Of a stretch of 64,000 bases of DNA, positions 1-64,000 are shown in pieces. Source of the stretch: Betaproteobacteria bacterium (GTDB lineage: Bacteria; Pseudomonadota; Gammaproteobacteria; Burkholderiales; Eutrophovitaceae). Both the position numbers and the translations under genes were made by a program. The number at the start of each line of letters is the position of its first letter. Within the stretch, counting starts at the first letter, position 1. Below the pieces are notes generated by a model. The model was given only the letters and a program-made list of their open reading frames with translations, had not been told where the DNA came from and did not search any database. The stretch spans positions 2,950,302 to 3,014,301 of the forward strand of contig CP070775.1 in the NCBI GenBank assembly GCA_020346185.1, in the 5' to 3' direction.

Positions 1-834
1 GTAACGGATGAACTTATCGAAGCGCTCTTGCTGCTGCAAGAAGTTATAGGAGGCTGGCTTGGTTGTTTCTTTCTTCAGCGTGAGGTGCATGCGCTCGTGA
101 GGGCCGTTTTGCTGTGGGTTGCCGGGCTTGATGCTCTGTAAGTCGATGCCCAGTCGTAGCCACCACGCGGCCAGGCGGGACAGGCCAAACAGTGCGTTGC
201 CCGACGCGAACGGCATGCGGATGGCCCGAGGCAGGCCGAAGTCTTTGAACGCGCGCTCGAACAAAGAGATTGCGAAGTCTGAGCGGGTGGACTTTACGCC
301 GTCACAGGTCAACAGGTAGCGAAACCGATAGTCGGTGATGGTCAGCGGATAGCAGTATTGTCTGTTGCCCAGCATGAAGTCGCCCTTGTAGTCGGCACAC
401 CACAGCCCGTTAGGTGCCTGAGCACCGCGCAACGCGATGCCCTGAGCCTTGTGGCGGCGCCGGCGTTGGCGCTTGATGAGGCCGTTGCGATCGAGCACGG
501 CATGCGCGGTGCTGATGGCAGGTGGTTTGCTCATGGGAAGCTCGCGGATGAGCTTGTCGCGGATCTTGGGCGCACCCCAAGCCGGGTGTTCGCGCTTAAT
601 GCCGATGATGCAGCGCTCGATCTGGAAGGGCAGCTTGTTGGTCTGTCGGTAGGGCCGGCAGCTTCGATCATAGAGCGCATCGAGGCCACAGTCCTTGTGG
701 CGGCTGCAGATCTTGTAGCCCGTGACGCGGGAGATACCGAATTCTCGGCACAGCGGGGCCATCGTCTCGCCTTCGAGTAGTCGGGCAATGAATCTGAGGC
801 GTTCGTCCATTCGCTTACACTCATTCCAGGGCAT
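1..834 (-). mobile_element. IS481-family transposase gene (HTH + rve/DDE core); C-terminus runs off the left window edge
   Basis: Absent from the ORF track because there is no stop inside the window. Manual translation from the ATG at 832-834 is open down to nt 1: MPWNECKRMDERLRFIARLLEGETMAPLCREFGISRVTGYKI...NGLWCADYKGDFMLGN...AAWWLRLGIDLQSIKPGNPQQNGPHERMHLTLKKE. This matches the MPW...-type IS481-family integrase-core transposases as I remember them. Confidence 0.8.
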
Positions 835-1175
835 CTGGGCTCTCCCCAAATGCTCAAATGTGTAAATCATGTGTCCGGAATCATCTGGGTGTAAGCTATC
901 TTTCGAGAAGGACATTCATGAGCGAGAGCCCACAGGCTAGTTTTCTATTGAGACGCCGTGTAGGCGAGCTAGTGGCTGTTGTTCACTGTTTTTCTTTAGC
1001 TGGCTTGCCTTTGCCGAAATTGAGCGAGTCGCGATTTGCACGTTGTATTTCTTTCAATGGCTGACCTTCATCTAGGAACTACACTACATTATTCGCGTTT
1101 AAACGCCGACAATGTCGCGATATGATGAGATTATCAAATGCTTCTTGTAAGCGAGCTTATTGAGGAGAGCGGGCC

Positions 1176-3305
1176 GTGACTAAGAACAAGGAACGAAAAG
1201 CCAAAACCGTTTCCCCGAGCAAAGCAAAGATGAAGATGCCTCACAAGTCCACGGCTAGCCCAAAGACCGACACATCGGACCTGCCGTTACAAATCCCACC
1301 TGAAGAACTGGCGCATTTGCTATTGAACTCCAGTGGAGAGGGCATCTATGGGATCGACACTAAGGGCGATGCAATTTTCGTGAATGCTGCGTGTGCGCGC
1401 ATCCTCGGCTTCGCGTCCGAGGACGAGCTAATGGGCAAGCACATGCATAACCTAATACACCATACGCGCCCGGATGGAAGCCCGTATCCGGCGGAGGAAT
1501 GCCAGATCTACCAGGCGCTTCGTGAGAAAAAGGGGACCCACGTCGACGACGAGGTCTTGTTCCGTGCCGACGGCACGAGTTTCCCCGCAGAATACTGGTC
1601 TTATCCGATGATCCGCGATGGCGAACTGGTTGGAGCGGTCATAACACTTATCGACATCACTGATCGGCTGCAGATGCACGAGGACATGATTGCAGCACGC
1701 AAACAGGCTGAAAGCGCGAACAAGGCCAAGAGCGCGTTTCTCGCAAACATGAGCCATGAACTAAGAACACCGATGAACGCCATCATCGGTTACTCGGAAA
1801 TGTTGGCGGAGGATGCCGAGGACGAAGGTCTTGACGATATGCTTCAAGACCTCAACAAGATAACGGCAGCCGGTAGACATCTTCTGTCTCTGATCAATGA
1901 CGTTCTCGACCTTTCAAAGATCGAAGCGGGGAAAATGGATCTGCACCTCGAGACCTTCTCGCTCATCGAGATGTTGGATGAGGTTTCGAGCACTGCCGCG
2001 AGCCTGCTCGAGAAAAATGACAACAAGCTCGTGTGTTCGGTATCTGAGGACGTCGGAGAGATGCACGCGGATATGACCAAAATCCGGCAGATTCTCTTCA
2101 ACCTGATCTCGAATGCTGCCAAATTCACCAAGGACGGAACGATCACCCTGCAAGGATCGCGTGAGTTACGCAACGGTTTGGAGTGGATCCGGTTCGTTGT
2201 CAGTGATACTGGCATTGGTATCCCCGACGACAAGATAGATCTCATCTTCAAGGAGTTCTCGCAAGCCGACGAAACCACGACCAGAGACTTCGGTGGTACC
2301 GGTCTCGGCTTGGCGCTAACCAGACGCTTCTGCGAGATGATGGGTGGCACAATCAGCGTGGAGAGCGAGCCAGGTGTTGGTTCGAGGTTCTTTGTTGAGG
2401 TGCCAGCGGTGGTCGAGAAAAAACTTGAGAATCTCGAGAAAGAAGCCGTCATCGAAGAACGTTCTGCGCATACAGAGGCTCTGGACGAAGCGTCCGCGGG
2501 TTCAGCCGCTGCCACATTCAAAGGCAAAGCTAACGACTTTGCAAAGACAATGGTCCTGGTGATTGACGACGAGGCGGATGCGCGCGACCTGCTTCGCCGC
2601 CACCTCGAGAGCGAGGGTTACGCAGTGGTTACTGCCCGCGACGGACACGAGGGACTCGCGGTGGCCGCCAGCTTACGTCCCAGCCTCATTACGCTTGACG
2701 CGATGATGCCGAGAATGGACGGCTGGGCCACGCTCAGGCAACTGAAGGCCAACCCCGAACTCAAACATATTCCTGTGGTCATGGTATCGATCGTAGGCGA
2801 CAAAACGATGAGCTATGCACTCGGCGCCGTCGAGGCGCTGCAAAAGCCGGTGAACCGTAAGCGTCTCGACGCTGTTGTCGCACGTTACGCGCAGAGCCCG
2901 GTGAAGACGGCGCTTGTTGTCGAGGATGATCCCGCTGCACGTTCCATCGTAAAACGCTACCTGGAGTCGGCGAATTGGCACGTCGAAGAGGCGCAAAATG
3001 GCGCGGTCGCCGCCGACAAAGCGAGCACGAGATCGTTCGGACTGATCCTCCTCGACCTGATGATGCCGGTCATGGATGGCTTCGAGTTTCTCCAGCAACT
3101 ACGCCAGGGTAATGGCCCGTCGGCAAAATCACCCGTCGTCGTGGTTACCGCCAAGGATCTCAGCGCTGAAGATCGCGAGCGTTTGTTACAAAGCGTCGAG
3201 CACGTTGTCTCGAAGAGTGGGCGTGACATTGAGGAAGTTATAACCGACGTGCGTAAATCTCTCACCACGATCGGTGTGGAGACCACAAGCGATGGCAATG
3301 CCTAA
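1176..3305 (+). CDS. PAS-domain hybrid sensor histidine kinase with two C-terminal receiver domains
   Basis: GTG start preceded by GAGGAG. PAS-like segment (LLNSSGEGIYGIDTKGDAIFVNAACARILGF...). H-box MSHELRTPMNAIIGYSEMLAED. HATPase N/G boxes (FNLISNAAKFT, DTGIGIP, GGTGLGLAL). Two REC domains (VLVIDDEADARDL...ITLDAMMPRMDG and ALVVEDDPAARSI...ILLDLMMPVMDG). Confidence 0.92.
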   Translation: MTKNKERKAKTVSPSKAKMKMPHKSTASPKTDTSDLPLQIPPEELAHLLLNSSGEGIYGIDTKGDAIFVNAACARILGFASEDELMGKHMHNLIHHTRPDGSPYPAEECQIYQALREKKGTHVDDEVLFRADGTSFPAEYWSYPMIRDGELVGAVITLIDITDRLQMHEDMIAARKQAESANKAKSAFLANMSHELRTPMNAIIGYSEMLAEDAEDEGLDDMLQDLNKITAAGRHLLSLINDVLDLSKIEAGKMDLHLETFSLIEMLDEVSSTAASLLEKNDNKLVCSVSEDVGEMHADMTKIRQILFNLISNAAKFTKDGTITLQGSRELRNGLEWIRFVVSDTGIGIPDDKIDLIFKEFSQADETTTRDFGGTGLGLALTRRFCEMMGGTISVESEPGVGSRFFVEVPAVVEKKLENLEKEAVIEERSAHTEALDEASAGSAAATFKGKANDFAKTMVLVIDDEADARDLLRRHLESEGYAVVTARDGHEGLAVAASLRPSLITLDAMMPRMDGWATLRQLKANPELKHIPVVMVSIVGDKTMSYALGAVEALQKPVNRKRLDAVVARYAQSPVKTALVVEDDPAARSIVKRYLESANWHVEEAQNGAVAADKASTRSFGLILLDLMMPVMDGFEFLQQLRQGNGPSAKSPVVVVTAKDLSAEDRERLLQSVEHVVSKSGRDIEEVITDVRKSLTTIGVETTSDGNA

Positions 3306-3353
3306 GCGCCCAGCACCTGACAATAGCAAACTATCAAAGCGAGACCGATAACA

Positions 3354-4361
3354 ATGACGCCGGAAGAGATTCTCGATGCGCTCCGCTCAGGTGGAGATCG
3401 ATGGCACGAGGTAAAAATATCCCAGGCCGACGCCGCGCTGAATCTGAAAGAGACTGATTTGAGCGAAGCCGATCTGAGTGGTCGGGATCTGTCTGATATC
3501 GACTTCTCCGGCGCCGATTTCTTTCGCGCAAGTCTTCGCGATACAAACCTTAAGGGCTCGTCGCTATCAGGGGCTGATCTCACAAACGCGAATCTCGCTG
3601 GCGCAGGCATGTACAAGAGCAACCTGCGCGATGCAGTCTTTCAAGAGGCCGATCTGAGTGGAGCCGATCTGTCGGAATGCAAATGTTCGGGCGTCGACTT
3701 CAAAGGTGCTGTCCTCCAAGGGACCAACCTGAGCGGCGCGGATCTTCGCGGCGCCAATCTGTCTCACGCTGACCTCCGCGGCGCACGGCTATGCGATGCC
3801 GACGTGACGCGAGCGGATTTCCGGTTCGCTCATCTCGACGGTGCTGACATGACCCGCGCACACTATGGCGGCTATAAGGCAATGACAGGCCGGTTCTACG
3901 GTGTACGAGGAATCGACAGCGCTTATGGCAATGCCCTCTTCGTGCGCGATGCCAAGGATCAGGATTACATCGACACGCTGTTCCAGACGATTCAGGAAAA
4001 ACCCGATGGCTGGGTAAAACGCCTCGACCGTTGGCTGTTTGCTGCATGGGCGCTGATCGATCACGGCCGCAGTCTGGCTAAAGTTAGCCTCTATGCCGGC
4101 ATCATCGCGAGCCTTTACGGCCTGATCTACACCTTTGACATGCGGATGGGCTGGGGCATGATGGACTATTCTAACTCGGCGCAGAGTTGGTTCACGCCTT
4201 TTTATTATTCGATGGTTACTTACACCACCCTCGGTTATGGTGACGTGACCGCGGAAAGCCTCGTGGGCGAAGTCCTGGTTATTAGCGAGGTAGTCATCGG
4301 CTACTTCACGCTCGGATTACTACTCTCAATATTGGCAAACACAATAGCCAGAAGAAGCTGA
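3354..4361 (+). CDS. Pentapeptide-repeat domain fused to a 2TM K+-channel-type pore (Ion_trans_2-like)
   Basis: The N-terminal ~170 aa are A(D/N)LSGADL-type pentapeptide repeats. The C-terminal part has hydrophobic helices flanking the selectivity-filter sequence TTLGYGD (nt 4224-4244). Confidence 0.85.
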   Translation: MTPEEILDALRSGGDRWHEVKISQADAALNLKETDLSEADLSGRDLSDIDFSGADFFRASLRDTNLKGSSLSGADLTNANLAGAGMYKSNLRDAVFQEADLSGADLSECKCSGVDFKGAVLQGTNLSGADLRGANLSHADLRGARLCDADVTRADFRFAHLDGADMTRAHYGGYKAMTGRFYGVRGIDSAYGNALFVRDAKDQDYIDTLFQTIQEKPDGWVKRLDRWLFAAWALIDHGRSLAKVSLYAGIIASLYGLIYTFDMRMGWGMMDYSNSAQSWFTPFYYSMVTYTTLGYGDVTAESLVGEVLVISEVVIGYFTLGLLLSILANTIARRS

Positions 4362-4368
4362 GATCGAC

Positions 4369-6375
4369 CTAGTTTCTCGGGTCGTCGAAACCGTTCTTCC
4401 AGTGTGTCCCGTCGCAAAACGGTTTGTTTGTCGAACCGCCGCAGCGGCATAGCGTATACCGGGCGCTTCCCGCCCCCTCGCACCACTCTTCCACATGAAG
4501 CGGAATATTCTGAACTTCGTAAGGCCCATTCTTGATAATACCGATGTTCGGTCGCTCGGGAGGAACGGGACCGAGTTTTCCATTGAACGTGTACCGAAGT
4601 GCTCCTGAAGGACAACTGGCGATCACCTCCATGAGTTCGTCCGGGCGGGCCCGGTCAGGTTGGATCCAGGGCTTTTCACCTTTCCGGAAAACTTTGGCCA
4701 TTCTCTCGGAGCATCGCTCGGCGGACGCACACTGCAACAGGTTGTAGTGCACAGTGATTTCAGATCCCACATAGTCTCTCACGCCATCAACCGTTCTGTT
4801 GGGGCTCCTCTCACTGGAAAAACCGATACGCGCATGGGTGCCGTCACAGAACGGTTTGTTCGCAGACGCTCCGCAGCGACACAAAGCCATCTCTGGATGC
4901 GTGGAAAGATTCTTTCCTTTCGAATTGGTTAGATGCTCGACATTTTTTGCCAGGTAAGGTCCGTCGCCGAGCGGCTTGACGCTGGTGCCTTGCCCGGCTT
5001 CGATCGATTTGAATTCCTTCTCCTCCGTTCGCGCACTCAAGCGCGGTTCGCGCAACGCGAAGCGCTCGCTGAGTTCCTGCAAGGCAGCTACCGCCTCCTC
5101 GACGTCCGCCGGAACATCCGGATTGGTCGCTATCAACTCGGTGCCGGTCCTCGCGACATTATGAAGCCGTTCAGCGAACACGATCCAGGCAGAGCGCTTG
5201 TGCGGTAACAGTTGTATTTCGCGCGTATAGCCAAAACCTGGCCCCGCCGCCATACCCGGGTATTCAGAGCCTGCGGGCAGCTTCGTCAACGCCTCGCCCA
5301 GGGGACGCAAGACTGATGTCATCAATAGCAGAGTTGCATCTGCAAGTTTCTTCAGTTCAGAGTCAGTTTCCTCAGTATGCGCAAAGAACCGAAGCAGCAT
5401 GAGCAGCATTGTTTCGTAGGCAACATTGAAAAGGTCCGCGACTTCATGCGTCACCGGGTCCGTAATCAACGTGCCACCGACGCTATCCTCGTAGTAGCGC
5501 GTCATCGGATTGGAAACGATCTTGCGCACCGGATCAAACATGCCGCCATTCGCCTCGGCCTCATGCGCGGCAGTTTCATATTCTCGGCGAATAGCGTCAA
5601 AGACCATGAAATGCGCATCCGGATGTAAAGCAGAAGGAGCCTCGCCTTGTTCGATAATCATTTCGATCGCGGCGATGGCAGAATCACGGTCGGTGACTTC
5701 GAGCAACGACTCCTCAAAATCAAGGTATCGCGCGTTCGCTTGGGCATCTCGGGGGCCAATAAAAAGCTCTTCCTCCGGAATGTTTCTGAAGCCTGTTTCT
5801 ATCTTGTGATAGAGCTCTCCGATAGTCGAAAAATCGATATCGTACGGTTCGAGGCCAAGGAGCGGCGCATTGGCGTACTTTTTCTTTTGTGTGGTATCTC
5901 CACGCGCAGCGATGCGAGCCGCGACGGCATTCATTTCTCTTTGTTGATCCGAGTCGAGAACACCCGGCTCGGGCATCTCGTAACCAATCAGTCGTTCTAT
6001 CGTTGCCAATGAAAACGGCTCGAGCGCGAGTTTTATCCCGAACGGAAACGCATCAGCAGCCATCGGAAAGTTGGCTCGCTTCAGATGCGGAGCTCCGCCG
6101 ATTGCTGTCAACAGATTGGCTACCTGCGCCAGGTGCAACATCTCCTCGCGCGACACCATAGACAGACGCTGCTTCCAGTTAAGCACCATCTTGAGTTGCT
6201 CGGGGGTGAGGCCGCCTTCGCCGATCTGGCTCTTCAACGAATGTGCAGCAAACAGATAGATGCATGATGCGCCGTGTTCGATCTCGGCCGCGCGCGACAG
6301 AAGATAGATCAGTTCTTCGCGCGTATTGACGGGAGCGATGTTCGACCTATCGATTGCGGCTGATTTTTTCTCCAT
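4369..6375 (-). CDS. Ferritin-like domain protein with C-terminal CDGSH / mono-cluster ferredoxin-like / CDGSH iron-sulfur modules
   Basis: 668 aa. The N-terminal ~440 aa are helical with a ferritin-like signature (AEIEHGASCIYLFAAHSL, EEMLHLAQVANLL). There are two CDGSH motifs (CRCGASANKPFCDGTH, CRCGGSTNKPFCDGTH) flanking a Cys-containing insert (LLQCASAERC...IASCPSGAL). SD GAGGGGTGGG lies before the ATG. Confidence 0.8.
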   Translation of the reverse strand: MEKKSAAIDRSNIAPVNTREELIYLLSRAAEIEHGASCIYLFAAHSLKSQIGEGGLTPEQLKMVLNWKQRLSMVSREEMLHLAQVANLLTAIGGAPHLKRANFPMAADAFPFGIKLALEPFSLATIERLIGYEMPEPGVLDSDQQREMNAVAARIAARGDTTQKKKYANAPLLGLEPYDIDFSTIGELYHKIETGFRNIPEEELFIGPRDAQANARYLDFEESLLEVTDRDSAIAAIEMIIEQGEAPSALHPDAHFMVFDAIRREYETAAHEAEANGGMFDPVRKIVSNPMTRYYEDSVGGTLITDPVTHEVADLFNVAYETMLLMLLRFFAHTEETDSELKKLADATLLLMTSVLRPLGEALTKLPAGSEYPGMAAGPGFGYTREIQLLPHKRSAWIVFAERLHNVARTGTELIATNPDVPADVEEAVAALQELSERFALREPRLSARTEEKEFKSIEAGQGTSVKPLGDGPYLAKNVEHLTNSKGKNLSTHPEMALCRCGASANKPFCDGTHARIGFSSERSPNRTVDGVRDYVGSEITVHYNLLQCASAERCSERMAKVFRKGEKPWIQPDRARPDELMEVIASCPSGALRYTFNGKLGPVPPERPNIGIIKNGPYEVQNIPLHVEEWCEGAGSARYTLCRCGGSTNKPFCDGTHWKNGFDDPRN

Positions 6376-6515
6376 TTCCCACCCCTCAAGGAAAACAACT
6401 GCATTGACAATGAATGAAGTATCTGCGCGAGAAGCACGCCTAATTCCTCGCAGTCTTATTATCGACCGACAAGCTCAACGGATGCCCGTACTCCACGCTG
6501 CACGTAAGCCCGCGT

Positions 6516-6884
6516 TTACTCTGTGTCGAGGAGCGCGTCGATTTTACCCAGCAACCTAGTGAAATCGACCGGCTTGGTGTCGTAGTCATCGCACCCGGCA
6601 CCGAGCGCTTTTTCCTTGTCGCCCGCCATTGCGTGTGCGGTTAGCGCTATTATGGGTATTCCCTTTGTCGTGGCAGTCTTCTTGATATTTGCCGCAGCCT
6701 CCCAACCATCCATTACGGGCAGGCTCATATCCAGCAAGATAATATCTGGAGCCTGTTCGCTGGCCATATCGACGCCCTGCTTCCCATCAAAAGCCATCAC
6801 GACCTCGAATCCCTTTTTCTTGAGCCGTCGCGATAGCATATCCCGGTTCATTTCGTTGTCTTCGACCAAAAGGACTTTCGCCAC
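6516..6884 (-). CDS. Stand-alone CheY-like response regulator receiver
   Basis: 122 aa, GTG start with AGGAG upstream. VLLVEDNEMNRDML...IILLDMSLPVMDG...ALTAHAMAGD...DYDTKP is a complete REC domain with no output domain. Confidence 0.92.
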   Translation of the reverse strand: MAKVLLVEDNEMNRDMLSRRLKKKGFEVVMAFDGKQGVDMASEQAPDIILLDMSLPVMDGWEAAANIKKTATTKGIPIIALTAHAMAGDKEKALGAGCDDYDTKPVDFTRLLGKIDALLDTE

Positions 6885-6956
6885 TTCAATTCTCCTGTCT
6901 TGTTATCATCGGCCACCATTCGTAGCGCGCCCTAGGGCCGGGCGCCTCAATGACTT

Positions 6957-8471
6957 TCAGCTGTCCGTGTTTCCCGCGGTTTGGGGTAAGGCTACCAGCT
7001 TCTTCTCGAGCAACTTCCTGAGGTGCATGTCGATCATCGTTTCGAATTCTTCCGCAGTGCCAAATGTGTGGAACGCGCCCGCGTACGAGCCGTCTTCATT
7101 GACCAGCCAGTGGTCAATGTAGCGCCGGAGTTTCTCGATCTGATCAAGGCGGTCTATTACCGTCGCCTTGTCCGCCAGCGAAATCGTGGGTGCCCCTTCC
7201 TTGCGATAAAGCAGGATCTCGGGTTTTCCGGTTTCCCGAAAACTGCGCATCGCGTCCTCAAACTCGAAAGCTGTACCAGAGTCATAGCGGCTTCCGTCCG
7301 GACGGCGAATAGACGCTGGCAATGGCGACCCGATTCGCGACCAGAGAATACCGACATAAACCTCGGTCTCGTGCGGTGGGTGGATCTGGGCCTGAAATGT
7401 CTCGGAAGCAAACATTGGCTCCTCCTCCCAAAGGATCGGGATAAGGTAGGCACGCCCGGAAAACTCTTCGTTGAGGCGACCGATTACTGCTTTCACGATT
7501 TGCCGCTCGGCAATTACGTCACCGGGGGACGATATGAATACTCTGAACTGCCGGGCAACATTGCGCCGCAGCCGGACCTTCTCCAGACAGGCGCTGATGC
7601 GAGCCTTGAGAAGAATAGGATTGAACGGCTTGAACACGTAATCCTCGGCACCATGCAGGATGCAGTCGACCATTGTGTCGATGTCATCGGCCGCCGAGAG
7701 CATGATCACCGGGATTGTTCGCAGCCTTGGCGATGCCTTGAGACGTTCAAGTGTTTCCAGTCCTGATAAACCGGGCATCATGAGGTCCAGCAGGATTAAA
7801 TCGAATCGTCGGTTCACAAGAATGGCGAGCGCCGCCTCGCCACTTTCGGCAACAGTCATGGCATAGCCGCTTCTTGTAAGCCGCCGTGCCAATAACTCGC
7901 GGTTTGCCGGGTCGTCGTCGACAACAAGAATTTCACCGCCTTGCCCGATCAACGATTCAAACTGCTCCCCTTGCAGTTTTGGACTTGCAGCAGATGCCGG
8001 CGCGTAGAAGGTGGTTACCTGTTTTCCCGAGATCGGTTCACCGTGCGCTTCGAGAAGCCTTGCACCGATTTCCTCGACGAGACCAAGCATGGTCTTGCTG
8101 GCGGCGGCGATGTGGCCAAGATCGCCAACCAGATCCTCGTTTCCGTTATCCAGTGCCTCTTCGCGCAGTATCTCGGCATATCCGGCAATATGGTTCAATT
8201 GCACCCGCATCTGGTACTGGGCATCCGAGACATTGATGTCATCCAAAGACTCCTTGGTCGCACTCAGATGATCATCGATCAATCCCAGTAACCTTTGGCC
8301 CGCAACCTGAATCGCCTGAAGATCACCGGTCAGGGTCTGGGTACTGGCTTCGTCGAGGTCCTCTTCCAGCATTTCTGCATAGCCGATGATGTGCCCGACT
8401 GGCGTGCGCAGGTCATGGCGAAGCGTCGACAGCCATTTTCCGAACCCGTCATTTGTCACTGCACCCGCCAT
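6957..8471 (-). CDS. Response regulator with two N-terminal ATPase-less DHp/HisKA-like modules, a REC domain and a C-terminal DUF4062 / nucleoside 2-deoxyribosyltransferase-like (TIR-related) output domain
   Basis: The track ORF 6957-8816 has an implausible N-terminal extension overlapping the upstream gene. I start at ATG 8471 (MAGAVTNDGF...), 4 nt after the upstream stop, giving 504 aa. DHp-like 1: LRHDLRTPVGHIIGYAEMLEED...DLQAIQVAGQRLLGLIDD. DHp-like 2: VQLNHIAGYAEILREEA...DLGHIAAASKTMLGLVEE. REC at aa 180-300 (ILVVDDDPANREL, LILLDLMMPGLSG, KPF). C-terminal domain aa ~309-425 begins RVFISSPGDVIAERQ and contains DSGTAFEFEDAMRSFRETGKP (nt 7257-7283 for DSGTAFEFE). Confidence 0.8.
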   Translation of the reverse strand: MAGAVTNDGFGKWLSTLRHDLRTPVGHIIGYAEMLEEDLDEASTQTLTGDLQAIQVAGQRLLGLIDDHLSATKESLDDINVSDAQYQMRVQLNHIAGYAEILREEALDNGNEDLVGDLGHIAAASKTMLGLVEEIGARLLEAHGEPISGKQVTTFYAPASAASPKLQGEQFESLIGQGGEILVVDDDPANRELLARRLTRSGYAMTVAESGEAALAILVNRRFDLILLDLMMPGLSGLETLERLKASPRLRTIPVIMLSAADDIDTMVDCILHGAEDYVFKPFNPILLKARISACLEKVRLRRNVARQFRVFISSPGDVIAERQIVKAVIGRLNEEFSGRAYLIPILWEEEPMFASETFQAQIHPPHETEVYVGILWSRIGSPLPASIRRPDGSRYDSGTAFEFEDAMRSFRETGKPEILLYRKEGAPTISLADKATVIDRLDQIEKLRRYIDHWLVNEDGSYAGAFHTFGTAEEFETMIDMHLRKLLEKKLVALPQTAGNTDS

Positions 8472-8475
8472 GAGT

Positions 8476-10257
8476 TTATCCGGCCGCCGGTGGTTCGTGT
8501 TCCCGGTGGAAGCGATGGATTGTCCACTGGAAGGTTTCCAGCAATGATCGCTCCGCCAGATTTGCGGTAATTTCGGCTCTTGCCCCGTCGTCGATTTCGT
8601 TGGCGAGTCGTGCCGCGGCCGAGCGAAAGAACGCCCGCTGGTTCGAGTACTGCCAAAGGAGTTCCCGGGTTGCCATTTTGTTCTGGTATATCTCCCAGAT
8701 CGCCAGCCACAGCGGTAGAAGTCCCATAGCGAACACCAGCAAGGTCTTTCCGTCGAGGCCAGCCACCTCGAAACTGGTGATGCTCTTGTAGAAAAAAAGA
8801 AGTGCCAGTGCGCCAAGAAACGCAGCGACGAACAACAAGAGCTTTACCTTCTCGAGTCGCTCATGCTGGGAATGAAGCTGATGGAGCTTGCGTTCGAAAT
8901 ATCCCGATTGTTCGGAGATCCAGCGGTCACGCGCAGCGTTCAGTCGCGTTCGCTCCGGGACATCACTTTCGTAGTAGAGCGGTTCCGAACACCGGATCGC
9001 ATCGCGCAACCATTCGAAACCACCGAAATGGTCAACACTTGTCGAACCGAGTATCCGATTGAAACTGATCCGGTCACCCACGCCCGACAGCGTCACGAAA
9101 AATCTCGTGCGCATTGTTTCCGCCAATGCCCGATACGCAAGGTGGCGCCCGAACCAGCCTTTCTTTAGGCTGAGCATAAAAATCAGAAACCCGAGTGCGA
9201 ACACTAGGACGTAACCCGCGAGGAAAATCTTCAGGGCGGCGAGTTTCGCGTAGACAAGGAACAACAGTCCCATCGTCCCGGCCATGATGCCAGATGCCTT
9301 GAACAGGCGGTCAGATTGTTTCTGGTTAGCGATTGCAACCTGGTCGGCGCGCGTATATTCCCGGTCGATCGCCGGGCACAATGGCGCGACTTCTGCGTCC
9401 CCATCAGCAGACAGCGGATAGGTCGGAACGTCCGCACCGAGACCTGAAAACCGCTCAATGGCGTAGCGATCCAGGCCCGCCCATCGTTCCAGTACAGGTA
9501 CCGGCATCTCGCTGCGCTTTACGATCAGCCCACGAGCGCCACCGGATAAGAGAAAGCTTGTATCGATAGCATCTACTTTTCCCGCTGGGCTGAGGCGCGG
9601 ACACCTTATCCAGACGACGACATTGCCGTTTTCGTCACCAAGATCATCATCTTCATGCACGCTTACGTTGCTCATATCGGGCCTGGCCTCTGTTGATCCG
9701 GCCAGGTAACTGATGACGACATCGGATGAGCCTCCTTGCAGCCCGTTTGCTTCGCCATCCCACAACGCAACCAGTACATTGGAGCGTCTTACCAGGTAAT
9801 TCATCAGTCGCGCGTAGAGCGCGTCGCGAGCGCTACCGTCGCGTACTTGATCTGCATCACTTCCATCGGGAAGCCGGATTTCTTCAAGCTGTATGCGAGG
9901 GTCGTTGGCGAGTGCGCGAAATCTTTCAAGCGCTTCACCAGAGAAATCCGCTTCGTAAATCCGACGCGGCATGGGCAATACCGCCCGGACCGCCAGACCG
10001 AGTTCGAGGGCTACTTCGGTAGCGACTGTGTCGGCACCTTCCGCAAGGCCGCTCACGATCTCGATTGGCATTGCCGTGACACTTTTCTGCAGCCGTCCAA
10101 GTTCAGATTTCAGACGGGCTCGGATTTCCGGCAAATGCCTCGGGTCACAATCACGGTGACCAGTCACCCCAATCGAAAAGACGAAGCAACCGCCCCTTTT
10201 CTGGCTATCTCCCTGGACGGGCGTTACTCTGCCCGATTCACCGCTCGTCGCGTTCAC
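8476..10257 (-). CDS. SLOG-like (YpsA/DprA-LOG-like Rossmannoid) domain fused to two SLATT-like 2TM membrane modules
   Basis: 593 aa, GTG start. N-terminal FSIGVTGHRD...VSGLAEGADTVATEVALELG...VLVALWDGEANGLQGGSSDVV matches the GxTGHR / G-A-x-G-A-D / W-D-G...GG pattern of SLOG-type domains. Four hydrophobic helices lie at aa 323-340, 343-364, 472-490 and 505-523. Each pair is preceded and followed by amphipathic helices (WISEQSGYFERKL...; WEIYQNKMATRELLWQYSNQRAFF), as in SLATT modules. Confidence 0.7.
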   Translation of the reverse strand: MNATSGESGRVTPVQGDSQKRGGCFVFSIGVTGHRDCDPRHLPEIRARLKSELGRLQKSVTAMPIEIVSGLAEGADTVATEVALELGLAVRAVLPMPRRIYEADFSGEALERFRALANDPRIQLEEIRLPDGSDADQVRDGSARDALYARLMNYLVRRSNVLVALWDGEANGLQGGSSDVVISYLAGSTEARPDMSNVSVHEDDDLGDENGNVVVWIRCPRLSPAGKVDAIDTSFLLSGGARGLIVKRSEMPVPVLERWAGLDRYAIERFSGLGADVPTYPLSADGDAEVAPLCPAIDREYTRADQVAIANQKQSDRLFKASGIMAGTMGLLFLVYAKLAALKIFLAGYVLVFALGFLIFMLSLKKGWFGRHLAYRALAETMRTRFFVTLSGVGDRISFNRILGSTSVDHFGGFEWLRDAIRCSEPLYYESDVPERTRLNAARDRWISEQSGYFERKLHQLHSQHERLEKVKLLLFVAAFLGALALLFFYKSITSFEVAGLDGKTLLVFAMGLLPLWLAIWEIYQNKMATRELLWQYSNQRAFFRSAAARLANEIDDGARAEITANLAERSLLETFQWTIHRFHREHEPPAAG

Positions 10258-10685
10258 ATGTCTTTTCCAGCTTGTTGCATACCTTGCGGCGCACTAATTG
10301 CGATCACATCGCCGAGTTAGACCGCCAAAACGGGTGCGAACCCAGCGATTGCCTCAGCGCTGATTATCCACACTTTCTCGGCCTTTGCGACTGCAGCAAT
10401 CAGCGCCAACAGAGACTTCGAATGTCCTGATGTCGGCACAGCCCGCGACTGGCGCCTTAAACATGCGGACTCGCCACGCTACTGCCATTTTCTCCTACGT
10501 TACATAAGAGCAGCACGGACTAGACCCAGAACATCAACAGCGCCGGCGATACCAGCGCCGTCGATCATTCTCGGTTCCACTTCACCACTACCCACCAGAA
10601 AGGCAAAGCACGGCAAGTGCCCCTTAGCGGTTCGAATGCGTCGCCAAATACTTATAGCCGCTGACGGCAGACAGCCGTAGACGGG

Positions 10686-11333
10686 CTAGGTCATCTTCGA
10701 AACAACTTCGTCGGTCGTGACCACCGATTCAGCCATGAAACGGAAGTTAGTCATCGCCGCCTGATAACCATCACCAAGCTCTGGATGTTGCGCTGCCGCA
10801 GTGGCATCCGCCACCACGGTCACCTCAAATCCATCCTCGAGGAGTTGGCGCATATGCGCTTCGACACAGAGATTTGCGGACATACCGGCCAGAATCACCT
10901 TGCTTTTGCCGCGCTTGCGAAGCTGCAAAGCAAGATCGTTCGTCTCGGGCCCATACACTTTGTGCGGGCTGACAACGACAGTCTTGCCGTCATTAATGTA
11001 AGGCTTCAGGCTATCAAGCCAATCGGCCCCGGAACCCTCAAAACCCTCAGTCGTAAGGGCGCCTTTGCGATCGAACATATTAATTTCGTGCATCATTTTC
11101 TCCACCGTCCCACCGAACTTCCAGCCATGGTCGGTCGGATAGTAGTAGTGCGGTGAAATGAACACGTCATACCCCTTACTTTGAGCGCTCTTAAGCAGCG
11201 CCTCGATGTGCTCGACGGTGCCATTGGCTTCAACGCTCTTGCCGACCAACCCCCACGTCACGCCCTTGGGGCTGAGAAAGTCGTTTTGAGGATCGATGAC
11301 AACAACCGCAGTGTCCTTTGAATTCACGTCCAT
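10686..11333 (-). CDS. Isochorismatase-family cysteine hydrolase
   Basis: 215 aa. TAVVVIDPQNDFLSPKG, KSKVILAGMSANLCVEAHMR (catalytic Cys context). AGGAG SD upstream. Confidence 0.85.
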   Translation of the reverse strand: MDVNSKDTAVVVIDPQNDFLSPKGVTWGLVGKSVEANGTVEHIEALLKSAQSKGYDVFISPHYYYPTDHGWKFGGTVEKMMHEINMFDRKGALTTEGFEGSGADWLDSLKPYINDGKTVVVSPHKVYGPETNDLALQLRKRGKSKVILAGMSANLCVEAHMRQLLEDGFEVTVVADATAAAQHPELGDGYQAAMTNFRFMAESVVTTDEVVSKMT

Positions 11334-11891
11334 TTCGTTCTCCTGTTAGGTCATCACTTCTAGTGCATTGCTTGTTAAGCAGCGATGGTGTCTTTAGAAA
11401 AGTTTACGTTCTGAGATCAAATTCGGATTCTGCTTGGTGCACCAATCTAGTAGAAGAACTGCCGCCGGATTCGTGCCGCTGGGTTTCGCGCGCCACAGCC
11501 CGACACAGTTTGACATAGTACCCGCATACCCAATAATTCGATCAGACGAGTACTGATTTTCATTTCCACACCGCCAGACTTGAGAGTCAAGGCCAAGGCA
11601 TCCGCATCCGGGAGACCTCATTTTTCAGGGCATGATTGCTAGTCACGCGATGACCATCGGGAAATACTCGCACTTTGATCTGCCCACGGACAAACCATAT
11701 GATAATAATGAGGATTTGTGTGTTGACTCAAAGCAGGCCGCCGAGACATCCCGCCACGGGTCGCCACAAAACCGGGTAAGCCGGCGCCGAAACCATTGTT
11801 CCGAGCACCAGATTTACGAGGTCACCGTGTGTAACTAACATGACACACCTCCTCGGCCATTGTGGACCTTTTCTGGTGTGTCCGCAAAATC

Positions 11892-12130
11892 AGGGTAAAA
11901 CCTGAATGGTTACAGTCGCTTGATCTCGAGCATTACGCCCGGGCCTTCGCCGACAACGATCTTGATCCGGAGTTCGCGGCCAGTGTTTCTGATGAAGACT
12001 TGAAGAGTTCGCTGTATCCTCAATGCACCAGCGCGAGAAACTGCCCACGGCAGTATCGCTATCGGGCCAACAAGCCGCTCCCCCACCTACGGGTGCTACA
12101 CAACGTGTGACATTTGAGTTCTTTCAGAAG
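11892..12130 (+). pseudogene. Fragment of a SAM (sterile-alpha-motif)-domain protein, probably the N-terminus of a SAM-adenylate-cyclase/ATPase-type gene; frameshifted and truncated
   Basis: EWLQSLDLEHYARAFADNDLDPEFAASVSDEDLKS resembles bacterial SAM-domain N-termini. The continuation (MHQREKLPTAVSLSG...) is only readable in another frame, and no downstream catalytic domain exists. Confidence 0.4.
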
Positions 12131-12200
12131 TGCAGGTCGTTTGCTCATCAGACTGGGCATGCCCGATACCCGAAGCCGCTTCGTGCGGTCGTCAATAACC

Positions 12201-12928
12201 TTATTGTTGTTGCACCAGCACACCCAAAACCGTTTCGATGGTGCGCACAACCTCTTCGGATTTCTGTGGATCAAGCACATCAGGATGCGGTGACGCAAAC
12301 TCACGTTTGTCGTCGTCGAGATACTGGCTGGAGGCAGCCGCGAATTCATCTGCCAGAGCTGCGCGCGTGAGGATCTCTGCGCCGACTCGTATATCACCAC
12401 CGGCCACGCCGAAGCCTGTTTTCACGATTTTGCTGCCAAGCAGTGACCCGAGGGTTCATCGCGATGATGGGCCAGCCCCTCATCGCGTGACAGCGCCAGT
12501 TTGCTTTGCGCATGGGCGTCCATATCGTCCAGCTTGACCCGCCCGGATACTCCAAGCAGCGGCAAAAGCCGCTTTGTCAGCAGATAAGGGGCGATCTTAT
12601 TGACCGCGAACCGGACATCAAATCTGTCGTCGGTGACGGAATTGGGCGTTTTGAAGATGCCTGCATTGTTGATCAGTACATCAAGTATTGCGTACTTTTC
12701 GGCTACCGCGTTCGCAAGTGCCGCGACATCGGCAAAGCGCGACAGATCGGCCACGTAGCTTTCAACGCGCCCCTCACCTTGCTAGCGCAGAGAGCGCTGT
12801 TTTCCATGCCTCCAGTTTTGCCGAGTTGGACCGTGCAGCAGCACATTGTGTCCCTGCGAGACCAGTATCGTCGCCGTTTCCAAACCGATGCCGTCGGTCG
12901 AATCGGTAACAAAAATGGTTTTCTGCAT
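12201..12928 (-). pseudogene. Short-chain dehydrogenase/reductase, disrupted (premature stop, frameshifts, internal deletion)
   Basis: Manual translation from ATG 12928: MQKTIFVTDSTDGIGLETATILVSQGHNVLLHG... then a stop. Other frames continue with ADLSRFADVAALANAVAEKYAILDVLINNAGIF...RFAVNKIAPYLLTKRLLPLLGVSGRV and a C-terminal piece KTGFGVAGGDIRVGAEILTRAALADEFAAASSQYLDDD...DPQKSEEVVRTIETVL. The pieces sit in three frames, and the catalytic YxxxK region appears to be missing. Confidence 0.75.
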
Positions 12929-12960
12929 AATTTTTGTCCGCTCCAATATCGAGAGCGAAC

Positions 12961-13983
12961 TCAGAAACGCTCGACGACAATTTTCCCTTTGGCTTTACCC
13001 GTTTCAACCAGCCGATGCGCCTCGCGCAGATTGGCTGCATTGATTGGCGAGAAAACCTGACTGACAGTCGTGCGCATGCGGCCGGCGTCGATCTCATCGG
13101 CTACCCAGGTCAACAACTTGTGCTGTTCGATCATGTCGGGTGTCTGATACATTGACCTGGCAAACATGAACTCCCAGTGGAGACTGGCTGCTTTCAGTTT
13201 CATTTGATCCATCGGCATCGGCAGATGGGTGTCATCAATCGAGACGATCCCGCTTTGCGGCCGAATGAGTTCTACCGCGGTTTGCCAATGGCGCATGTCG
13301 TTGAAAATCGCGATGTGATCGACATGTGCGAAGCCAAGTTCGTGCACTTGCTTGACCATATCTTTGCGGTGGTTGACGACATAGTTGGCACCAAGCTCTT
13401 TTACCCATGCCGCGGTCTCAGGCCGTGACGAGGTGGCGATTATGACCAGCCCGGCGTGCTTTGCCAGTTGGATGCCGATCGAGCCAACGCCGCCACCGGC
13501 ACCGATGATTAATATCGATTGGCCTTTGTCCGTTCCATCCCGATCGATGCCGAGACGGTCAAAGAATGCCTCGTAGGCTGTGATCGTGGTGAGCGGCAAC
13601 GCAGCAGCTTCGGCATGGCTCAGGGATTTTGGCTTGTGGCCGACAATACGTTCGTCGATGACCTGAAATTCCGAATTACAGCCAGGGCGTGTGATATCGC
13701 CCGCGTACCAGACTTCATCGCCCGGCTTGAAAAGCGTAACTTCATCACCGACAGCCTCGACGCGGCCGCTTGCGTCCCAGCCGATTACGCGTGGCGGTTC
13801 CTCAATGGCTCCCTTGTCTTTTCCCCTGCCGCGACGAACTTTCGTATCGACCGGATTGACGGCGATTGCTTTCACAGCAACCAGAATGTCGTGGCCAGTG
13901 GGCTCCGGCTTGGGCAATTCGACATCGAGAAACGAATTCGGCTCCTCAATCGGTAGATATTCCTTAATTGCAACTGCTTTCAT
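12961..13983 (-). CDS. Zinc-type alcohol dehydrogenase / quinone oxidoreductase family (MDR superfamily)
   Basis: 340 aa. MKAVAIKEY...GHDILVAVKAIAVNPVDTKVR, Rossmann motif ILIIGAGGGVGSIGIQLAK. Confidence 0.9.
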   Translation of the reverse strand: MKAVAIKEYLPIEEPNSFLDVELPKPEPTGHDILVAVKAIAVNPVDTKVRRGRGKDKGAIEEPPRVIGWDASGRVEAVGDEVTLFKPGDEVWYAGDITRPGCNSEFQVIDERIVGHKPKSLSHAEAAALPLTTITAYEAFFDRLGIDRDGTDKGQSILIIGAGGGVGSIGIQLAKHAGLVIIATSSRPETAAWVKELGANYVVNHRKDMVKQVHELGFAHVDHIAIFNDMRHWQTAVELIRPQSGIVSIDDTHLPMPMDQMKLKAASLHWEFMFARSMYQTPDMIEQHKLLTWVADEIDAGRMRTTVSQVFSPINAANLREAHRLVETGKAKGKIVVERF

Positions 13984-14160
13984 TAGAGATCTCTTTTAGT
14001 TAGTCAACGATTCGTGCAGCTTACGTCATTTTGTCGAGACTGAATTTTTCGACGGCGCCATCAGTCGCTGCCGTGGATTGGTACAGGGGTGGTTCCGCTC
14101 GGCCCGGCATCGATAATCTGTACCACGACCGCTTCGTCCTTGGTACCGTCGTAATTTACT

Positions 14161-14538
14161 TCACCCGATGGTATGTGCGGCGACGCCACCCGCCTTGATC
14201 GGCGTCGTGAGGTCGGGATCAAAACTATCGCCGGTGCCGCTCCACCAGGTACCGCTGATGACTGTCACGTGGCGTGCGTCCGGATGCCAGTGGAGCCGGC
14301 TCATGGTGTGCGGCGCGAATTTGGCGCGGACAACGTAGACACCTTTTTTCTTTGGATCGCCGTAGAGCATGACGAACTTCACTCTCGGCAGCCCGGGATA
14401 GTCTTTCCAATCGATTTCTTCGGTCTGGATGACACTCATGGCGTTGGGATCGATCTTCGGTTCCGCGATGGTTGCGTCCCAACTGCCAAGCAATACGCAC
14501 GTGCCTGCTATAAGCGAACCCCATGTCTTGATCTTCAT
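14161..14538 (-). CDS. Exported cupin-domain protein; C-terminus probably lost to a frameshift
   Basis: Signal-like MKIKTWGSLIAGTCVLLGSWDATIA. Cupin core YVVRAKFAPHTMSRLHWHPDARHVTVISGTWW. Immediately after the stop at 14161, another frame continues in cupin style (GEVNYDGTKDEAVVVQIIDAGPSGTTPV) down to 14061. Confidence 0.65.
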   Translation of the reverse strand: MKIKTWGSLIAGTCVLLGSWDATIAEPKIDPNAMSVIQTEEIDWKDYPGLPRVKFVMLYGDPKKKGVYVVRAKFAPHTMSRLHWHPDARHVTVISGTWWSGTGDSFDPDLTTPIKAGGVAAHTIG

Positions 14539-14681
14539 TGTCCTATTAATCCTCAACACGTTTGATTTGCCATCGCATCACCTCTGAGCGTGGCAAATGG
14601 TGCACCATATTGACAAAGAAAAAAAGTGACAGCACGCTCAATCAGGTGCGGTAGGTACAAAAAGTATCCCATAGAGGTTTC

Positions 14682-15010
14682 ATGAGGTTCGATCGCTATG
14701 ATTGTTTGCGCGGTTGCCCGATTGGAGCTGCGATTGAGTTGATCGGTGCAGAGTGGAAGAGTGTTGCGCTCTATCATTTGCTCGGCGCTAACAATTAGGT
14801 ATAAAGAGCTAAGGGGGGAGCTAGAGAATGTCATTCAACGAATGCTTGCGAAACAACTCAGGGAGTTGGAAAGCGACGGCTTTATTGTTCGCGAGGTTTT
14901 CCCAGTTGTCCCGCCTCTGTCGAATACAGCCTGACCGGTAAGGGCGGGGCACTAGAGCCGTTCCTGTTGCTTATTTGCGATTGGAGTGAGAGTTGTGTTC
15001 GAAAACTCGA
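14682..15010 (+). pseudogene. HxlR-family transcriptional regulator with two frameshifts
   Basis: Frame 1: MRFDRYDCLRGCPIGAAIELIGAEWKSVALYHLLGANN*. Frame 2: IRYKELRGELENVIQRMLAKQLRELESDGFIVREVFPVVPP. Frame 3: VEYSLTGKGGALEPFLLLICDWSE. Together these rebuild a complete HxlR winged-helix domain. Confidence 0.8.
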
Positions 15011-15275
15011 TGTCGAAACGTTTCTTCGTCGTCGATGTTTATTTGAAGCAGGGGGCGGAATCGCCACGGTCCAGTGCCCGGATTCATCCTTATCCGGCGC
15101 ATTAATCATGTCAAAGGCTTGCAGCGATGCAGGCCTTTTTCGTTTCGGCGGTTACTTCCTGATTGCTGCCGTGTGGCTGAATACTTCCAGTCGGTATCGA
15201 AGAAGATGAAAGTCGCTTGGTGTCTCGGCCAAGCCACACCCTTCAAGCATTTCCTTTACAGGCCGACAGTGGTTA

Positions 15276-16055
15276 TCAGGCGCCAATTCCTTTGGATTCC
15301 AAGAACTCATCGGGAACATCCGCTACTTTCCTGCCGGCAATCGCGAAGTAGAACAGCGGCTTTCCGTCGATGGACAGACGGTGCCGGTAGCGTTCAATGT
15401 GGTACACGTCAAGATACTTCGAGAAGATCAGTTCCCGGATCATCTTCGAGAATCCAGATTCGTCGTTGTGATCAAAAAATGTTTCCTTGATATTGAATGC
15501 GACCCACGCTTCGCTCTTGATGATGTTGAAGGCTGCCAGAAACGCTTTTCCCGGTATATCGCCGAAGCCGAGTGCTGCAACTGTGACCATGCAGTCGCAC
15601 TGCCATGAAGCGATTTCGTCAGTTTTCTCATCATTGAGGTTGCTGAAGTCCTCGATGTAATAGGCATCGTATGTTCCGGGCCGGTCGCGAATAACGGCCT
15701 CATACGCCTCTGGAATGATGTCGACGCCGATCAGACGCGAAACGCCCCGCTTCTTGAGTTCTTCCCCCATCATGCCGTTGCCGGCACCCAGGTCGAGAAC
15801 ACGCAGTTCGCTGAAATTGTCGCGGGACTGGTTTACCGCCGAGTCGAGTATGGAGGCGACTTTACTTGGGGAAACGCACTTAAGGCGGTCGTAGAACACT
15901 TGCTCATACAGGCCGGGAACCTGATAGATCTCATCGTAATCGTGAAACCGGATCTTGCGTTGGCCGTGTGATTGTTGAAGATAGAAAAAGGCTTCATCTT
16001 GTCCGAGGTGTGTCGATTCGGCTTGGGGAAACTGTATACGGTGTCTTTTCTGCAT
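15276..16055 (-). CDS. Class I SAM-dependent methyltransferase
   Basis: 259 aa. Motif I VLDLGAGNGMMGEEL, followed by LIGVDI (motif II). Confidence 0.85.
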   Translation of the reverse strand: MQKRHRIQFPQAESTHLGQDEAFFYLQQSHGQRKIRFHDYDEIYQVPGLYEQVFYDRLKCVSPSKVASILDSAVNQSRDNFSELRVLDLGAGNGMMGEELKKRGVSRLIGVDIIPEAYEAVIRDRPGTYDAYYIEDFSNLNDEKTDEIASWQCDCMVTVAALGFGDIPGKAFLAAFNIIKSEAWVAFNIKETFFDHNDESGFSKMIRELIFSKYLDVYHIERYRHRLSIDGKPLFYFAIAGRKVADVPDEFLESKGIGA

Positions 16056-16491
16056 CAGTAGCGTTTGCTTTAGGTTATTTGCTGAACAACATGACGTCAG
16101 CGTCGAATCGTGCGATCGACAAGATCAGAGTCCGGCGCTGTGACGGGTGCGCAAGCCGCCTCGAACAGAACCTCTTGGCTTGGTTTTTCTACTTCTTCCC
16201 TATGGGCGATTTCTATAGGGCGTTTGCCGAGGGTTCACCTGGATCGAGCAAATAAGGTTCTGTATGAGCGATCTGCAAAGCTTATTAAGTCGTAAGGATA
16301 ACCTTTTTGGTCTGTTCTTGTTTAGACAGGCGCGCTGGACTGGTGCACGTGGCGGTCGCGGGATTGTCGCGGCAGGGGTGTGTGTTTCCTGGTGGGGCGC
16401 GGCCACCGCTTGATTAGTCAAGGCAATCTCCTTGACATCTTAAGGTTATCCGTGATGTATTGCTGATATGTTACGTGGAGGACTTTAATTG

Positions 16492-17265
16492 ATGATGAAC
16501 GAACGACAGAAAGCGTATCGTCAGGTGTACCGAAGCCGGCTGTCCAATTGGTACAACGGCCCCATACATGTACTCGTCATCTACACCATCGGGCTGACTG
16601 CTTTGTGGCTCTACGCGCAGCATCTTGGTGATGTGCAGTGGTGGGAATGGTTGTCCGTGCCGATTTTCTGGCTCGCCTGCAATATTTTTGAATGGTATTT
16701 GCATCTCTACGTGATGCATCGGCCGCAGAAATCGAAAGCGTTGCGAGCCATATATAACCGTCACACCTTGCAACATCATCAGTTCTTCACCGATAAGGAG
16801 ATGCGTTTTCGTGACCACAAGGACTGGAGGGTTACCTTCTTTCCACCTTACGCGTTGGTGGTGTTTACGCTGATATCGATCCCGGGGGCGGCTCTGTTCT
16901 ATTTCCTCGTGAGCCCGAATGTCGGCTGGCTGTTTATTTCGACGACGACGAGCATTTACTTGGTATATGAATTCATGCATTTTTGCTGTCATGTCGAGGA
17001 AAACTGGTTCGTCCGCAACGTGCCATTTGTCAACACGATCAGGCGCCATCACACCGCTCACCATAATTCACGGCTGATGATGGAAAAGAACATGAACTTG
17101 ACTTTTCCGGTGGCGGACTGGTTGTTCGGCACCTCGGATCTGGATCGTGGCCTGCTGGGCCATCTCTTCAACGGATACAGCGACACGTACCTCAAGAGCA
17201 ATTTGCGTGGACGGCCGATCAGGCCGGATGTGGCCGCTTCTGAACCGCTTGGTTCAGAAGCGTAA
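16492..17265 (+). CDS. Fatty acid hydroxylase / sterol desaturase superfamily membrane protein
   Basis: His boxes HLYVMH, HTLQHH, HFCCH and RRHHTAHH, with several hydrophobic helices. GGAGGA lies 8 nt before ATG 16492 (the track starts at TTG 16489). Confidence 0.8.
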   Translation: MMNERQKAYRQVYRSRLSNWYNGPIHVLVIYTIGLTALWLYAQHLGDVQWWEWLSVPIFWLACNIFEWYLHLYVMHRPQKSKALRAIYNRHTLQHHQFFTDKEMRFRDHKDWRVTFFPPYALVVFTLISIPGAALFYFLVSPNVGWLFISTTTSIYLVYEFMHFCCHVEENWFVRNVPFVNTIRRHHTAHHNSRLMMEKNMNLTFPVADWLFGTSDLDRGLLGHLFNGYSDTYLKSNLRGRPIRPDVAASEPLGSEA

Positions 17266-17294
17266 GCAAGATTCGACTGTACAGGTAACGAGCA

Positions 17295-17477
17295 ATGCCT
17301 ACACACATCAAGATTATCGTGTCGATCCTTACCCTGCTGGCAGGGGCAGCTTTCTATTATTTCGAAGGGCGATACGGCCAGGCCCACGTAGCGACGGTTG
17401 GTGCGGCCCTGAGTATTTTCATGGTGGTGGCAATGTGGATATTTCCGGAAGCAGGTGATCGGGCCAAGAGGAAATAA
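17295..17477 (+). CDS. Small two-helix membrane protein (hypothetical)
   Basis: 60 aa with two hydrophobic stretches (IIVSILTLLAGAAFYYF, VGAALSIFMVVAMWIF). Follows the hydroxylase gene by 29 nt. No family recognised. Confidence 0.35.
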   Translation: MPTHIKIIVSILTLLAGAAFYYFEGRYGQAHVATVGAALSIFMVVAMWIFPEAGDRAKRK

Positions 17478-17549
17478 GCCATGTCGCGGATGATTTTTCC
17501 GGATTAATCCCGGGATTTTTTGCTCGAAAGGCAAGGGATCTGGCTACAG

Positions 17550-18206
17550 ATGGCCACGCGCGAGAGCCTTACCGACAAAGCTTACAAGCAACTGGAGGAA
17601 ATGATTGTCACTCTCCAGCTCGAGCCAGGTGCTGTGTTGGCCGAGTTGGAGCTGGGCGAGCGTCTTCAAATAGGCCGTACCCCGATACGTGAGGCATTAC
17701 AACGGCTCGCTCGCGAGGGGCTAGTAATGATTCTGCCTCGCAAGGGTATTCTGGTGACTGAAATCAATCCTGGCAAACAACTACTCTTGATCGAAGTGCG
17801 GCGCGCATTGGAGCGGTTGATGGCCCGCACTGCTGCGATACGCAGCAGCGGCACAGAACGCAAGGAATTCCGTCGAATCGCAAAGGGCATGCAACAAGCG
17901 GCAATCAAGAACGATGACGTGAAGTTCATGCGTCACGACAGTGAATTGAATGCGTTGCTTGCAGAGGCTGCGCACAACGAATATGCAGCGAGGGCGATCC
18001 AGGCAATTCAAGGTTTGTCACGCAGGTTCTGGTACTTCCACTACAAGCAGGCGGCGGACATGCCGCTTTGCGCGCGTCTACATGCTGCACTTGCGCAGAG
18101 AATTGCAGACGGTGATGGCGCCAGCGCTGCCGAGGCGAGCGATCGCCTAGTGGACTATGTGGAGGACTTTACCCGCCTTGCGTTCAGCCCTGGTCTTGCC
18201 GCTTAG
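17550..18206 (+). CDS. GntR-family (FadR/FCD subfamily) transcriptional regulator
   Basis: Starts at MATRESLTDKAYKQLEEMIV. wHTH ELGERLQIGRTPIREALQRLAREGLV, followed by a helical FCD-like C-terminal domain. Paralog of 34658-35335. Confidence 0.9.
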   Translation: MATRESLTDKAYKQLEEMIVTLQLEPGAVLAELELGERLQIGRTPIREALQRLAREGLVMILPRKGILVTEINPGKQLLLIEVRRALERLMARTAAIRSSGTERKEFRRIAKGMQQAAIKNDDVKFMRHDSELNALLAEAAHNEYAARAIQAIQGLSRRFWYFHYKQAADMPLCARLHAALAQRIADGDGASAAEASDRLVDYVEDFTRLAFSPGLAA

Positions 18207-18293
18207 TACGTGCGTGCCACCTGGCTAGAGAAAACAAAACCGGTATTCGAGAAGGTTTTATTGTCGCAGAGCGATGAGTCCGAGGTGTATGAA

Positions 18294-18578
18294 ATGAAGC
18301 GATACAGCGGGAAGCGAACCATTGACGGCATTGTTGTTACCGTTGACGGCGCGCCCCTCGATGAAAAATTCGATATCCGGGTTTTCGATAGGAAAGGCTT
18401 CGAGTGGAGTTATGAAGGGAGCGCGCCGCGTCAGCTGGCGTTGGCGATTCTGGCGGATCATTTTGGCGACGCTGACGAGGCAATCAGTCGAGTTGAGCTT
18501 TTCATGAAATCGGTGATCGCCAATCTCGACAACGATTGGGATTTGACCACCGGCGATATCGATGCGGCGTTCGCCTGA
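18294..18578 (+). CDS. Small conserved hypothetical protein (possibly DUF6166-like)
   Basis: MKRYSGKRTIDGIVVTVDGAPL...FEWSYEGSAPRQLALAILADHFGD. Start chosen at the internal ATG. The family assignment is a weak recollection. Confidence 0.5.
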   Translation: MKRYSGKRTIDGIVVTVDGAPLDEKFDIRVFDRKGFEWSYEGSAPRQLALAILADHFGDADEAISRVELFMKSVIANLDNDWDLTTGDIDAAFA

Positions 18579-18821
18579 TTCGAACTCGTTCTTCGCTCAT
18601 GTGGAATTTCCAGACCGAAAGCTCTGAGCGCTCGCGGTGAGTGGGTGAGACTGGCAGGATTACAAACGGTGCTGTGCCCTTGAATGCGACGAGGTAGACC
18701 GCTCGAGGGAGTTATAACTGCGCTCGACGCTAAGATAGACTAGTATCGAAACATAGATGAACGGATTTTCCAACCGCTGCCGGGAAGATATCGGTGGTTT
18801 TGTAAAAGGGAAACACGCGCG

Positions 18822-19661
18822 ATGGATAACGCGATCGCTTACAAAGCAGAACAGACAGTGACCGCGCGGCTGCAATTCACTGTCAATGACGGCAAGCCAC
18901 TGATCGCCAGGGTCTTTGTGCCCGGCGCTGATCTGGACAGGCGCAGCGGCACATTTGAATGGTGCGATGTCGAGATTCACAATGGCCGCCCGCTCGCGGA
19001 CACGCTCGACCTCGACCGTGAGGGCTTCCAACTCATTCGCCATCAAAGCGCGGTCGGGAACTGGTACGACGATGCGGAAGCGCGCCGTGTCGGCTATGCG
19101 GAGACCGAGGTGCTGCTCAAGGCTATCACCGGGTGTTCCAAGGTTGTGGTCTTTGACCATACACCGCGTATCGATGACGAAGCATTGCGGATCGAGCGCG
19201 GTTTTCGGCCACCGGCCACCATCGTGCACAACGATTTCATTCCTGAATCCGCTGAACAGAGAGTACGTGACCTGTTACCCGCCGGGGAGGCAGAAGCGCG
19301 GCTCAAGAAGCGCTTTGGCTCGATCAATGTCTGGCGGCCTATCAAGGGTCCGGTCGAGACGGCACCACTGGTGGTTTGCGGCTATGGCGATATGAGCGAC
19401 GAGGACCTGATCGTTTCCGAGCGTCACTATCCTGACGGGCGTATCGGGCGAATTTACAACGTTGCCTTCAACCCGGCGCAGCGTTGGACCTACTTCCCGC
19501 ACATGATGCCGGACGAAGTGGTGCTGCTCAAATGCTACGACTCGCTCACCGACGGTGCCGCGCGCTGGACTGCTCACGGTTCGTTCCAGCCACCGGACAG
19601 ACCGGTCAACGCGGCGCCGCGCGAAAGTGTCGAACTGCGCACGATGGTGTTCTGGGACTAG
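18822..19661 (+). CDS. CmcJ/NvfI-family oxidoreductase-like protein
   Basis: 279 aa. ATIVHNDFIPESAEQRVRDLL, INVWRPIKGPVETAPLVVCGYGDMSDEDL and RESVELR fit my recollection of this family. Confidence 0.7.
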   Translation: MDNAIAYKAEQTVTARLQFTVNDGKPLIARVFVPGADLDRRSGTFEWCDVEIHNGRPLADTLDLDREGFQLIRHQSAVGNWYDDAEARRVGYAETEVLLKAITGCSKVVVFDHTPRIDDEALRIERGFRPPATIVHNDFIPESAEQRVRDLLPAGEAEARLKKRFGSINVWRPIKGPVETAPLVVCGYGDMSDEDLIVSERHYPDGRIGRIYNVAFNPAQRWTYFPHMMPDEVVLLKCYDSLTDGAARWTAHGSFQPPDRPVNAAPRESVELRTMVFWD

Positions 19662-19890
19662 ACGCCGAAGAGGCGGCGCGTAGATCTAGGAAGGAGGCGT
19701 GCGAGGAGCTGTGCCGTTTCTTGTTTTCGTTCTGCATTGAGCGCCATCGACCTAGTTGTTTTAACAGCGGTGCGGCCGCGATGAACGCCCACCAATCCTG
19801 CATTTCGAGGGCCAGACCTGAATCTGGCAAGATTGTAATGAGTCAGTTTGTCGGCTCCAGCCACCGACCCATTCCCGTTCAAACGCTGAA

Positions 19891-21075
19891 ATGTGTTTTT
19901 CCAGATTGAGTCTTGTCGTTACTTTTTCCCTGGCACTGCAATCCTGTGCGTCAGTTGCCCCGCGTAATGCTGTGCCGGAAGAACTGGTAGGCGAGGCGAT
20001 GGTGCTGCCCGGGACCCATGCGCGTATGTGGGGTGACGTGGCACCCGAGAACTTCGACGAACTGGTAGAAATATTCCGGCAACAATTAGTCCGCGATGGT
20101 GGTGATGAGGCTCTTTCGCTGCCGCGAAACATGCTGTTGATCTCCGGTGGTGGCGCGAATGGCGCCTTTGGTGGCGGTTTGCTAAAGGGCTGGACCGAGT
20201 CTGGCACGCGTCCTGAGCTGACTATCGTGACTGGCATCAGCACTGGCGCGTTGATCGCACCGTACGCGTTTCTCGGCAGCGACTATGACGACGAGTTGGA
20301 AATGCTCTATACGACGCTGTCCACGAAAGACATTGTCAAGGAGCGCCCACTGTTAGCGGGATTGAGAGGCGACGCGTTGGCGGATACGAGGCCGCTGCGC
20401 GAACTGCTTCGGAACCGCGTTGACGAAGCCATGATCGCGGAGATTGGGATTGAGCACGAGAAGGGCCGCCGCCTTTTGATCGGCACCACCAACCTCGACG
20501 CCAAGCGGCCGGTGATCTGGAATATCGGCGCAATTGCTGCGGAAGGGACAGAAGAGTCCGCGCAGTTGATTCGAGATGTCATGCTAGCGTCAGCCTCAAT
20601 CCCCGGACTATTTCCACCGGTGAGGATCAACGTCCGAGTCGGTGACCGCACGTATGATGAATTGCACGTAGATGGTGGAGTGGCCAGTCAGGTGTTTCTG
20701 TACCCGGCGCAGGTTGACCTGAAGGAATCTGCCCGAACGGTCGGAACCGAGGGAAAGCTTACGATGTATGTCATTCGCAACAGCATCCTTGCGCCGCGCT
20801 GGTCCGAAGTCAAACCTAAAGTCGGACCAGTGGCACTCGCGTCGATCTCGACTTTGATTCGCACCCAGGGTATGGGCGACCTGTATCGGCTTTACCTGGG
20901 GGCGAAGCGTGATTCAATTAGCTTCCGGCTCGCTTACATTCCTGAAACGTTCGATCTGGAACCCGAAGAAGAATTTGATCCGAAGTACATGAAGGCGCTA
21001 TTCGATCTGGGTTACAACATGGCGCGGGATGGTTATGAATGGGAAAGGTCTCCGCCAGGTGTTGCGTTGCCGTGA
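19891..21075 (+). CDS. Patatin-like phospholipase, lipoprotein
   Basis: Lipobox LALQSC. Oxyanion motif ISGGGANGAFGGGLL, nucleophile elbow GISTGALIA, and a DGG motif (HVDGGV). Confidence 0.9.
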   Translation: MCFSRLSLVVTFSLALQSCASVAPRNAVPEELVGEAMVLPGTHARMWGDVAPENFDELVEIFRQQLVRDGGDEALSLPRNMLLISGGGANGAFGGGLLKGWTESGTRPELTIVTGISTGALIAPYAFLGSDYDDELEMLYTTLSTKDIVKERPLLAGLRGDALADTRPLRELLRNRVDEAMIAEIGIEHEKGRRLLIGTTNLDAKRPVIWNIGAIAAEGTEESAQLIRDVMLASASIPGLFPPVRINVRVGDRTYDELHVDGGVASQVFLYPAQVDLKESARTVGTEGKLTMYVIRNSILAPRWSEVKPKVGPVALASISTLIRTQGMGDLYRLYLGAKRDSISFRLAYIPETFDLEPEEEFDPKYMKALFDLGYNMARDGYEWERSPPGVALP

Positions 21076-21088
21076 TCAAGGAAAATCC

Positions 21089-21497
21089 ATGATCCGTAAA
21101 CTCTCAGTCTTTTTTCCTTGGACCCCTTGTCGCAGCCTCCCCGATTTGGCCCGTACCTGCGTTGACTGCTACCGTCCCGGAAGTTGTTCCCGGCAAAGGC
21201 CTGGTCGTGTTCTATCGGCTCAGAAGGATGACCGGTGCCGCCATTACGTTCAGTGTCGATCACGTCGATGGAACGCTAGGCATGCTTAGGAATGGTTCCA
21301 TGCTCTAGAAGTATAGCCAAACGGGTCAGCACACGTTCTATTCGCAGGTGCTATCAGGTGATTCCGTCACGATCAACCTGGAGCCGGGCAAAGCCTACTT
21401 CGTCCAGACTTTGGCGAGAATGGGGGTGGCTGTCGCGCGTCCCGGTTTCACTCACGTGGACGAAGCAACAGGCAGAGCAGCCGTTACCGGCTTGTAG
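21089..21497 (+). pseudogene. DUF2846-like lipoprotein gene, frameshifted with an internal stop
   Basis: Pieced across frames: MIRKLSVFF / GKGLVVFYRLRRMTGAAITFSVDHVDGTLGMLRNGSML* / GQHTFYSQVLSGDSVTINLEPGKAYFVQTLARMGVAVARPGFTHVDEATGRAAVTGL*. Confidence 0.6.
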
Positions 21498-21556
21498 AGC
21501 TATTCGCGGACCAACAAGCCGGTAGGTTCCGCCTGCCTCGGGCGCACCGAATTCTC

Positions 21557-21590
21557 AAAGGGCCTGCAAAGAAGCAGGCCCTTTGTTTTC
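21557..21590 (+). terminator. Rho-independent terminator
   Basis: AAAGGGCCTGC-AAAGAA-GCAGGCCCTTT, followed by GTTTT. Confidence 0.7.
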
Positions 21591-21794
21591 TGCTAATGCT
21601 GGGAAGTTTTTCCTTCCGGCAATCAAGAAACCGAATATCTTTCCGAATGTGGGATTTCGAATGGCAAAAATCGGAATCCTTTTCTACAGCTTTGTCGGTA
21701 CCATTTCGTCCCGGAAGAAAAGCTATCAGCGCGACGGTTATGCGAAAAACGGTAGTCGCGCGGCAGCGCTGATGCCAGCGAGGAGGGCAATCCA

Positions 21795-23063
21795 GTGAAT
21801 GAAGATCGCGTTATCGCGACCTATCTGATCGAGACACCGCATCCGCTCGAGCATGCTGCGCGGGTCATCGCCGGCGAGCAGTCGAGCGGTACCTTTGTAT
21901 CCGTTCCGGGCGAGACCAACGAACTGAAAGAGCGCTTCGGAGCGCAGGTCATCAAAGTTGATTCCCTGGGCGTGGTCGAAACGCCCAGCCTGCCGGGCAG
22001 CAAGCCACCAAAATCGACAGGCGGAAAGGTCGGGTACCGACGCGGCAGAGTGGTGATCTGCTTTCCGTTGCACAACTTCGGCCCCTCTCTGACCAGCCTG
22101 TTTTCCACGGTTGCGGGCAACCTGTACGAGCTGCAGGAGCTGTCGGGTATTCGCCTCGAAGATCTGGAACTGCCGCAGGCGTTTGCCGATCATTACGCGG
22201 GCCCCGGTTTCGGAATCGTTGGCACGCGAAAGCTGGCCGGCGTGGAGGGCCGGCCGCTGATTGGCACCATTATCAAGCCCAGCATCGGACTGGCGACCAA
22301 TGCCTTGGCGACGCTGGTGCGTGATCTGGCCACGGCGGGGCTGGATTTCATCAAGGACGACGAACTGCAGGCCGACCCCATGTACGCGCCGTTCGTGCAA
22401 CGCGTCGCCGCGGTGATGCCGGAGATCGAGAAGGCGGCGGACCGCACCGGCAAGAAGGCGATGTACGCGTTCAATATTACCGGTGACGTCGATCACATGC
22501 TGCGCAGTCACGACCTGGTGAAGAAGAGCGGTGGCACTTGCGTCATGGTGAATGTGAACGCCGTCGGTCTGGCTGCGCTCGCCTATTTGCGCCGCCACTG
22601 CGAACTGCCGATCCACGGCCACCGGGCCTGGTTCGGCGCCATTGCCCGGCATCCGCTGCTGGGCATCGGCTTCACCGCCTATCAGAAGTTATTCCGTCTG
22701 GCCGGTGTCGATCATCTGCACGTGGGCGGATTCAACAGCAAGTTCTATGAGACCAATGAAGAAGTGGGCAAGTCCATCATCGATTGCGTCACGCCGATGT
22801 TTGGTAATTACCGCGTCATGCCGGCCATCTCGTCGGCGCAATGGGCGGGGTCTGCGCCGGAAATCTACACTGCAACCAACACCGTCGATGTGATTCACCT
22901 TGCCGGCGGTGGCATCATCGCCCATCCCGGTGGAACTGCGGCCGGTGTTCGCAGCATGCAGCAGGGCTGGGAAGCGGCACTGAAAGGCGTGGCGCTGGAA
23001 GATTACGCCGAGACGCATGAAGAACTGCGCGATGCAATCGGGAAATTCGGGAGGCGTGGCTGA
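21795..23063 (+). CDS. RuBisCO large-subunit-like protein (form IV, RLP)
   Basis: 422 aa, GTG start with GAGGAGGG upstream. GTIIKPSIGL, LDFIKDDELQ (KDDE carbamate/metal motif), HGHRA, DHLHVGG, HLAGGGIIAHPGG. No small subunit, PRK or carboxysome genes nearby. Confidence 0.88.
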   Translation: MNEDRVIATYLIETPHPLEHAARVIAGEQSSGTFVSVPGETNELKERFGAQVIKVDSLGVVETPSLPGSKPPKSTGGKVGYRRGRVVICFPLHNFGPSLTSLFSTVAGNLYELQELSGIRLEDLELPQAFADHYAGPGFGIVGTRKLAGVEGRPLIGTIIKPSIGLATNALATLVRDLATAGLDFIKDDELQADPMYAPFVQRVAAVMPEIEKAADRTGKKAMYAFNITGDVDHMLRSHDLVKKSGGTCVMVNVNAVGLAALAYLRRHCELPIHGHRAWFGAIARHPLLGIGFTAYQKLFRLAGVDHLHVGGFNSKFYETNEEVGKSIIDCVTPMFGNYRVMPAISSAQWAGSAPEIYTATNTVDVIHLAGGGIIAHPGGTAAGVRSMQQGWEAALKGVALEDYAETHEELRDAIGKFGRRG

Positions 23064-24424
23064 TGGCAACCGATGAGAAACTGTTGCTCGCCTTCTATGG
23101 CGATGACTTTACCGGCTCGACTGACGCGTTGGAGGCGCTGGCGAAGTCAGGCCTGCGTACCGTCTTGTTCCTGTCCTCGCCGACACCGGAACTCATCCGC
23201 GAAAAATTCCCCGATCTTCGATGCGTCGGCGTTGCCGGGACCAGCCGTGCAATGTCTCCGGCCGAAATGGACACCGAATTCGAACCGGTACTGCGACAGT
23301 TGTGGTCGATCGGCGCACCGGTGACCCATTACAAGGTGTGCTCGACATTCGACTCGTCTCCCGAAATTGGCAGCATCGGGCATGTCGCCGACATGGTGCA
23401 CACGTCCCTGGTGCCAGGGCAGATGATCTCGATTGTTGCCGGTGCTCCGCCTTTGCGGCGTTTTACGGTATTTGGTAATCATTTTGCCGCTTACGGCGAG
23501 GAAGTTTACCGACTTGACCGGCATCCTGTCATGTCGCGTCATCCGTCCACGCCAATGCACGAGTCCGACTTGCGTGTGCATTTGTCTCATCAGACCAGGA
23601 TCAGGATCGGCTTGATGAGCGTGACCGATCTTTCCGCTGACGCTGAGAGAGTGGATGCATGTCAGAGAGCAAAGCTGGAAGAAAAGCCCGGCATGTTGCT
23701 CTACGACGCGCTGACCGACGAGCATCTGCTCACCGTAGGCAGACTGCTGTGGCAACACGGACAGCGAGCGCCGCATTTTGTCATCGGATCATCTGGCGTC
23801 GAGTATGCACTGGCGGCGCACTGGCGTGCCAGTGGCATTATCAGTGATCAGCGCGCCGAGTTCGAGCCACTAAAGCCGGTCGAGCAAATGCTGGCTGTGT
23901 CGGGCAGCGCCTCGCCGATGACCGCGCAGCAGATCGAGTGGGCGGGCAACAACGGCTTCGACTGCATCCGCATACCGACTGAGAAACTGGCGCAGCCTGA
24001 CACGGCAGAACAAGCGCAGCAGCAACTCGTTGCACATGGTCTTGAGTCGCTCTCTGCCGGCAGCAGTGTGCTGCTCTACTCTGCAGCCGGTCCGGATGAT
24101 CCGAGTATCCACGCCACGCGTGAACGACTGGATAAGAGCGGGGGCAGGACTGCCCGCGTGCTTGGAACCGCGATGGGAAACATTGCGCGCGAATTGCTGA
24201 AGCGAAGTGGGTTGCGGCGTGTTGTTATCGCCGGCGGAGACACGTCGAGCTACGCCACCCAGGAACTTGGGCTCTACGCGCTGGAGATGCTGGCAGAGCT
24301 CACGCCCGGCGCGCCGCTGTGCCGTGCCTATTCAGATGACCCGCAGTTCGACGGTCTCGAGATCGCGCTGAAGGGCGGCCAGATGGGCAAAGTCGATTAT
24401 TTCGGAATGGTGCGGGGGCAGTAG
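23063..24424 (+). CDS. Four-carbon acid-sugar kinase family protein (DUF1537; OtnK/DtnK/OiaK-like)
   Basis: 453 aa. N-terminal LLLAFYGDDFTGSTDALEALAKSGLRTVLF and C-terminal VVIAGGDTSSYA are typical of DUF1537 kinases. The start overlaps the RLP stop (TGATG). Confidence 0.88.
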   Translation: MATDEKLLLAFYGDDFTGSTDALEALAKSGLRTVLFLSSPTPELIREKFPDLRCVGVAGTSRAMSPAEMDTEFEPVLRQLWSIGAPVTHYKVCSTFDSSPEIGSIGHVADMVHTSLVPGQMISIVAGAPPLRRFTVFGNHFAAYGEEVYRLDRHPVMSRHPSTPMHESDLRVHLSHQTRIRIGLMSVTDLSADAERVDACQRAKLEEKPGMLLYDALTDEHLLTVGRLLWQHGQRAPHFVIGSSGVEYALAAHWRASGIISDQRAEFEPLKPVEQMLAVSGSASPMTAQQIEWAGNNGFDCIRIPTEKLAQPDTAEQAQQQLVAHGLESLSAGSSVLLYSAAGPDDPSIHATRERLDKSGGRTARVLGTAMGNIARELLKRSGLRRVVIAGGDTSSYATQELGLYALEMLAELTPGAPLCRAYSDDPQFDGLEIALKGGQMGKVDYFGMVRGQ

Positions 24425-24505
24425 ACAGGCCTTCCCCCCACGCTTTGTAACAACCGTCGCTGGCCACAAGCCGGACGTGCGGATCAATTACTGTGGAGAC
24501 AACAC

Positions 24506-25336
24506 ATGACAAGAGTAGCGATTATCGGAGCAGGCGGAAAAATGGGTTATCGGGTGTCCTCCAACTTGAAGGATGCACACTATGACGTGAGCCATGTTGA
24601 AGTCAGCGAAGCCGGGCGCGAGCGGCTCAAGGAACTGGGCATCACTTGTGTCGATACTGATACCGCGCTAGCCGATGCGGACTTCGTGATCCTCACCATT
24701 CCCGACAACATGATCGAGAAAGTCACCAAGCAGTTGGTTGACAAGTTCAAAAAGGGCGCAACCCTGATCGCATTGGACGCGGCGGCGCCGTTCGCAGGAC
24801 ATTTGCCGGCGCGTAAGGACCTGACGATTTTCGTTGCCCATCCTTGTCATCCGCCGATCTTCAACGACGAGACCGATCTCGAAGCCAAGCGCGATTACTT
24901 TGGCGGCATCAAAGCCAAGCAGGCAATTGTCTGCGCGTTGTTGCGTGGAGATGAGAAGAACTATGCGGTGGCTGAAGATGTCGCCAAGCGCATGTATGCA
25001 CCGGTGATGCGTTCGCATCGCGCCACCGTCGAGCAAATGGCGATGCTCGAGCCAGCGCTGTCGGAGACGGTTTGCGCAACTTGCCTGACGGTGATCCGTG
25101 AAGCAACCGACGAGGCAGTCAAGCGCGGCGTGCCGGCGGAAGCGGCGCGCGATTTCATTCTCGGGCACCTCAATGTCGAATTGGCGATTCTGTTCGATCA
25201 GCTGCCGGGCGTTCGGATGTCGGACGCAGCCAACAAGGCGGTGGAAGAGGCGAAGAAAAAGATATTTGCGCCGGACTGGAGGAAGGTGTTCGACCGCGAA
25301 GAAATCGCCGCAAACATCCAGGCGATCACGAGCTGA
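24506..25336 (+). CDS. NAD(P)-binding dehydrogenase (ProC/prephenate-dehydrogenase-like Rossmann N-domain with helical C-domain)
   Basis: MTRVAIIGAGGKMGYRVSSNL Rossmann motif. 276 aa. Resembles proteins annotated as phosphogluconate-dehydrogenase-C-terminal-domain proteins. Confidence 0.7.
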   Translation: MTRVAIIGAGGKMGYRVSSNLKDAHYDVSHVEVSEAGRERLKELGITCVDTDTALADADFVILTIPDNMIEKVTKQLVDKFKKGATLIALDAAAPFAGHLPARKDLTIFVAHPCHPPIFNDETDLEAKRDYFGGIKAKQAIVCALLRGDEKNYAVAEDVAKRMYAPVMRSHRATVEQMAMLEPALSETVCATCLTVIREATDEAVKRGVPAEAARDFILGHLNVELAILFDQLPGVRMSDAANKAVEEAKKKIFAPDWRKVFDREEIAANIQAITS

Positions 25337-25475
25337 CGAACCGGTAGCCGCAGCATGCGTATCAGCTGCCAGTAACAGCGTCAGGTAAGCGGTCAATTCA
25401 GCAGACTTCATTTTTATACCAGTCGATTCTTGGTGCCGGGCGGCGTAAGGCTATGCTCGCTGACGAGGACAGGAT

Positions 25476-25871
25476 ATGCTCAAAAAAACAGTGGAACAGG
25501 GTACAGGCGGCAAAGTCGTCCTGATGGATTCAATCACGAAGGTGAGCGCCGATGACGAGGGTGCGGTTGTCGTGTGTGCCTCACATGGCGGCACCAGCTC
25601 GGGAGAGTTCGCTCTCGAGGTACCGCTCAAACTGGTGGTGTTCAATGACGCCGGCGGGGGGAAGGACGATGCCGGGATTGCGGCGCTGGCAATGTTACAG
25701 GGGCGAGGTGTCGCCGCGGCAACAGTCGCGCACACCAGCGGCCGTATTGGCGATTCGCTTGACATGTGGAAGAACGGCGTTCTGTCGCATGTCAATGCTG
25801 CCGCTCGTGAGCTCGGTTTGGCTGATGGCGACAAGGTGTGCGATAGACTCACTAAACTCGTGAGTGGATAG
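25476..25871 (+). CDS. Conserved hypothetical protein (131 aa), member of the acid-sugar cluster
   Basis: Protein-like composition. Motif CASHGGTSSGEF...VFNDAGGGKDDAGIAAL...VAHTSGRIGD. No family recognised. Confidence 0.55.
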   Translation: MLKKTVEQGTGGKVVLMDSITKVSADDEGAVVVCASHGGTSSGEFALEVPLKLVVFNDAGGGKDDAGIAALAMLQGRGVAAATVAHTSGRIGDSLDMWKNGVLSHVNAAARELGLADGDKVCDRLTKLVSG

Positions 25872-25904
25872 CATTGGAAAGCCTGCTGGAAAAGGAAGAC
25901 GAAG

Positions 25905-27611
25905 GTGGCCGTTGATCCAAGACACAAGAGCCGTGCGCTGCTGGAGGGGCCTGATCGTGCGGTAGCGCGCTCGATGATGAAGGCGGTCGGTTTCAGCGAC
26001 GAAGATCTGTCGCGGCCGCAAATTGGCGTCGCTCACTGCTGGATCGGCACCATGCCATGCAACTGGAACCACCGGGAACTGGCGCAGCGCGTGATGGAGG
26101 GTATACGCGCCGCTGGCGGCACACCGATCGAAGTCAACACGGTGGCCATCAACGATGCCATCACTACCGGCACGGAAGGTATGAAGACGTCGCTGGTCAG
26201 TCGTGAAGTCATTGCTGACTCTGTGGAGCTGGTGGCGTGGGGCCACATGTTCGACGGTATCGTCACCATTTCCGGTTGCGACAAGACGATTCCGGCGATG
26301 GCAATGGTGCTTGGGCGGCTCGACATACCTGGCGTCACCTTGTACGGCGGGTCGATTCGTTCAGGTGCGTGCGTCAAACCGAACAAGGTATTCGGTGACC
26401 GGAAGCTCACAGTGCAGGATGCCTACGAAGCGCTTGGTGCGTTCAACGCAGGCAGGATCAGCGAGGACGAATTCAAGGACGTTGAGGACCACGCCTGCCC
26501 GGGTGCCGGCGCCTGTGGCGGACAGTTCACGGCCAATACCATGGCCACCGCTTACGAGATGCTCGGTATTTCGCCGATGGGATGGAACGACGTACCGGCG
26601 CTGGACACAAGGAAACTCGACGTCGCGTTTGAAACCGGTAGGTTGGTCATGGAGTTGGTGACGAAAGGTGTGACGCCGCGCTCGCTGGTGACCAGGCGCA
26701 GCTTCGAGAATGCGATCACCGGCGTCATGGCAACTGGCGGCTCAACCAATGCCGTTTTGCACCTGCTCGCAACGGCACACGATTTCGGCGTGCCATTGGA
26801 GCTGGAAGCCTTTGATCACATTTCCCGCAAGACACCGGTGCTGGCGGACATGCGGCCGTGGGGTACCTATACCGCGCCGGAAATGTTTGAGGCCGGCGGC
26901 ATGCCGGTGGTGGGCAAGCGCCTGATTGAGGCGGGTCTGCTGCATGGCGCAGAAAAGACGGTCACTGGACAGACGCTGGCACAGGAGATCGAAGGCGCAG
27001 TCGAACCTGACGGCCAGGATGTCATCAAGCCGTTGTCGAATTCACTGAAGTCAGAAGGTGGTCTCGCCATATTGCGGGGTAATCTGGCACCAGGTGGTTG
27101 CGTCATCAAAGTCTCGGGTCAGACCAAAAAGCTGCATCGAGGGCCGGCACGCGTGTTCGAAAACGAGGAAGACGCGTTTCTCGCGATTAAGGAAGGGCGT
27201 ATCCAGCCGAACGATGTGATGGTGTTGCGCAACGAAGGTCCGAAAGGCGGACCGGGCATGCGGGAGATGCAACTGGTCACGGGTGCCTTGCAAGGGTACG
27301 GTCTGGGGGAGACGGTGGCACTGATGACCGACGGCCGGTTCTCGGGCGCATCGCGTGGCTTTGTCATCGGCCATATCGTTCCCGAGGCGGCAGAGCGTGG
27401 CCCGATCGCGGTGTTGCGCGATGGTGACGCGATCACGATCGACGTGGAAAACCGCAAACTCGACGTTGAGCTGAGCGAAGAGCAGCTGCGCGAGCGGCTG
27501 GCGAAATGGGTCGCACCGCCACCGCGTTACACAAAGGGTGTGCTCGCGAAGTATGCGCGCCTTGTTGCCGATGCATCGAAGGGCGCGGTGACGGACCTAC
27601 AAAAATTCTGA
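25905..27611 (+). CDS. IlvD/Edd-family dehydratase (dihydroxy-acid / sugar-acid dehydratase)
   Basis: 568 aa, GTG start. PQIGVAHCWIGTMPCNWNHREL, SGCDKTIPAMAM, PGAGACGGQFTANTM, MTDGRFSGASRGFVIGH. Confidence 0.93.
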   Translation: MAVDPRHKSRALLEGPDRAVARSMMKAVGFSDEDLSRPQIGVAHCWIGTMPCNWNHRELAQRVMEGIRAAGGTPIEVNTVAINDAITTGTEGMKTSLVSREVIADSVELVAWGHMFDGIVTISGCDKTIPAMAMVLGRLDIPGVTLYGGSIRSGACVKPNKVFGDRKLTVQDAYEALGAFNAGRISEDEFKDVEDHACPGAGACGGQFTANTMATAYEMLGISPMGWNDVPALDTRKLDVAFETGRLVMELVTKGVTPRSLVTRRSFENAITGVMATGGSTNAVLHLLATAHDFGVPLELEAFDHISRKTPVLADMRPWGTYTAPEMFEAGGMPVVGKRLIEAGLLHGAEKTVTGQTLAQEIEGAVEPDGQDVIKPLSNSLKSEGGLAILRGNLAPGGCVIKVSGQTKKLHRGPARVFENEEDAFLAIKEGRIQPNDVMVLRNEGPKGGPGMREMQLVTGALQGYGLGETVALMTDGRFSGASRGFVIGHIVPEAAERGPIAVLRDGDAITIDVENRKLDVELSEEQLRERLAKWVAPPPRYTKGVLAKYARLVADASKGAVTDLQKF

Positions 27612-27647
27612 GCTCAACCAGCCGAAAAGAATCAGGGAGGCACAGAT

Positions 27648-28430
27648 ATGCGACTCAAGGACCGCGTGGCGATTGTCACCGGGGGCGCGCAGGGGATCGG
27701 CAAGGCGATCGGTACGGCTTTTATCGGCGAGGGGGCACGACTAGTTATTGGCGACGTGAATGGTGATCTGGCAGCGAAAACGGCGGCTGAACTCAATCAA
27801 GGAGGTCGCAAAGCCAGATCGATTCGCATTGATGTCGCCGAAACCACCGGGGGCCAGCAACTGGTCGATTTTTGTCTTTCCGAATTCGGCCGCGTCGACA
27901 TTCTTGTCAACAACGCCGGCATCGGTGCCAATGTACGCGCGCTCGAATGTACGTTGGAGCAGTGGGAACGGGTGATCCGCATCAACCTGACCGGTGCGTT
28001 TCTGTGTTCGCAGGCGGCCGGCCGGGAAATGGTCAAGCAGGGCTACGGCAAGATCATCAATATCTGTTCTCTGTCGGGGCAGCGCGGCGGCATCGGCCGC
28101 GCGCCCTATGGCGCGGCGAAAGCCGGTTTGGAACTGTTGACCAAAGTGATGGCGGTGGAGCTGGCGGAGCAGGGCGTCAATGTCAATGACATTGTCCCCG
28201 GTCCGATCGCCACGGATGTCGGCCGTGCCATGCATGACCCGGCGACGGTCGAAGCCTATGAATTCCTGGTGCCGCAAAGAAGATATGGCGTTCCGGAAGA
28301 GATCGCCAACGCCGCAGTGTTTCTGGCGTCAGCCGAGAGTGATTACGTCAACGGGCATTCATTAAGTGTAGATGGTGGATTTGGCTCGGCGGGGCTGATG
28401 TATCCTTTACCAAATTCACCCCATCGATAG
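27648..28430 (+). CDS. SDR-family oxidoreductase
   Basis: VAIVTGGAQGIGKAI, NNAG, S...YGAAK catalytic motif. GGGAGG SD. Confidence 0.9.
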   Translation: MRLKDRVAIVTGGAQGIGKAIGTAFIGEGARLVIGDVNGDLAAKTAAELNQGGRKARSIRIDVAETTGGQQLVDFCLSEFGRVDILVNNAGIGANVRALECTLEQWERVIRINLTGAFLCSQAAGREMVKQGYGKIINICSLSGQRGGIGRAPYGAAKAGLELLTKVMAVELAEQGVNVNDIVPGPIATDVGRAMHDPATVEAYEFLVPQRRYGVPEEIANAAVFLASAESDYVNGHSLSVDGGFGSAGLMYPLPNSPHR

Positions 28431-28462
28431 ACCCAGGCCATAAATAATTTCTCAACAGCCTG

Positions 28463-29221
28463 TTACATGGCCATGCCACCGTCGACGTTGTATACGTGCC
28501 CGGTGACAAACGACGCATCGTCCGAGGCAAGAAAAGCAATGACCGCAGCGGTCTCTTCCGGCCTGCCCGGGCGTCCGAGCGGTGTCATGGCCATCACCCG
28601 GTCCAGTGTTCCTTCGGGCAGCCGGTCGAGCTGGCGCTGGGCGAAGTCAGTCAGGGTGAGCGTCGGGGAGACCGCGTTGACGCGAATGCCGGACTTGGCA
28701 AATTCGCGCGCCAGCGCTTTGGTCAGCGCAATCAACGCACCCTTGGAAGTGGAGTAGGCCGCGGTACCGAGCAGGCCGCCGCCACGCTGTCCCGCCACCG
28801 AACTGACGTTGACGATACTGCCGCTTGCTTGCTGCAGCATTGTGGGTATGACCGCCTGACAACACAGCCACGCGCCGGTGGTATTGATGCGCATGACTCG
28901 CTCGAATTCCTGTATACCGATTTCCAGGAAGGGTTTGGAACTCTCGGTCCCGGCGTTGTTTACCAGGATATCGATGCGTCCCAGCTCATCGAGCGTCTTG
29001 GCGGCCATGTTGCCGACGCTGGCTTCATCGGCAATGTCCACTTCGACCGGCAGCGCGTCAACGCCTGCTGAGTGAAGTCGATTTGCCGTTGCTTCGGCTG
29101 CGTCTCCGCGAACGTCGGCAATAACCACGCGCATGCCCTTGTAAGCAAGGGCGTGCGCGGTGGCCTCACCAATGCCGCCAGCAGCCCCGGTGATGATTGC
29201 GACTTTCGATTCGCTAGTCAT
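28463..29221 (-). CDS. SDR-family oxidoreductase (convergent with 27648-28430)
   Basis: VAIITGAAGGIGEAT, NNAG, SS...YSTSK. Confidence 0.9.
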   Translation of the reverse strand: MTSESKVAIITGAAGGIGEATAHALAYKGMRVVIADVRGDAAEATANRLHSAGVDALPVEVDIADEASVGNMAAKTLDELGRIDILVNNAGTESSKPFLEIGIQEFERVMRINTTGAWLCCQAVIPTMLQQASGSIVNVSSVAGQRGGGLLGTAAYSTSKGALIALTKALAREFAKSGIRVNAVSPTLTLTDFAQRQLDRLPEGTLDRVMAMTPLGRPGRPEETAAVIAFLASDDASFVTGHVYNVDGGMAM

Positions 29222-29479
29222 GGTACCTGTCAGCCGCGTTTGCAGACGGTGAATGGGCTGGATTCCTCTTTTGCAAAGTTTGCCGTTTGGTCGACGGCAT
29301 TTACAGGGTCAGGCGATAACCAGCCGGGACCGTACCCGAGAATACCACCGTGATCTAAGAATGTTCGGGCTCGACAGAGCGAAAGTGTATGCTTGCCGCA
29401 CCCTTGTAGTGGTCTTCTTGTCAACCGGGCGAGAATCAGTGTAGGTTCGACCTGAACGGCAACGTACTTGGGAGATGGC

Positions 29480-31189
29480 ATGGACGCGAAGTTTTGGAAT
29501 TTTGGAGCAGTTATTCGGATCGCGACAATCAATGCGACGCTGGCCGTTTCAATTGTCTTCACCGGACCTTCGATAGCGGCCAACGAGATTGTCCACGACG
29601 CCGAGTATTACATTCTGCAGCAACAACACGGCAAAGCCTGGAGAGCCGAGGATAAAGCCATCGACCAGCGACTGGCCGACTTTCGCAAGAAGAACGGCGG
29701 CAAGCCGCCGAACGTTTTCTACATCCTGATCGATGATATTGGCTTCGGTGATCTCGGCAGCGACTCGCTCAATGCCATACGGGGTTACAAGACGCCGTCA
29801 ATCAACAAGTTCGCCCGCGAAGGCATGCGCCTGGCACGTATGTACACGGAGCCTTCCTGCACGCCGACGCGCGTGGCTTTTATGACAGGGCGCCAACCGC
29901 ACCGAAACGGCATGGGTAATACGTCGGTCGATATTTCCGGCTTCGGTCTCGCCGGCAAGGAAGTCACCCTGGCCGAGATACTCTCGGAAAAGGGCTACAA
30001 CACTGCGCATATCGGGAAGTGGCACATGGGTGATATCAGGGAGTCGTGGCCCAATTTCCAGGGTTTTGACTTCGCGGCCTTTCCGATCCATCAGCAAGGC
30101 CAGTTGACGATCTTCAATGACGAAGCGGCTAATGAAGAAGTCAGCGTTGGCATCGGCGGCAACAACTACGACGACCGCTACACCCTCGATGGATGGTTGC
30201 GCACCGATGCGTCGAGCATGGTGACGGGTGTGGAGGGCTACCGTAACAAACCCGTGCGAGAGGTGTACATGAAGCCCGGCGAGCGCTGGACCGAGGCCAA
30301 ATACGAAGCGATGAACCGGCGCTACCAGCAACAGACCTTGGAGCAGCTTCGCAAGCTGGCCAAGCAGGGTAAGCCCTTCTTCTTGCAGTATTGGCCTTTG
30401 TACCCGTTGACAGGACCCCGCACTGCCTATGAGGAATACACCACACCCAATGGCGGCACCTACGTGGAAAAGATGAAGCTTCTGGACCAGTGGATCGGTG
30501 AGTTGCTGGCCGAGATGGAGAAGTTGAATGTGGCCGATAACACGCTTGTCGTCATCATGGGTGACAACGGCCACTTCACCAAGTATTCGCCTCAATCCGG
30601 CTATACGCCGATGATCTTTCGCGGCGGTAAAGGGTCAACTACCGAAGGCGGCGTGCGCGTGGATGCGTTCGTGCGGTGGCCAGGCATGATCGAGTCCGAT
30701 ACCGTTGTCGGCGATATCATTCATGTGGCCGACCTGTTCACGACCATTGCCCGCCTCGGCGGTGCCACGGAAGGAATCCCGGGAGACCGCATCATCGACG
30801 GCATCGACCAGACCGCCTTGCTGCTCAAGGGTGACTCCCACGGTCGCCGCGATTACGTATTCATCTACAACATCGACAAACTGGAAGCAGTGGTCAAGGA
30901 GCAATACAAGCTGGCCATTCCCGGCGGCAATATCGACAACGCGATTCTCGCTGACTTCTATGACCTGTTCCGCGATCCGCGGGAAAGATATCCGGTCTCG
31001 ACGGAAATTGGCGCCTGGGGCGGCGCCAAATTCGTTCGCATGATCCAGCGTCACATGAAACGCAAAGCCAAGTACCCGAGCGAGGGCCCCGCAATTGGAA
31101 TGCCCTATGAAGGCATTGAAAACCTGCGCCCGGAATCGAAAGCTGCAGTCCGGGAATTTCTGTTCATGATGAAGTCACCTGAAATGTAG
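29480..31189 (+). CDS. Cys-type arylsulfatase family protein (exported)
   Basis: Signal-like N-terminus. PNVFYILIDDIGFGDLG, formylglycine motif CTPTRVAFMTGR, GKWHMGD. The track starts at TTG 29468; I prefer ATG 29480. Confidence 0.88.
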   Translation: MDAKFWNFGAVIRIATINATLAVSIVFTGPSIAANEIVHDAEYYILQQQHGKAWRAEDKAIDQRLADFRKKNGGKPPNVFYILIDDIGFGDLGSDSLNAIRGYKTPSINKFAREGMRLARMYTEPSCTPTRVAFMTGRQPHRNGMGNTSVDISGFGLAGKEVTLAEILSEKGYNTAHIGKWHMGDIRESWPNFQGFDFAAFPIHQQGQLTIFNDEAANEEVSVGIGGNNYDDRYTLDGWLRTDASSMVTGVEGYRNKPVREVYMKPGERWTEAKYEAMNRRYQQQTLEQLRKLAKQGKPFFLQYWPLYPLTGPRTAYEEYTTPNGGTYVEKMKLLDQWIGELLAEMEKLNVADNTLVVIMGDNGHFTKYSPQSGYTPMIFRGGKGSTTEGGVRVDAFVRWPGMIESDTVVGDIIHVADLFTTIARLGGATEGIPGDRIIDGIDQTALLLKGDSHGRRDYVFIYNIDKLEAVVKEQYKLAIPGGNIDNAILADFYDLFRDPRERYPVSTEIGAWGGAKFVRMIQRHMKRKAKYPSEGPAIGMPYEGIENLRPESKAAVREFLFMMKSPEM

Positions 31190-31472
31190 TGCCTTGGGTG
31201 ATAAGCTGTGAGCCGCGATCGAGGGCTTAGCGCGAGCCTGTTCGCCCTAAGTCGTTGGCGGAAAGAACATGAAAAGATGCCGATAGTTATCTGGCTTTGG
31301 CGAGAGAGGGCCAACTGGTCGTTGGTGGGTGTCTGGCTTTCTCCATGTCGCGTACGCAGCCCGATGCCAGCTTGCTGATAATTCGTTTGGCCCGCGAGGA
31401 CGTTGCATCACTTCTGTATCGGAAAAGATTCATTTGATGAAAACATACTGAGCGAACGAGGGGAACAAACTG

Positions 31473-32270
31473 ATGAAGAGATCGATGATTTTCGCGGGGG
31501 CAGTGTTTCTCACGCTGAGTATCAGTGACTTTGGCACGCAGACAACATGGGCCCAGAGCGAAACGAACCAAGACACCTGGCAGTTTGAAATTGCGCCCTA
31601 TCTGTTTGGCGCTGGCCTCGACGGGACGGTTGGACTAAGGGGTGTCGAGGCGGATATTGACGTCGGTTTTGACGAATTGCTGGAGCGGCTCAATAAAGGC
31701 TTCATGTTATTTGCGAGTGCGCGGAAAGGGCACTGGGTTTTTGCTTTTGACGGCATGTACACCGACTTCGAGGAGGAGCAAGTCAGATCCTGGCAAGGGC
31801 CGCTTGGAAATACCAGCACTGCGCAACTGAAGGCGGACATGACGCAGCAAGTGTATGCGCTCATGGCCGGTCGCAAGGTGGGGGGAGGACAGTCGAGTAG
31901 TCTCGATTTGCTGGGTGTGGCGCGTTACACCAGTCTCGAATCGGGTCTAAATCTGGCATTTACTTCGGACTCGTTGCTACCGGACGGGTCAAGATCGGTG
32001 AGCGGGAAATTCGACTGGTGGGATGCGGCAATCGGGCTCCGGTATTTGGTGCCGTTCGCACAGAAATGGGATTTCGTGGGTTATGCAGACCTCGGTGCTG
32101 GTGGATCGGACCTGACCTATCAGTTGCTAGCGGGCGTGAACTGGAGATTCAGCAGACACTTGGCCGCGAAGCTCGGCTACCGGTATTTGTATCAAGACTA
32201 CAAGAAAGACGACTTCAAGTGGGATATGGCCATGAATGGCGTATACCTTGGCTTGGGAATCAGGTTCTGA
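31473..32270 (+). CDS. Outer-membrane beta-barrel protein (hypothetical)
   Basis: Signal peptide MKRSMIFAGAVFLTLS..., alternating beta-strand pattern, and a C-terminal ...GLGIRF with terminal Phe. Confidence 0.7.
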   Translation: MKRSMIFAGAVFLTLSISDFGTQTTWAQSETNQDTWQFEIAPYLFGAGLDGTVGLRGVEADIDVGFDELLERLNKGFMLFASARKGHWVFAFDGMYTDFEEEQVRSWQGPLGNTSTAQLKADMTQQVYALMAGRKVGGGQSSSLDLLGVARYTSLESGLNLAFTSDSLLPDGSRSVSGKFDWWDAAIGLRYLVPFAQKWDFVGYADLGAGGSDLTYQLLAGVNWRFSRHLAAKLGYRYLYQDYKKDDFKWDMAMNGVYLGLGIRF

Positions 32271-32321
32271 TGGCGGGGGCAGGCTGATCGGCTGGTCAGA
32301 TCGGCCGCGCCGAGAGAGCAA

Positions 32322-32346
32322 GGCCCACTTTCGAGTGGGGTTTTTT
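32322..32346 (+). terminator. Rho-independent terminator after the OMP gene
   Basis: CCCACT-TTCG-AGTGGG stem-loop followed by G TTTTTT. Confidence 0.8.
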
Positions 32347-32557
32347 CATGATGCCATTGCCGCAAGTGAATCGGATCGTCTCGCCGCTGGTTATCACCCG
32401 GTCTCGCCAGCCCAGGCTTGGTCGCGCCGTGGTATCCAGCGTGAGTTTCGAGTCGAGGGTCCGTCTGCCCGGCTACAATTCGACCTCGAATGGCATTGGA
32501 TAAACGAGACACTGAGCTTGAAACCTGATCGATCCTGGAGGAGCGAGTAACCAGCAG

Positions 32558-33547
32558 GTGACAGTTACGACCAAGCCGGATGCGCGACTGATCAGCGTGC
32601 TGCACAGCGCCGGGCTCATTGGCGACGCAGCACAGGCTTCTTTTGAGGTCTTGACCGGCGGCGTGTCTTCCGGCATCTGGAAAGTCACCACGCCAACGCG
32701 TACATTCTGAGTCAAACGGGCCTTGCCGAAGCTGAAGGTCGCTGTCGACTGGCTGGCACCGGTGGAGCGCAATCGCTTCGAGGTGGCCTGGTACAGCATC
32801 GCGCATTCGATCGTGCCCGAGGCGGTGCCCGCGATCCTGTATCACGATGACAGCGAAATGCTGTGCGCCATGGCCTATATCGACCCGGCAGAGCATCGGC
32901 TGTGGAAGCTGCAACTGCGTGACGGTCGGGCGGAGCTGGCGGACGCCGCCGCGGTGGGCTCTCGCCTCGGGCGCATTCACGCTGCCACCGCGAACAACCC
33001 TGATGTTGCGGCGCAGTTTCCACCCAACGATAGTTTTCACGCCATCCGGCTCGAGCCTTACCTGGAAGCAACCGCTGCTACGCATCCCGACTTGCACGAA
33101 GCATTGTTCGAACTCAGCGAGCGAACCCGGCGATTGCAGATTGCCATGGTGTACGGCGATGTTAGCCCGAAGAAGATTCTGCTGGGCCCAAACGGGCCGG
33201 TGTTTCTCGACGCCGAGTGCGCCTGCATCGGCGATCCAGCGTTCGACGTGGCGTTTTGTCTCAACCACCTGTTACTGAAATCGTTGTGGAATCGCCCAGC
33301 GCAGGCCGCGTTCGGGGCGTGTTTTCAGGCGCTCACTGATGCCTATCTCGAGCAAGTGGAATGGGAGCCGCGCGAATCGCTCGAGACTCGCGCCGCCAGT
33401 TTGTTACCGGCATTGCTGTTGGCGCGGGTGGACGGCAAGTCGCCCGTGGAATACATCGAGACCGACACGCAACGCGAGCACGTGCGCCGCCGTGCCCGAC
33501 CTTTGATCAAGATACCGCCCAAACAACTGGTAGACGTATTTCCGTAA
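32558..33547 (+). pseudogene. MtnK/APH-like phosphotransferase, paralog of 40962-41984, interrupted by an in-frame TGA at 32708-32710
   Basis: The frame is open from 32522. GTG 32558 gives VTVTTKPDARLISVLHSAGLIGDAAQASFEVLTGGVSSGIWKVTTPTRTF*VKRALPKLKVAVDW..., continuous with track ORF 32723-33547 (VYGDVSPKKILLGPNGPVFLDAECACIGDPAFDVAFCLNHLL). The TGA sits where the paralog has Cys (RKVCVKFALSKLRV). Confidence 0.7.
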
Positions 33548-33606
33548 TAAGGAAAGCTTCTGATTTCGTGTCGGCTGTCCCGCTTTCGGTCTGCGGTTAA
33601 TGTTCG

Positions 33607-34557
33607 TCACACGACGCGGTGCACTAGGTCCTCTCCGCGCATGAAGGCCAGACTGTTTCTCACTGCAACGTCGACGCAGCGTGACAGCGTTTCATTGGTG
33701 AGCCACGCCACGTGAGGCGTCACAACGACATTGTCGAGTGATAGCAAGGGATTCTGCGGCGAAACCGGTTCCTGATCGAAGACATCCAGTCCGGCGGCAC
33801 ACAAATGACCGCTTTTCAGGGCGCCGTTCAATGCGCCCTCGTCAACAAGTTCACCTCGTGCTGTATTGACTAATATAGCGCTGGGTTTCATCAGTGCGAG
33901 CCGTGACCGGTTGATCAAATGGTGTGTTTCCGGTGTAGCAGGGACGTGCAACGTGACAATGTCTGACTGCTCAAGGAGCGCTTCGAGTGAGGCAAACTCA
34001 TACGGAACCGTTTTCGGCTTCCGGGCGTGATAGATTACCCGTGCGCCCATTACCTGAAGGATAGGTGCGAGTATCCCTGGAATTGCTCCGAAACCGACGA
34101 ACCCGACGGTGCGTCCACCGATCTCGCCAAGCGCATCCTTGGTCTCGGCATCGAGATACCAGGCGCCGTTTCTACACGCGCGATCCAGGACAGAGGATCT
34201 GCGCAGCGCCCCGAGCATCAGGAGCAGGGTCATTTCGGCGACCGCCTGGCTGTTGGTTCCAGGCATGTTGCATACAGCGATGTTACGCGCTTTGGCCGCT
34301 TCAAGGTCAATCGTGTTCACTCCGACCCCGAGCTTCTGGATCAACTTCAGGTTTGGCGCGCATTGGATGATTTCTGCCGTAACAGGTTGCAGCACGTGCC
34401 AGAGAATCTGCGCGTTTTGGATCTTGTCATGGAAGGGTGTATCGGCACCTTCGGGACAGCAGGTCACGACGAGGCCTTGCTCGCTTAATTGTTCGACGCG
34501 GCTGCGCAGTTGCTGGCCAGCAGCATAGTGAAACAGCACTTTCATAGGTTTACTCAT
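33607..34557 (-). CDS. D-isomer-specific 2-hydroxyacid dehydrogenase (glycerate/hydroxypyruvate/phosphoglycerate dehydrogenase-like)
   Basis: GRTVGFVGFGAIPGILAP NAD motif, NTARGELVDEGAL, TPHVAWLT catalytic His context. Start is ambiguous (34545, 34557 or 34590). Confidence 0.88.
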   Translation of the reverse strand: MSKPMKVLFHYAAGQQLRSRVEQLSEQGLVVTCCPEGADTPFHDKIQNAQILWHVLQPVTAEIIQCAPNLKLIQKLGVGVNTIDLEAAKARNIAVCNMPGTNSQAVAEMTLLLMLGALRRSSVLDRACRNGAWYLDAETKDALGEIGGRTVGFVGFGAIPGILAPILQVMGARVIYHARKPKTVPYEFASLEALLEQSDIVTLHVPATPETHHLINRSRLALMKPSAILVNTARGELVDEGALNGALKSGHLCAAGLDVFDQEPVSPQNPLLSLDNVVVTPHVAWLTNETLSRCVDVAVRNSLAFMRGEDLVHRVV

Positions 34558-34563
34558 GATATC

Positions 34564-34607
34564 CAATTGATTTGTTGTCTGATATATCAATTGACAGTCA
34601 GATATAT
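34564..34607. promoter_or_regulatory. Candidate operator: duplicated CAATTGA-N-GTCnGATATAT unit in the divergent promoter region
   Basis: CAATTGAtttgttGTCTGATATAT (34564-34587) is immediately followed by CAATTGAcaGTCAGATATAT (34588-34607). It lies between or overlapping the 5' ends of the dehydrogenase gene and GntR gene 34658. Confidence 0.3.
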
Positions 34608-34657
34608 GTTACATAGAATATGGCCTGTATCCAGCCGGGTGAATCAGCTGAATACGG

Positions 34658-35335
34658 ATGAATCACGTGTCTACGAATCCTATATCGCTTCAGCAATCGA
34701 TCGAGTCGAAATCGGAACAAGCGTACCGGATGCTGGAAGAAATGATCGTAACCATGGATCTCCAGCCCGGGGCGCTGTTATCCGAGTCGCGGCTGGTCGA
34801 AATGCTCGGCCTCGGACGCACGCCGATTCGGGAAGCCCTGCAGCGCCTGGCTACGGAGGGCCTGGTCGAAATCATGGCTCGTCGCGGCATTCGGGTTACC
34901 GACATCAACATCCGCCAGCAGTTGCGCCTGCTCGAAGTCAGGCGTGCACTCGAACAACTGAACATCCGCTTGTCGGCGCGTCGTGCCAACCACACCATTA
35001 AAGAGCAGTTTGCCCGTATCGCTGATGGTATGAGTGCGGCCGCACGTGACAACGACTACAAGTCGTTTCTTCATCTGGATAGAGACCTCAACGAATTGAT
35101 CGCGGTTGCCGCAGACAATGAATATTCAGCTCAGATGCTGCAGAAAATCCATGGCCTGTCACGACGGTTCTGGCACAAGCACTATCTGCAGGTGGATGAC
35201 CTCGCCGAGGTCGCCGGTTTGCATGCAGCGATTGCGCAAGCCATCGCTGATGGCGACGAAGAAGCTGCGGCAGCGGCATCGGTGGCACACATGGATTACA
35301 TCCAGTCCTTCACATTGTCGACCCTGGACCTGTAA
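34658..35335 (+). CDS. GntR-family (FadR/FCD) transcriptional regulator, first gene of the corrinoid methyltransferase operon
   Basis: SEQAYRMLEEMIVTMDLQPGALLSESRLVEMLGLGRTPIREALQRLATEGLV plus an FCD-like C-terminus. The stop lies 3 nt before the next ATG. Confidence 0.9.
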   Translation: MNHVSTNPISLQQSIESKSEQAYRMLEEMIVTMDLQPGALLSESRLVEMLGLGRTPIREALQRLATEGLVEIMARRGIRVTDINIRQQLRLLEVRRALEQLNIRLSARRANHTIKEQFARIADGMSAAARDNDYKSFLHLDRDLNELIAVAADNEYSAQMLQKIHGLSRRFWHKHYLQVDDLAEVAGLHAAIAQAIADGDEEAAAAASVAHMDYIQSFTLSTLDL

Positions 35336-35338
35336 GCA

Positions 35339-35974
35339 ATGAGTCACACGCCCTTTATCGGAAAACGCATTGAGCTGGTCTCAATGGATCCGCACTTTCA
35401 CGACATATCGATTGGATTGTACGAGCAGCAACATCAGGGTAAACCGGTGTATCTCGTGCACACCTACAGCCACAAAGAGGGCACCGAAAAGCGGATCAAT
35501 TTTGTGGTTGAAACAATGAAAACATTCGGGGGTCTCGAATCCGCCGACGACGGTTTGTTGCAGTTCCCGTGCGGCGAGCAGCACGCGTTGGCAATCAAAC
35601 GTGTTTTCCTTGATTCGTGCAAGGTCGCACCGCAAAGCAATGCCACGGCACATCCGCTACGAATCCACGACAAGAAATCGGGTTGTGACGTAACCGCCGA
35701 ATCTCTCGGTAACGGTGAGTACCGGTTGCAGACTGAAGGTGACCCGGGGGACGGCCCGCGCCGTATTGCCGCCATTGCCCGGGGGCTCGCCAAGCTGGGC
35801 GAGATGGAAACTTACGATGACCAAATTGACAAGGTGACTTTTGCCTGCGGGCAGTCACACGACGCTTTGATCGGTCTGCTGCTGATCCGTGCGCCCAATG
35901 TGCGGGCCGTCATGCGGGAGGTGGAGATGATGGCCGCGCGCGGCGTGCTTGCGGCACCCGGTGCTCAGCAATGA
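35339..35974 (+). CDS. Hypothetical protein with an internal tandem duplication and a repeated F-x-C-G-x-x-H-x-A-L motif
   Basis: 211 aa. RINFVVETMKTFGGLESADDGLLQFPCGEQHALAIKRVFL (aa 52-91) aligns with RIAAIARGLAKLGEMETYDDQIDKVTFACGQSHDALIGLLLI (aa 142-183). No family recognised. Confidence 0.6.
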   Translation: MSHTPFIGKRIELVSMDPHFHDISIGLYEQQHQGKPVYLVHTYSHKEGTEKRINFVVETMKTFGGLESADDGLLQFPCGEQHALAIKRVFLDSCKVAPQSNATAHPLRIHDKKSGCDVTAESLGNGEYRLQTEGDPGDGPRRIAAIARGLAKLGEMETYDDQIDKVTFACGQSHDALIGLLLIRAPNVRAVMREVEMMAARGVLAAPGAQQ

Positions 35975-36067
35975 GCGAAAAGAAACAAGCGCGCAGCAAT
36001 AAGTACGCAGCAACAAGACAGGCAGCGCCCGCAAACCGGAACGAAGAGACAGAAAAGGAGGCTAGAC

Positions 36068-37117
36068 ATGTCCACTCAAGACATCGCACCCATGACGAGC
36101 CGCGAACGAGTGCTTGCAGCCCTGAGACGCGAACCGGTTGACCGTACGCCGGTATGCAATCCGACTTCGGTGGCGACAGTTGAACTGATGGATCTGGTGG
36201 ACGCGCCGTTCCCGGACGCGAATCGCAAAGCGGAGTTGATGGCGCGACTGGCGGCAACGAGTTACACCGAACTCGGTTTCGACACCGTCATGCCCGTGTT
36301 CACCATCATCCAGGAATCGTCGGCGCTGGGCTGCAAGATTCAGTGGGAAAAGAAAGACAACTGGCCGACGGTGAGAATGACCGAGCCGATCTGGTCAGAG
36401 CCGGAGGACATCAAGATTCCTGCAGATTTCATGGACCATCCTGATACGCGCTGCGTCATCGATGCGATCAAGATTCTGCGCAAGGAATTGGGTGACGACG
36501 TTGCCATCATCGGCAAGACGATGGGGCCATGGTCGCAGGGCTATCACTGTTTCGGTGTCGAACGCTTCCTGCTCATGTCACGGGACGATCCGGACAAGAC
36601 AAAGCGCTGCCTCGACAGACTGAAAGACCTTACCGTCGCGTACGGTATCGCCCAGTTTGAAGCCGGTGCTGATGCCGTGACGCTTCCGGACCACGCAACA
36701 GGCGACCTGGTCAGCGGCCAGTACTACGATCGCTACTTGCTGGATTTGCACACCGAGTTTGTCGAGCGCATCCCCGGGCCAATCATTTTGCACATTTGCG
36801 GGCGGACGGTGGATCGAATGGACTCTATCGCACGCACGGGGATGTCGGCTTTCCACTACGACTCGAAGAATGGAGCACAGGAGTCAATGGACGTAGTCAA
36901 GGATCGCATTGCTCTGGTCGGCAATATCAATAACCCGCAAACCTTGTTCGCACGCGGGCCAGAGGAAGTTCGGAAAGAGGTCTACGAGAACCTGGACGCC
37001 GGTATTCACATGGTTGGTCCCGAGTGCGCTATTCCCCTGCAGACTTCGATCGAGAACCTGAAAGAGATTCCGCTGGCGGTGAAGGATTGGCACAAACAGC
37101 ACGCGGCTAAGCACTAA
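36068..37117 (+). CDS. Uroporphyrinogen-decarboxylase-fold methyltransferase (MtaA/MtbA/CmuA-N-like, corrinoid-dependent)
   Basis: 349 aa, AAGGAGG SD. MTSRERVLAALRREPVDRTPVCNPTS...SSALGCKIQW...ILHICG are typical of MtaA-like URO-D family methyltransferases. Confidence 0.8.
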   Translation: MSTQDIAPMTSRERVLAALRREPVDRTPVCNPTSVATVELMDLVDAPFPDANRKAELMARLAATSYTELGFDTVMPVFTIIQESSALGCKIQWEKKDNWPTVRMTEPIWSEPEDIKIPADFMDHPDTRCVIDAIKILRKELGDDVAIIGKTMGPWSQGYHCFGVERFLLMSRDDPDKTKRCLDRLKDLTVAYGIAQFEAGADAVTLPDHATGDLVSGQYYDRYLLDLHTEFVERIPGPIILHICGRTVDRMDSIARTGMSAFHYDSKNGAQESMDVVKDRIALVGNINNPQTLFARGPEEVRKEVYENLDAGIHMVGPECAIPLQTSIENLKEIPLAVKDWHKQHAAKH

Positions 37118-37147
37118 ACGAGAAGACACGCAACGAGAGGACTGGCC

Positions 37148-37909
37148 ATGGCGCAACTTGCCGACGTCACCAACGAATTCATTCGCGAGGAGATTGAAGA
37201 ATACATCCAGCGTCCCGATGAGATCGAGCGCATCGTGGAATTGTTCGCCCGAGTCAGCCCAAAGATGCAAGACATCGCAGCCGCAATCATCGAAGGTGAG
37301 GACGATGTCGCCGACGAGCTGACCCAACAAGCACTCGCCGACGGTGTCGACGCACTGGAAATCATGGACGATGGCCTGATTGCCGGCATGAGCATCGTCG
37401 GTATCAAGTTTCGCGAAGCATACATATTCGTGCCGGAAGTGCTCGCTTGCGCCCGGGCGATGAAGGCGGGCATGGCGTATATCGAGCCGATACTCTCGGC
37501 TGCCGGCGTCGAATCACAAGGGACCGTGATCATGGGTACCGTCAAAGGCGATCTGCACGACATCGGCAAGAATCTTTGCATAATGATGCTGCGCGGCGCC
37601 GGCTTTACAGTGCATGACCTCGGTGTCGATGTTGGTGAAGATACCTTTATCGACGCTGTGGAGGAACACGGAGCACCCATTCTCGGAATGTCAGCCCTGC
37701 TCACCACGACCATGCCCAACATGGGCAAGACCATCGAAGCATTCATCGATGCGGATCTGCGCGAAGACGTGAAGATCATGGTCGGCGGTGCACCGGTTAC
37801 CCAGGAATTTGCCGATGACATGGGTGCCGATGGTTATGGCAAGGACGCGCTTTCCTGCGTCGCGCTGGCCAAGTCGCTGATGCAAGAGGTCAAGGCCGAA
37901 AGCGCCTGA
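37148..37909 (+). CDS. Cobalamin-binding corrinoid protein (B12-binding_2 helical cap + B12-binding Rossmann domain)
   Basis: 253 aa. D-x-H-x-x-G motif GDLHDIGKNL (nt 37550-37567), ILGMSALLTTTMP, VKIMVGGAPV. Confidence 0.9.
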   Translation: MAQLADVTNEFIREEIEEYIQRPDEIERIVELFARVSPKMQDIAAAIIEGEDDVADELTQQALADGVDALEIMDDGLIAGMSIVGIKFREAYIFVPEVLACARAMKAGMAYIEPILSAAGVESQGTVIMGTVKGDLHDIGKNLCIMMLRGAGFTVHDLGVDVGEDTFIDAVEEHGAPILGMSALLTTTMPNMGKTIEAFIDADLREDVKIMVGGAPVTQEFADDMGADGYGKDALSCVALAKSLMQEVKAESA

Positions 37910-37938
37910 GCTTAAGTGACTTTGAGTTTCAGTGTCGT

Positions 37939-39855
37939 GTGAGTTCCAGCATCATGTCCAAATCCCGTCAGGCAGAGTTTCAAAAACGGCTCGACCGGCT
38001 GACCGAGATCTTTACCGATATCGTTATCCAGGCGGACATACAGTCACAGACTCGCTGCCCCTACAAGAATGCACAGGACGAGTGCACTGCGCAGTTCGGT
38101 TGTCAGAACAAACGCAAGAAAATTATCGATGGCGAGAAAGCATTTATCTGTGTTGGTGACGGCAAGCTGGACTATCGAACCGCCTGGGAAACCGAGCCTG
38201 AAGCCAGACGGGCAGTCAAGGACGCGCTGACATCAAAGCGTAGAGCGAGCAGGCGCGACCGCGAAGTCCGGAGAACGCTTTTTGATTTCGCAGACGAACT
38301 GTCCCGACAGGTCCCGACCTCGTGCGGTCGCAGCGGTATCTGTCACGAGTGTGTTGTCGAAGTGCGTCATGGCATCAAGGCATTGGCGCCGCGAACCGAA
38401 GCAGAGTCCTTTCTGCAGGGCGAATACCGGCTGGCCTGTCAGGCTGTCATTGTGGACCCAGAGGCCGACATCGATTTTGCTCCGCTGCGCCGCGTGCCCA
38501 GGATTCTCAAAGAAGGGCGCAGGAGAGACATTGACCTCGACCCAATGGTGTCCCGCAGTGGGGACAAGGTCTGTTACGACGGCAAGCTGATCGATGATTA
38601 TCGCGGCCATATGTACGGTCTCGCTGTTGATCTGGGTACCACAACCGTCGTCATGGAACTGATCGATCTTGAAACGGGAGAAACGATCCAGATCAGCGCT
38701 TTTGAGAACCCGCAACGCTTTGGCGGAAGCGATGTCATGAATCGTATCTCCTACGACGGGCGAAACAAGAGCGAATTGTGGAGAGCGATCGCCAACACGA
38801 TCAACTACGAGATCCAACGCCTGGGTGACCAGTTCGGCTTCTCGCACCGGGAAATATACGAAATTGTCGTGGTCGGCAATTCGACGATGCGAGACATTTT
38901 CTTTCGCCTCGATGTTACGAGTATCGGCCAGAAACCTTATATATCGCTGACTGAATATGAACTACGTCAAGGGAAGCGTGATACGACGGCACTTGTCGGA
39001 ACCAGCCGGCGACTGGGACTCAAGGTTAACCGCAGTGCCAGGGTATACAGCCCGCCGTTGATTGCGAGTCACGTCGGTTCTGACGTCACGGCGGGTCTTG
39101 GTGCGGTGGATTTCGACAAGGACGAGCGCACTGTCATGCTTGTCGACGTCGGTACCAACACGGAAGTGGTCATCCGACATGGGGGGCGCATGTTGACAGC
39201 GTCGTGTCCCGCCGGGCCCGCATTCGAAGGCGGTCTGGTGCGCTACGGCATGCCCGGCTATGAAGGGGCAATCGACAGCATCCGTTTCACCGGCGATGCG
39301 TTTGATTACACGACAATCGGCAGTGTCGAGCCGGAAGGACTGTGCGGCTCCGGGCTGATCGACTTACTGGCTGAATTGCGACGTCACAACCAGATGTCGG
39401 CGAAGGGCGTGTTCGCCAACAAGAGACAGCGCGAAATGACATTGGTGCCGGAACGCAGCATCACATTTTCGCGCGAGGATGCCAGCAATCTTGCTCAGGC
39501 CAAGGCGGCCAACTACTGTGGCCAGTTCATCCTTATGCGTCATCTCGGTCTGGCACCTTCTGACATCGACAAGTTGTACCTCGCCGGTGCCTTCGCCAAC
39601 TACGTCGACGTGCGCAACGCGATGGACATCGGGTTCTTGCCGAACGTACCCGAAGAGCGGATTGAAAAGATTGGCAACGCGGCAATACAGGGCGCAAGGG
39701 AAATATTGCTCTCACGGGAACAGCGTCGCCGTGCCGAAAACTTCGTCCGGACGATCGAGCACATCGAACTCGAGACGACGCCAGATTTTTTCGAGATATT
39801 TGTCGAGGGCTGCCAGCTCAAACCAATGCCGGAACGCCTCGAACATTGGACTTGA
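37939..39855 (+). CDS. Reductive activator of corrinoid enzymes (RACE / RamA-like ASKHA ATPase with N-terminal 2Fe-2S ferredoxin-like domain)
   Basis: 638 aa. CGRSGICHECVV ferredoxin-type motif, GLAVDLGTTTVVMELIDL and VMLVDVGTNTEVV ASKHA phosphate motifs. The start could instead be ATG 37954. Confidence 0.82.
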   Translation: MSSSIMSKSRQAEFQKRLDRLTEIFTDIVIQADIQSQTRCPYKNAQDECTAQFGCQNKRKKIIDGEKAFICVGDGKLDYRTAWETEPEARRAVKDALTSKRRASRRDREVRRTLFDFADELSRQVPTSCGRSGICHECVVEVRHGIKALAPRTEAESFLQGEYRLACQAVIVDPEADIDFAPLRRVPRILKEGRRRDIDLDPMVSRSGDKVCYDGKLIDDYRGHMYGLAVDLGTTTVVMELIDLETGETIQISAFENPQRFGGSDVMNRISYDGRNKSELWRAIANTINYEIQRLGDQFGFSHREIYEIVVVGNSTMRDIFFRLDVTSIGQKPYISLTEYELRQGKRDTTALVGTSRRLGLKVNRSARVYSPPLIASHVGSDVTAGLGAVDFDKDERTVMLVDVGTNTEVVIRHGGRMLTASCPAGPAFEGGLVRYGMPGYEGAIDSIRFTGDAFDYTTIGSVEPEGLCGSGLIDLLAELRRHNQMSAKGVFANKRQREMTLVPERSITFSREDASNLAQAKAANYCGQFILMRHLGLAPSDIDKLYLAGAFANYVDVRNAMDIGFLPNVPEERIEKIGNAAIQGAREILLSREQRRRAENFVRTIEHIELETTPDFFEIFVEGCQLKPMPERLEHWT

Positions 39856-39861
39856 CCAGGA

Positions 39862-40914
39862 TTGAGCGAAATGAAGCTTGAAGGCCGTGACAGCACATTC
39901 ATTGTCATAGGAGAGAACATTCACACCACCCGCGTATACCTGCGGCGCGGAAAGCATATCGTCACGACGCCGGCCGGAGCGGAGGCGGTGCGATTTATCG
40001 ACCACAATGGTGACCAGCAGTTTCTGCTGATCCCGGACCATATCAAGAAGACCCAGGACTACGAGGAAGGCCGGATCAAACACATGAAGATCGCCGTGCA
40101 GGCGGCGATGAGCGGCAGTGGGGATCAGGCAAAGCTCGGCGAGGAATACCTGGAGCTGCAGATCAAGCGTCAGATCGACAGTGGCGCGGATTTCCTGGAT
40201 ATCAATGTCGACGAGATATCGGTGCGTGAAGCCGAGCAGCAGGATGCAATGCGGTGGCTCGTTCAATTCGTACAGGCGCGCAGTTCAGTACCGCTGTGTG
40301 TCGACTCATCCAATTCGAACACAATTGAGATCGGGCTTGAAGCCGGCGACAACCGGGCGGGACGGCAGATGCTCAACTCGGCGTCGCTGGAACGAATGAG
40401 CGCACTCGACCTTGTCGGCGAGCACGATGCCTGTGTCATTGTGACGGCCGCCGGAGAATCCGGCATGCCGCAAAACGCCGAGGAGCGGGTCACTAATGCA
40501 TCGCGAATGGTCGATGCATCGATTGAAAGAGGCATTGCACTGGGTGATATCTACATTGATCCGTTGATGTTTCCGATTTCAGTGGATCAGCAGTTCGGCA
40601 ACCATGTTTTCGATGCGATTCGACAACTGCGTCAGAAATACGGACCGGAGATTCACATTACCGGAGGTTTCAGCAATGTGTCGTTTGGCTTGCCTTGCCG
40701 CAAACTGATCAACGACGCGTTTGCCGTGCTTGCCATCGAAGCTGGAGCCGACAGCGGCATCGTCGATCCGGTTGCCAACGACCTGCGGCGTGTCTTCATG
40801 ATTGACCAGGCCTCGCTGCCGTTCGAACACGCCAAGGCGATGCTGCTCGGCGGTGACCCGGACTGCCGGGCTTACCTGAAGGCGTATCGCAAAAAGCTAT
40901 TCGCAGTTTATTGA
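39862..40914 (+). CDS. Pterin-binding (DHPS-like) methyltetrahydrofolate:corrinoid methyltransferase (MeTr/AcsE/CmuB/MtvA-like)
   Basis: 350 aa. FIVIGENIHTT, GADFLDINVDE, LCVDSSN, MLNSASLE, YIDPLMFPIS, GGFSNVSFGLP are the pterin-binding TIM-barrel signatures. The start could instead be ATG 39871. Confidence 0.82.
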   Translation: MSEMKLEGRDSTFIVIGENIHTTRVYLRRGKHIVTTPAGAEAVRFIDHNGDQQFLLIPDHIKKTQDYEEGRIKHMKIAVQAAMSGSGDQAKLGEEYLELQIKRQIDSGADFLDINVDEISVREAEQQDAMRWLVQFVQARSSVPLCVDSSNSNTIEIGLEAGDNRAGRQMLNSASLERMSALDLVGEHDACVIVTAAGESGMPQNAEERVTNASRMVDASIERGIALGDIYIDPLMFPISVDQQFGNHVFDAIRQLRQKYGPEIHITGGFSNVSFGLPCRKLINDAFAVLAIEAGADSGIVDPVANDLRRVFMIDQASLPFEHAKAMLLGGDPDCRAYLKAYRKKLFAVY

Positions 40915-40961
40915 GGTCCAACGTTTGATAGATCGTATCGAATTATTATCGGGAGAAAGAC

Positions 40962-41984
40962 GTGTCTTTGAGTAGCACCGATACACTGCAAAGCCGTTGT
41001 GCCGACCTGGTGCACAAACTGGGCTTGGCTCTGCCCGAGGACATCTCATCAGTTCAGCCGCTCGCCGGCGGTGTCGCATCCGATATTGCCGCTGTTGACT
41101 TTAGCGGCCGCAAAGTCTGCGTCAAGTTCGCCTTGTCAAAGTTGCGCGTTGCCGACGACTGGCATGCGTCGATTGACCGTAACAGTGCAGAGTACGCATG
41201 GCTGGAATTCGCCGGACGAGCCGTTCCGGGTTCGGTCCCCGCACTTTTCGGCCGCGACGCTGATCTCAACGGATTCGCAATGGAGTTCGTGAAAGGCGAA
41301 GACATTTACAACTGGAAGACTGAACTGATGCAACGGCGGCCACGCCCGGACGAAGCGGCGAAAGCAGGCGAGGTGCTGGGCAAGATCCACGCGGCATCGA
41401 CGGCATCGGATTTCGATGCAGTCAAGTTTCAGAATCAAGACAGCTTTTACGAACTGCGCCTCGAACCCTATTTCGGTTTTACCGCGCAGAAGCACCCGGA
41501 ATTGCGGTCCATTCTGGAACAATTAATCACCCGTTTGCAGGAAATATCAACGGTATTGATACACGGGGACGTGAGTCCCAAGAACATCCTGTTCAGAGAT
41601 GGTCAGCCGGTTTTTCTGGATGCCGAGTGCGCAACCATGGGCGATCCGGCTTTCGACGTTGCCTTTTGCATGAATCACCTCATGCTGAATTGGTTTCACT
41701 TTCGCGACACGACCGACGATTTCCTGTTGGGTGTGACTGAATTCTGGGATGGGTACTGGCCGCATGTTTGTTGGGAAGATGCATCGGCGCTAGAGAAAAG
41801 AATCTGTGAATTGTTGCCAGCACTGTTGCTTGCGAGAGTCGACGGCAAGTCGCCAGTCGAATACCTGGACGAATACAATCAGAAGAGGGTGCGGCATTTT
41901 GCGATTGCAGTATTGACCGACCCGCCGGCCAGCCTAGCGGAATTTAAGAGCCGGGGCGATGCGGTTCTGGAGGTTAGACCGTGA
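40962..41984 (+). CDS. MtnK/APH-like phosphotransferase (intact paralog)
   Basis: 340 aa, GTG start after GGGAGA. LIHGDVSPKNILFRDGQPVFLDAECATMGDPAFDVAFCMNHL (catalytic loop and DxE/D metal-loop analogue). The stop overlaps the enolase start (GTGA). Confidence 0.8.
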   Translation: MSLSSTDTLQSRCADLVHKLGLALPEDISSVQPLAGGVASDIAAVDFSGRKVCVKFALSKLRVADDWHASIDRNSAEYAWLEFAGRAVPGSVPALFGRDADLNGFAMEFVKGEDIYNWKTELMQRRPRPDEAAKAGEVLGKIHAASTASDFDAVKFQNQDSFYELRLEPYFGFTAQKHPELRSILEQLITRLQEISTVLIHGDVSPKNILFRDGQPVFLDAECATMGDPAFDVAFCMNHLMLNWFHFRDTTDDFLLGVTEFWDGYWPHVCWEDASALEKRICELLPALLLARVDGKSPVEYLDEYNQKRVRHFAIAVLTDPPASLAEFKSRGDAVLEVRP

Positions 41985-43273
41985 GTGCGATCGCAAATGT
42001 GCGAGGCCGGCGCGTGTGGGATTCACGCGGCCGGCCGACGGTGGAGGCCGAGGTCATGCTGCAGGGCGGGACACGTGGCCGCGCGATTGCGCCGGCCGGT
42101 GCGTCGACCGGCAAGGAAGAGGCGGTCGATCTGCGCGACGGTGGCGAGGCGTTTGGCGGTTACGACGTTCGAAAAGCGATCGCTGCGGTCAACGGCGAGA
42201 TTGCCAAGCTCCTCGAGGGCCAGGATGCGACCGACCAAGCCGGAATCGATGCCGCGCTGATCGAGCTCGACGGCACGCCGAACAAGGAACGCCTCGGCGG
42301 TAACGCGCTCGTCGCGACTTCGATGGCAATTGCCCACGCCGCGGCTGCTGCGCACGATATGCCGCTGTGGCGTTATCTTGGCGAAGGCCGAAATGAATTC
42401 CACCTGCCTTTGCCGGAGATACAAATCTTCGGCGGTGGTGCGCATGCCGGACGCCGCGTCGACGTGCAGGACTTCATGATCATTGCAGTGGGTGCGGCCG
42501 ACTACGCACAGGCGCTCGAATGGACCGCTGAAGTCTACCGAGCGGCCGGTGCACTGATGAAAGAAGCCGGACTGTTGCAAGGCGTGGCAGACGAGGGTGG
42601 TTTCTGGCCCGCGTTCGACAACAACGAAAAAGCGCTCGACTTTCTGATGCGCTCAATCGAACGTGCCGGCTACACGCCGGGACAAGACGTGGCAATTTCG
42701 CTCGATATTGCAGCGTCCGACTTCGGCAAGCACGGCCGTTACACGCTCGCACTCGACGGGCAGGAAGTGGATTCCGACGGCCTGAGCGAAATGCTGCTTG
42801 GCTGGTTGGCTCGCTATCCGATCGTTGCGATCGAGGATCCGCTCGGTGAAGACGACCCGGAAGGAATGAGCAGATTCACTAGAGCGGCGGGGCCGGGCGT
42901 CGAAGTTGTGGCAGACGATTTCATTTGCACTGGTGCGGCGCGCGTTGAACGTGCGGCCGGACTGGGTGCATGCAACACGGCATTGATCAAACCCAATCAG
43001 GCCGGTACGCTGACTGAAACACGCGCAGCACTGGATGCGGCGCGCGCGGCGGGTTGGGAGAGCATCGTGTCGGCGCGCTCGGGGGAAAGCGAGGACGTGA
43101 CCATCGTGCACATGGCCGTAGGTTGGGGCGCGAAGCAACTCAAAGTGGGTTCGTTCTCGCGCTCGGAGCGGATGGCCAAATGGAACGAGGGCCTGCGCAT
43201 TGCAGAGGCACTGGACCAGGGCGGTGGGCGGCTCGCACCGCGCACTGAATTCCCTTGGGGAAGCGGTGGCTGA
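41981..43273 (+). CDS. Enolase-family protein, divergent paralog
   Basis: 430 aa. WDSRGRPTVEAEV, APAGASTG, ADEGGFWP, SLDIAASDF, AIEDPLGEDD, VVADDF, LIKPNQAGT, KVGSFSRSERMAKWN. However, QDFMI replaces canonical QEFMI, and SARSGESED replaces canonical SHRSGETED. Confidence 0.88.
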   Translation: MSAIANVRGRRVWDSRGRPTVEAEVMLQGGTRGRAIAPAGASTGKEEAVDLRDGGEAFGGYDVRKAIAAVNGEIAKLLEGQDATDQAGIDAALIELDGTPNKERLGGNALVATSMAIAHAAAAAHDMPLWRYLGEGRNEFHLPLPEIQIFGGGAHAGRRVDVQDFMIIAVGAADYAQALEWTAEVYRAAGALMKEAGLLQGVADEGGFWPAFDNNEKALDFLMRSIERAGYTPGQDVAISLDIAASDFGKHGRYTLALDGQEVDSDGLSEMLLGWLARYPIVAIEDPLGEDDPEGMSRFTRAAGPGVEVVADDFICTGAARVERAAGLGACNTALIKPNQAGTLTETRAALDAARAAGWESIVSARSGESEDVTIVHMAVGWGAKQLKVGSFSRSERMAKWNEGLRIAEALDQGGGRLAPRTEFPWGSGG

Positions 43274-43277
43274 ACGT

Positions 43278-43812
43278 CTACTTGCTCGTCAGCAGGTCGA
43301 CCAGGCCGGCGATCTGATTGCGCTGCCGCTTGGTCGATTTTCCCCGGAACTCTGCTGTTTCCATGCTGAGATAGCGGACCAAGACCGTGCTGCGCATTTC
43401 CAGACTCTCGCCTTTGAACCCAAGCTCCGATAGCGCTTCCGCGACGAAGTCCAGTCGCAGGCGATTGACCTGCTTGACTGTCTTGGCCACGCCCGCATCC
43501 TGCAATGCCCACTGACGGATCGGTATGTCGTATCGCGCCAGCTCATAGTCGAGGACCATGTCGGCAGTTCTTATGAGCCGCTCTTTAGGTGGCAGCGAGA
43601 GGATCCACGGATTTGCGGTCACGATTTCAGTGAGTTCGTGGGTCCAGTAATCGAGTAGCTGGCGCAACAGGTCATCACGGTTCTTGAAGTGCCAGTAGAA
43701 ACCGGCTTTCGCGATGCCCAGCGACTTGGCCAGGCCCTCTACACTGAGTGCAGCGACCCTGCCCTTAACGAGGGCCTCGAGACCCGCCTCGCCGTGCCGT
43801 TTGCTTGTTCAT
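43278..43812 (-). CDS. TetR/AcrR-family regulator; 5' end appears frameshifted relative to the only upstream ATG
   Basis: HTH GLEALVKGRVAALSVEGLAKSLGIAKAGFYWHFKNRDDLLRQLLDYW is in frame with track ORF 43278-43667. That frame is closed by a TGA just upstream, and the plausible ATG (43810-43812, MNKQT...) is in another frame (535 nt span). Confidence 0.7.
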
Positions 43813-43925
43813 CGGCAAAAGCCTCTCACATCAATCACGTTACTGGCCTGTTTGTGCCAATTACTACACTCGGGCGTATACTCATTAGCCTTGCCACGGG
43901 TGACGCGGCAAGGCTGCGGACGAAT

Positions 43926-44549
43926 TCATTGCGCTTTACCCAGCGGCACTTCCCACGCTTGCCGCGCTGTCGCCTTTGCATCGTCCTCGATCAAGTCGCC
44001 ATGCGACAGGACAATCTGATCGAAGTCCCATTCGAGAATACGTCCTAGCGATTGCCGCGCCGCGGCCTTGTCCTTCCACCCTAGTTGATATTCTGGTGCC
44101 GGCTTCGGGTGATTCCACATGTGAAACACCGCTTTCCACCATAGCTTCAGTAGCCAATTGGTGTTGGGCGTTTGATCCGTGATGTTCTCGATAAGGTCAA
44201 CTAACAATAGCGTTCGGCTTGGTTTGTGAAAGAACGCCACCTCCCAGATGTACTTGTTGCCCCTGACCAGTACCTGATCAAGCGTATCCGCCCATGCTTC
44301 CGGAGGCCGGTCGGCAAGGAACCAGTCGAAGTCGATTTCCGGGCGCTTTCTTTCGACGCCTGGACAGATGTAGGTGTTGGCTTCCGGGAAAGCCGCTTGT
44401 GCAGATGGAATATGAAAATAGTGATACGAACCGGGTGCAACGATGTAGGCCACTTCGCCAAGCGCCGATATGGTCTGCCTGATCGGCGCGTCGATTTCGC
44501 ATGGTGAATGAAGCAGGAGTCTCGAGTCGGGAAGGCGTACCACGCTCAT
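43926..44549 (-). CDS. DUF4336-like (metallo-beta-lactamase-fold) protein, possibly 5'-truncated
   Basis: 207 aa. ARMSVVRLPDSRLLLHSP...YIVAPGSYHYFH...LLVDLIEN. Homologs as I recall carry ~40 more N-terminal residues. Here the frame is closed by a TGA 17 codons upstream of the ATG. Confidence 0.6.
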   Translation of the reverse strand: MSVVRLPDSRLLLHSPCEIDAPIRQTISALGEVAYIVAPGSYHYFHIPSAQAAFPEANTYICPGVERKRPEIDFDWFLADRPPEAWADTLDQVLVRGNKYIWEVAFFHKPSRTLLLVDLIENITDQTPNTNWLLKLWWKAVFHMWNHPKPAPEYQLGWKDKAAARQSLGRILEWDFDQIVLSHGDLIEDDAKATARQAWEVPLGKAQ

Positions 44550-44796
44550 CCGCGCATTGAAATCGCAACCCGCGTAATGAATCGGGTATTCCTTCAGTCA
44601 TATCTGGCTGCGGACAAACTCTGTCAACGACATGCGTAAACTCTGGTCACGTCTAACTCATGCGGCGTTCCCGGTTCGGGTTTCGCGACACGGATTCCTG
44701 GCCGTTACCCAAATCCATCATGCGCTGTGATGCCGGCGCAATCCACTAGGCTTGATCCTGCAGTCTGCGCTGGAGATCACAGGTCTGTCCTGGGCC

Positions 44797-45697
44797 TCAC
44801 AGTAGCGCGGAGGATTTTCGCAGCTGTTTCGCACGGGCCAGTGTCTGCGATGGGGACTCACCGTACAGTCGCCGGTATACACGTGAGAATTCTCCCATGT
44901 GCCAAAAACCCCATTTCGCCGCCGCCTCGCGCACCCGGATTTAAGAGGGAGCATGGCCCAGCAGCGCTTCTCGCACTCCCTGAAAGCGAATCGCTTGTAG
45001 GTAAGTTTTCGGTGAAGCCCCGCAATGTTCCAGAAACGCTCGCTGCAGCGTCCGCTCCGACACGTGCGCGACCTTACATATCTCATCCAGACTCAACGCG
45101 CAGGTTGGCCGGCCATGTTATGTATGCGAATGCCCGGCGCACCGCTCGCAGCTTGGCCATTGCAGCAATGTCTTGCGGCTGTTGTGAACTGGTGCTGATC
45201 GCTGTTGTGAGCGCGGAGGTGACGTCGCTCAAGATGTGGGAGGCAAGCGATGCATCGCCTGGCCACGACGGGTCGGAATTTTCGAGTGCTCCGCAGGCAG
45301 CCGATACGACCACTCTCAGATATGCAATCGCCCACGGGTCCGGCTGCAACAGGTGCTTGCGCAGTTCTCCAGCGTGACCGATCTTTGTCTGCAATTGCTC
45401 CCATCCCGCGGTTCGGCTGAGCCATTCCGGGTCCACCGACAAGGTGTAAACACTGAATCGACCGCCGATCGAAGCGGCGAAATCCTCCATTGGTGCAAAC
45501 AGCGGTATCCGATCAGTCCCGAGTGGTTCGCCGCACCAGCGAACTGTCTGGTCCGCATCGGCCAGCAGCGCAAACGAGTATGCGTTTGCAGGAGAAGCAC
45601 CCACGTGCACGTGGCGGCATTCAGTCGCAAGGTGCGAAATCATGACTGGCCCGAGCCGGACCTGCATCAACTCCGTGGGTGCCGTATCGGCCGCCAT
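44797..45697 (-). pseudogene. AraC-family transcriptional regulator with a frameshift (~45090-45100) and an in-frame TAA (44941-44943)
   Basis: N-terminal ligand domain = track ORF 45083-45697. The HTH region is readable only in another frame: LSLDEICKVAHVSERTLQRAFLEHCGASPKTYLQAIRFQGVREALLGHAPS*IRVREAAAKWGFWHMGEFSRVYRRLYGESPSQTL. Confidence 0.8.
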
Positions 45698-46196
45698 GGG
45701 CCGAAATTCGACGTCCTAGTCGCGCAAGCTGCTGGCCATGGCGTCGAGCGACTCGAAACGGTTCGCCAACAACATGGGCGTAGCGCTAGGATGGCTGGGC
45801 ATCAGGGGCCAAAGGTTGGGTAAAACTGTAAGTTTTTTGATACTCGCATGAACTTCCGGTTGGGACAATACGGACTCTTCGAGTAAAGTGAGGAGAACTA
45901 CGTGGCAGCATCGACGAATGGCATGCCCGTGCTTTCATTCACGGTAGTAGATCGCAGCGCATTGTCGTTCTCCTGGAGAAAGTGCTTTACAGTCGAATTC
46001 GGGAATCATGTGCAGCCCCGGGGGGCGGTTCCTCTTGCTCATGACACGAAATGCCGGTCGGTGGTGGCTGTAATGACACGCTCGGCGTTTCTGGGACTCA
46101 AATGGCAAAGATGGGCGAGTGCCATGTTTCTTAGTTATGGAAAGTTCAGTTGAATCCGTATTGGATTTCAAACGGGAAAACAAAGGGGAAAGAAAT

Positions 46197-47942
46197 ATGA
46201 AAAGCACAGATAGCCAACGATTGGTTGTCAGCGTTTGCGCACTGGCTTTCTTACTGTTGGCCGGCGTAACGGCGGCCAATGCAGCGAGCAAAATCGTGCA
46301 CGACGCCGAGTACTACATCCTCGAGGCGCAGCACGGAGACAAGTGGCGGGCTGAAGACCGACAACTCGGCAAAAAGCTGGCGCAACTGAGAAGGAAGTTT
46401 GGCCGGCCGCCCAATCTGATCCATATCATGTGGGATGACACGGCTTACGGTGATGTCGGCATTCCGGCGATCCAGAAAGTGCGCGGCCTCAACACACCCA
46501 ATCTGAATGCCATGGCCGCTGAGGGGATCCTGTTCACACGCATGTACACCGAAGTCGGGTGCACCCCCAGCCGCGCGGCGTCGGCCACCGGCCGTCTCGC
46601 GATCCGCAGTGGCATGTACAACATCGGCATGCTTCTCGAAATGCACGGCATGCGCAAGGAAGAGGTGACGATTGCCGAAGTGCTGTCCAAGGCCGGATAC
46701 GCCACAGCGTTCCACGGCAAGTGGCATCTCGGTGATATCGAGGAGAGCTATCCCCACAATCAGGGCTTTGATGAGGCCTTCTTCACCGGCTACAACCAGC
46801 TCCTTTCACTGAACAGCAAGATTGCCGAACGAGCCAATGCCTCGATCGGACTGCATGAAGACTTGCTGCCACCGGACCCCTACAAGCTCGATGACACATT
46901 CGTTACCAAGGGGTGGGTGCAAATCGCCGAAGGCAAGAAAGGTCAGAAAGCGCGCCAGTGGGGCGACAATTCCCATGAGACCTATCTGAAGATCGATCCT
47001 GAGGCACAGCGGCGCACGCTGAAATTCATCGAGCGCAATGCCAAGGCCGGCAAGCCGTTCTACGTCGCCAACTGGCCGATGCTGGAGAGTTTTCTGCCCA
47101 ATCCCAAGAAATGCTCGGTGGCGCGAAGTCTTTTGCAGGGTGGCCTGGAATGCAATATCGATCCTTTCGTCGGACAACTGATGGCCAAGCTGAAGGAACT
47201 CGGTATTGCCGAGAACACGCTGGTGATTGCCATGGCCGATAACGGGCCCATGAGCCACAACCCGCCGCCGGGCGTGGGTATGGCCGAGACAATCTTCCGG
47301 GGCGGCAAGGGTGACTTTCTCGAGGGTGGCATTCGTGTGCCGGCCTCGGCCTGGTGGCCGGGCGTCATCAAGCCCGGGCAGTTGGTTGGCGACATCATTC
47401 ACGAAACCGATTTGTTTACCACGTTCGCCAGGCTGGCCGGTGCCATGCAGCATATCCCCGGCGATCGCGTCATTGACGGCATTGACCAGACCGCGTTGCT
47501 GATGAAAGGCGACACCAACGGCCGCCGCGATCATGTCTTCATCTACGCCGGGCCGCGGCTTGGTGCAACTGTCAAAGGCAATTACAAGCGCCACTGGATA
47601 TCACCGGACCCGGTTGGTGAGGCGAGCGGAATCCCTGCTGCTTTCTATTTCCTGCCTGCGGATCCGCGCGAAAAAACACCGATGCTGACGAACCTGATCC
47701 ACTTGAAAAGCCCGTTCAATCGAATGCGGCTGCGTCACGAGTTGTGGAAGCGTAAATATCCGGATGCCAAGGAGGTGCACGGCATACCCTGGACCGGCAT
47801 CGAGAATGCCACGCCCGAGATCAAGGCGCTCGCCAGGCCGAAAATGGATATCAAGAAACTGCCGTTCGACCCGCTGGAGTACATCGAGCACCTCGATCAA
47901 CTGCCCTTTGACCCGAATCTGGATCCGGATGTCGGCAGATAA
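46197..47942 (+). CDS. Cys-type arylsulfatase family protein (exported), paralog of 29480-31189
   Basis: Start at MKSTDSQRLVVSVCALAFLLLAGVTAANA (signal peptide). PNLIHIMWDDTAYGDVG, CTPSRAASATGR, GKWHLGD. Confidence 0.88.
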   Translation: MKSTDSQRLVVSVCALAFLLLAGVTAANAASKIVHDAEYYILEAQHGDKWRAEDRQLGKKLAQLRRKFGRPPNLIHIMWDDTAYGDVGIPAIQKVRGLNTPNLNAMAAEGILFTRMYTEVGCTPSRAASATGRLAIRSGMYNIGMLLEMHGMRKEEVTIAEVLSKAGYATAFHGKWHLGDIEESYPHNQGFDEAFFTGYNQLLSLNSKIAERANASIGLHEDLLPPDPYKLDDTFVTKGWVQIAEGKKGQKARQWGDNSHETYLKIDPEAQRRTLKFIERNAKAGKPFYVANWPMLESFLPNPKKCSVARSLLQGGLECNIDPFVGQLMAKLKELGIAENTLVIAMADNGPMSHNPPPGVGMAETIFRGGKGDFLEGGIRVPASAWWPGVIKPGQLVGDIIHETDLFTTFARLAGAMQHIPGDRVIDGIDQTALLMKGDTNGRRDHVFIYAGPRLGATVKGNYKRHWISPDPVGEASGIPAAFYFLPADPREKTPMLTNLIHLKSPFNRMRLRHELWKRKYPDAKEVHGIPWTGIENATPEIKALARPKMDIKKLPFDPLEYIEHLDQLPFDPNLDPDVGR

Positions 47943-48054
47943 GCTGCGCCACGGAAGCCGTTGCCCTGTTTTGACGCGACGGCTTCTGGCGATTCGGGCC
48001 AGAAGGAATCGCCACGGGGGAAAGGTCATCTACCATTTTGTGAAAAGGCATCGT

Positions 48055-49728
48055 ATGCACTGGATCGCAGCCGCGCTGACCATGCTGGTCGTTCCGGCGG
48101 CAAGTGCTTTTGCCGCCAGCGAGCCTGCAGGACCACCCGTCCGGTTGGTGCTGCAGATCACCATCGACGGATTACGGGGCGATCTGATCAGCCGCTATAC
48201 AAATGGTTTTGGTGAAGGTGGCTTCCGGTATCTGCTCGACAGTGGGACTGTTTACAACAATGTCCATTACCAACACGCCAATACCGAAACCATTGTCGGT
48301 CATACGACACTGGCAACCGGCGCTTTTCCGTCGCGGCACGGAATGGTCGGCAACGTCTGGTTCGACCGCGAAGCAGGCGAACTTGCCTACAACATCGAAG
48401 ACGCGGATGCGCCACTACTAGCGAGCCGCGAGGAAACTAGCGAAGGAGAGCAGGTCGATCCGGCACAGAGACGGGCACGCACGACGGGGCGTTCACCGCG
48501 GGCGATCCTGGCACCCACTCTGGGTGACACACTGTCTGCCTACTACGCGGGCCGTTCAAAAGTGTTCGGTGTGTCGGGCAAGGACCGCAGTGCCGTATCA
48601 ATGGCCGGTCATACCGGCAAGGCATTCTGGTTCTCTACCGACAACGGTGACTTCGTAACCAGCAAGTATTACTACGACACTTATCCAGACTGGGTGCGTC
48701 GCTGGAATGGCCAGCGGAAAGCGGAAAAATATGCTGGCACGCAATGGCGATTGTCCACAGAGCTAAATACCTACCTGCTCGCAGGGCAGGACGACCGTCC
48801 TTACGAAATGGACCTCAAGGGATTCGGACGTACTTTCCCTCATCGTTTCGGGAACACCGATGACAAGCTGTTCACTACGCAGCTATTAGTCAGCCCGGTC
48901 GGAGACGAACTTGCTCTCGATTTCTCCAAGGCGCTCATCGTCAACGAGCAATTGGGCCGCGACCCGGTACCGGACTATCTTTCGATCAGTTTCTCATCGG
49001 TGGATGCAGTCAATCACTTCTTTGGGCCGTCGAGCCTGGAGAATGAAGAAGTGGTGCGCCGGCTCGATCACACACTGGCCGACTTGATCGAGTTTATCGA
49101 CAGGAGCGTAGGGCTGGAATACACCCTGATTGTGCTTTCGGCGGATCACGGCATGGCAGACATGCCGGAATACATGAGCGCGCTCGGTTACGACGCGGGC
49201 AGACTGGTTCCTGCCGAGATCGTTGCGACGGCCAACGAAGCCGGACGGCGGCTTGGTGTCGATGAAGTCGTGCGCTTCTTCTACCGGCCGTATATGTACC
49301 TTAATGAAGAACGCATCGTCGCAGCGAAACTCGATCACGCAAGAGTCGCAGACGCTGTTGCCGAAGCGCTGACCGATTTGGAAGGGGTGGAAGTGGCGGT
49401 AGCCACTGGAAATGCGGACACGCGCCACGACAGTTCATTGCATGATCAGGTGCGACGTAACCAGCACGCGACACGGTCCGGCGACATTTACGTGATCCAG
49501 CGGCCCTACTGGTTTCTCTTCGACGAAGGTCCAATACCGGCCATGCATGGCTCGCCGTGGCGTTACGATACGCACGTGCCAATCATTTTCTGTGGGCCGG
49601 AAATCGATGCGCGGTCGGTTCATAGGCTCGTGCACCCGGTAGACGTGGCGCCGACGATTGCCGCTTTTCTGGGAATGACGCCGCCGGCTGCATCAGACGG
49701 CAAATCTTTGACAGAAGTGCTCAAGTAA
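48055..49728 (+). CDS. Alkaline-phosphatase-superfamily enzyme (type I phosphodiesterase / nucleotide pyrophosphatase-like), exported
   Basis: Start at MHWIAAALTMLVVPAASAFA. ITIDGLRGD, ANTETIVGHTTLATGAFPSRHGMVGN, LSADHGM. The upstream part of track ORF 47764-49728 overlaps the sulfatase and looks non-coding. Confidence 0.85.
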   Translation: MHWIAAALTMLVVPAASAFAASEPAGPPVRLVLQITIDGLRGDLISRYTNGFGEGGFRYLLDSGTVYNNVHYQHANTETIVGHTTLATGAFPSRHGMVGNVWFDREAGELAYNIEDADAPLLASREETSEGEQVDPAQRRARTTGRSPRAILAPTLGDTLSAYYAGRSKVFGVSGKDRSAVSMAGHTGKAFWFSTDNGDFVTSKYYYDTYPDWVRRWNGQRKAEKYAGTQWRLSTELNTYLLAGQDDRPYEMDLKGFGRTFPHRFGNTDDKLFTTQLLVSPVGDELALDFSKALIVNEQLGRDPVPDYLSISFSSVDAVNHFFGPSSLENEEVVRRLDHTLADLIEFIDRSVGLEYTLIVLSADHGMADMPEYMSALGYDAGRLVPAEIVATANEAGRRLGVDEVVRFFYRPYMYLNEERIVAAKLDHARVADAVAEALTDLEGVEVAVATGNADTRHDSSLHDQVRRNQHATRSGDIYVIQRPYWFLFDEGPIPAMHGSPWRYDTHVPIIFCGPEIDARSVHRLVHPVDVAPTIAAFLGMTPPAASDGKSLTEVLK

Positions 49729-49748
49729 GCAAGGGTAGTGCAGCGAGT

Positions 49749-49764
49749 TGCCTCTCAAGAGGCA
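49749..49764 (+). terminator. Weak hairpin between the phosphodiesterase gene and the next gene (possible attenuator/terminator)
   Basis: TGCCTC-TCAA-GAGGCA, a 6-bp stem with no clear T tract. Confidence 0.25.
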
Positions 49765-49791
49765 GCGTTCATTAAATTGAGGAGTGTCCCA

Positions 49792-50295
49792 ATGCGTTCG
49801 TTCGCGCGTCGATTCTTGACAATTTCCATTGTCGCCTCATTCCTTCTGTTATTGGTGCCAGCTTTGGCAGCGGCCGAGGAGTCCGAGGGAGGGGAAATCC
49901 ACGGCCATGAGGAACACGGCAAGCACGCGTTGGCCCTGTTCGTCGGCGTGACGCGGGAGCACGGTCATGACCTGGCGACATTGGGTATTGAGTATTCATA
50001 CCGTATCCACAGGCTGTGGTCGATGGGGGCAGTGATCGAGCGCGCAGATCGATCCAGGGATTCGACACTCGCGATCGTGTTTGCGCACCTGTGGCCGTAC
50101 AAGGGCTTGTTCCTTGGGGCAGGTATTGGCCGTAAGGACCCGGGAGACGAACGCGAGAACACGGTGCGAGCGACCATCGGATACGAGATCGAGATCGCTG
50201 GAGGGTGGTCGATTGCGCCTAGCGCGAATCTGGACATGATCGACAATGCAGAAGATGAGGAGGTCTACGGGCTGTCCATCGGCAGGCGCTTTTGA
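49792..50295 (+). CDS. Small exported protein with a His/Glu-rich N-terminus and beta-barrel-like C-terminus ending in Phe
   Basis: GAGGAG SD. MRSFARRFLTISIVASFLLLLVPALAAAEESEGGEIHGHEEHGKH...GLSIGRRF. Confidence 0.55.
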   Translation: MRSFARRFLTISIVASFLLLLVPALAAAEESEGGEIHGHEEHGKHALALFVGVTREHGHDLATLGIEYSYRIHRLWSMGAVIERADRSRDSTLAIVFAHLWPYKGLFLGAGIGRKDPGDERENTVRATIGYEIEIAGGWSIAPSANLDMIDNAEDEEVYGLSIGRRF

Positions 50296-50342
50296 GGGCT
50301 TGCCCTAACTGGGGACCAGGATTTCGCGGCGGCATTGTCCCA

Positions 50343-51795
50343 ATGAAAGTTCTTGGTCTTCTTCGCATAGCCATCGTTTGCGGATCGTCGTCGCGTGCGC
50401 AACGACCATTCCCGCCAGTGAACGAGAACAGGCGCGCCAAGAGCTGAATGATCGCGCCGAAGAGACGCTGGCTCTGCTGCTCGACAAGAAACCGGCGCTT
50501 CAGGAATTGGTTGATTCTGCGCTCAGATACTTTGTCGTACGGGTGTCAGCCGCGCAGGTGGCGGTGATCCGTGGGGGTGTCGGGCTCGGCGTCTTGTCCG
50601 ACAAGGAAGCAGGCACCCGAACCTACATGAACGTCACGCGTTACGGCTTTGGCATGGGTGTAGGGGCGGCGCTTTGCGCGCCGTTTTTTTGTTCCAGAGT
50701 CGCGACGCCATCCGAGCAGTTCGGGGCGGGAACCTTGAAATCCAGGTTGAACGCCGAGACGGCCGCAGGAACCGCGGGTACGGCAACGCGCGCTTACTTT
50801 GAAGGTGCGTCGGTCCACGTCATTGCGGAGAGCGGTGCGGCGGTCACGGTAATGGCGCGTTTTATCAGAGTTTCCGTAAACACCGATTTGACGGATACCG
50901 GTTTGTCCGAGACACGTCTTCCCGATATCGGCCTTACTGCGGTCGATGAATACGGGGAGGATGCCCCAAGGGTCTGGAACCGGATGCTTCCGTTTCTCGC
51001 CCAGAAAGCGATCGATCGGGGATATGAAAATCCGCTGCGATAAGGCATTGGTTTGACACTTGTGCATGTCAATCAGGATTTACTGCCGAGCGAGTTCAAC
51101 GTGGGCATTAATGGCCGCCAGCAGAAGCCATTCGAGTTTGTCGGTTTCAAGACGGCAGCCTCGGAAACCGACGGCGTGCAGCTGAAGTTTGACACGTGGT
51201 TGTTTCATTTCATGAACGTGTTCGCATTGCTGGGCAGGATCGACGGCGATGCGCTGGTGGGTTTGGCGCTCGATGGCAACGCTATGTTCGAGCACCTCGG
51301 CATAGCTGTCCGTCTCCGAAACCGCCTTGCCCGCTGCTTCAGGATCAGGCTTTTGAGTTGCCGACGATCACTTCATAGTATCGAGGAACAACCTACGGCC
51401 TCGGCACCGTACTCGCAGCGGGCTGGAACAACTGGTTCGTAACCTTGCCGTGCAGCGTTGACGATGCCGACTATTGAGGGCAAGGGTGTCGATGGGCGTT
51501 CGTCTACCGCGACCCCAGAGTGGGGCGAATCGTGAATCTCGGTGACAATGGCAATCTGGCGTTGTTCGTGACTGGCAATTACCTCAAGGCAGACTTAACG
51601 ATTTCATGGCAGGTATCCACGCCTGATGGGCAGATAGTCATCGACTACACGTTCGCGGAGAAAAACAAGGACGGTTGGAATGCTGTTGTGGGCGCCAGTT
51701 GGGATAGCAGCAAGCGATGGTCAATTATGGCCGAGTACAACGGCTTTATCGGGTCGCGTGAGACGTTCACTGCGTCTCTGGCGCGAAGATTCTAG
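50343..51795 (+). pseudogene. Degraded lipoprotein/outer-membrane gene (SYLF-like N-terminal region + beta-barrel-like C-terminus) with several frameshifts and an in-frame TAA (51041-51043)
   Basis: ATG 50343 gives MKVLGLLRIAIV..., then the frame shifts to VVACATTIPASEREQARQELNDRAEETL...GGVGLGVL (SYLF-like). ORFs 50378-51043 and 51053-51442 are in the same frame, separated only by the TAA (...YENPLR*GIGLTLVHVNQD...). The last part (51520-51795, ...FTASLARRF) is in yet another frame. Confidence 0.5.
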
Positions 51796-52010
51796 GCTAT
51801 CCATCGTGGCACCTGAATCTGCTTCCTTCAAGGTAACGCAGGATAACAGTGAGAAACTTGCGGCGGAGCTCGATGCCGTAGAATGAGTATCTGGTCCCGG
51901 AACAGGGTAAGTGATTCCCTTCAGAGCTGAAACCCGTTTCGGACATGACCGCAGCCAGCACTAAGCGCGCCGCCTGCCATAATGGTGTATCGAACAGAGT
52001 GGGGAGAGAG

Positions 52011-52775
52011 TTGAAACCTGTATGTCTAGTCATTGGCGCCGGTGCCGGCATCGGTGGTCATGTCGCGAAACGATTCGCGAAAGAGGGGTATCACGCTTGC
52101 TTGTGCCGCCGCACTGATCAAGCCGGGCTGAAGATATTGGTTGAGGCGATCCAGAGAGAAGGCGGCTCGGCTTGCGGTTTTCTGGTGAACGCAGTCGAAC
52201 CGGACAGCATTGAAGAGCGCGTTGCCGCCATCGAATCGGACATCGGCCCGATCGAAGTGGTGGTCTACAACCTTGGCGCACAGATTGGTGACCGGTCACT
52301 GGCGCAAACCAGCTACAAAGCCTTTGAGCGCTGCTGGCGTTTGGCCACTTTCGGGCTGTTCAGAGTGGCATCGGTGGTGTGCCCGTTGATGGAGACACGC
52401 GGCAACGGAACAATACTGGTGACTTCGGCGACTGCCGCGATGCGTGGTAACGGCGGGCAACATGCGCACGCGTCTGCAATGGCCGGCCGGCGTATGCTGT
52501 GTCAGTCTCTCAATGCGGAGTTCGCGCCTAAGGGAATCCACGTTGCGCATGTGCTGATCGATGGCTCTGTTGATGCACCGGATACTCTGGGTAAGATGCT
52601 GGGCCCGGAGAAGTTCAAAGAGCTTAGAGAAATGCGTGGCATGGAGCATGATGGCTTGGTGCTGCCTGAGAAGGTTGCCGAAACCTACGTGCATCTTGCG
52701 CAGCAGCACCGATCCGCATGGACCTTTGAGATCGATTTGCGATCGTTCTCGGATATGCCGTGGTGGAATCACTGA
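52011..52775 (+). CDS. SDR-family oxidoreductase
   Basis: CLVIGAGAGIGGHVAKRFAKEG Rossmann motif. Likely TTG start at 52011 after GGGGAGAGAG (track ORF starts at 51945). Confidence 0.85.
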   Translation: MKPVCLVIGAGAGIGGHVAKRFAKEGYHACLCRRTDQAGLKILVEAIQREGGSACGFLVNAVEPDSIEERVAAIESDIGPIEVVVYNLGAQIGDRSLAQTSYKAFERCWRLATFGLFRVASVVCPLMETRGNGTILVTSATAAMRGNGGQHAHASAMAGRRMLCQSLNAEFAPKGIHVAHVLIDGSVDAPDTLGKMLGPEKFKELREMRGMEHDGLVLPEKVAETYVHLAQQHRSAWTFEIDLRSFSDMPWWNH

Positions 52776-52853
52776 TAGGTATCAACATATAACTGTAGCT
52801 TTCGGTTTACGATGGTCGCGAAACTGCCACAAAACCTTCAGGATGAATCTGCA

Positions 52854-54233
52854 ATGCCCAAGAAACTGTTGTCAGCAGACGAGCGGTATGACTACGGTAA
52901 TAGCCTCCGCGAAAAAACGCCTTTGGAAAGCCACACCGAATGGTTGCCCGGCGCGAGCCGCAAGGACCCGGTCAAGCTGATCGAAGAGCAAAATGAGGAC
53001 CGTATCCCCTGGCTGATTCCAGTGCGTCGCGCGCGGATGTCTGTGTCTCCATTTGCTTTCTACCGGGGCACTGCGCGGATTATGGCCCACGACCTGGCGG
53101 GTTCGCCCGTCTCGGGCATAAACACCCAGATATGTGGTGATGCACACTTGGCAAATTTCGGAGCTTATGCGTCGCCTGAACGCCGTTTGGTGTTCGATCT
53201 CAATGACTTTGACGAGACGCTGCCGGGACCCTGGGAGTGGGATGTCAAGCGTCTCGCGGCAAGCTTCGTTCTCGCCGGACGCCACAATGGTCTCAGCAAG
53301 AAAGAAACGCGCAAAGTGACCGAGCGTGTCGTGCGAAGCTATCGCCAGTCGATGCAAAAGATGGCGGGCATGCGTGTCGTTGAAATCTGGAACAGCCTGA
53401 TCGAAGCGGAAGAGCTCCTGCTGCTGCTTGAACAAAAGAAACTGAAGAAGAAGGCTCAATCAGGCATAAAAAAAACTATGACCAAGGACAGCATGCATGC
53501 CCTTCAAAAGCTTGCCGAAGAGGTCGACGGCAAATATCGCATCCGCAGTGAGCGGCCGTTAATCATTCCAGTCCGGGAAATTAGAAGGAAGTATCGTGGT
53601 GAAGATGTCCGCACCCTGGCGATGAATGCGTTTGAGGAGTATAAGGAGACGGTTCCAGATCACATCAGCCATCTGCTTGGCAAATACCGGGTAGTCGATT
53701 TCGCCGTCAAGGTTGTCGGTGTTGGAAGCGTTGGCACTCGTTGTTTCATTGTCCTTCTCGAGGGCCGCGACCGGCACGATCCGCTTTTCCTGCAAATTAA
53801 GCAGGCCACCAAATCGGTTCTCGAAGAACATCTGCCTAACAGCCCGTATCGGAATCCGGCCAGAAGAGTGGTGGAAGGCCAGCTTCTGATGCAGACGGTC
53901 AGTGACATCTTTCTCGGCTACAACAAGGCCACAACTCACGGCCACAGCTACTATTGGCGCCAACTGAAAGACTGGAAAGGATCCGCTGACGTGGACAGCG
54001 CTACCGTGGAGGAGCTGAATGCGTATTCGCAAACCCGCGGTTGGACTCTTGCCCGAGCGCACGCGCGAACCGGCGATCCGATCGCGATCGCAGGCTACCT
54101 CGGTGAAGGAAAAACAATTGATCGTGCGATTACCACATTTGCCGAACAGTACGCTCATCAATGCGAGCAGGACTACGCGAAATTTGTGTCAGAAATTGAA
54201 GATGGTCGGCTGGAAGCGGCGGAAATAGAGTAA
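52854..54233 (+). CDS. DUF2252-domain protein
   Basis: Start at MPKKLLSADERYDYG. RMSVSPFAFYRGTARIMAHDLA, CGDAHLANFG, FDLNDFDETLPGPWEWDVKRLAAS. Confidence 0.8.
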   Translation: MPKKLLSADERYDYGNSLREKTPLESHTEWLPGASRKDPVKLIEEQNEDRIPWLIPVRRARMSVSPFAFYRGTARIMAHDLAGSPVSGINTQICGDAHLANFGAYASPERRLVFDLNDFDETLPGPWEWDVKRLAASFVLAGRHNGLSKKETRKVTERVVRSYRQSMQKMAGMRVVEIWNSLIEAEELLLLLEQKKLKKKAQSGIKKTMTKDSMHALQKLAEEVDGKYRIRSERPLIIPVREIRRKYRGEDVRTLAMNAFEEYKETVPDHISHLLGKYRVVDFAVKVVGVGSVGTRCFIVLLEGRDRHDPLFLQIKQATKSVLEEHLPNSPYRNPARRVVEGQLLMQTVSDIFLGYNKATTHGHSYYWRQLKDWKGSADVDSATVEELNAYSQTRGWTLARAHARTGDPIAIAGYLGEGKTIDRAITTFAEQYAHQCEQDYAKFVSEIEDGRLEAAEIE

Positions 54234-54359
54234 CGTGCGTCGATGGTGTTGCGCGGTGGTGGGAACAGCGTTAGCGTGTCTTGCGCAGCCGTGAACCATG
54301 TTCTTGGTAGCGAACACGAGGGTTTCAACGCAAGTGATGCAAGCAGTCAGGGGGAGGCT

Positions 54360-56090
54360 GTGAGCAGAGTATTTTTGGCGGTGTCGTTGCTTTTATCGGG
54401 GCTTCTAATAGTCGCTTGCAGTGACGTGACCGACGATAACGCTGCACCAGGCAACAACGGAATGACCTTGCTGGTGAATGCGGACATTGTGACGATGAAT
54501 CCGCAAAACCCGGTCGCGGACGCCATGGCGTTTCGTGGCGATCGTATCGTGGCCGTAGGTGCTGAAGCCCAGGTCCGCGATGCACTAATAGGCTACCAGC
54601 GGTTCTTTGACCTCGAAGGTCGCACCATCGTGCCGGGGTTTATCGAGAGCCACGATCACCTGTTCATGAGTAGCGGGACGACGCTGCTCGCTGATATCTC
54701 ACCATTTACAACGCCGACTCTTGAGGCGGCACTCAAGAAACTGTCTGCGGTGGAACCAGACGATGATGGTTGGGTCGTCGCGTTCGGGGCCGATCAGACG
54801 CTTTACGGGGAAGGTCGGGGGCCGACCAGTGATGTGCTCGATCCTCTATTTCCGGAAACGCCGGTCGTCGTGTTTCACCTAAGCGGACATGCCGCATTCA
54901 TGAATAGCGAGGCGATGCGTCGAGTCGGGCTCGACAAGTCGACGCCCAATCCGCAGGGCGGCTTCTACGAAAAAGACTCTGACGGAAAACTAACAGGTTA
55001 CCTATCCGGTCAACCGGCATTCTTGCATCTCAGGCCCTATCCAAGTGTGACGCCAGAGTCAGCGGTTGCAGCGTCGCTGGACCGTGCCGCCAAAGGGATT
55101 ACTACTTCCTCCGAATTCGCGATCATGAATGCGTTCATCCTGGATGGACTACGACGAGCGACTGAAGCTCCCGGTTTTGCTACACGGGTTGTTGGCGGCT
55201 ATTTCTCGACCGCATCTGACTATGAGGAAATGGTACCGCGTCTGGGTAATTACGAGACTGATCTGCTAAAGATTCGATTCATTAAAACCTGGACCGACGG
55301 CTCGGCGCAAGGTGGAACAGCATACCTGCGTGACGGATACTATGATCCCACCATGGGCAAGGGCGGAGCACAAGGTTCACAGGAGTATTTCAACGATCTG
55401 GTGCTGGATATATACCAGCGCGGCTACTGGCCGGCAATCCATGCCAATGGAGACGGCGCAACGGATGTCGCTTTGAATGCACTCGAATACGCTCAAGGCG
55501 AAGTCGGTCCTGATGTTTCGGCGCAGATCAGGCCGCAGATCATCCATGCGCAGGTAACGAGGAAGGAACAGCTCGAACGAATGGCAGAGCTCAAGGCGTT
55601 GCCGACATTTTTCACCACACACGTCTATTACTGGGGCGATCTGCACTATGAGCGAACGGTTGGTCCCCAGTTGGCACAGCGGCTTAGCGCCATGAACGAT
55701 GCATTCAGTGCGGGTTTGGCTGCGTCCATGCACAACGATCCCCCCGTGACGCCTGCTGACCCCCTCTCCAATATGTGGATTGCGGTCAATCGCAGATCGA
55801 GTTCCGGTCGCGTTCTGGGCGCCGACCAGGCAATTACGCCTTTGCAGGCGCTCCAGGCATACACGACGAACGCGGCCTATCAGTTTGGAATGGAAGATGA
55901 AGCGGGCTCACTCGAAGTTGGCAAGCTCGCCGACTTTGCCGTCCTCGACCGCAATCCACTCAAAGTTGACCCGGACGAGATTCGAAACGTGCGTGTGCTC
56001 AACACCGTCCTTGGGGGGCGGCTTACGTACTCGGCAGGTGTGTTATACGACCGCGTCGATCCGCTTGGGGCGCAGGTCGGCAAGAGGTAG
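54360..56090 (+). CDS. Amidohydrolase-family (Amidohydro_3 / YtcJ-like) metal-dependent hydrolase, lipoprotein
   Basis: GTG 54360 after GGGGAGG gives VSRVFLAVSLLLSGLLIVAC (lipobox). GRTIVPGFIESHDHLF, AIHANGDGA, HNDPPV. Confidence 0.85.
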   Translation: MSRVFLAVSLLLSGLLIVACSDVTDDNAAPGNNGMTLLVNADIVTMNPQNPVADAMAFRGDRIVAVGAEAQVRDALIGYQRFFDLEGRTIVPGFIESHDHLFMSSGTTLLADISPFTTPTLEAALKKLSAVEPDDDGWVVAFGADQTLYGEGRGPTSDVLDPLFPETPVVVFHLSGHAAFMNSEAMRRVGLDKSTPNPQGGFYEKDSDGKLTGYLSGQPAFLHLRPYPSVTPESAVAASLDRAAKGITTSSEFAIMNAFILDGLRRATEAPGFATRVVGGYFSTASDYEEMVPRLGNYETDLLKIRFIKTWTDGSAQGGTAYLRDGYYDPTMGKGGAQGSQEYFNDLVLDIYQRGYWPAIHANGDGATDVALNALEYAQGEVGPDVSAQIRPQIIHAQVTRKEQLERMAELKALPTFFTTHVYYWGDLHYERTVGPQLAQRLSAMNDAFSAGLAASMHNDPPVTPADPLSNMWIAVNRRSSSGRVLGADQAITPLQALQAYTTNAAYQFGMEDEAGSLEVGKLADFAVLDRNPLKVDPDEIRNVRVLNTVLGGRLTYSAGVLYDRVDPLGAQVGKR

Positions 56091-56347
56091 AGCACAACGC
56101 GCGTAAGATTCCTCAGGGATTGCAGATGCGGAATCTGACCCTATGCCCAGAGTGTGTTTCGCACGCGTTTCTTGCCCGGACCGTGCGTGACCAGCCCTCG
56201 AATCGTAGCCAATCGCGTAATGCTGAATAGGAAGCATTACTAAGCACAAACTCAAATTCGAGATGCTCAACCAGATCCTGATAAACCATTCTAATGAGTT
56301 TTAGATCGATGGTTCATGCCGGAGCGATGTCCTTCGGACTGTGATCC

Positions 56348-56848
56348 GTGGCGAGGATCCATCTCAAGGACGAATATGTCTCGACTGCGTTTCGCAGAGC
56401 GCTTGTTGTGGGCGGATTGGTTCTGATCATGTTTGCCGCGACAATCGTCGAAGCCGGTATGTGGGCTCTGACTAATATCGCTTTGGGCGCATTCAGCGTA
56501 TTTGAAGAAGCGCTTTGCTTTTCAATGGTCACTTACGCAACGCTCGGCTACGGTGACGTGGTTCTCGTGGAGCAGTCGCGCCTGCTATCGTCGTTCCAGG
56601 CGGCGAACGGTGCGATGATGTTCGGCTGGACGACGGGTGTGAGCGTTCTCGCGATAAAGGATATCAGCAAGTCGGTGGCGCAGCTTAGAGACTCGCATTC
56701 ATGTGCGGCTGACATGTCTACGGAGTCGAAAATTCTTTGCCTGAAAGAAGCGTCTGCCGGGTGGGAAGGAGCTGAACGAGCTGCTGTTGCCCAATCTGCT
56801 GCGGGAGGCAATGGAACGGGTCAAGGACACTTTGGCGCCTGCGCCTGA
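56348..56848 (+). CDS. Minimal 2TM K+-channel-like pore protein
   Basis: TM helix LVVGGLVLIMFAATIVEAGMWAL, pore helix plus filter FSMVTYATLGYGDV (filter nt 56540-56557), and a second TM. The C-terminal ~50 aa are of uncertain reality. Confidence 0.6.
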   Translation: MARIHLKDEYVSTAFRRALVVGGLVLIMFAATIVEAGMWALTNIALGAFSVFEEALCFSMVTYATLGYGDVVLVEQSRLLSSFQAANGAMMFGWTTGVSVLAIKDISKSVAQLRDSHSCAADMSTESKILCLKEASAGWEGAERAAVAQSAAGGNGTGQGHFGACA

Positions 56849-56979
56849 AAGCTCTTCCAAATACTTTTAGTTATCTTTGATCTGGCAACAAGGTTTCCGC
56901 AGGAATGGCGCGAAGCGATCTTCATTACAACTAAGATACGCCAGAGCTCGACAAGGTCTTCGCGAAAGGAAGGTGGTGG

Positions 56980-58317
56980 ATGCCAAAGAAAACTAAACAT
57001 ACACTCGTCGTTGTGAACCCCGGCCACTTCCACGCGGGGCTGACCTTGCGCAAAAGGCATCCGTTGCTCTCGGATGAAGTGTATGTATACGCGGAGGACG
57101 GACCGGAATTACGGGAATTCCTGCACCTGGTGAATGCGTTCAATCAGCGGAAAGAGGACCCTACGTCATGGGGGCTGCATATCTATCGCGGGTCCGATTA
57201 CCTGGACGCATTGCTTCAGCAGCCGCCCGGTGACGTTGCGATGGTCTCCGGTAAGAACAACACGAAGTTGTCGACAATGCACCGGCTTCACCAGGCGGGA
57301 TTACACGTTTTGGGTGACAAGACCTGGTTGATCGACGCGACTCAACTTGATCTGTTGGAGGCGATCACGTCATCGCCACCGCTGACAATGGACATCATGA
57401 CCGAGCGTTTCGAAGTCGCAACGCGCTTGCAGGTGGCACTGTCAGACAACGCTGAGCTATTCGGCGAATTTCGGAAGGGGGGGAAGGAGCCGGCGGTTTA
57501 TTTGAAGAGCGTTCACCATCTGTACAAAGAGGTCAACGGTGAACCGCTGGTGCGACCGGCGTGGTATTTCGATTACGATGTATTGGGCGAAGGGATTACG
57601 GATGTAACAACACATTTGGTGGACATGGCGCAGTGGATGGTCGCAGGTGAACAGGGCGTTGACTATGAACGCGATATCGTGCTCACAGAAGCGCGCCAAT
57701 GGCCGACTGACATGCCGCTGGAGATGTTCTCGCGCATCACCGGATTGCAAGAGTTTCCCGAATACGCCAGTCGCGATGTCAGCGATGGGGTGTTGCACTA
57801 CCTGTGTAACGCAAAGATTAAATACACATTGCGGGGCGTGCCGGTTGAGGTTGATTCGATCTGGGGTCTCGCCATTCCGGAGGGCGGCGGGGACACGCGC
57901 TACGGCATTCTGCGGGGCACGCGAGGGGACCTTGTCGTCGACCAGCGACCTGACACCGGTTTTGACCCACGCCTTCGGGTGATTCCGATTGAACACAGCG
58001 TCGCATACGAGAAATCCCTCGATGAAGCACTCCCCGGAATGCAGGATATCTGCCCGGGCGTTGGGTGCCGCGCAGACGAAGATGGTTACTTGGTAACAAT
58101 ACCTGCGGAGATGCATCACGGCCATGAGGCGCGCTTTGCAGAAGTGTTGAATCAGTTTCTTGGTTACGTTGACGCGGGCGAATGGCCGCAGCGGATCAGC
58201 CAGGAGTTGATGACCAAGTACAGACTATTGGCCGATGCCTACCAGCTATCGCATCGCGGAGATCGTATGCTGCGCTGCCGCGCCGTTATCGACCGAATCG
58301 AGTCGCCAAGCAGGTGA
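56980..58317 (+). CDS. Putative oxidoreductase (Gfo/Idh/MocA-related, 'oxidoreductase C-terminal domain' family)
   Basis: 445 aa. N-terminal HTLVVVNPGHFHAGLTLRK is typical of this family as I recall it. GAAGGTGG SD. Confidence 0.65.
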   Translation: MPKKTKHTLVVVNPGHFHAGLTLRKRHPLLSDEVYVYAEDGPELREFLHLVNAFNQRKEDPTSWGLHIYRGSDYLDALLQQPPGDVAMVSGKNNTKLSTMHRLHQAGLHVLGDKTWLIDATQLDLLEAITSSPPLTMDIMTERFEVATRLQVALSDNAELFGEFRKGGKEPAVYLKSVHHLYKEVNGEPLVRPAWYFDYDVLGEGITDVTTHLVDMAQWMVAGEQGVDYERDIVLTEARQWPTDMPLEMFSRITGLQEFPEYASRDVSDGVLHYLCNAKIKYTLRGVPVEVDSIWGLAIPEGGGDTRYGILRGTRGDLVVDQRPDTGFDPRLRVIPIEHSVAYEKSLDEALPGMQDICPGVGCRADEDGYLVTIPAEMHHGHEARFAEVLNQFLGYVDAGEWPQRISQELMTKYRLLADAYQLSHRGDRMLRCRAVIDRIESPSR

Positions 58318-58659
58318 CTGCATGCATTTATCAACAAACTCGATTTCATGCCGACGCGGGGGTTGCGGTGCGTCAAAGACCTGTTCGACAGCTCCCGTCA
58401 GCAGTGCCTCATCGATTTCGTTGCGCACGAACCAGCGTAATGCCGGGGGGAAACTGCGAATTGCGATCAGGTCTTCGATCAGGCGTGACATGAAGAACTC
58501 GCGAGAGATCCCGTTATCACGTGACAGTGCTGCGTTGCGAATAAACTCTCCACCTTCAAGACATTCCTCAATTGGGTGAGGTTGCATCGCGGCATCTTCT
58601 GCCAGCGCAGTGCTTCCGAGCGTTGCCGAGATAACGGTGATTACCAAAGCTGCGCGCAT
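58246..58659 (-). CDS. Exported hypothetical protein
   Basis: Signal peptide MRAALVITVISATLGSTALA. 137 aa. The 3' end overlaps the convergent gene by 72 nt, so one of the two C-termini is probably shorter in reality. Confidence 0.45.
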   Translation of the reverse strand: MRAALVITVISATLGSTALAEDAAMQPHPIEECLEGGEFIRNAALSRDNGISREFFMSRLIEDLIAIRSFPPALRWFVRNEIDEALLTGAVEQVFDAPQPPRRHEIEFVDKCMQSPAWRLDSVDNGAAAQHTISAMR

Positions 58660-58900
58660 GTTTCACCTCGCTTTCGTGTTGCAATGACGACCATCACAAA
58701 ATACTACGATTGTTGCGTGCTTTCGAGGGAAAAGTTGATGTCAGAGAAAGTCGCAAGCAAATGCAATTCGGATTCGCGACACGGAGCATAAATAGTTCCT
58801 GCTGCGTGTTACTCTACGCGCGGCCAACCCTGATTTGGTTCACGCGTAGCTTCGGCTTCTTTGGTGTGCAACGATTTAGCGCAAGGAGTGGGGGCAAATA

Positions 58901-59176
58901 ATGCTGTCATCTGGCTTTACTGTGAAACGCATCTATTTTTGTTTGATTGTCTTTGTGAGCACCGTAGCCACGGCCGTATTTGCGGCCCAAGACGCGGCAA
59001 TCGAAGTGCAGGAAGGCGACATCGAACATTGGATCGAGTATTACAAAAAGGAGCGTGGGGTAAGTAGCGAGACCGCTCCTGAAGAAGACAGCATGCCGAA
59101 AGTAGAACCCTTGGAAGCCGCACGCCCGGAATCCAGTGCGCCACGCGCAGAGACGAAGCCTCAATCGCGCGACTGA
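58901..59176 (+). CDS. Small secreted/anchored hypothetical protein
   Basis: Hydrophobic N-terminus IYFCLIVFVSTVATAVFA, then an acidic, low-complexity tail. 91 aa. Confidence 0.4.
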   Translation: MLSSGFTVKRIYFCLIVFVSTVATAVFAAQDAAIEVQEGDIEHWIEYYKKERGVSSETAPEEDSMPKVEPLEAARPESSAPRAETKPQSRD

Positions 59177-59736
59177 TCAATTGTCTCGACCAAGCCACCG
59201 CGTGAGCGCAACGCAATCCAGCCGTTAATCAGGTCCTCAAGAAGGGGCCTTCGAAGAGCCTTGGCGAAGAGGGTTTTGACTGGCTGATTCAAGTATTACA
59301 AATAGAATTCAGCAGTCTGTTGGAGTTGATGGTTCTTGATTGTTTGATCAGTCTGGAGTGGCGCAAGGCGGCTTTGCTCACCACTTGGCTAACGCGAAAC
59401 TCGGGATCTTTTTTCGTCAACAACCTGTGTTTGAACAAGCCGCCTGCATCGGTCTGTTCTGCTTCGCGGAATCGTTCTGGCCGGGCTTCTACGCTACCGC
59501 TGCTGAGAGCACGGTCGTTTAGTCACGACACTAAATACTTATAAGGGAAGGACGCAGGCGTCGCGTCGGGTAGTGTTGTTCGGCGAGTCAAGCCGTGCAC
59601 GACTAGAACACGGGACTTGCGATGCCTGATTCGTAGTGAGGCAGGGGCGCTCCAAACAATGGGCCGGGGTTCGGGGGTGGCATACCTGTTTCGCTCAGCC
59701 AATACAATTTCGATCTCGCTACGGTATCCAGAAGGC

Positions 59737-60120
59737 TTACTTCGGAACGGGTTCTGATGGATCGAAATCCAGTTCAACTTTGGCCCCGTTCGGATCGTTG
59801 AAGAATAGCTGCCATGGATTGGTCTCGGTTACGCGGCGCAGATCGTATTCGATACCGCGTGATTTCAGTTTCCCAACCGTGTCCACCAGACCGTTGGCAC
59901 TGAAGGCCATGTGATCAATGACGCCTTCCCGCGGTTCGGGCAGAGAGCGGCCGGCAATGACATGCAAGACTGCTTCACCGTTGGTGTACAACCAAGCGCC
60001 GGGAAAGCCGAACGGCGGTCGCGCGCCCGGCTCCAAGCCCAGTACATCGCGATAGAAATCGACAGTTTCTTCGAGCCGATCGGTGAGTATTGTGAAGTGG
60101 TTCATTGCTGTAGCAGGCAT
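59737..60120 (-). CDS. VOC-family (glyoxalase / bleomycin resistance / dioxygenase) protein
   Basis: MNHFTILTDRLEETVDFYRDVLGL...IDHMAF...NDPNGAKVEL. Confidence 0.88.
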   Translation of the reverse strand: MPATAMNHFTILTDRLEETVDFYRDVLGLEPGARPPFGFPGAWLYTNGEAVLHVIAGRSLPEPREGVIDHMAFSANGLVDTVGKLKSRGIEYDLRRVTETNPWQLFFNDPNGAKVELDFDPSEPVPK

Positions 60121-60170
60121 GTTTTGTTCACTCCTGTGTGTCTGTCTACTGCCAATGTAAAGAGGTTTGC

Positions 60171-61328
60171 TCAGACCGCGGCCTGGTTCTTGTGTTGCCG
60201 CTGCATTGATTGCTGCCGCTTATCGAGGCACCAACCGTATTGTTCAGGCCACGATTCGAAATGGCCGCGACAACCGAGTTGCGTTTCGGCATGTAACGCC
60301 CAGTTTGGATTATGCAGGGCCTCGCGCCCGATCGCGATCAAGTCTGCTTGTTCCGAGCGCAGGATCTGCTCGGCCTGCTCGCCACCGAGAATCAGGCCGA
60401 CTGCCATCGTCTTGATACCTGTCGCGCGGCGGATACGATCCGAGAACGGTACCTGAAAGCCGGGCAGGCGCTTGATGTGGGCTGCCGTGGCAGACTCCAT
60501 CAACCCGCCCGATGAGCAGTCAACGATGTCAACGCCGCGCGCTTTCAGCTCCTGCGCAAGTGTCACGCTGTCTTCAATGGTCCAGCCGCCGTCAATTCCG
60601 TCTACCGACGAGATTCTGGTAAACAACGGTTTGTCATCCGGCCACACCGAGCGCAGCGTCTGCGCCAGTTCCAGCGTGGATCGCATGCGGCCAGCCAGAT
60701 CTCCGCCGTATTCATCCGCGCGCTTGTTGGTGACCGGCGAGAGGAACTCGTGCCCGAGATATCCGTGTGCGCTGTGGATTTCCAGTACGTCGAACCCGAC
60801 GCGCACAGCGCGCTGGGCGACAAGCCGCCAGTGATGTTGTAGTTCGTGGATTTCATCGGTGGTTAGCTCATGCGGCTCAAGCCAGCCCTGGTCAAGCGGG
60901 ATAGCACTGGGCGCGACTACGTTCCACGCGTCCTCGCCGCGCGCTCGGTCAGTGTCGTCCAACGGACCATTGCCTTCTTGCCACGTCCGCTGCATCGACG
61001 CCTTGCGGCCAGCGTGTGCCAGTTGAATTGCTGCCGCAGCACCGTTTGCCTTGATGAAAGAAACGATACGCGCGAGTCGCTCGACATGCTCGTCGGACCA
61101 GATGCCAACATCACCATGGGTAATTCTGCCGTGCCTGTCCACCGCGGCGGCTTCGGTGAAAATCAGTCCCGCACCACCTTGTGCCATCTTGCCCAGATGC
61201 ACGAGTTGCCAGTCGTTTACGAAGCCGTCTTTCGCCGAGTAGGTGCACATCGGCGAGATGACAATCCGGTTCTTGAGCGAGACGCCGCGCAGCTCGGTCG
61301 GCGTAAACAAAAGGGCGCGCGTTGCCAT
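60171..61328 (-). CDS. NADH:flavin oxidoreductase (Old Yellow Enzyme family)
   Basis: Start at MATRALLFTPTELRGVSLKNRIVISPMCTY. HSAHGYLGHEFLSP, GGLM. The longer track ORF start (61418) adds an implausible Arg-rich leader. Confidence 0.9.
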   Translation of the reverse strand: MATRALLFTPTELRGVSLKNRIVISPMCTYSAKDGFVNDWQLVHLGKMAQGGAGLIFTEAAAVDRHGRITHGDVGIWSDEHVERLARIVSFIKANGAAAAIQLAHAGRKASMQRTWQEGNGPLDDTDRARGEDAWNVVAPSAIPLDQGWLEPHELTTDEIHELQHHWRLVAQRAVRVGFDVLEIHSAHGYLGHEFLSPVTNKRADEYGGDLAGRMRSTLELAQTLRSVWPDDKPLFTRISSVDGIDGGWTIEDSVTLAQELKARGVDIVDCSSGGLMESATAAHIKRLPGFQVPFSDRIRRATGIKTMAVGLILGGEQAEQILRSEQADLIAIGREALHNPNWALHAETQLGCRGHFESWPEQYGWCLDKRQQSMQRQHKNQAAV

Positions 61329-61453
61329 CTCTTCCTCATGATGGGCTGGTTGCGAACGGATCCGGCGAACCGCTCGCTGAGAATGGCAACTGTAACGTCG
61401 GAGTTGTCCCTTCGGCAACCCCGTATGCGCTGCTGGAAGAGGTCGGGCGTTGG

Positions 61454-61924
61454 CTAGTTGCGCGGGTGGGCGTGCACGTGATGGCGCGGCTCGATACGAC
61501 CTTCGTGCACGTGCCCGTCGTCGATTTCGACTGGAACACGATTCAAATGTCCGTGCCGTACTTCTGATTCAGCCATCAGCGTGTTGGCGAATTGCGTGAT
61601 GTCGGCAGTGGAGCCTTTGAGCAATACCGTCTCCAGACAATGATCATGATCGACCCGGATGTGCATCGTCGAGACCACGATATCGTGATTGGCATGCTGT
61701 AATTGGGCAAGTCGCTCGGAAAGATCACGAGCCTTGTGGTTGTAGATGTAGGACAGCGCAGCTATACAATAGGGCGCCTCCTGGCTGGCAATGCTGGCAC
61801 TCGCGAGTTCGCTTCGAAGCATGTCCCGCACGGCCTCGGAGCGGTTCTGGTAACCGCGCTTGCGCAGCAGATTGTCAAACTGATTGGCGAGATCATCGCT
61901 CAGGGAAATGGTGAACCGTTCCAT
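61454..61924 (-). CDS. nikR: Nickel-responsive regulator NikR (ribbon-helix-helix + ACT-like metal-binding domain)
   Basis: MERFTISLSDDLANQFDNLLRKRGYQNRSEAVRDMLR (RHH). ...YNHKARDLSERLAQLQHANHDIVVSTMHIRVDHDHCLE (His/Cys nickel-site region). Confidence 0.88.
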   Translation of the reverse strand: MERFTISLSDDLANQFDNLLRKRGYQNRSEAVRDMLRSELASASIASQEAPYCIAALSYIYNHKARDLSERLAQLQHANHDIVVSTMHIRVDHDHCLETVLLKGSTADITQFANTLMAESEVRHGHLNRVPVEIDDGHVHEGRIEPRHHVHAHPRN

Positions 61925-61966
61925 ATGATGCTTTCCGTTGAATGTAATAACTGGGTGAACCGACTG

Positions 61967-61993
61967 GTACGCCCTACAAAGCAATATTCATAC
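61967..61993. promoter_or_regulatory. Weak candidate NikR operator upstream of nikR
   Basis: GTACGC-N15-TCATAC, compared with the E. coli consensus GTATGA-N16-TCATAC. Only one half-site is exact and the spacing is off by one. Confidence 0.2.
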
Positions 61994-62351
61994 GTAGCGG
62001 TGTGCCGTCTGACCATTTAGCAATTGCCATTGAAAGTTTAAGGTGTGGCCTCCCTAAACCTGACCATAACTCTCTGATTTATAGCGAGTTACGATTAAAG
62101 CAAAGTCTCTTAAACGGGAATGCCGCGGTAAGGAGGATGCATCGGAAGAGACGTTATTTTTCGGTTTGTCGCTCATTTTTCTGCAAGCCCGTTTACTGCG
62201 GCAGCAGGCGACCGCAACTGTCAGTCCGGTCTGTGGCTATGCGGTGTGTGGCAGATAGTTAGGTGGCGGAAATAGTCGCCCAGCGAAGCGCCGCACTACC
62301 CCGAAGCGTCACTGTACGGCAGCCATTGACCAAAGGGCGGGTTGCTGAGCG

Positions 62352-63497
62352 TTAGCGAGTGAGCACAGCTTCGAGCATGCGCCCGAGCGCATCCTTGAGA
62401 CGCTTGCGCGGACAGGCGAAATTTAGCCGCAAAAACCCGGGAGCGCCGAACAAGGTGCCATCGTACAGACCGACGCCGGCCTTCTCGAAAAACGCTGCAG
62501 GTTTGTCGACAGATAGTTCACGCGCGTCGATCCAGGCGAGGTAGGTTGCCTCCACGTGCCAGGTTTTGAGGCCAGGCATTGTTGGCAGCTCCGATTCGAC
62601 GAGGTCCCGGTTGCCGCGCAGGTAATCGACCAACGCCAACTGCCATGACTGACCGTCGCGGAACGCGGCGAGCGTCGCGAAAAAACCAAGTGCGCCAATG
62701 TGATGAACGATGCCGCGCATCGTGCGCTGTATCTTGCTGCGCAACTGTTGGTTGGACACGATCGCGAATGCGCAGCCTAAGCCGGGCAAATTGAATGTTT
62801 TACTGGCCGACAACAGGGTAATCGTGCGCGTGGCGATGTCATCCAGTGTGGCGGCCGGAATGTGTTGTTTGTCCTGATCGAGCACAAGGCCGGAGTGGAT
62901 TTCGTCGGACACGAGGACGAGATCGTACCGTTCGCAGAAACGCGCGAGCTGCACAAGTTCGTCGCGAGACCAGACGCGTCCGGTGGGATTGTGCGGGCTG
63001 CATAACAACAAGGTGCGAGTTTTCGGGCTTACCGCTTGCTCGAGTGCATCGAAGTCCCACAACCAGCGCCCACCTTCCTCGCGCAATGGTACAGTCACCG
63101 TGATGCGATCGCCGTAACGTGGGGCGCTCAGAAAAGGCGGATAGATCGGAACTGCAGTCAGGACTTCTTCGCCCGGCGCAGCAAAAGCACGGCTGACGAC
63201 ACTCAGGCCGACGACGAGGCTAGGCATCCACACGATCCAGTCAGGGTCGATCGTCCACCCGAAATCGCGCTCCAGCGCAGCGGCCACAACCGTGGGCAGT
63301 TCATGCGGCGGTTGCGTATAGCCGAATACGCCATGCTCGATTCGTTCGTGGAGCATGTCTATGACACACGGTGCAGTACGAAAATCCATGTCCGCCACCC
63401 ACAGTGGAATGACATCGCGGCCGGCGTATTTTTCCCATTTGCTGCTGGCGCTGTCACCACGGTCAGGCGCGTGATCGAATTCAAAGTCAGTGTTCAT
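62352..63497 (-). CDS. MalY/PatB-type PLP-dependent C-S lyase (cystathionine beta-lyase-like, aminotransferase class I/II fold)
   Basis: 381 aa. SKWEKYAGRDVIPLWVADMDF, LLCSPHNPTGRVW, SASKTFNLPG (PLP Lys). Confidence 0.88.
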   Translation of the reverse strand: MNTDFEFDHAPDRGDSASSKWEKYAGRDVIPLWVADMDFRTAPCVIDMLHERIEHGVFGYTQPPHELPTVVAAALERDFGWTIDPDWIVWMPSLVVGLSVVSRAFAAPGEEVLTAVPIYPPFLSAPRYGDRITVTVPLREEGGRWLWDFDALEQAVSPKTRTLLLCSPHNPTGRVWSRDELVQLARFCERYDLVLVSDEIHSGLVLDQDKQHIPAATLDDIATRTITLLSASKTFNLPGLGCAFAIVSNQQLRSKIQRTMRGIVHHIGALGFFATLAAFRDGQSWQLALVDYLRGNRDLVESELPTMPGLKTWHVEATYLAWIDARELSVDKPAAFFEKAGVGLYDGTLFGAPGFLRLNFACPRKRLKDALGRMLEAVLTR

Positions 63498-64000
63498 GCA
63501 ACCCCTGCGAATGGAGTGAAAAACGGATGCCCTAAACGGAGCGGCAAACGAACTGAGAGTACCGCGAAATTGTCACCCTCTCATTGAGTTGCTAGACACG
63601 TCGCCGCAATCTCCATTACCTCGCACTCGCGTATGGGCACAGCGTGCATGTCTATCGACGCGTGCCACGACAAACTGACCCAAGCAGACCGACTGGCTGC
63701 CGTGACGTCACTTGAGACAGGCGCCAAGTGCTTGAACATCAACGCATACAATCGCATCTTCATTAGGGCGGCAAAAAAGACCCATTGTGCAGCTGATGCG
63801 CTTCTTCAGCTCGATGTGACGGTCCAGGAATTGATTCGCTAACAATGCGAAGCGAGCGGAGAGCGGCATAGGTGCCGGCGACGATTGGACACCACCGACG
63901 CGTACGTCACTTGCGATGTCAAGATGTTAGCCGACAGCCTGGTCTCGGAAGACGGTCTGCGCCCCCTTGCGTCAGTCTTGGTGAAGATTAACAAACTGGC

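Follow-up and report, generated by a model that had tools for sequence, protein, structure and literature searches.

The window analysed here, the whole 64,000-nucleotide stretch of DNA, carries three minus-strand genes, g1, g2 and g3, which an ORF check confirmed to be co-directional and separated by 4 nt (g1/g2) and 72 nt (g2/g3), as an earlier note on this DNA had described. A ferritin-like/CDGSH gene follows in the same direction after a gap of 140 nt, with genes for a channel-type protein and a hybrid histidine kinase beyond it (Table 1). The earlier note confined the system to g1–g3; these belong to it, but the kinase, ion-channel and ferritin-like genes were overlooked, and the real unit is a larger conserved chromosomal signalling cassette that occupies positions 1176–10257 of the window. 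The hybrid histidine kinase, the CheY protein, the DHp-REC-DUF4062 protein and the SLOG-4TM protein are co-inherited with an ion-channel gene, and this kinase is the probable input kinase of the cassette.

Table 1. Features of the cassette, by position in the window
Feature	Position	Strand	Remarks
g1: SLOG + small beta domain + 4-TM (two SLATT-like 2TM hairpins) membrane protein, 593 aa	8476..10257	-	
g1 SLOG (DprA/LOG-like Rossmannoid) domain, aa ~25-190	9688..10185	-	invariant TGHRD, GxAxGAD, W-G...G
g1 first 2TM unit, aa ~294-392 (TM ~322-340, 344-365), SLATT_3/DUF4231-like	9082..9378	-	
g1 second 2TM unit, aa ~435-587 (TM ~472-492, 504-524), SLATT_1-like	8497..8955	-	
g2: DHp (HisKA, no ATPase)-REC-DUF4062 protein, 504 aa counted from ATG	6957..8471	-	
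g2 HisKA/DHp domain	8247..8444	-	Pfam HisKA E 4e-14; H-box R18-H19...T23-P24
g2 receiver domain	7596..7931	-	Pfam E 1.8e-30; D185/D186 acidic, acceptor D229, S259, K281
g2 DUF4062 TIR-like domain + helical C-terminal extension, aa ~306-495	6987..7556	-	predicted catalytic E403
g3: single-domain CheY-like receiver, 122 aa	6516..6884	-	Pfam REC E 2e-26; co-conserved in 29 loci
Ferritin-like + 2x CDGSH + Fer4_19 iron-sulfur protein	4369..6375	-	co-conserved (cluster 7)
Pentapeptide-repeat domain fused to K+-channel pore (Ion_trans_2)	3354..4361	+	co-conserved in 18 loci (cluster 5)
Hybrid histidine kinase PAS-HisKA-HATPase_c-REC-REC	1176..3305	+	family (cluster 2) in 30/80 loci

The g2 protein begins with a HisKA/DHp domain that the earlier note missed, although it correctly recognised the receiver and DUF4062 domains that follow, as well as the stand-alone CheY encoded by g3. 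The H-box of this DHp domain, including His19, is invariant in 37 orthologues, and Pfam finds no HATPase_c anywhere in the protein. The receiver domain, which contains the expected acceptor-Asp motif LILLDLMMP, is similar to that of PleD. The same DHp-REC-DUF4062 architecture occurs in protein P0204.

The C-terminal domain of g2 is a DUF4062 domain, related to TIR and NDT proteins, and a predicted NADase, in line with the earlier assignment. Residues 310–407 match Pfam DUF4062 at E 0.0027 in the whole protein and 5.7e-4 as an isolated domain, both short of the Pfam cut-off, while 36 of 39 relatives match the family (PF13271; best E 1.3e-11). The motifs RVFISSPGDVIAER, DSGTAFEFEDA and GKP were confirmed. 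E403, one of the residues picked out for mutation in the earlier note, is invariant in the 39 diverse relatives and the 37 REC-type orthologues, and the invariant positions of the domain further include F312-I-S-S315, D318, E322, R323, W348, R379, G381 and G399. An AF2 model of the module (pLDDT 89) retrieves TIR-STING and the RPS4 TIR domain in Foldseek, with modest TM-scores of 0.41–0.53. In a PDB profile search g2 also matches TEP1 (E 9e-4); because the TEME of TEP1 aligns with the TAFE of g2, E403 corresponds to residue 115 of the TEP1 chain, which would be the catalytic E1008 if that 220-residue chain spans 894–1113. Preprints from 2026 establish DUF4062 as an NADase of TIR-like type, and both KpSwz and TEP1 convert NAD+ to ADPR and nicotinamide via the conserved Glu (10.64898/2026.05.01.722283).

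The SLOG assignment of the N-terminal domain of g1 was likewise borne out. Its motifs GVTGHRD, GLAEGADTVA and WDG..GG were confirmed, partial Pfam matches to DprA and YAcAr occur in 17 and 11 of 27 orthologues, respectively, and the PADLOC ShosA profile matches at E 1.5e-5. Foldseek with the AF2 model (pLDDT 85) returns DprA (3uqz), ShosA (8zva) and LOG-like structures (1rcu, 1wek) with probabilities of 0.95–1.0. Hydropathy places four hydrophobic helices in the membrane part. The first 2TM unit matches NCBIfam SLATT_3 at E 0.022 (aa 301–384), as do 4 of 27 orthologues at E<=0.01, and a homologue at locus L085 matches DUF4231 at E 0.011. That homologue (L085:11388-13181) aligns with g1 from end to end (28% identity, E 4e-60) and matches Pfam SLATT_1 at E 1.6e-5 over profile positions 9–122 of 122, in the part corresponding to the second unit of g1; the SLOG and SLATT HMM scores of the window's own g1 fall under the curated cut-offs. 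Two SLATT-like units are thus present as the earlier note proposed, although no sequence repeat is detectable between them (hhalign probability 1.8%). An invariant tail, HREHEPPAAG, follows the second unit. The true start of g1 lies somewhere between nt 10257 and ~10216, probably 10–14 codons downstream of 10257, since orthologues begin further in and residues 1–19 are disordered in the model.

Genes of the g1 and g2 types are adjacent in 29 of 31 Rhodobacterales-type loci, in most of these with a gap of -4 to +8 nt, and their proteins co-diverge (pairwise-identity correlation r=0.93), so that the co-occurrence which the earlier note proposed to survey holds across genomes. The pair is found in more than 40 loci from several orders, its genes lying a few nucleotides apart, and is retained but rearranged in Colwelliaceae; indeed, the same gene set survives rearrangements, the window itself included. 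Because the pair recurs in dozens of genomes, its adjacency is not a matter of chance. A fortuitous meeting of unrelated two-component and membrane genes, for which only the weak individual HMM scores speak, is hardly credible given this recurrence, the tight gaps and the co-divergence, and was rejected. The kinase family is found in 23 of the 31 Rhodobacterales-type loci and ion-channel genes of three different families in 26, an association that is stable across alpha- and gammaproteobacteria. No HPt protein was found among the annotated co-conserved gene clusters. The cassette is sporadic, with 188 matches in 185,579 species genomes, is sometimes flanked by IS elements (IS6 elements lie near three loci), and has evidently been transferred horizontally, a pattern that would also suit a defence or accessory element.

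In other lineages, homologues of g1 adjoin genes for DUF4062-nSTAND1-TPR proteins (L051, L053, L057, L068 and L085), TIR-TPR proteins (six loci) or a SIR2-TIR protein together with nSTAND1 (L045), and the pairing of TIR-like and SLOG-SLATT proteins is therefore independent of REC. At roughly half of the loci with a g1 homologue, most of them from Steroidobacteraceae, no TIR-like gene lies within 8 kb. The 190-aa DUF4062 and helical module of g2 itself shares ~45–50% identity with the effector domain at the N terminus of nSTAND1 NTPases, and it is the nSTAND1-linked form that prevails in the family, with 2128 representatives at E<=1e-30. Full-length REC-linked proteins (~486–530 aa) number about five among the best 150 representatives, and their architecture is rare and derived. 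The module also matches the PADLOC candidate PDC-S60 (E 4e-9), and one DUF4062-nSTAND1 protein sits in a clear defence island (L084). In origin the cassette seems to go back to STAND/TIR conflict systems, in which the same pair of enzyme and partner is at work. This pairing of g1 homologues with canonical TIR and STAND-linked DUF4062 proteins lends independent support to the earlier interpretation of a TIR-like enzyme and a SLOG-SLATT receptor under two-component control, which is supported overall: the domains fall within the folds proposed for them and the genes are co-conserved.

The test for placement in defence islands proposed at that time gave a negative result. The REC-type cassette is chromosomal and flanked by transport and nitrogen-metabolism genes, with Amt, GSII-like and GltB-like genes present in one subgroup of loci, and PADLOC run on the flanking ORFs did not locate it in defence islands (~7 matches at E<=1e-10 among 103 ORFs). 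Relatives of g1 are absent from phage and IMG/VR collections, and none of full length was found on 72,556 plasmids. Physiological signalling, whether ion, ammonium or redox homeostasis or reversible growth arrest, fits this context better than classical phage abortive infection. Of the two outcomes entertained in the earlier note, the negative island test thus favours the second-messenger route over suicide defence.

The reading we favour, though tentatively and with not quite an even chance of being right, is a phosphorelay that leads through NAD+ cleavage and an ADPR-type ligand to SLOG-gated membrane permeability, probably in physiological signalling. The hybrid kinase would phosphorylate its own receiver domains, and the kinase-less DHp domain of g2 might, as pure conjecture, play an HPt-like part, with His19 as the histidine phosphotransfer step and Asp229 receiving the phosphoryl group; g3 would act as a sink or branch of the relay. 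[quoted passage not shown] This product may then bind the SLOG domain of g1 and switch its two SLATT-type TM hairpins, changing membrane permeability or potential. We infer the enzyme activity, the ligand and the direction of the circuit from signal to receptor. In type I Thoeris, 3'cADPR is sensed by SLOG, and type VII has a SLATT effector that responds to cADPR (10.64898/2025.12.03.692087); SLATT has also been predicted as a permeability effector regulated by ADPr derivatives (PMC9503650). If true, an immune-type "make small molecule, open membrane" circuit was seemingly rewired to environmental sensing. The literature search found no paper describing a REC-DUF4062/SLOG-SLATT system, in agreement with the earlier note, to which no such architecture was known, and neither of the two DUF4062 preprints (Swarozyc/Evangelion/TEP1 work) mentions REC, SLOG or SLATT.

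The same biochemical circuit could instead serve abortive infection against phages, as a Thoeris-like system whose kinase senses stress of the envelope or of metabolism during infection and whose SLOG-SLATT protein kills the cell. The characterised DUF4062 systems (Swarozyc, Evangelion) and the TIR+SLOG and TIR+SLATT pairs are all defence systems, and the nSTAND1 kinship, the relative in a defence island, the PDC-S60 match and the sporadic, IS6-associated distribution also point to this role. It nevertheless seems rather unlikely in view of the genomic flanks, the absence from phages, viral contigs and (at full length) plasmids, the stable link to kinase and ion-channel genes, and a high sequence conservation in which invariant motifs reach beyond the catalytic sites.

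Departing further from the favoured circuit, g1 and g2 might be coupled without an enzyme–signal–receptor sequence. NAD+ depletion could be the terminal output, or a catalytic, LOG-like SLOG domain could process the DUF4062 product, with the membrane protein acting in parallel or upstream, for instance as feedback of membrane status to the relay. Hydrolysis or depletion of NAD+ is how KpSwz and TEP1 act, without a special messenger; the characterised DUF4062 enzymes release nothing beyond plain ADPR, which as an ordinary metabolite would serve poorly as a private signal, a point against the favoured circuit. Both enzymes (LOG) and DNA-binding proteins (DprA) belong to the SLOG superfamily, the GGTSD motif of g1 resembles the GGxGTxxE of LOG, and no SLOG-SLATT neighbour was found beside cNMP-DUF4062 relatives. 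We consider this improbable, however, as SLOG-SLATT proteins recur beside four architectures of NAD-cleaving proteins, the pattern expected for a dedicated receiver of their product, SLOG and SLATT are sensor and effector modules in Thoeris, and g1 and g2 are tightly coupled in translation. Less probable again is a catalytically silent DUF4062 domain that serves for oligomerisation or docking and touches g1 directly, the membrane protein then being gated on phosphorylation through contact between the two proteins. Three of the four human DUF4062 proteins (NWD1, NWD2 and NPHP3) are without NADase activity in vitro, domains of TIR type are well-established adaptors, and the TIR fold is related to that of SLOG (PMC7159879), yet the predicted catalytic Glu and D318, E322, R323, W348 and R379 are invariant in REC-, cNMP- and STAND-linked forms alike, which is unexpected of pure structural adaptors.

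The proposed circuit can be compared with several known systems. In Spo0B and ChpT, a DHp four-helix bundle that has a conserved His but lacks a functional ATP-binding domain stands between hybrid kinase and receiver; the DHp domain of g2 is alike in its His19 and lack of HATPase_c, but is fused in cis to a receiver and an enzyme domain, and its transfer role is putative. In PleD and WspR (REC-GGDEF), receiver phosphorylation drives oligomerisation-dependent activation of an enzyme producing a small molecule. A receiver-controlled enzyme output is likewise predicted for g2, although its chemistry would be the glycohydrolysis of NAD+ and not the synthesis of c-di-GMP, and its dedicated receptor would be the membrane protein of the same operon. 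KpSwz (Swarozyc), Eva01 (Evangelion) and human TEP1 share the Pfam family and conserved catalytic Glu of g2, whose helical extension parallels the KpSwz stalk. They work either as one-gene defence proteins or as components of the vault, and become active through a C-terminal auxiliary domain or through concentration, whereas the regulatory DHp-REC modules of g2 are N-terminal and a SLOG-SLATT gene partners it. DUF4062-nSTAND1-TPR/WD40 NTPases of the PDC-S60 type possess a similar module, some beside g1 homologues, but are regulated by a STAND ATPase with repeat sensors instead of a phosphorelay. As in TRPM2-type channels, whose N-terminal SLOG/MHR1-2 domain binds ADP-ribose and is fused to a cation channel, a cytosolic SLOG fold precedes a putative TM permeation module in g1, and ADPR is a plausible ligand; Foldseek matches to TRPM4/TRPM2 are weak (probability 0.3–0.54, TM ~0.2), the TM part comprises two 2TM hairpins and not a 6TM tetrameric channel, and the likeness is one of analogy, with homology supported for the SLOG fold only. 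Comparable, too, is Thoeris, in type I of which a TIR protein (ThsB) is paired with a SIR2-SLOG protein (ThsA), and in type VII a TIR protein with the SLATT effector ThsH through cADPR. Here, too, a NAD-cleaving enzyme of the TIR superfamily is predicted to act through an NAD-derived ligand on a SLOG and/or SLATT partner. Unlike Thoeris, the cassette uses DUF4062 in place of a canonical TIR, places it as a DHp-REC output fed by a histidine kinase instead of a phage sensor, fuses SLOG and two SLATT-like units in one protein, and lies outside defence islands. It would thus represent a previously undescribed variant of Thoeris-like logic.

The three open reading frames (ORFs) singled out in the earlier note lie head to tail on the minus strand with gaps of 4 and 72 nt, as described there, and every motif that it quoted was found in the sequence. 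They are designated here as g1, encoding a SLOG domain followed by four transmembrane (TM) helices, g2, encoding a DHp-REC-DUF4062 protein, and g3, which is a stand-alone CheY gene as had been proposed. The genes themselves are real, but the three-gene unit is too small. Clustering of all flanking ORFs of the loci examined around g1 homologues, by which the wider unit was defined, yielded a six-gene cassette at 1176-10257 of the window (table). The longest ORF of g2 extends back to 8816 and overlaps g1; its orthologues begin at the ATG at 8471. In g1, the N-terminal ~20 residues lack conservation and are disordered in the AF2 model, whereas the conserved core starts at F27-xIGVTGHRD, and translation probably begins at one of the GTG codons that follow shortly after 10257.

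Genes of the six-gene cassette, with window coordinates
Feature	Position	Strand	Product and distribution
Hybrid kinase	1176-3305	+	709 aa, PAS-HisKA-HATPase-REC-REC; family travels with g1-g3
Pentapeptide-repeat K+ channel	3354-4361	+	Pentapeptide-repeat domain joined to an Ion_trans_2 K+-channel pore; conserved alongside the cassette in 18 loci
Ferritin-like protein	4369-6375	-	668 aa, Ferritin-like, two CDGSH iron-sulfur fingers and Fer4_19; accompanies the cassette in 11 loci
g3	6516-6884	-	122 aa, plain CheY-type receiver
g2	6957-8471	-	504 aa counted from the ATG
g1	8476-10257	-	593 aa ORF

With a single PAS domain before its kinase core, the hybrid kinase of the window falls far short of the length of its orthologues, which run to about 850-1480 aa and carry GAF/PAS_7 or HAMP/TM sensor regions. 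The ferritin-like protein is a possible redox/iron input or accessory factor; its sequence weakly resembles the C-terminal region of VioB. A promoter and terminator scan of 900-11500 gave counts at or under shuffle expectation, and an Rfam search of the whole window returned no matches. An upstream isochorismatase-family gene (10686-11333) was considered as a PncA-type nicotinamidase of NAD salvage and rejected, as its weak matches are of the biuret-hydrolase/RutB type and it is not co-conserved with the module. The adjoining ~1.6 kb (11334-12960) contain no ORF of at least 180 aa on either strand and no Rfam match. Further along, a patatin-like protein (19891-21075, +) weakly matches the CBASS cGAMP-activated phospholipase (31.5 bits against a cut-off of 200) and is probably a generic patatin.

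When 185,579 species genomes were scanned with a pattern, 188 relatives of g1 came up, of which 80 were examined with 8-kb flanks. The g2-type domain is present in 29 of the 31 Rhodobacterales-type loci, and in the two exceptions (L010 and L028) the sequence ends within about 0.8 kb of g1 or retains the N-terminal part of g2 alone. The distance from g1 to g2 is −4 to +8 nt in most of the measured loci of this type, and the pairwise identities of the two proteins are strongly correlated (r = 0.93, 21 loci), so that the co-occurrence survey suggested in the earlier note came out in favour of a linked pair. An ion-channel gene accompanies them in 26/31 Rhodobacterales-type loci, as the pentapeptide-K+ form, an MscS-like channel that also has a cNMP-binding domain, or a 6TM Ion_trans channel; the latter two serve as alternatives in other loci (16 and 9 loci, respectively). 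In the Colwelliaceae the same genes appear with their order changed to kinase-CheY-g2-[ion channel]-g1, and Colwellia sp. 12G3 carries two complete kinase-CheY-g2-g1-channel cassettes (L039, L044). The same six genes are found in differing order in other genomes, and their retention despite rearrangement speaks for selection acting on the set and against simple synteny. That g1 and g2 are functionally coupled is considered very probable. Two g1 homologues per genome also occur in the metagenome-assembled genomes CSMAG_194 (L032, L075) and GP_16 (L065, L070). In one subgroup of loci (L001, L005-L008, L013 and others), the region 3-6 kb downstream of g1 encodes a PilJ-domain protein and one Amt ammonium transporter or two, along with proteins that by eye resemble a type II glutamine synthetase (GSII-like), a GltB-type glutamate-synthase domain protein and a SulP-type transporter. 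The Amt, GSII-like and GltB-like companions point to an ammonium or nitrogen input.

The g2 protein opens with a HisKA/DHp domain (Pfam E 4e-14), which was overlooked in the earlier note, and in which the H-box R18-H19 and P24 are invariant among 37 orthologues. The domain search found no HATPase_c match in g2, so that by itself the protein is not a kinase. Its REC domain, which had been recognized from sequence, is matched by PF00072 at E 1.8e-30, with D185/D186, the acceptor D229, S259 and K281 conserved. The adjoining 709-aa protein is a complete hybrid kinase, and its family is present in the window and in 23/31 Rhodobacterales-type loci. The hybrid kinase, the DHp His19 of g2 and the g2 receiver are thus candidate phosphorelay parts encoded together. 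Because no HPt protein was seen among the annotated co-conserved clusters, it is proposed that the second relay histidine is supplied by the kinase-less DHp domain of g2.

The C-terminal module of g2 spans ~190 aa and, taken alone, scores 20.5 bits against Pfam DUF4062 (PF13271; E 5.7e-4, cut-off 24.7). Single-sequence HMM scores for DUF4062, SLOG and SLATT in the window proteins are all sub-threshold. The DUF4062 profile nonetheless matches 36 of the 39 diverse relatives aligned with the g2 module (alignment A2; best E 1.3e-11), and a family-profile search of the PDB picked out the DUF4062 domain in the human TEP1 structure (E 9e-4), in agreement with the earlier assignment. The AF2 model of the module (pLDDT 89.4) contains five strands alternating with helices, followed by two long helices; the five-strand TIR/flavodoxin-like fold expected of DUF4062 is present. 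Foldseek matched the enzyme domain to a TIR-STING protein (9lmq) and the plant RPS4 TIR (4c6t/4c6r) with probabilities of 0.99-1.0 and TM-scores of 0.41-0.53, with generic flavodoxin-like folds scoring similarly; the 2026 DUF4062 structures were absent from the Foldseek matches listed. The residues F312-I-S-S315, D318, E322, R323, W348, R379, G381, G399 and E403 are invariant across REC-, cNMP- and STAND-linked relatives. E403, at the start of helix αC, is the catalytic Glu proposed from the motif and is invariant both in A2 and in 37 orthologues. HMM alignment pairs it with the second Glu of the TEP1 TEME motif, chain residue 115, which would correspond to the catalytic E1008 of TEP1 if, as we infer, the 220-residue chain 11gz_A spans residues 894-1113 of the construct 886-1113. 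DUF4062 is a TIR-like NADase domain that converts NAD(P)+ to ADPR(P) and nicotinamide, with catalytic Glu residues E97 in KpSwz and E1008 in TEP1 (10.64898/2026.05.01.722283), and Evangelion, a defence family with DUF4062, is the subject of another preprint. The characterised DUF4062 enzymes yield only plain ADPR, and three human DUF4062 domains are inactive in vitro. On sequence grounds g2 carries a bona fide DUF4062 domain, for which NADase activity is predicted.

At the N-terminus of g1, Pfam profiles give partial matches below their cut-offs to DprA (17/27 orthologues, best 9.3e-7) and YAcAr (11/27, best 3.9e-6), and the PADLOC ShosA profile is matched at E 1.5e-5. A profile search of PDB sequences with g1 gave nothing significant. 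Foldseek searches with the AF2 model of g1 (pLDDT 84.6) returned DprA, ShosA and the LOG-like proteins TM1055/TT1465 with probabilities of 0.95-1.0 and an rmsd of ~4.7-5 Å over ~160 columns. The N-terminal domain is thus, by its modelled structure and these profile matches, a SLOG fold, as first read from its motifs. Matches to TRPM were weak (probability 0.3-0.54), and the likeness of g1 to TRPM is one of analogy alone. The SLOG domain is followed by a small β-rich domain (aa ~195-270) and four hydrophobic helices that make up two hairpins, each within long helices. This 2 x 2TM topology with long flanking helices agrees with the two SLATT-like units described earlier, but the two copies show no significant alignment to each other, and the SLATT score is marginal, at E 0.022 for SLATT_3 on the window protein. 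Sequence duplication of the two units (hhalign probability 1.8%) is not claimed. At E<=0.01, SLATT_3 matches 4/27 orthologues and SLATT_1 2/27, and UniRef labels three orthologues as SLATT-domain proteins. The bridge is a full-length homologue, L085:11388-13181 (28% identity, E 4e-60), whose second hairpin covers the full SLATT_1 profile (E 1.6e-5, 25.3 bits, cut-off 26.3) and whose first gives weak DUF4231 (E 0.011) and SLATT_3 matches; through it, marginal membership of SLATT is suggested for the window protein. The family ends in a tail, W..R.HREHEPPAAG (aa 578-593, window 8479-8526, minus strand), which is near-invariant across alpha- and gammaproteobacterial orthologues, and for which we know of no motif or function. 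The HRE of this tail is still kept in the 28%-identical STAND-linked homologue. The closest relative of g1 (98% identity) comes from a JGI metagenome.

Outside the REC-type loci, g1 homologues are found with other partners. In Steroidobacteraceae and other gammaproteobacteria, they adjoin DUF4062-nSTAND1-TPR genes (L051, L053, L057, L068 and L085, the last found via the module relative P0211), the N-terminal module of whose products is the same as the C-terminal domain of g2. In six loci they lie directly beside TIR-TPR genes, and in L045 beside SIR2-TIR and an nSTAND1 NTPase. A TIR-superfamily NAD-consuming enzyme thus recurs with SLOG-SLATT in four enzyme architectures, as a producer-receptor relationship predicts. 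In about half of the g1 loci, mostly from soil gammaproteobacteria, no TIR-like partner was found within 8 kb. In several gammaproteobacterial loci the g1 homologue is separated from the TIR- or DUF4062-type gene by a gene whose product lacks a significant Pfam match (L061:5507-7861 and L069:3718-6072, 784 aa; L085:9823-11271, 482 aa, with a sub-threshold Lectin_C match at E 0.008 as its sole Pfam match; L040:5694-6908, 404 aa); these proteins may form a third component where the pair is STAND/TIR-linked.

The enzyme module itself is widespread, with 13,541 relatives, 2,128 of them at E<=1e-30, in a profile search of 1.84 billion representatives. Nearly all of the best relatives carry it at the N-terminus of STAND proteins of 900-2,300 aa (nSTAND1 with TPR or WD40, some with FHA), and about five full-length proteins (~486-530 aa) among the top 150 have the DHp-REC form. 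This distribution points to the REC-linked enzyme as a rare, derived re-wiring of a STAND conflict-system effector domain. In a further set of ~330-aa proteins (P0135-P0145; L081:8001-8999, L083:5717-6709), a cNMP-binding domain replaces REC before the same DUF4062 module. The α5/linker helix LLKARIxACLEKV is kept in these proteins in spite of the loss of REC, which suggests that this helix transmits the signal. No SLOG-SLATT neighbour was found for the cNMP_binding-DUF4062 relatives.

The genes for the kinase, CheY, enzyme, membrane protein and channel are observed to be inherited together, and the predicted catalytic Glu, the phospho-acceptor Asp and the H-box His are conserved. In the mechanism proposed here, the kinase would pass phosphate via DHp His19 of g2 to D229, with CheY acting as a sink. 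Phospho-REC, through the linker helix on the DHp-held dimer, would then re-pack the DUF4062 domains so that they form an active oligomer; oligomerisation is required by TIR-type enzymes, KpSwz and TEP1 among them (10.64898/2026.05.01.722283). E403-dependent cleavage of NAD+ would release ADPR or a derivative, this product would bind the SLOG domain of g1, and the SLATT hairpins would in turn alter membrane permeability. The SLOG domain of ThsA binds 3'cADPR and type VII Thoeris SLATT effectors respond to cADPR (10.64898/2025.12.03.692087), while SLATT has been predicted to be a permeability effector regulated by ADPr derivatives (PMC9503650). The Thoeris-like interpretation of the earlier note is supported as far as computation reaches, and extended to six genes. 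The complete producer-ligand-receptor mechanism with a physiological role is plausible, with a chance of being correct that we put slightly short of even. Its more specific form is offered tentatively: ADPR or a derivative may be a non-immune second messenger, with the phosphorelay turning on DUF4062 and the product gating a SLOG-SLATT channel beside K+/MscS/Amt-type channels, thereby setting membrane potential or ion/ammonium flux.

The alternative is that the cassette is a defence system. The characterised relatives are all defence proteins, of the Swarozyc, Evangelion and Thoeris types, and one STAND-linked relative lies in an obvious defence island. Moreover, the cassette is sporadic and evidently horizontally transferred, the same gene order being found in Neptuniibacter and Rhodobacterales. 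In three loci it is flanked by genes recognized by eye as IS6-family transposases (L003:3133-3840; L009, with three copies; L026), which is consistent with horizontal movement of the cassette as a whole. The genomic surroundings, however, point the other way. At E<=1e-10, PADLOC gave only about 7 matches in 103 non-redundant flanking ORFs from 23 REC-type loci, and the flanks in the window itself are metabolic genes. Relatives of g1 were found neither in 50,697 phage genomes nor in 2.9 million IMG/VR contigs, and 72,556 plasmids gave four distant SLOG-only matches with no full-length relative, so that the location in defence islands raised in the earlier note is not borne out. The genes that stably accompany the REC-type loci are instead those for a sensor kinase, for ion channels and for functions related to nitrogen or redox. 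Given these flanks, companions and absences from phages and plasmids, a physiological signalling role is favoured over defence; it is the probable role of the cassette, with defence about half as likely.

To our knowledge, phage defence has so far been the sole source of NAD-derived signals from TIR-family proteins in bacteria, and there infection is sensed by the enzyme itself. In the present cassette, which is stable and chromosomal and includes ion channels together with genes related to nitrogen or redox, the enzyme is tied to a classical phosphorelay; this may be a case of bacterial second-messenger signalling by NAD-derived molecules outside immunity. If so, NAD-derived messengers would join c-di-GMP among the outputs of two-component systems, and an immune effector pair (STAND/TIR) would have been domesticated for environmental sensing and physiology, or the reverse. 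Phosphorylation or BeF3 would provide a tractable on-switch for studying DUF4062/TIR-like activation, and g1 would be a natural SLOG-SLATT protein with testable ligand and pore properties. Should the cassette serve defence instead, a Thoeris-like immunity set off by a kinase would add a new way of sensing infection.

Among known systems, the cassette resembles Thoeris in that an effector with a ligand-sensing domain adjoins the gene of an enzyme, the SLOG-SLATT gene here lying 4 nt upstream of g2 in a conserved pair. In contrast to Thoeris, a canonical TIR (ThsB) is absent, with no TIR, TIR_2 or ThsB_TIR Pfam match for g2, and the cassette is found neither in defence islands nor as a full-length version in the phage or plasmid collections; it departs from Thoeris on both of these counts. 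The author of the earlier note knew of no described system with such an architecture, and full-text literature searches (DUF4062; SLATT and SLOG; SMODS, SLATT and TIR; response regulator, TIR and NADase) likewise found no REC-DUF4062/SLOG-SLATT system. The two DUF4062 preprints, on Swarozyc/TEP1 and Evangelion, have the bona fide domain in common with g2, but neither mentions its architecture or partner. From PleD-type enzymes comes the idea of a receiver-controlled second messenger, which would here be joined with TIR-to-SLOG/SLATT signalling. If the physiological reading holds, the cassette would give prokaryotes a counterpart to ADPR-to-TRPM2 signalling.

Follow-up and report, generated by a model that had tools for sequence, protein, structure and literature searches.

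Three described systems resemble the locus analysed here. In the D-apionate route (Carter et al. 2018; summaries in PMC6302742 and PMC12994016), the enzymes are ApnO, OiaK, and a RuBisCO-like protein (RLP), i.e. either the decarboxylase OiaX or the transcarboxylase/hydrolase OiaT. A JBC paper (Watanabe et al. 2026, PMC12994016) covers both the reaction of ApnO and the set of ApnO, OiaK, and OiaX genes, and PDB 5T57 is D-apionate oxidoisomerase (ApnO) according to a 2020 preprint. The L-threonate and D-erythronate routes (LtnD/DenD, OtnI, OtnK, OtnC; Zhang et al. 2016) resemble the locus in combining a dehydrogenase, an optional isomerase, a DUF1537 kinase, and removal of the carboxyl group, and the SDR Ltn3D bypass from the same JBC paper is a further parallel, in that SDRs can directly supply the 3-oxo acid. 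The locus differs from these routes in cleaving the C-C bond with an RLP instead of the class-II-aldolase-type OtnC and in having a dehydrogenase of the PGDH_C/ApnO family. The third system is branched-chain amino-acid synthesis with ketol-acid reductoisomerase (KARI) and dihydroxy-acid dehydratase (DHAD). D-apionate, a sugar acid from plants, is 2,3-dihydroxyisovalerate (DHIV) with both methyl groups hydroxylated, and the C2 configuration is identical.

The window, i.e. the whole analysed stretch of 64 kb, belongs to an uncultured Burkholderiales-type betaproteobacterium, and an ORF check verified the seven ORFs of the cluster. The genes for an RLP (21795-23063, + strand, 422 aa; Pfam RuBisCO_large, E = 5e-67) and a DUF1537 kinase (23063-24424, +, 453 aa; domains SBD_N and NBD_C) are translationally coupled: the RLP stop codon runs by one base into the kinase ATG (...GGCTGATGGCA..., TGATG), and the 1-nt overlap is also present in homologous loci. 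Further downstream are the genes for a dehydrogenase (24506-25336, +, 276 aa; PGDH_C and a KARI_N/NAD_binding_2-like N-terminus), a 131-aa protein (25476-25871, +), an IlvD/Edd dehydratase (25905-27611, +, 568 aa), a classical SDR (SDR1, 27648-28430, +), and a second, convergent classical SDR (SDR2, 28463-29221, − strand). The gene families named in the original prediction were confirmed by domain searches, and the coupling that it had noted was found as well. A strong terminator-like hairpin (21556..21585, +; 12-bp stem followed by a T run) is predicted to close the upstream unit and to mark the 5′ boundary of the cluster; none of the intergenic gaps between 21795 and 28430 contains such a hairpin. 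Alignment of the upstream regions of the window and of five close homologous loci (L005, L006, L007, L008, and L001) revealed a common element at 21633..21706 (+; GAAAnATTTTC ... AGAAAA-N10-TTTTCT ... TTGCCGGTAACAT), which is a candidate promoter/operator. As had been noted before, no transporter adjoins the cluster within the window, and the nearest GntR/FCD gene (17520-18206) lies 3.6 kb upstream. Genes for an apiose dehydrogenase, a lactonase, or a dedicated regulator are likewise missing beside the cluster in the window, and no ilv genes are near it beyond its own IlvD-family dehydratase gene.

NCBI assigns only generic names to the three core proteins. The dehydrogenase gene directly follows the kinase gene, and its product matches PDB 5T57 over the full length (352.7 bits, 59% identity), with a KARI-like N-terminal half. 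This overturns the earlier view that the Rossmann dehydrogenase is foreign to apionate catabolism, where PdxA- or Gfo/Idh/MocA-type enzymes would be used instead. The oiaX cluster of Rhizobium etli p42f, named by PGAP, contains an RLP, a DUF1537 kinase, and a PGDH_C protein, as does the window, and this last protein shares 72.5% identity with 5T57 and 59% with the window dehydrogenase. As in the apionate system, the three families adjoin in the window, and RLP and kinase are translationally coupled. Four components of the window cluster have counterparts in a Cupriavidus cluster (RLP 55%, kinase 46%, ApnO 59%, SDR 55%). The 59% identity to ApnO and the presence of the same three families in the R. 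etli cluster suggest that the core is the known ApnO/OiaK/RLP module and not a new route. A different route of oxidation/dehydration, phosphorylation, and RLP reaction had been postulated; its oxidation, phosphorylation, and RLP steps correspond to the known scheme, because the R. etli cluster has the same trio, and what stands is that an IlvD enzyme is not part of the described routes. Unlike the apionate system, the cluster lacks tetrulose-phosphate isomerases, a Gfo/Idh/MocA apiose dehydrogenase, and a lactonase, and its additional genes encode the DHAD-clade dehydratase, the DUF1805-like protein, and the two SDRs; true ApnO clusters contain neither the 131-aa protein nor IlvD.

The DUF1537 ("four-carbon acid sugar") kinase reaches 498 bits with the OiaK model (cut-off 700) and 213 bits with the 3-oxo-tetronate kinase (OtnK) model. 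For the kinase encoded beside a true OiaX, the OiaK score is 473 bits, likewise below the threshold, and thus the window kinase matches this model as closely as the kinase of a genuine OiaX cluster does. As to membership in the OiaX/OiaK clusters, which had been named as decisive for novelty, RLP and kinase both lie outside the NCBI equivalog thresholds, but for OiaK this also applies to the kinase beside the genuine OiaX.

The RLP is a form IV protein that retains K175, K201/D203/E204 (LDFIKDDE), H294, R295, H327, N123, E60, and the loop-6 Lys, with the substitutions K177 to S and H298 to F. The closest solved structure, PDB 3NWR from Burkholderia fungorum (398 bits), shares the KPx, DFIKDDE, HxHR, and loop-6 GKF motifs, but belongs to a separate RLP clade. 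Paraburkholderia fungorum also has an RLP that is orthologous to that of the window (68% identity) and lies in a different context (L050). The best-scoring named NCBIfam model is OiaX with 454 bits (cut-off 700), while a true OiaX scores 784 bits. Assignment as OiaX was rejected: in addition to the score, the identity to OiaX is 44%, the RLP has E, N, and H at positions 60, 123, and 327, which are D, G, and Q in R. etli OiaX, and tetrulose-phosphate isomerases are not encoded nearby. TIM-like and RpiB-like genes lie inside the R. etli oiaX operon, whereas no such isomerase gene was found in the window or in about 95 related loci. We propose that the RLP acts on a phosphorylated alpha-hydroxy-beta-keto acid sugar and either cleaves a C-C bond in it or decarboxylates it. 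OiaT-like cleavage to 3-phosphoglycerate appears most likely, because of the score, the retained residues, the missing isomerases, and JGI's own name "oiaT" for several 78-79%-identical RLPs. With only 44% identity to OiaX and 55% to the Cupriavidus RLP, a different substrate is quite possible.

The 131-aa protein has no Pfam or NCBIfam match. It is distantly DUF1805/YunC-like and has one domain, whereas the large family to which it belongs usually occurs as a tandem two-domain form of about 275 aa beside PGDH_C or SDR dehydrogenases; in unrelated loci the two-domain relatives are encoded 7-10 nt downstream of PGDH_C or SDR genes, and the family adjoins dehydrogenases that form keto acids. The protein may act together with the dehydrogenase step, in which case the pair would parallel LtnD and OtnI; a function as isomerase or lactonase is a guess.

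The dehydratase belongs to the DHAD clade (6NTE 565 bits, 6OVT 542 bits; about 565 bits to Synechocystis DHAD), is far from pentonate dehydratases (335 and 216 bits), and passes both NCBIfam dihydroxy-acid dehydratase cut-offs (656 vs 618 and 755 vs 644). The three Cys, the Asp and Lys of CDK, and the Ser of FSG are intact. Beside them are clade-specific changes (CGG-M to Q, ISMG to ITTG, FSGG(T/S)x to FSGA(S/T)R), the polar ones being shared by 12-13 of the 13 cluster copies; their location next to the cluster ligand and the catalytic Ser suggests an altered substrate pocket. The homologues have 565 aa, and the true start may thus be a few codons downstream. The statement that an IlvD-family dehydratase is foreign to described acid-sugar routes held: none was found in the literature searched or in NCBIfam naming. 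As in branched-chain amino-acid synthesis, a KARI-like and a DHAD-clade enzyme are encoded two genes apart; in contrast to that pathway, the context is catabolic, the KARI-like enzyme is expected to work in the oxidative direction, and the dehydratase carries the polar substitutions.

SDR1 has orthologues with 74-90% identity in about 10 related loci, is 55% identical to an SDR of the Cupriavidus ApnO/RLP cluster annotated as "glucose 1-dehydrogenase", and shows sub-threshold similarity to the KduD and gluconate 5-dehydrogenase models. About 16 loci have an SDR2 orthologue (61-88% identity) along with the RLP-kinase pair, among them loci that lack the genes for the dehydrogenase, the 131-aa protein, and IlvD. 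Both SDRs probably serve to provide or withdraw keto/hydroxy intermediates.

At least 13 independent metagenome genomes of Burkholderiales contain the block of RLP, kinase, dehydrogenase, 131-aa, and IlvD genes, an arrangement far beyond chance; the linkage is kept even where gene order is rearranged (L034, L041, L064). Each genome was viewed as the window or as 10-kb flanks. Among Burkholderiales-type loci with an RLP at least 69% identical, the dehydrogenase and 131-aa genes are both present in about 19, with IlvD in 13 and without it in about 5, and IlvD never occurs without these two genes. RLP-kinase pairs with 74-78% identity lack IlvD in about half of the loci. In about 13 close relatives of the pair no ApnO homologue is nearby, and thus the keto acid must be made there by a different enzyme, probably an SDR; for many related pairs the only partners are SDRs and a TRAP transporter. 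Sister loci carry GntR/FCD (NanR-like) or LysR regulators and acid transporters, and the TRAP transporters among them imply uptake of an acid.

The reading that we favour, with middling confidence, is that the operon catabolises D-apionate or a close analogue, i.e. a (2R)-2,3-dihydroxy acid sugar with a tertiary C3. Judged from the enzyme families, the ApnO-type dehydrogenase would oxidise the C2 hydroxyl and shift a substituent, like a reversed ketol-acid reductoisomerase, yielding a 2-hydroxy-3-oxo acid with a terminal CH2OH adjoining the ketone. The DUF1537 kinase would phosphorylate this CH2OH, and the intact carbamate-Mg2+ site of the RLP would enolise and then cleave the beta-keto acid phosphate, most likely by OiaT-like transcarboxylation and hydrolysis to 3-phosphoglycerate and a small acid, e.g. 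glycolate.

The same enzyme logic could serve unbranched C4-C6 acid sugars such as D-erythronate or L-threonate, which we regard as rather unlikely. The ApnO homologue would form a 3-oxo acid, either by itself or with the 131-aa protein in the role of the isomerase OtnI, the kinase would phosphorylate it, and the RLP would replace the class-II-aldolase-type decarboxylase OtnC, with DHAP or a ketose phosphate as product. With D-erythronate as substrate, ApnO would equal a 3-dehydrogenase, and SDRs feed DUF1537 kinases with C4-C6 3-oxo acids (both JBC 2026, PMC12994016); the kinase also matches the OtnK model, the SDR/TRAP-only partners fit, and the three core proteins are only 44-59% identical to apionate enzymes. 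However, the kinase fits OiaK far better than OtnK, the PGDH_C/ApnO family has so far been linked to apionate only, and the dehydratase is outside the pentonate/hexonate dehydratase clades and in the DHAD clade, the natural substrates of which have a tertiary C3, like apionate. It is improbable that the RLP is a plain OiaX-type decarboxylase yielding L-erythrulose 1-phosphate or an analogue. OiaX is its best-scoring named model, and with a view of the window or of 10-kb flanks per genome the isomerases could be encoded elsewhere in the genome, but the score is far under the cut-off, the OiaX-specific replacements at E60, N123, and H327 are missing, and the R. etli-type isomerase genes occur in 0 of about 95 loci.

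The remaining alternatives concern the dehydratase. The order of the original prediction, which we consider quite improbable, places dehydration before phosphorylation: IlvD would convert a sugar acid into a 2-keto-3-deoxy acid, an SDR would oxidise this to create a HOCH2-C(=O)- terminus, and after the kinase step the RLP would cleave the product, e.g. to pyruvate and 3-phosphoglycerate. The chemistry is feasible on paper, IlvD, SDR1, and SDR2 are conserved along with the cluster, and the KduD-like similarity of SDR1 would fit; yet the closely related RLP-kinase pairs that work without IlvD argue against this order, as do the occurrence of IlvD only together with the ApnO homologue and the 131-aa gene, the ApnO homologue directly after the kinase, and the position of IlvD outside the sugar-acid dehydratase clades. 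Very doubtful, finally, is a true branched-chain amino-acid DHAD kept as an analogue-insensitive spare. In this reading, apionate and 3-oxo-isoapionate resemble DHIV and acetolactate closely enough that the housekeeping enzymes could be poisoned. A DHAD paralogue is a self-resistance gene in the aspterric acid cluster of fungi, and the catalytic residues and both cut-offs would be compatible with this function here. In contrast, the margin above the equivalog cut-off is small, the polar substitutions suggest a changed pocket, and about 5 loci have the ApnO homologue and the 131-aa gene without IlvD.

For the Burkholderiales-type host, degradation of D-apionate or a close analogue would thus proceed via a known core, and the missing isomerases fit a product that directly enters glycolysis. 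The DHAD-clade dehydratase, the DUF1805-like protein, and the two conserved SDRs are absent from the described routes, and the dehydratase probably turns the same class of DHIV-like diol acids into 2-keto-3-deoxy acids.

All seven ORFs of the original prediction are real and lie at the predicted positions. On the + strand, they encode the RLP, a RuBisCO large-subunit protein by its family matches (21795-23063), a DUF1537 kinase with SBD_N and NBD_C domains (23063-24424), a dehydrogenase that combines a PGDH_C domain with an N-terminus resembling KARI_N/NAD_binding_2 (24506-25336), a 131-aa protein without a family match (25476-25871), a dehydratase of the IlvD/Edd family (25905-27611), and the classical SDR1 (27648-28430). 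The convergent SDR2, also a classical SDR, is encoded on the - strand (28463-29221); all assignments other than that of the 131-aa ORF are based on family matches. The predicted coupling of the RLP and kinase genes was confirmed, i.e. the stop codon of the former and the start codon of the latter have one base in common (TGATG). The other gaps on the + strand are 81, 139, 33, and 36 nt long. Terminator-like hairpins are absent from all + strand intergenic gaps of the cluster, and in the 139-nt gap between the dehydrogenase and 131-aa genes only the ribosome-binding site is conserved. A strong terminator-like hairpin is located directly upstream of the cluster (21556-21585). The 480 nt between this hairpin and the preceding patatin gene (21076-21555) contain only short ORFs in different frames, e.g. 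of 48 and 49 aa (...LVVFYRLRRMTGAAITFSVDHVDG..., ...GDSVTINLEPGKAYFVQTLARMG...), and look like a frameshifted small gene or a pseudogene.

Relatives of the RLP number in the thousands, and the best 120 are 76-99% identical and stem mostly from metagenome genomes of Burkholderiales. One genome per species was scanned, yielding 80 loci, which were compared using tblastn and a conservation-weighted ORF caller. The RLP and kinase genes are adjacent in nearly all loci in which the flank is present. The dehydrogenase and 131-aa genes occur together in about 19 of the loci with an RLP of at least 69% identity; the IlvD gene accompanies them in 13 of these and is never found without both. This association persists in three loci despite rearrangement (L034, L041, and L064). 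Orthologues of SDR2 and SDR1 were found in about 16 and about 10 loci, respectively. Three variants illustrate the arrangement. The window and two related loci (L005 and L006) have the order RLP, kinase, dehydrogenase, 131-aa protein, IlvD, SDR1, and convergent SDR2. In L002 and L088, a divergent LysR gene precedes RLP, kinase, dehydrogenase, 131-aa protein, IlvD, TRAP, BKACE, SDR, and an RraA-like gene, with a HAD hydrolase gene between LysR and RLP in L088 alone. Loci L090-L093 contain RLP, kinase, TRAP, BKACE, SDR, and convergent SDR2. Because the variants share one frame, the dehydrogenase/131-aa/IlvD block can be regarded as a cassette placed after a constant RLP-kinase pair. The conserved synteny rules out a chance juxtaposition, so that the cluster as originally observed stands and is clearly non-random.

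Many sister loci carry genes for a fused TRAP DctQM, DctP, the beta-keto-acid cleavage enzyme BKACE (DUF849), and an SDR, e.g. L002:15797-20696, L088:15770-20669, and L090:12843-18482. This set resembles the oxidative deoxyribonate route (SDR and BKACE). At its start, the BKACE ORF of L002, as called, has a signal of the twin-arginine type (RRRFLKS...AAVA), an odd feature in an enzyme that depends on acetyl-CoA. Beside the cluster in the window, the predicted absence of a transporter gene holds.

The core of the cluster can be compared with D-apionate degradation. The dehydrogenase matches PDB entry 5T57 over its full length (residues 3-275; 352.7 bits, 59% identity), and both proteins have the blocks HPCHP, FNDETD, and DYFGG. 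In a preprint of 2020 that deals with Rossmann-fold oxidoreductases, 5T57 is cited as ApnO, the D-apionate oxidoisomerase (EC 1.1.1.421). According to a recent article (JBC 2026, PMC12994016), the genes for D-apionate degradation are ApnO-OiaK-OiaX, OiaK being the 3-oxo-isoapionate kinase and OiaX an RLP decarboxylase, and ApnO oxidizes the C2 hydroxyl with migration of the hydroxymethyl group. The ApnO reaction is the reverse of that of ketol-acid reductoisomerase (KARI), which fits the KARI-like N-terminus of the dehydrogenase. As a guide to the substrate, the identity value has to be read with care: ApnO-clade proteins are 70-91% identical to one another but only 59% to the window dehydrogenase, and a similar identity to it (55-60%) is reached by other PGDH_C proteins whose loci lack an RLP.

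A neighbourhood of dehydrogenase, RLP, and DUF1537 kinase genes is present in the window and in about 19 related loci, and likewise in R. etli, Cupriavidus, and Shinella. On R. etli p42f, the operon with the PGAP-named oiaX gene encodes NanR, OiaX, a DUF1537 kinase, TIM-like and RpiB-like isomerases, a PGDH_C protein, an ABC transporter, and a Gfo/Idh/MocA protein; the PGDH_C protein of this operon shares 72.5% identity with 5T57 and 59% with the window dehydrogenase. The plasmid cluster of Cupriavidus pinatubonensis, whose ApnO is 91% identical to 5T57, has four components in common with the window, with identities of 55% (SDR), 55% (RLP), 46% (kinase), and 59% (ApnO). Homology of the dehydrogenase to 5T57/ApnO, together with the likeness to these two clusters, identifies the scheme as the known apionate scheme. 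The original prediction of a new sugar-acid route therefore stands with respect to the gene set and the RLP-kinase coupling, but its core of oxidation, phosphorylation, and RLP catalysis is not new and corresponds to ApnO/OiaK/RLP; the dehydrogenase, which had been placed outside the apionate routes, belongs to this scheme.

The kinase has the complete two-domain architecture of DUF1537 proteins (PF07005, E = 7e-55; PF17042, E = 5e-36), and its relatives in the PDB are 5DMH, 1YZY, and 3DQQ. It scores 498 bits with the OiaK model NF042436, compared with a cut-off of 700 bits. The kinase next to a genuine OiaX reaches only 473 bits, showing that this cut-off leaves out probable OiaKs and that the score does not exclude an OiaK function.

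The RLP matches Pfam RuBisCO_large and RuBisCO_large_N, and it is under the cut-off in every RuBisCO equivalog model. In the alignment, K177 is replaced by S and H298 by F, and the G380/G381 region reads SSAQW; loop 6 is shortened in the clade of the window RLP, with its Lys retained. K175, K201/D203/E204 (LDFIKDDE), H294, R295, H327, N123, and E60 are kept in this clade. From these sequence features, the protein is classified as a form IV RuBisCO-like protein and not as a carboxylating RuBisCO.

Two apionate-type reactions were weighed for the RLP, decarboxylation as catalysed by OiaX and cleavage as catalysed by the transcarboxylase/hydrolase OiaT, which has been characterized from Xanthobacter autotrophicus. 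With the OiaX equivalog model (cut-off 700 bits), the window RLP scores 454 bits, compared with 784 bits for the R. etli OiaX control, and for ten further RLPs of its clade, among them proteins from Paraburkholderia, Paenibacillus, and Cohnella, every score lies within 444-490 bits. It is 41-45% identical to PGAP-named OiaX proteins. Where the window clade keeps E60, N123, and H327, the residues of R. etli OiaX are D, G, and Q, respectively. On the basis of score, identity, and these three residues, the assignment as OiaX was rejected. Moreover, the TIM-like and RpiB-like isomerases that process the OiaX product L-erythrulose 1-phosphate, both present in the R. etli operon, were found neither in the 64-kb window nor in about 95 related loci. 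Four proteins with 78-79% identity to the window RLP bear the JGI name 3-oxoisoapionate-4-phosphate transcarboxylase/hydrolase (oiaT). Proteins named OiaT or OiaK did not occur among the annotated plasmids searched, where PGAP-named OiaX did occur, and a homology search starting from the Cupriavidus RLP had no OiaT-named protein among its matches. Taken together, the non-OiaX features, among them the retained RuBisCO residues E60, N123, H327, and the loop-6 Lys, the absence of the isomerases, and the JGI names favour an OiaT-like cleavage, which would form 3-phosphoglycerate directly.

The dehydratase was compared with proteins of solved structure. It scores 565 bits with the dihydroxy-acid dehydratase (DHAD) of Synechocystis (6NTE), 542 bits with that of M. 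tuberculosis (6OVT), and about 510 bits with that of Arabidopsis (5ZE4 and related entries). The values are 335 bits for L-arabinonate dehydratase (5J83/5J84) and 216 bits for the IlvD/Edd-family dehydratase 5OYN, which we take to be the D-xylonate dehydratase of Caulobacter. The protein is thus placed in the true DHAD clade, and because of this membership a function as pentonate or hexonate dehydratase was ruled out. It lies just above the NCBI ilvD cut-offs (TIGR00110/PRK00911), with 656 versus 618 bits and 755 versus 644 bits. The motifs PCN, CDK, CGG, and FSG are intact, comprising the three Cys ligands of the Fe-S cluster, the Mg/carbamyl-Lys motif, and the catalytic Ser. Beside these motifs, 12-13 of the 13 cluster dehydratases have exchanged the M of CGG-M for Q, ISMG for ITTG, and FSGG(T/S)x for FSGA(S/T)R (in one copy with H instead of R), whereas four solved DHADs lack all three substitutions. 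With regard to a housekeeping role in branched-chain amino-acid synthesis, it was noted besides these substitutions that the cluster-type ilvD gene is always situated inside an RLP cluster, including the rearranged loci. D-apionate is 2,3-dihydroxyisovalerate with both methyl groups hydroxylated, and given this likeness a DHAD paralogue whose pocket is more polar would be a sensible candidate for an apionate-type dehydratase.

The 131-aa protein has no sequence match in Pfam, NCBIfam, or the PDB, even with a profile, and none to DUF1805/YunC (PF08827) even at E <= 5. Its AlphaFold model is confident (pLDDT 87.8), and the best fold match in the PDB is the DUF1805-like 1QW2 (E = 0.08, TM 0.42-0.52); the COG name given by JGI to its homologues is also YunC/DUF1805. 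When 1.8 billion representative proteins were searched with a profile, 1,219 clusters were found. Most relatives consist of two domains in tandem and are about 275 aa long, and one of these (P0252) is narrowly above the DUF1805 threshold (30.8 versus 29.5 bits). Two-domain members are found 7-10 nt directly downstream of PGDH_C genes in two unrelated loci without an RLP, between two SDR genes upstream of another RLP-kinase pair, and beside genes for TPP enzymes, between a transketolase-like gene and a gene for an acetolactate-synthase-like TPP enzyme (L101:1586-4399 and L102:274-2792). The relative P0350 is a fusion of the two-domain part with an E1 (TPP) dehydrogenase domain. These contexts link the family to acyloin/alpha-keto-acid chemistry, and it accompanies enzymes by which keto and acyloin acids are formed or processed. 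The 131-aa protein is missing from genuine ApnO clusters. Our guesses for its function would be a 2-oxo/3-oxo isomerase like OtnI or a lactonase. For SDR2, no informative close structure was found. The literature searched on the combination of RLP, DUF1537, and dihydroxy-acid dehydratase, on OiaT/OiaK, and on DUF1805/YunC contained nothing relevant beyond the papers cited.

Upstream of the RLP start, at 21633-21706, sequence blocks are common to the window and five related loci (L005, L006, L007, L008, and L001). They include the inverted repeat AGAAAA-N10-TTTTCT and a TTGCCGGTAA(C/T)AT block and may represent an operator/promoter. No Rfam family was found in the window. A regulator gene is not adjacent to the cluster in the window; sister loci have a divergent LysR gene (L002 and L088) or a NanR-like GntR gene (L034 and L041). 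The GntR/FCD gene is indeed located 3.6 kb upstream of the cluster, as predicted, but a role as cluster regulator is unsupported; it heads a unit of its own. In this small unit (17520-19661), the regulator gene is followed by one for a DUF6166 protein and one for an oxidoreductase of the CmcJ/NvfI family (267 bits versus a cut-off of 80), with the patatin-like lipase gene downstream.

Several further features of the window were noted. The region 36068-40914 encodes a corrinoid methyl-transfer set, i.e. a URO-D/MtaA-like methyltransferase, a B12-binding protein, a RACo reductive activator, and a pterin-binding methyltransferase, with another GntR/FCD regulator gene upstream (34658-35335). The set resembles an O-demethylase-type or a methylamine-type system, here in an apparent betaproteobacterial host. 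The genes for an APH-family kinase (40962-41984) and an enolase-family protein (41981-43273) overlap by 4 nt and are coupled, at a distance of 12 kb from the RLP cluster; eno, pyk, and ppc are also near the ApnO/RLP cluster of Cupriavidus. Two sulfatase-family genes and one type I phosphodiesterase-family gene are present (29468-31189, 46119-47942, and 47764-49728). As called, the last two of these ORFs overlap by about 180 nt, and hence one start codon is probably wrong.

Overall, the cluster is best filed as a variant of the ApnO/OiaK/RLP apionate-type pathway, a reading in which the RLP reaction, the substrate, and every accessory role are inferred. The main rival has the same enzyme logic, with unbranched C4-C6 acid sugars as the substrate, and is suggested by the Ltn3D work (JBC 2026, PMC12994016). 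In the Paenibacillus and Cohnella loci (L048-L083), the RLP-kinase pairs share 57-66% identity with that of the window and stand in other contexts. Judged by eye, some of these are sugar-utilization loci rich in glycoside hydrolases (GH2-/GH42-type galactosidases and rhamnosidases), in which the pair sits behind a protein of about 577 aa (cluster c6) and an Asp/Glu-racemase-like protein, and others include GntR, a Zn-dependent alcohol dehydrogenase, TRAP, and a class II aldolase. Such contexts would fit a substrate that derives from plant-cell-wall sugars.

The accessory module added to the apionate-type core, i.e. the DHAD paralogue, the DUF1805-like partner, and the two SDRs, is undescribed, and the RLP clade is still generically named by NCBI. 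A wider joint reading, which we put forward tentatively and regard as less likely than not, would have three parts. The trio of ApnO-like dehydrogenase, 131-aa protein, and DHAD-like dehydratase would be an undescribed "hydroxylated branched-chain" module, a counterpart for sugar acids of the KARI and DHAD steps in valine synthesis. The 131-aa protein would belong to a new enzyme family of wide occurrence, with more than 1,200 clusters at 50% identity, that acts on alpha-hydroxy-beta-keto or 2-oxo-3-hydroxy acids, e.g. as an OtnI-like 2-oxo/3-oxo isomerase or a lactonase, beside PGDH_C, SDR, and TPP enzymes. The RLP clade of the window would have a reaction or substrate not yet described for any RLP.

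To our knowledge, the reaction is known for only a handful of RLPs, and every addition illustrates how the active site of RuBisCO has been put to other uses. The cluster sets a large, generically annotated RLP clade, which has hundreds of members from metagenomes and also relatives in Paraburkholderia, Paenibacillus, and Cohnella, beside known apionate machinery and thereby provides a concrete and cheap starting point for assays. It also contains two unstudied items, a DHAD paralogue that may dehydrate a dihydroxyisovalerate-like sugar acid, and the orphan family of the 131-aa protein, a constant companion of dehydrogenases forming keto acid sugars. The cluster would gain in interest if either the accessory module or this family turned out to be a new enzymatic step. 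If confirmed, these two items would widen the map of the recycling of branched plant-cell-wall sugars by soil and sediment bacteria and would improve the annotation of thousands of metagenomic "RuBisCO large chain" calls.

Follow-up and report, generated by a model that had tools for sequence, protein, structure and literature searches.

The window analysed here is a 64,000-nucleotide stretch of contig CP070775.1 (positions 2,950,302 to 3,014,301) from a Betaproteobacteria bacterium. Between positions 34658 and 43273 it carries eight open reading frames on the + strand, which encode a GntR/FCD regulator, a 211-aa protein, a methyltransferase of the URO-D fold (MT-I), a corrinoid protein, a RACo-type activator, a pterin-binding methyltransferase (MT-II), a kinase, and an enolase paralog (Table 1). 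The same-strand array with short gaps reported in a preliminary description is real, all eight frames being located at the coordinates given there and separated by 3, 93, 30, 29, 6, 47, and −4 nt. A terminator scan revealed no convincing + strand terminator within the array. Domain searches upheld all of the earlier assignments except that of the kinase, and the middle four genes are indeed the components expected of a corrinoid methyl-transfer system. The sulfatases described as flanking the locus were also found, three of them close by, but none is contiguous with the operon.

Table 1 Features of the operon and its surroundings in the window
Feature	Coordinates	Strand	Basis or remark
Sulfatases	29468-31189, 46119-47942, 47764-49728		near operon
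Second copy of the module's kinase, probable pseudogene	32558..33547	+	tblastn match; in-frame TGA
D-isomer 2-hydroxyacid dehydrogenase, glyoxylate/hydroxypyruvate-reductase-like, divergent from operon	33607..34590	-	Pfam 2-Hacid_dh_C + 2-Hacid_dh
Candidate GntR operator abutting sigma-70-like promoter	34580..34619	+	promoter scan + palindrome
GntR/FCD-family transcriptional regulator	34658..35335	+	Pfam GntR 63 bits, FCD 80 bits
211-aa protein, no family match	35339..35974	+	Pfam, NCBIfam, PDB-sequence searches
MtaA/CmuA-family (URO-D fold) corrinoid methyltransferase, presumed substrate:corrinoid MT-I	36068..37117	+	URO-D 228 bits; TIGR01463 263 bits (cutoff 235)
Corrinoid (cobalamin-binding) methyl-carrier protein	37148..37909	+	B12-binding_2 + B12-binding domains
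RACo/RACE-type ATP-dependent reductive activator	37939..39855	+	Fer2 + Raco_middle + RACo_C_ter
Pterin-binding MeTr-like methyltransferase, presumed methylcorrinoid:THF MT-II	39862..40914	+	Pterin_bind 91 bits
APH-family small-molecule kinase, first gene of kinase-enolase module	40962..41984	+	APH 78 bits
Enolase paralog, non-canonical QDFM and SARSGE motifs	41981..43273	+	TIGR01060 455 bits (cutoff 300)

On the 5′ side of the first gene, a promoter-like site, TTGACA-17-TAGAAT (34591-34619), matches 11 of 12 consensus positions and adjoins a perfect palindrome, TGATATATCA (34580-34589). This palindrome, present as one exact copy in the window and kept 5′ of the GntR gene in two related loci (L086 and L087), is a candidate operator of the GntR regulator. 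By crude gene calls, a GntR/FCD gene adjoins the corrinoid system in at least 49 loci. A riboswitch scan detected neither a B12 nor a SAM riboswitch at the operon. Together, the regulator, the conserved promoter palindrome, and the lack of a riboswitch give the system a catabolic rather than a biosynthetic look; FCD regulators usually sense carboxylates or other organic acids. The divergent dehydrogenase is 83% identical to the gene in the same position in the sister genome CP070643 and shares 56% identity with the one located after the kinase–enolase pair of L090; the best NCBIfam models for it all score below cutoff. This dehydrogenase, the candidate operator, a Cys-rich domain of the activator, and the spread of the system over sponge-symbiont phyla had been absent from the preliminary description.

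Components of the corrinoid system

In a PDB-sequence search, MT-I matched only MtaA and true UroDs, which sets it apart from the MT-I enzymes of aromatic O-demethylases, previously taken as its model; the closest match is the methanogen MtaA, of a thiol-methylating clade. MT-I is 33% identical to Methanosarcina mazei MtaA (4AY7; E 2.5e-54), keeps the identical zinc motif (H242-x-C244...C320), and passes the TIGR01463 MtaA/CmuA subfamily model. Unlike the methanogen CoM methyltransferases MtaA, MtbA, and MtsA, however, it is bacterial, is coupled to a tetrahydrofolate (THF) methyltransferase instead of CoM chemistry, and lies below the equivalog cutoffs for MtaA (244 bits vs 400) and MtbA (193 vs 600). 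Its place in the MtaA/soluble-CoM-methyltransferase clade, with a His-Cys-Cys zinc site, stands against the O-methylated sugar substrate considered below. In characterised members of the clade, this site activates thiols and not ether oxygens, and to our knowledge the sole precedent for a Co(I) nucleophile cleaving an aliphatic methyl ether is methanol (MtaB), with none for sugars.

The corrinoid protein carries the DxHxxG motif as DLHDIG (residues 135-140), and MT-II scores 207 bits against NF005719, under the cutoff of 259. Residues 1-86 of the activator (37939-38196) form a fused Cys-rich domain, which occurs as a separate ORF of about 80-95 aa in other phyla; with the small ORF from L002 it shares 55% identity. 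The domain accompanies RACo in all 60 loci that hold it, and its four Cys residues are invariant; it has no Pfam match, and AF2 modelled it with low confidence (pLDDT 68.6).

The 211-aa protein, previously described as of an unknown kind, indeed matched nothing in Pfam, NCBIfam, or PDB sequences, nor did its AF2 model (pLDDT 86.7, pTM 0.82) give a Foldseek match in the PDB at E<0.001. It consists of an internal tandem duplication with homologous halves (hhalign 94.5%, E 7.8e-8) and contains two F-x-C-G-x-x-H motifs, of which C78/H82 and C170/H174 are invariant. The family comprises 661 clusters at 90% identity from 329 species. In all 85 related loci its gene lies directly 5′ of the MT-I gene, and corrinoid and RACo genes also follow in about 60 of them, an order that is not due to chance. 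The protein is accordingly an obligate neighbour of MT-I and weightier than had been supposed, and it is probably also a functional partner.

The components otherwise resemble those of the bacterial three-component corrinoid O-demethylases (Odm/Vdm of Acetobacterium dehalogenans, Mtv of Moorella, and those of Desulfitobacterium), which likewise have a URO-D-fold MT-I, a DxHxxG corrinoid protein, a pterin-binding THF MT-II, and an ATP-dependent, RACE-type 2Fe-2S/ASKHA activator and follow the same overall logic, from the substrate methyl via cobalt to THF. They differ in that MT-I here belongs to the MtaA-like clade, that the obligate 211-aa protein and the Cys-rich activator domain are missing from them, and that the hosts here are not acetogens and the neighbourhood is carbohydrate-related, not aromatic.

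Distribution and direction of methyl transfer

The conserved core consists of the GntR/FCD regulator, the 211-aa protein, the MtaA/CmuA-family methyltransferase, the corrinoid protein, and RACo with its Cys-rich domain, usually followed by the pterin-binding methyltransferase (a Pterin_bind gene in 40 of the 85 related loci). Related loci thus keep a core that is shorter than the eight genes once regarded as one unit and that lacks the enolase. Nearly all of the 85 are in metagenome-assembled genomes of sponge-associated phyla, and every complete chromosome in the list of loci is represented by a single locus. As judged from the sequences, the system appears near-unchanged across at least six phyla of marine-sponge bacteria. 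Between these phyla MT-I is 74-83% identical and the corrinoid protein is 71-84% identical, which suggests one shared function. The neighbourhoods vary by phylum and include many housekeeping genes; among those compared, neither a single sugar pathway nor a conserved transporter accompanies the system, which counts against the sugar substrate considered below. No description of a corrinoid system of this kind was found in the literature searched. The type 1 mlp clusters of Kountz and Balskus are similarly uncharacterised and bacterial and combine MtaA-like proteins with a corrinoid protein and an activator of the RACE type, but occur in obligate anaerobes and contain two or three MtaA paralogs and no THF methyltransferase (PMC10418091), in contrast to the single MtaA-like gene, the THF methyltransferase, and the 211-aa partner observed here.

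Methyl-sink genes occur in cis in other loci, with MTHFR in 41, Pterin_bind in 40, and S-methyl_trans in 33 of the 85 related loci, and the cluster of L082 has PurU next to it. The presence of MTHFR, homocysteine methyltransferase, or PurU in other loci favours removal of a methyl group onto THF, as originally proposed, and the catabolic-type GntR/FCD regulator and the absence of a B12 riboswitch agree with this direction. The reverse is very improbable, namely a split, MetH-like biosynthetic machine in which methyl-THF made by MTHFR would be passed by the pterin-binding protein to the corrinoid and by the MtaA-like protein and its partner to a thiol or another nucleophile, with homocysteine methyltransferase making methionine from the same carrier in other loci. 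Many loci do hold MTHFR, Pterin_bind, corrinoid protein, RACo, and S-methyl_trans, that is, the domains of methionine synthase with RACo replacing the AdoMet domain, and characterised MtaA enzymes methylate a thiol. However, the operon in the window and those of its nearest relatives are without MTHFR and homocysteine methyltransferase, PurU in L082 points to C1 oxidation, the cluster is embedded in catabolic operons, and the regulation is by GntR/FCD, not by a B12 or SAM riboswitch.

Corrinoid-mediated methyl transfer to THF is also shared with the chloromethane systems CmuAB of Methylobacterium and CdmBCA of A. dehalogenans (PMC13222342), as is the occurrence of MTHFR and PurU-type C1 oxidation genes beside some related loci. 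It nevertheless seems quite improbable that the operon is a Cmu-like pathway split over separate proteins, consuming methyl halide or methanol as a small, volatile C1 compound that is common in seawater or sponge tissue, with the sugar genes nearby being coincidental. A pathway of this type would account for MT-I passing the MtaA/CmuA model, for an MTHFR and PurU association like the metF/folD/purU genes of the cmu pathway, and for the very high cross-phylum conservation amid variable neighbourhoods, which fits a universal small substrate. However, the methyltransferase and corrinoid domains are fused in CmuA and encoded by separate genes here, MT-II belongs to PF00809 whereas CmuB is MtrH-type, and GntR/FCD would be an odd sensor for a gas or methanol. 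Moreover, the recently characterised chloromethane MT-I, CdmB, needs neither an accessory protein nor zinc chemistry, and nothing in Cdm corresponds to the 211-aa protein (PMC13222342), which as an obligate partner would be left unexplained.

The kinase–enolase tail

The kinase had been designated MtnK-like, but it scores 51 bits on TIGR01767 (cutoff 275) and its sole PDB match is weak (E 4.5e-5); it belongs instead to the APH family. It is 45-46% identical to the kinases of L089-L091, which overlap an enolase paralog by 4 nt, and the same pairing is found in L092 and L093. The second kinase copy is 42% identical to that of the module and, with a TGA read in frame in the sequence, is a probable pseudogene. 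The tail enolase passes the canonical model, and its metal ligands are conserved, as are the motifs that contain K345, K396, E211, and the Ser loop. In contrast to canonical enolase (4MKS), the near-invariant active-site motifs QEFM and SHRSGE read QDFM and SARSGE in the alignment, substitutions kept in 121/121 and 119/121 members, respectively, of a 76-88% identical clade that is always paired with an APH kinase.

These genes had been viewed as an extension of the corrinoid system. It is a possible, though doubtful, reading that all eight form one pathway, in which a demethylated 2-hydroxy acid (e.g., of glycerate type from a methoxy acid) would be phosphorylated by the kinase and dehydrated by the enolase to a PEP-like enol phosphate, with the dehydrogenase feeding the same pool. 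Consistent with this are the gap of 47 nt and the lack of a predicted terminator between the pterin and kinase genes, the dehydrogenase of the same family in L090, a beta-hydroxyacid dehydrogenase adjoining the pair in L091, the recurrence of 2-hydroxyacid dehydrogenases (2-Hacid_dh or Ldh_2) near the corrinoid system in other phyla, and the sensing of organic acids by FCD regulators. On the other hand, the pair occurs without corrinoid genes in five other Proteobacteria (L089-L093, as distinct from the corrinoid loci L001-L088) in unrelated, often housekeeping surroundings, and none of the 91 other corrinoid loci examined contains the enolase. In CP070643, the dehydrogenase and the core are present with no tail within 10 kb. 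Furthermore, the closest relatives of the tail are Rhodocyclales-type (82-85% identical), whereas the core is common to sponge-symbiont phyla, which indicates a mosaic operon. The kinase–enolase pair with the divergent dehydrogenase therefore appears to be a module in its own right that has become attached to the operon in this lineage alone.

Carbohydrate context and proposed function

The closest gammaproteobacterial copies of the system lie within an agar/porphyran operon, which makes an O-methylated sugar the best substrate lead. In these two loci (L087 and L088), the cluster is inside one same-strand array, with a sugar MFS transporter, an SDR, and two MR_MLE dehydratases upstream and an FAH-type hydrolase, an SDR, and an aldehyde dehydrogenase downstream; a GH86-type porphyranase, an agarase CBM protein, and a KDPG aldolase are beside it. 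The methylated glycan once raised as a speculation has thereby gained real, if indirect, support. Latescibacterota and Gemmatimonadota loci contain GFO/IDH/MocA dehydrogenases, a xylose-isomerase-like TIM barrel, a Cof-type phosphatase, and a GalK-like GHMP kinase, and MR_MLE, HpcH aldolase, FAH, and 2-hydroxyacid dehydrogenases recur near the system in other phyla. As these symbiont genomes are rich in carbohydrate genes, some of this adjacency may be coincidence.

A sulfur substrate is unlikely, by which 3-methylthiopropionate (MMPA), dimethylsulfoniopropionate (DMSP), dimethylsulfide, or methanethiol would donate the methyl group via the corrinoid to THF, in parallel to MtsA and MtpA of Methanosarcina. 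The similarity of MT-I to MtaA, its fit to the MtaA/CmuA model, and its thiol-activating zinc motif all speak for such a thioether or sulfonium demethylase, as do the marine hosts and the carboxylate nature of MMPA and DMSP, given that FCD regulators usually sense carboxylates. It is also in favour that for a related, uncharacterised clostridial cluster of MtaA-like proteins the suggested substrates are methyl-sulfur or methyl-selenium compounds (PMC10418091). Cys-ligated zinc sites also activate oxygen substrates, however, as in MtaB, and the neighbourhoods compared show no recurrent mercaptopropionate or sulfur-oxidation genes. The closest relatives of the copy in the window are embedded in a galactan/sugar-acid operon.

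Collectively, with a probability of roughly 0.45, the core may be regarded as a substrate-inducible corrinoid-dependent demethylase, with an O-methylated carbohydrate or carbohydrate-derived acid as the likeliest substrate class and the kinase–enolase pair as a separate entity. In such a demethylase, a ligand, probably a carboxylate, would release the GntR/FCD repressor from its palindromic operator, and RACo, carrying the extra four-cysteine domain, would use ATP to reduce the corrinoid protein from Co(II) to Co(I). The MtaA-like zinc methyltransferase, working jointly with the 211-aa tandem-repeat protein, which may hold a Cys2His2 metal site, would transfer the substrate methyl, for example that of 6-O-methyl-galactose from red-algal galactans, to Co(I), and the pterin-binding methyltransferase would pass it to THF. 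In other genomes, methyl-THF would be oxidised by MTHFR and PurU, or the methyl would enter methionine by homocysteine methyltransferase.

Methylated sugars block carbohydrate catabolism, and P450 sugar demethylation yields formaldehyde. No corrinoid-dependent route of sugar demethylation was found in the literature searched; an oxidative bacterial route is known for a methylated sugar (PMC6292453). If the sugar reading is true, the system would resemble the CYP236A 6-O-methyl-D-galactose demethylases of marine Bacteroidetes in removing a catabolism-blocking methyl ether from algal galactans and in lying in or next to a porphyran/agar locus (PMC6292453). The two are not homologous and differ entirely in chemistry: whereas the P450 route is an O2-dependent oxidation, the corrinoid system would move the methyl to THF without oxygen and conserve it. 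It would thus do anaerobically what the P450 sugar demethylases do with O2, and sponge bacteria may use it to strip methyl groups from sugars.

Gene array and corrinoid methyl-transfer components

All eight plus-strand ORFs proposed for the operon were present in the ORF listing at exactly the coordinates that the preliminary description had assigned to them, with intergenic spacings of 3, 93, 30, 29, 6, 47, and −4 nt, and the proposed domain assignments, apart from that of the kinase, agreed with the Pfam and NCBIfam matches. A promoter-like site close to consensus, TTGACA-17-TAGAAT, is located at 34591-34619, and a perfect palindrome, TGATATATCA, at 34580-34589 abuts its −35 box and is kept in two related loci (L086 and the gammaproteobacterial L087), whereas no convincing candidate for a plus-strand terminator was found within the eight-gene array. 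Because Rfam gave no match in the window, neither a B12 nor a SAM riboswitch is present there.

Features of the eight-gene operon
Feature	Coordinates	Strand	Basis
GntR+FCD regulator	34658-35335	+	Pfam/NCBIfam
211-aa protein	35339-35974	+	no family match
URO-D-fold methyltransferase (presumed MT-I)	36068-37117	+	above MtaA/CmuA subfamily cutoff
Corrinoid protein	37148-37909	+	B12-binding_2 + B12-binding
RACo activator	37939-39855	+	Fer2, Raco_middle, RACo_C_ter
Pterin_bind protein (presumed MT-II)	39862-40914	+	Pfam Pterin_bind
APH-family kinase	40962-41984	+	Pfam/NCBIfam
Enolase	41981-43273	+	Pfam/NCBIfam

Sulfatase genes do lie to either side of the locus, as described, at 3.4 kb on the upstream side and 2.8 kb on the downstream side, with other genes between them and the operon. 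A sulfatase ORF (46119-47942) and a phosphodiesterase/sulfatase-type ORF (47764-49728) overlap by about 180 nt as called, and the true start of the latter probably lies further downstream. The stretch 16489-18578 holds a second GntR/FCD regulator, 57% identical to that of the operon, with a fatty-acid-hydroxylase-family gene before it and a DUF6166 gene after it. On the minus strand, 4369-6375 encodes a 668-residue fusion of a ferritin-like domain, two CDGSH iron-binding zinc fingers, and a divergent 4Fe-4S mono-cluster domain.

The four middle genes were confirmed as the parts list of a corrinoid methyl-transfer system, each sequence-level feature of the class being present. The corrinoid protein matched B12-binding_2 (72.5 bits) and B12-binding (95.4 bits) in Pfam and carries the sequence DLHDIG (DxHxxG) at residues 135-140; RACo holds the 2Fe-2S cluster cysteines C129, C135, C138, and C167; and MT-II scored 91 bits with PF00809 (cutoff, 25.5) and 207 bits with NCBIfam NF005719, under the cutoff of 259. 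In Latescibacterota and Gemmatimonadota, an ORF of about 90 residues with four cysteines lies between the corrinoid and RACo genes, and residues 1-86 of the window RACo constitute an N-terminal fusion of the same Cys-rich domain, 55% identical to the separate ORF. This domain, whose four Cys are invariant, was found in all 60 loci holding RACo; it had no match in Pfam, and its AF2 model was poor (pLDDT 68.6, pTM 0.38).

MT-I matched URO-D of Pfam over its full length (228 bits) and scored above the cutoffs of TIGR01463 (MtaA/CmuA; 262.9 versus 235.4 bits) and NF004889 (265.8 versus 244) and below those of the methylcobamide:CoM equivalogs for MtaA/MtbA (NF040654, 243.8 versus 400; NF041608, 192.7 versus 600). 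Its zinc motif, H242-x-C244...C320, aligns with the LHICG and PGC motifs of 4AY7, and its matches in a comparison limited to PDB sequences were MtaA (E 2.5e-54) and true UroDs only. An identity of about 17% separates C. ljungdahlii CLJU_RS09375 (SCMT-like) from OdmB/VdmB (Kountz and Balskus, PMC10418091).

As judged from these features, the system would work like the bacterial three-component O-demethylases; its MT-I, however, appears to belong with the MtaA-like enzymes, and it has two additional conserved parts. In the Cmu chloromethane pathway, CmuA is a fusion of the methyltransferase and corrinoid domains and CmuB is of the MtrH type. Assignment to that pathway was rejected, since the methyltransferase and corrinoid protein of the window are encoded by separate genes and MT-II matches PF00809 only; identity with the Cdm system was also rejected. 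The window, with one URO-D gene and a Pterin_bind gene, is not a Type 1 mlp cluster either; such clusters, which are found in anaerobes, encode two or more paralogs of the MtaA-like type (Mlp2, Mlp3) and are devoid of a THF methyltransferase (PMC10418091). No description of the system was found in the full-text literature searched, the coverage of which is incomplete.

Distribution of the system and the 211-residue protein

The conserved set of genes is not identical with the eight-gene array, and the enolase is confined to the window among the corrinoid loci surveyed. Relatives of the 211-aa protein numbered 661 at 90% clustering, and when each species was represented by one genome, the protein was present in 329 species. 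The best 80 loci, all from MAGs (one of them a single-cell genome), belong to Poribacteria, Latescibacterota, Gemmatimonadota, Ca. Moanabacter, Acidimicrobiia, and two proteobacterial lineages, which we take, from established knowledge and isolate names, to be mostly sponge symbionts. The occurrence of each component was counted by a tblastn census of 85 loci, and at least 49 loci have a GntR/FCD gene next to the system.

Components of the corrinoid system in related loci
Component	Loci in census	Identity to window orthologue across phyla	Remark
211-aa protein		52-69%	
MtaA-like protein (MT-I)	85/85	74-83%	gene directly after 211-aa gene; median hit-edge gap 36 nt
Corrinoid protein	61/85	71-84%	
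RACo	60/85	56-71%	
Pterin_bind protein	40/85	55-77%	
MTHFR	41/85		fused to DUF5981/MTHFR_C domain
PF13769 protein	41/85		~90 aa

Identities this high between phyla point to horizontal spread of the system with a single common function throughout. Its sharing at 74–83% among Poribacteria, Latescibacterota, Gemmatimonadota, Acidimicrobiia, Verrucomicrobiota, and Proteobacteria also suggests that the trait is under selection within the sponge holobiont. Poribacteria loci with the 211-aa/URO-D pair alone were considered as substrate-diversified paralogs, which was rejected: they are 76–77% identical to the window MT-I, and each complete chromosome, among those listed, carries one locus, so that the pair-only loci represent a split arrangement.

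Several additional genes were observed around the system. The PF13769 ('Virulence_fact') protein directly follows the Pterin_bind or S-methyl_trans gene in L002-L004, L010, and about 40 other loci, and accompanies the MTHFR and pterin-methyltransferase genes. A PhyH-family dioxygenase gene lies between RACo and MTHFR in 17 Poribacteria loci (15469-16290 in L010), and ten loci from other groups contain a PhyH gene related to it. In the Poribacteria loci L010, L013, L016, L019, L027, and L031, small HNH-nuclease/antitoxin-like pairs and restriction-modification-like genes interrupt the cluster at the URO-D/corrinoid and RACo/MTHFR junctions.

The first protein encoded after the regulator, which is 100% identical to UCD68002.1 (JSW48_14595), proved to be as undescribed as had been claimed. 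It had no match in Pfam or NCBIfam, even when all 27 aligned members were compared with Pfam at E values of up to 10, and a profile search of PDB sequences returned nothing; its AlphaFold2 model was confident (pLDDT 86.7, pTM 0.82), and Foldseek gave 0 matches in the PDB at E<0.001, the top TM-score being about 0.2. A HMMER search over 1.84 billion representatives yielded only 278 matches, all in proteins of at most 359 residues, and in none of them was a full-length match fused to URO-D or any other second domain. The two halves of the protein are homologous (hhalign 94.5%, E 7.8e-8), and therefore its two invariant F-x-C-G-x-x-H motifs (C78/H82 and C170/H174) are in register. We infer from these repeats that the protein is pseudo-dimeric and may contain a Cys2His2 metal site, and, solely from the strict adjacency of the two genes, we infer that it would work with MT-I.

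The kinase–enolase pair

The kinase and enolase had been regarded as an extension of the methyl-transfer system, a view that the survey did not bear out, because the pair occurs without corrinoid genes in five other genomes (L089-L093), in unrelated surroundings. Nor was the 'MtnK-like' label of the kinase upheld: TIGR01767 gave 51.3 bits against a cutoff of 275, and PDB 2OLC matched at E 4.5e-5 with no single matched stretch above threshold. The enolase scored 454.9 bits with TIGR01060 (cutoff, 300) and keeps its metal ligands, the two motifs that contain the catalytic lysines, and, overall, the DEGG, SLDIAAS, IEDPL, VADDF, IKPNQ, and LKVGS motifs. Its active site departs from the canonical one in QEFM, which is QDFM, and in SHRSGE, which is SARSGE, and these forms are kept in 121/121 and 119/121 clade members, respectively. 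The altered positions are those of yeast E168 and H373, which flank the active site on the side of the C3 leaving group, and a 2-phospho-acid other than 2-phosphoglycerate is thus a possible substrate.

The enolase clade (120 matches, 76–88% identity) comprises members from Sulfuritalea, Denitromonas, other Rhodocyclaceae, Gammaproteobacteria, and Kiloniellales. In all five genomes examined, an APH kinase gene precedes the enolase gene with a 4-nt overlap, so that the two are translationally coupled, and the kinases of L089-L091 are 45–46% identical to that of the window. In one of these loci, the pair is followed by a 2-hydroxyacid dehydrogenase sharing 56% identity with the divergent gene of the window, and in another, a beta-hydroxyacid dehydrogenase lies next to the pair; in the sister genome CP070643, the dehydrogenase and the corrinoid core are present and no tail was found within 10 kb. 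A second kinase copy at 32558-33547, 42% identical to the operon kinase, contains an in-frame TGA near 32708, which marks it as a pseudogene or else reflects a fault in the assembly. We conclude that the tail is a module in its own right that was added to the operon in the lineage of the window; its co-transcription with the core is plausible, and functional coupling is conjectural. The module of the APH kinase and the QDFM/SARSGE enolase may represent a second activity within an enolase subgroup that, to our knowledge, has been regarded as having a single function.

Direction of methyl transfer and candidate substrates

The proposed interpretation as a whole was sustained in part, and passage of the methyl group onto THF is the better supported direction. 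Such removal, with later oxidation of the methyl group or its use in methionine formation, is favoured by the MTHFR genes of 41 loci, by a PurU-type formyl-THF deformylase gene adjoining the cluster in one Acidimicrobiia locus, by the GntR/FCD regulator with its palindrome, and by the absence of a riboswitch; but a split MetH-like machine, which would methylate its target in the opposite direction, is a less likely rival. An S-methyl_trans homocysteine methyltransferase is present in 33 of the 85 related loci. The window has no S-methyl_trans gene and so lacks the homocysteine-binding module that works with the pterin and B12 modules in a split cobalamin-dependent methionine synthase.

With regard to the substrate, the likeness of MT-I to MtaA (33% identity to the M. 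mazei enzyme), taken alone, suggests sulfur chemistry, and a methyl-sulfur compound is a live rival. The gene context of the closest relatives points elsewhere. After the sister genome, these are two gammaproteobacterial MAGs (65–69% identity for the 211-aa protein and 83% for MT-I), in both of which the cluster lies inside one same-strand array. Upstream in the array are genes for a sugar MFS transporter, an SDR, and two MR_MLE dehydratases (galactonate- and talarate/galactarate-dehydratase-like), and downstream those for an L-DKDR-hydrolase-like FAH protein, an SDR, and an AldA-like dehydrogenase; a porphyranase-type gene (Porphyrn_cat_1+BPA_C) and a KDPG aldolase gene adjoin it, together with an Agarase_CBM protein gene in L087. 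6-O-Methyl-galactose occurs in red-algal galactans. Methylated sugars block carbohydrate catabolism, and the bacterial P450 demethylation route is O2-dependent (PMC6292453). Latescibacterota and Gemmatimonadota loci contain genes for GFO/IDH/MocA dehydrogenases, a xylose-isomerase-like TIM barrel, a Cof-type phosphatase, an APC permease, and a GalK-like GHMP kinase, and loci of other phyla contain MR_MLE, HpcH aldolase, FAH, and 2-Hacid_dh or Ldh_2 genes.

On this gene context, we place an O-methylated carbohydrate or carbohydrate-derived acid first as the candidate substrate, despite the MtaA likeness and the variable neighbours: no sugar pathway is constant across the loci, and many neighbours in Poribacteria are housekeeping genes. 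This is the weakest step of the argument, and a small C1 compound is another live rival. APH kinases upstream of the system in nine Latescibacterota loci share only 24–27% identity with the operon kinase and were not accepted as its orthologs, and the ILVD_EDD gene at 25905-27611 scored above the IlvD cutoffs and was not taken as a sugar-acid dehydratase. Elsewhere in the window, 21795-25336 encodes a RuBisCO-like protein (OiaX-like, 454 bits, below cutoff), together with a PGDH_C/NAD-binding protein and a DUF1537 kinase (OiaK-like, 498 bits, below cutoff). These genes form a branched-sugar-acid cluster of the apionate type, the specificity of which is uncertain.

The known corrinoid methyl-transfer systems act on aromatic ethers, methanol, methylamines, quaternary amines, methyl sulfides, and methyl halides. 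The present one is of a familiar kind, but for two of its conserved components, the putative 211-aa partner of MT-I and the Cys-rich domain of the activator, no counterpart has been described. As a tentative reading, to which we give a probability of roughly 0.3, the 211-aa tandem-repeat protein, with its possible Cys2His2 site and a fold without a solved relative, would be a new kind of substrate-activating subunit, enabling an MtaA-like enzyme and a corrinoid carrier to cleave aliphatic (carbohydrate) methyl ethers without O2, and would have spread horizontally through the sponge microbiome. The system is small enough for reconstitution, and the substrate question is therefore directly testable.

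High-molecular-weight polysaccharides of marine dissolved organic matter are reported to be rich in methyl sugars; it has been proposed that methylotrophs live on the C1 groups of these sugars, with no enzyme named (PMC4817625), and the corrinoid system is a candidate for this role. If the substrate is a methylated sugar, this standing question would be answered; on the tentative reading given above, the system would be the first cobalamin- and folate-dependent sugar O-demethylase and would channel methyl sugars from algal glycans and marine dissolved organic matter into C1 metabolism.
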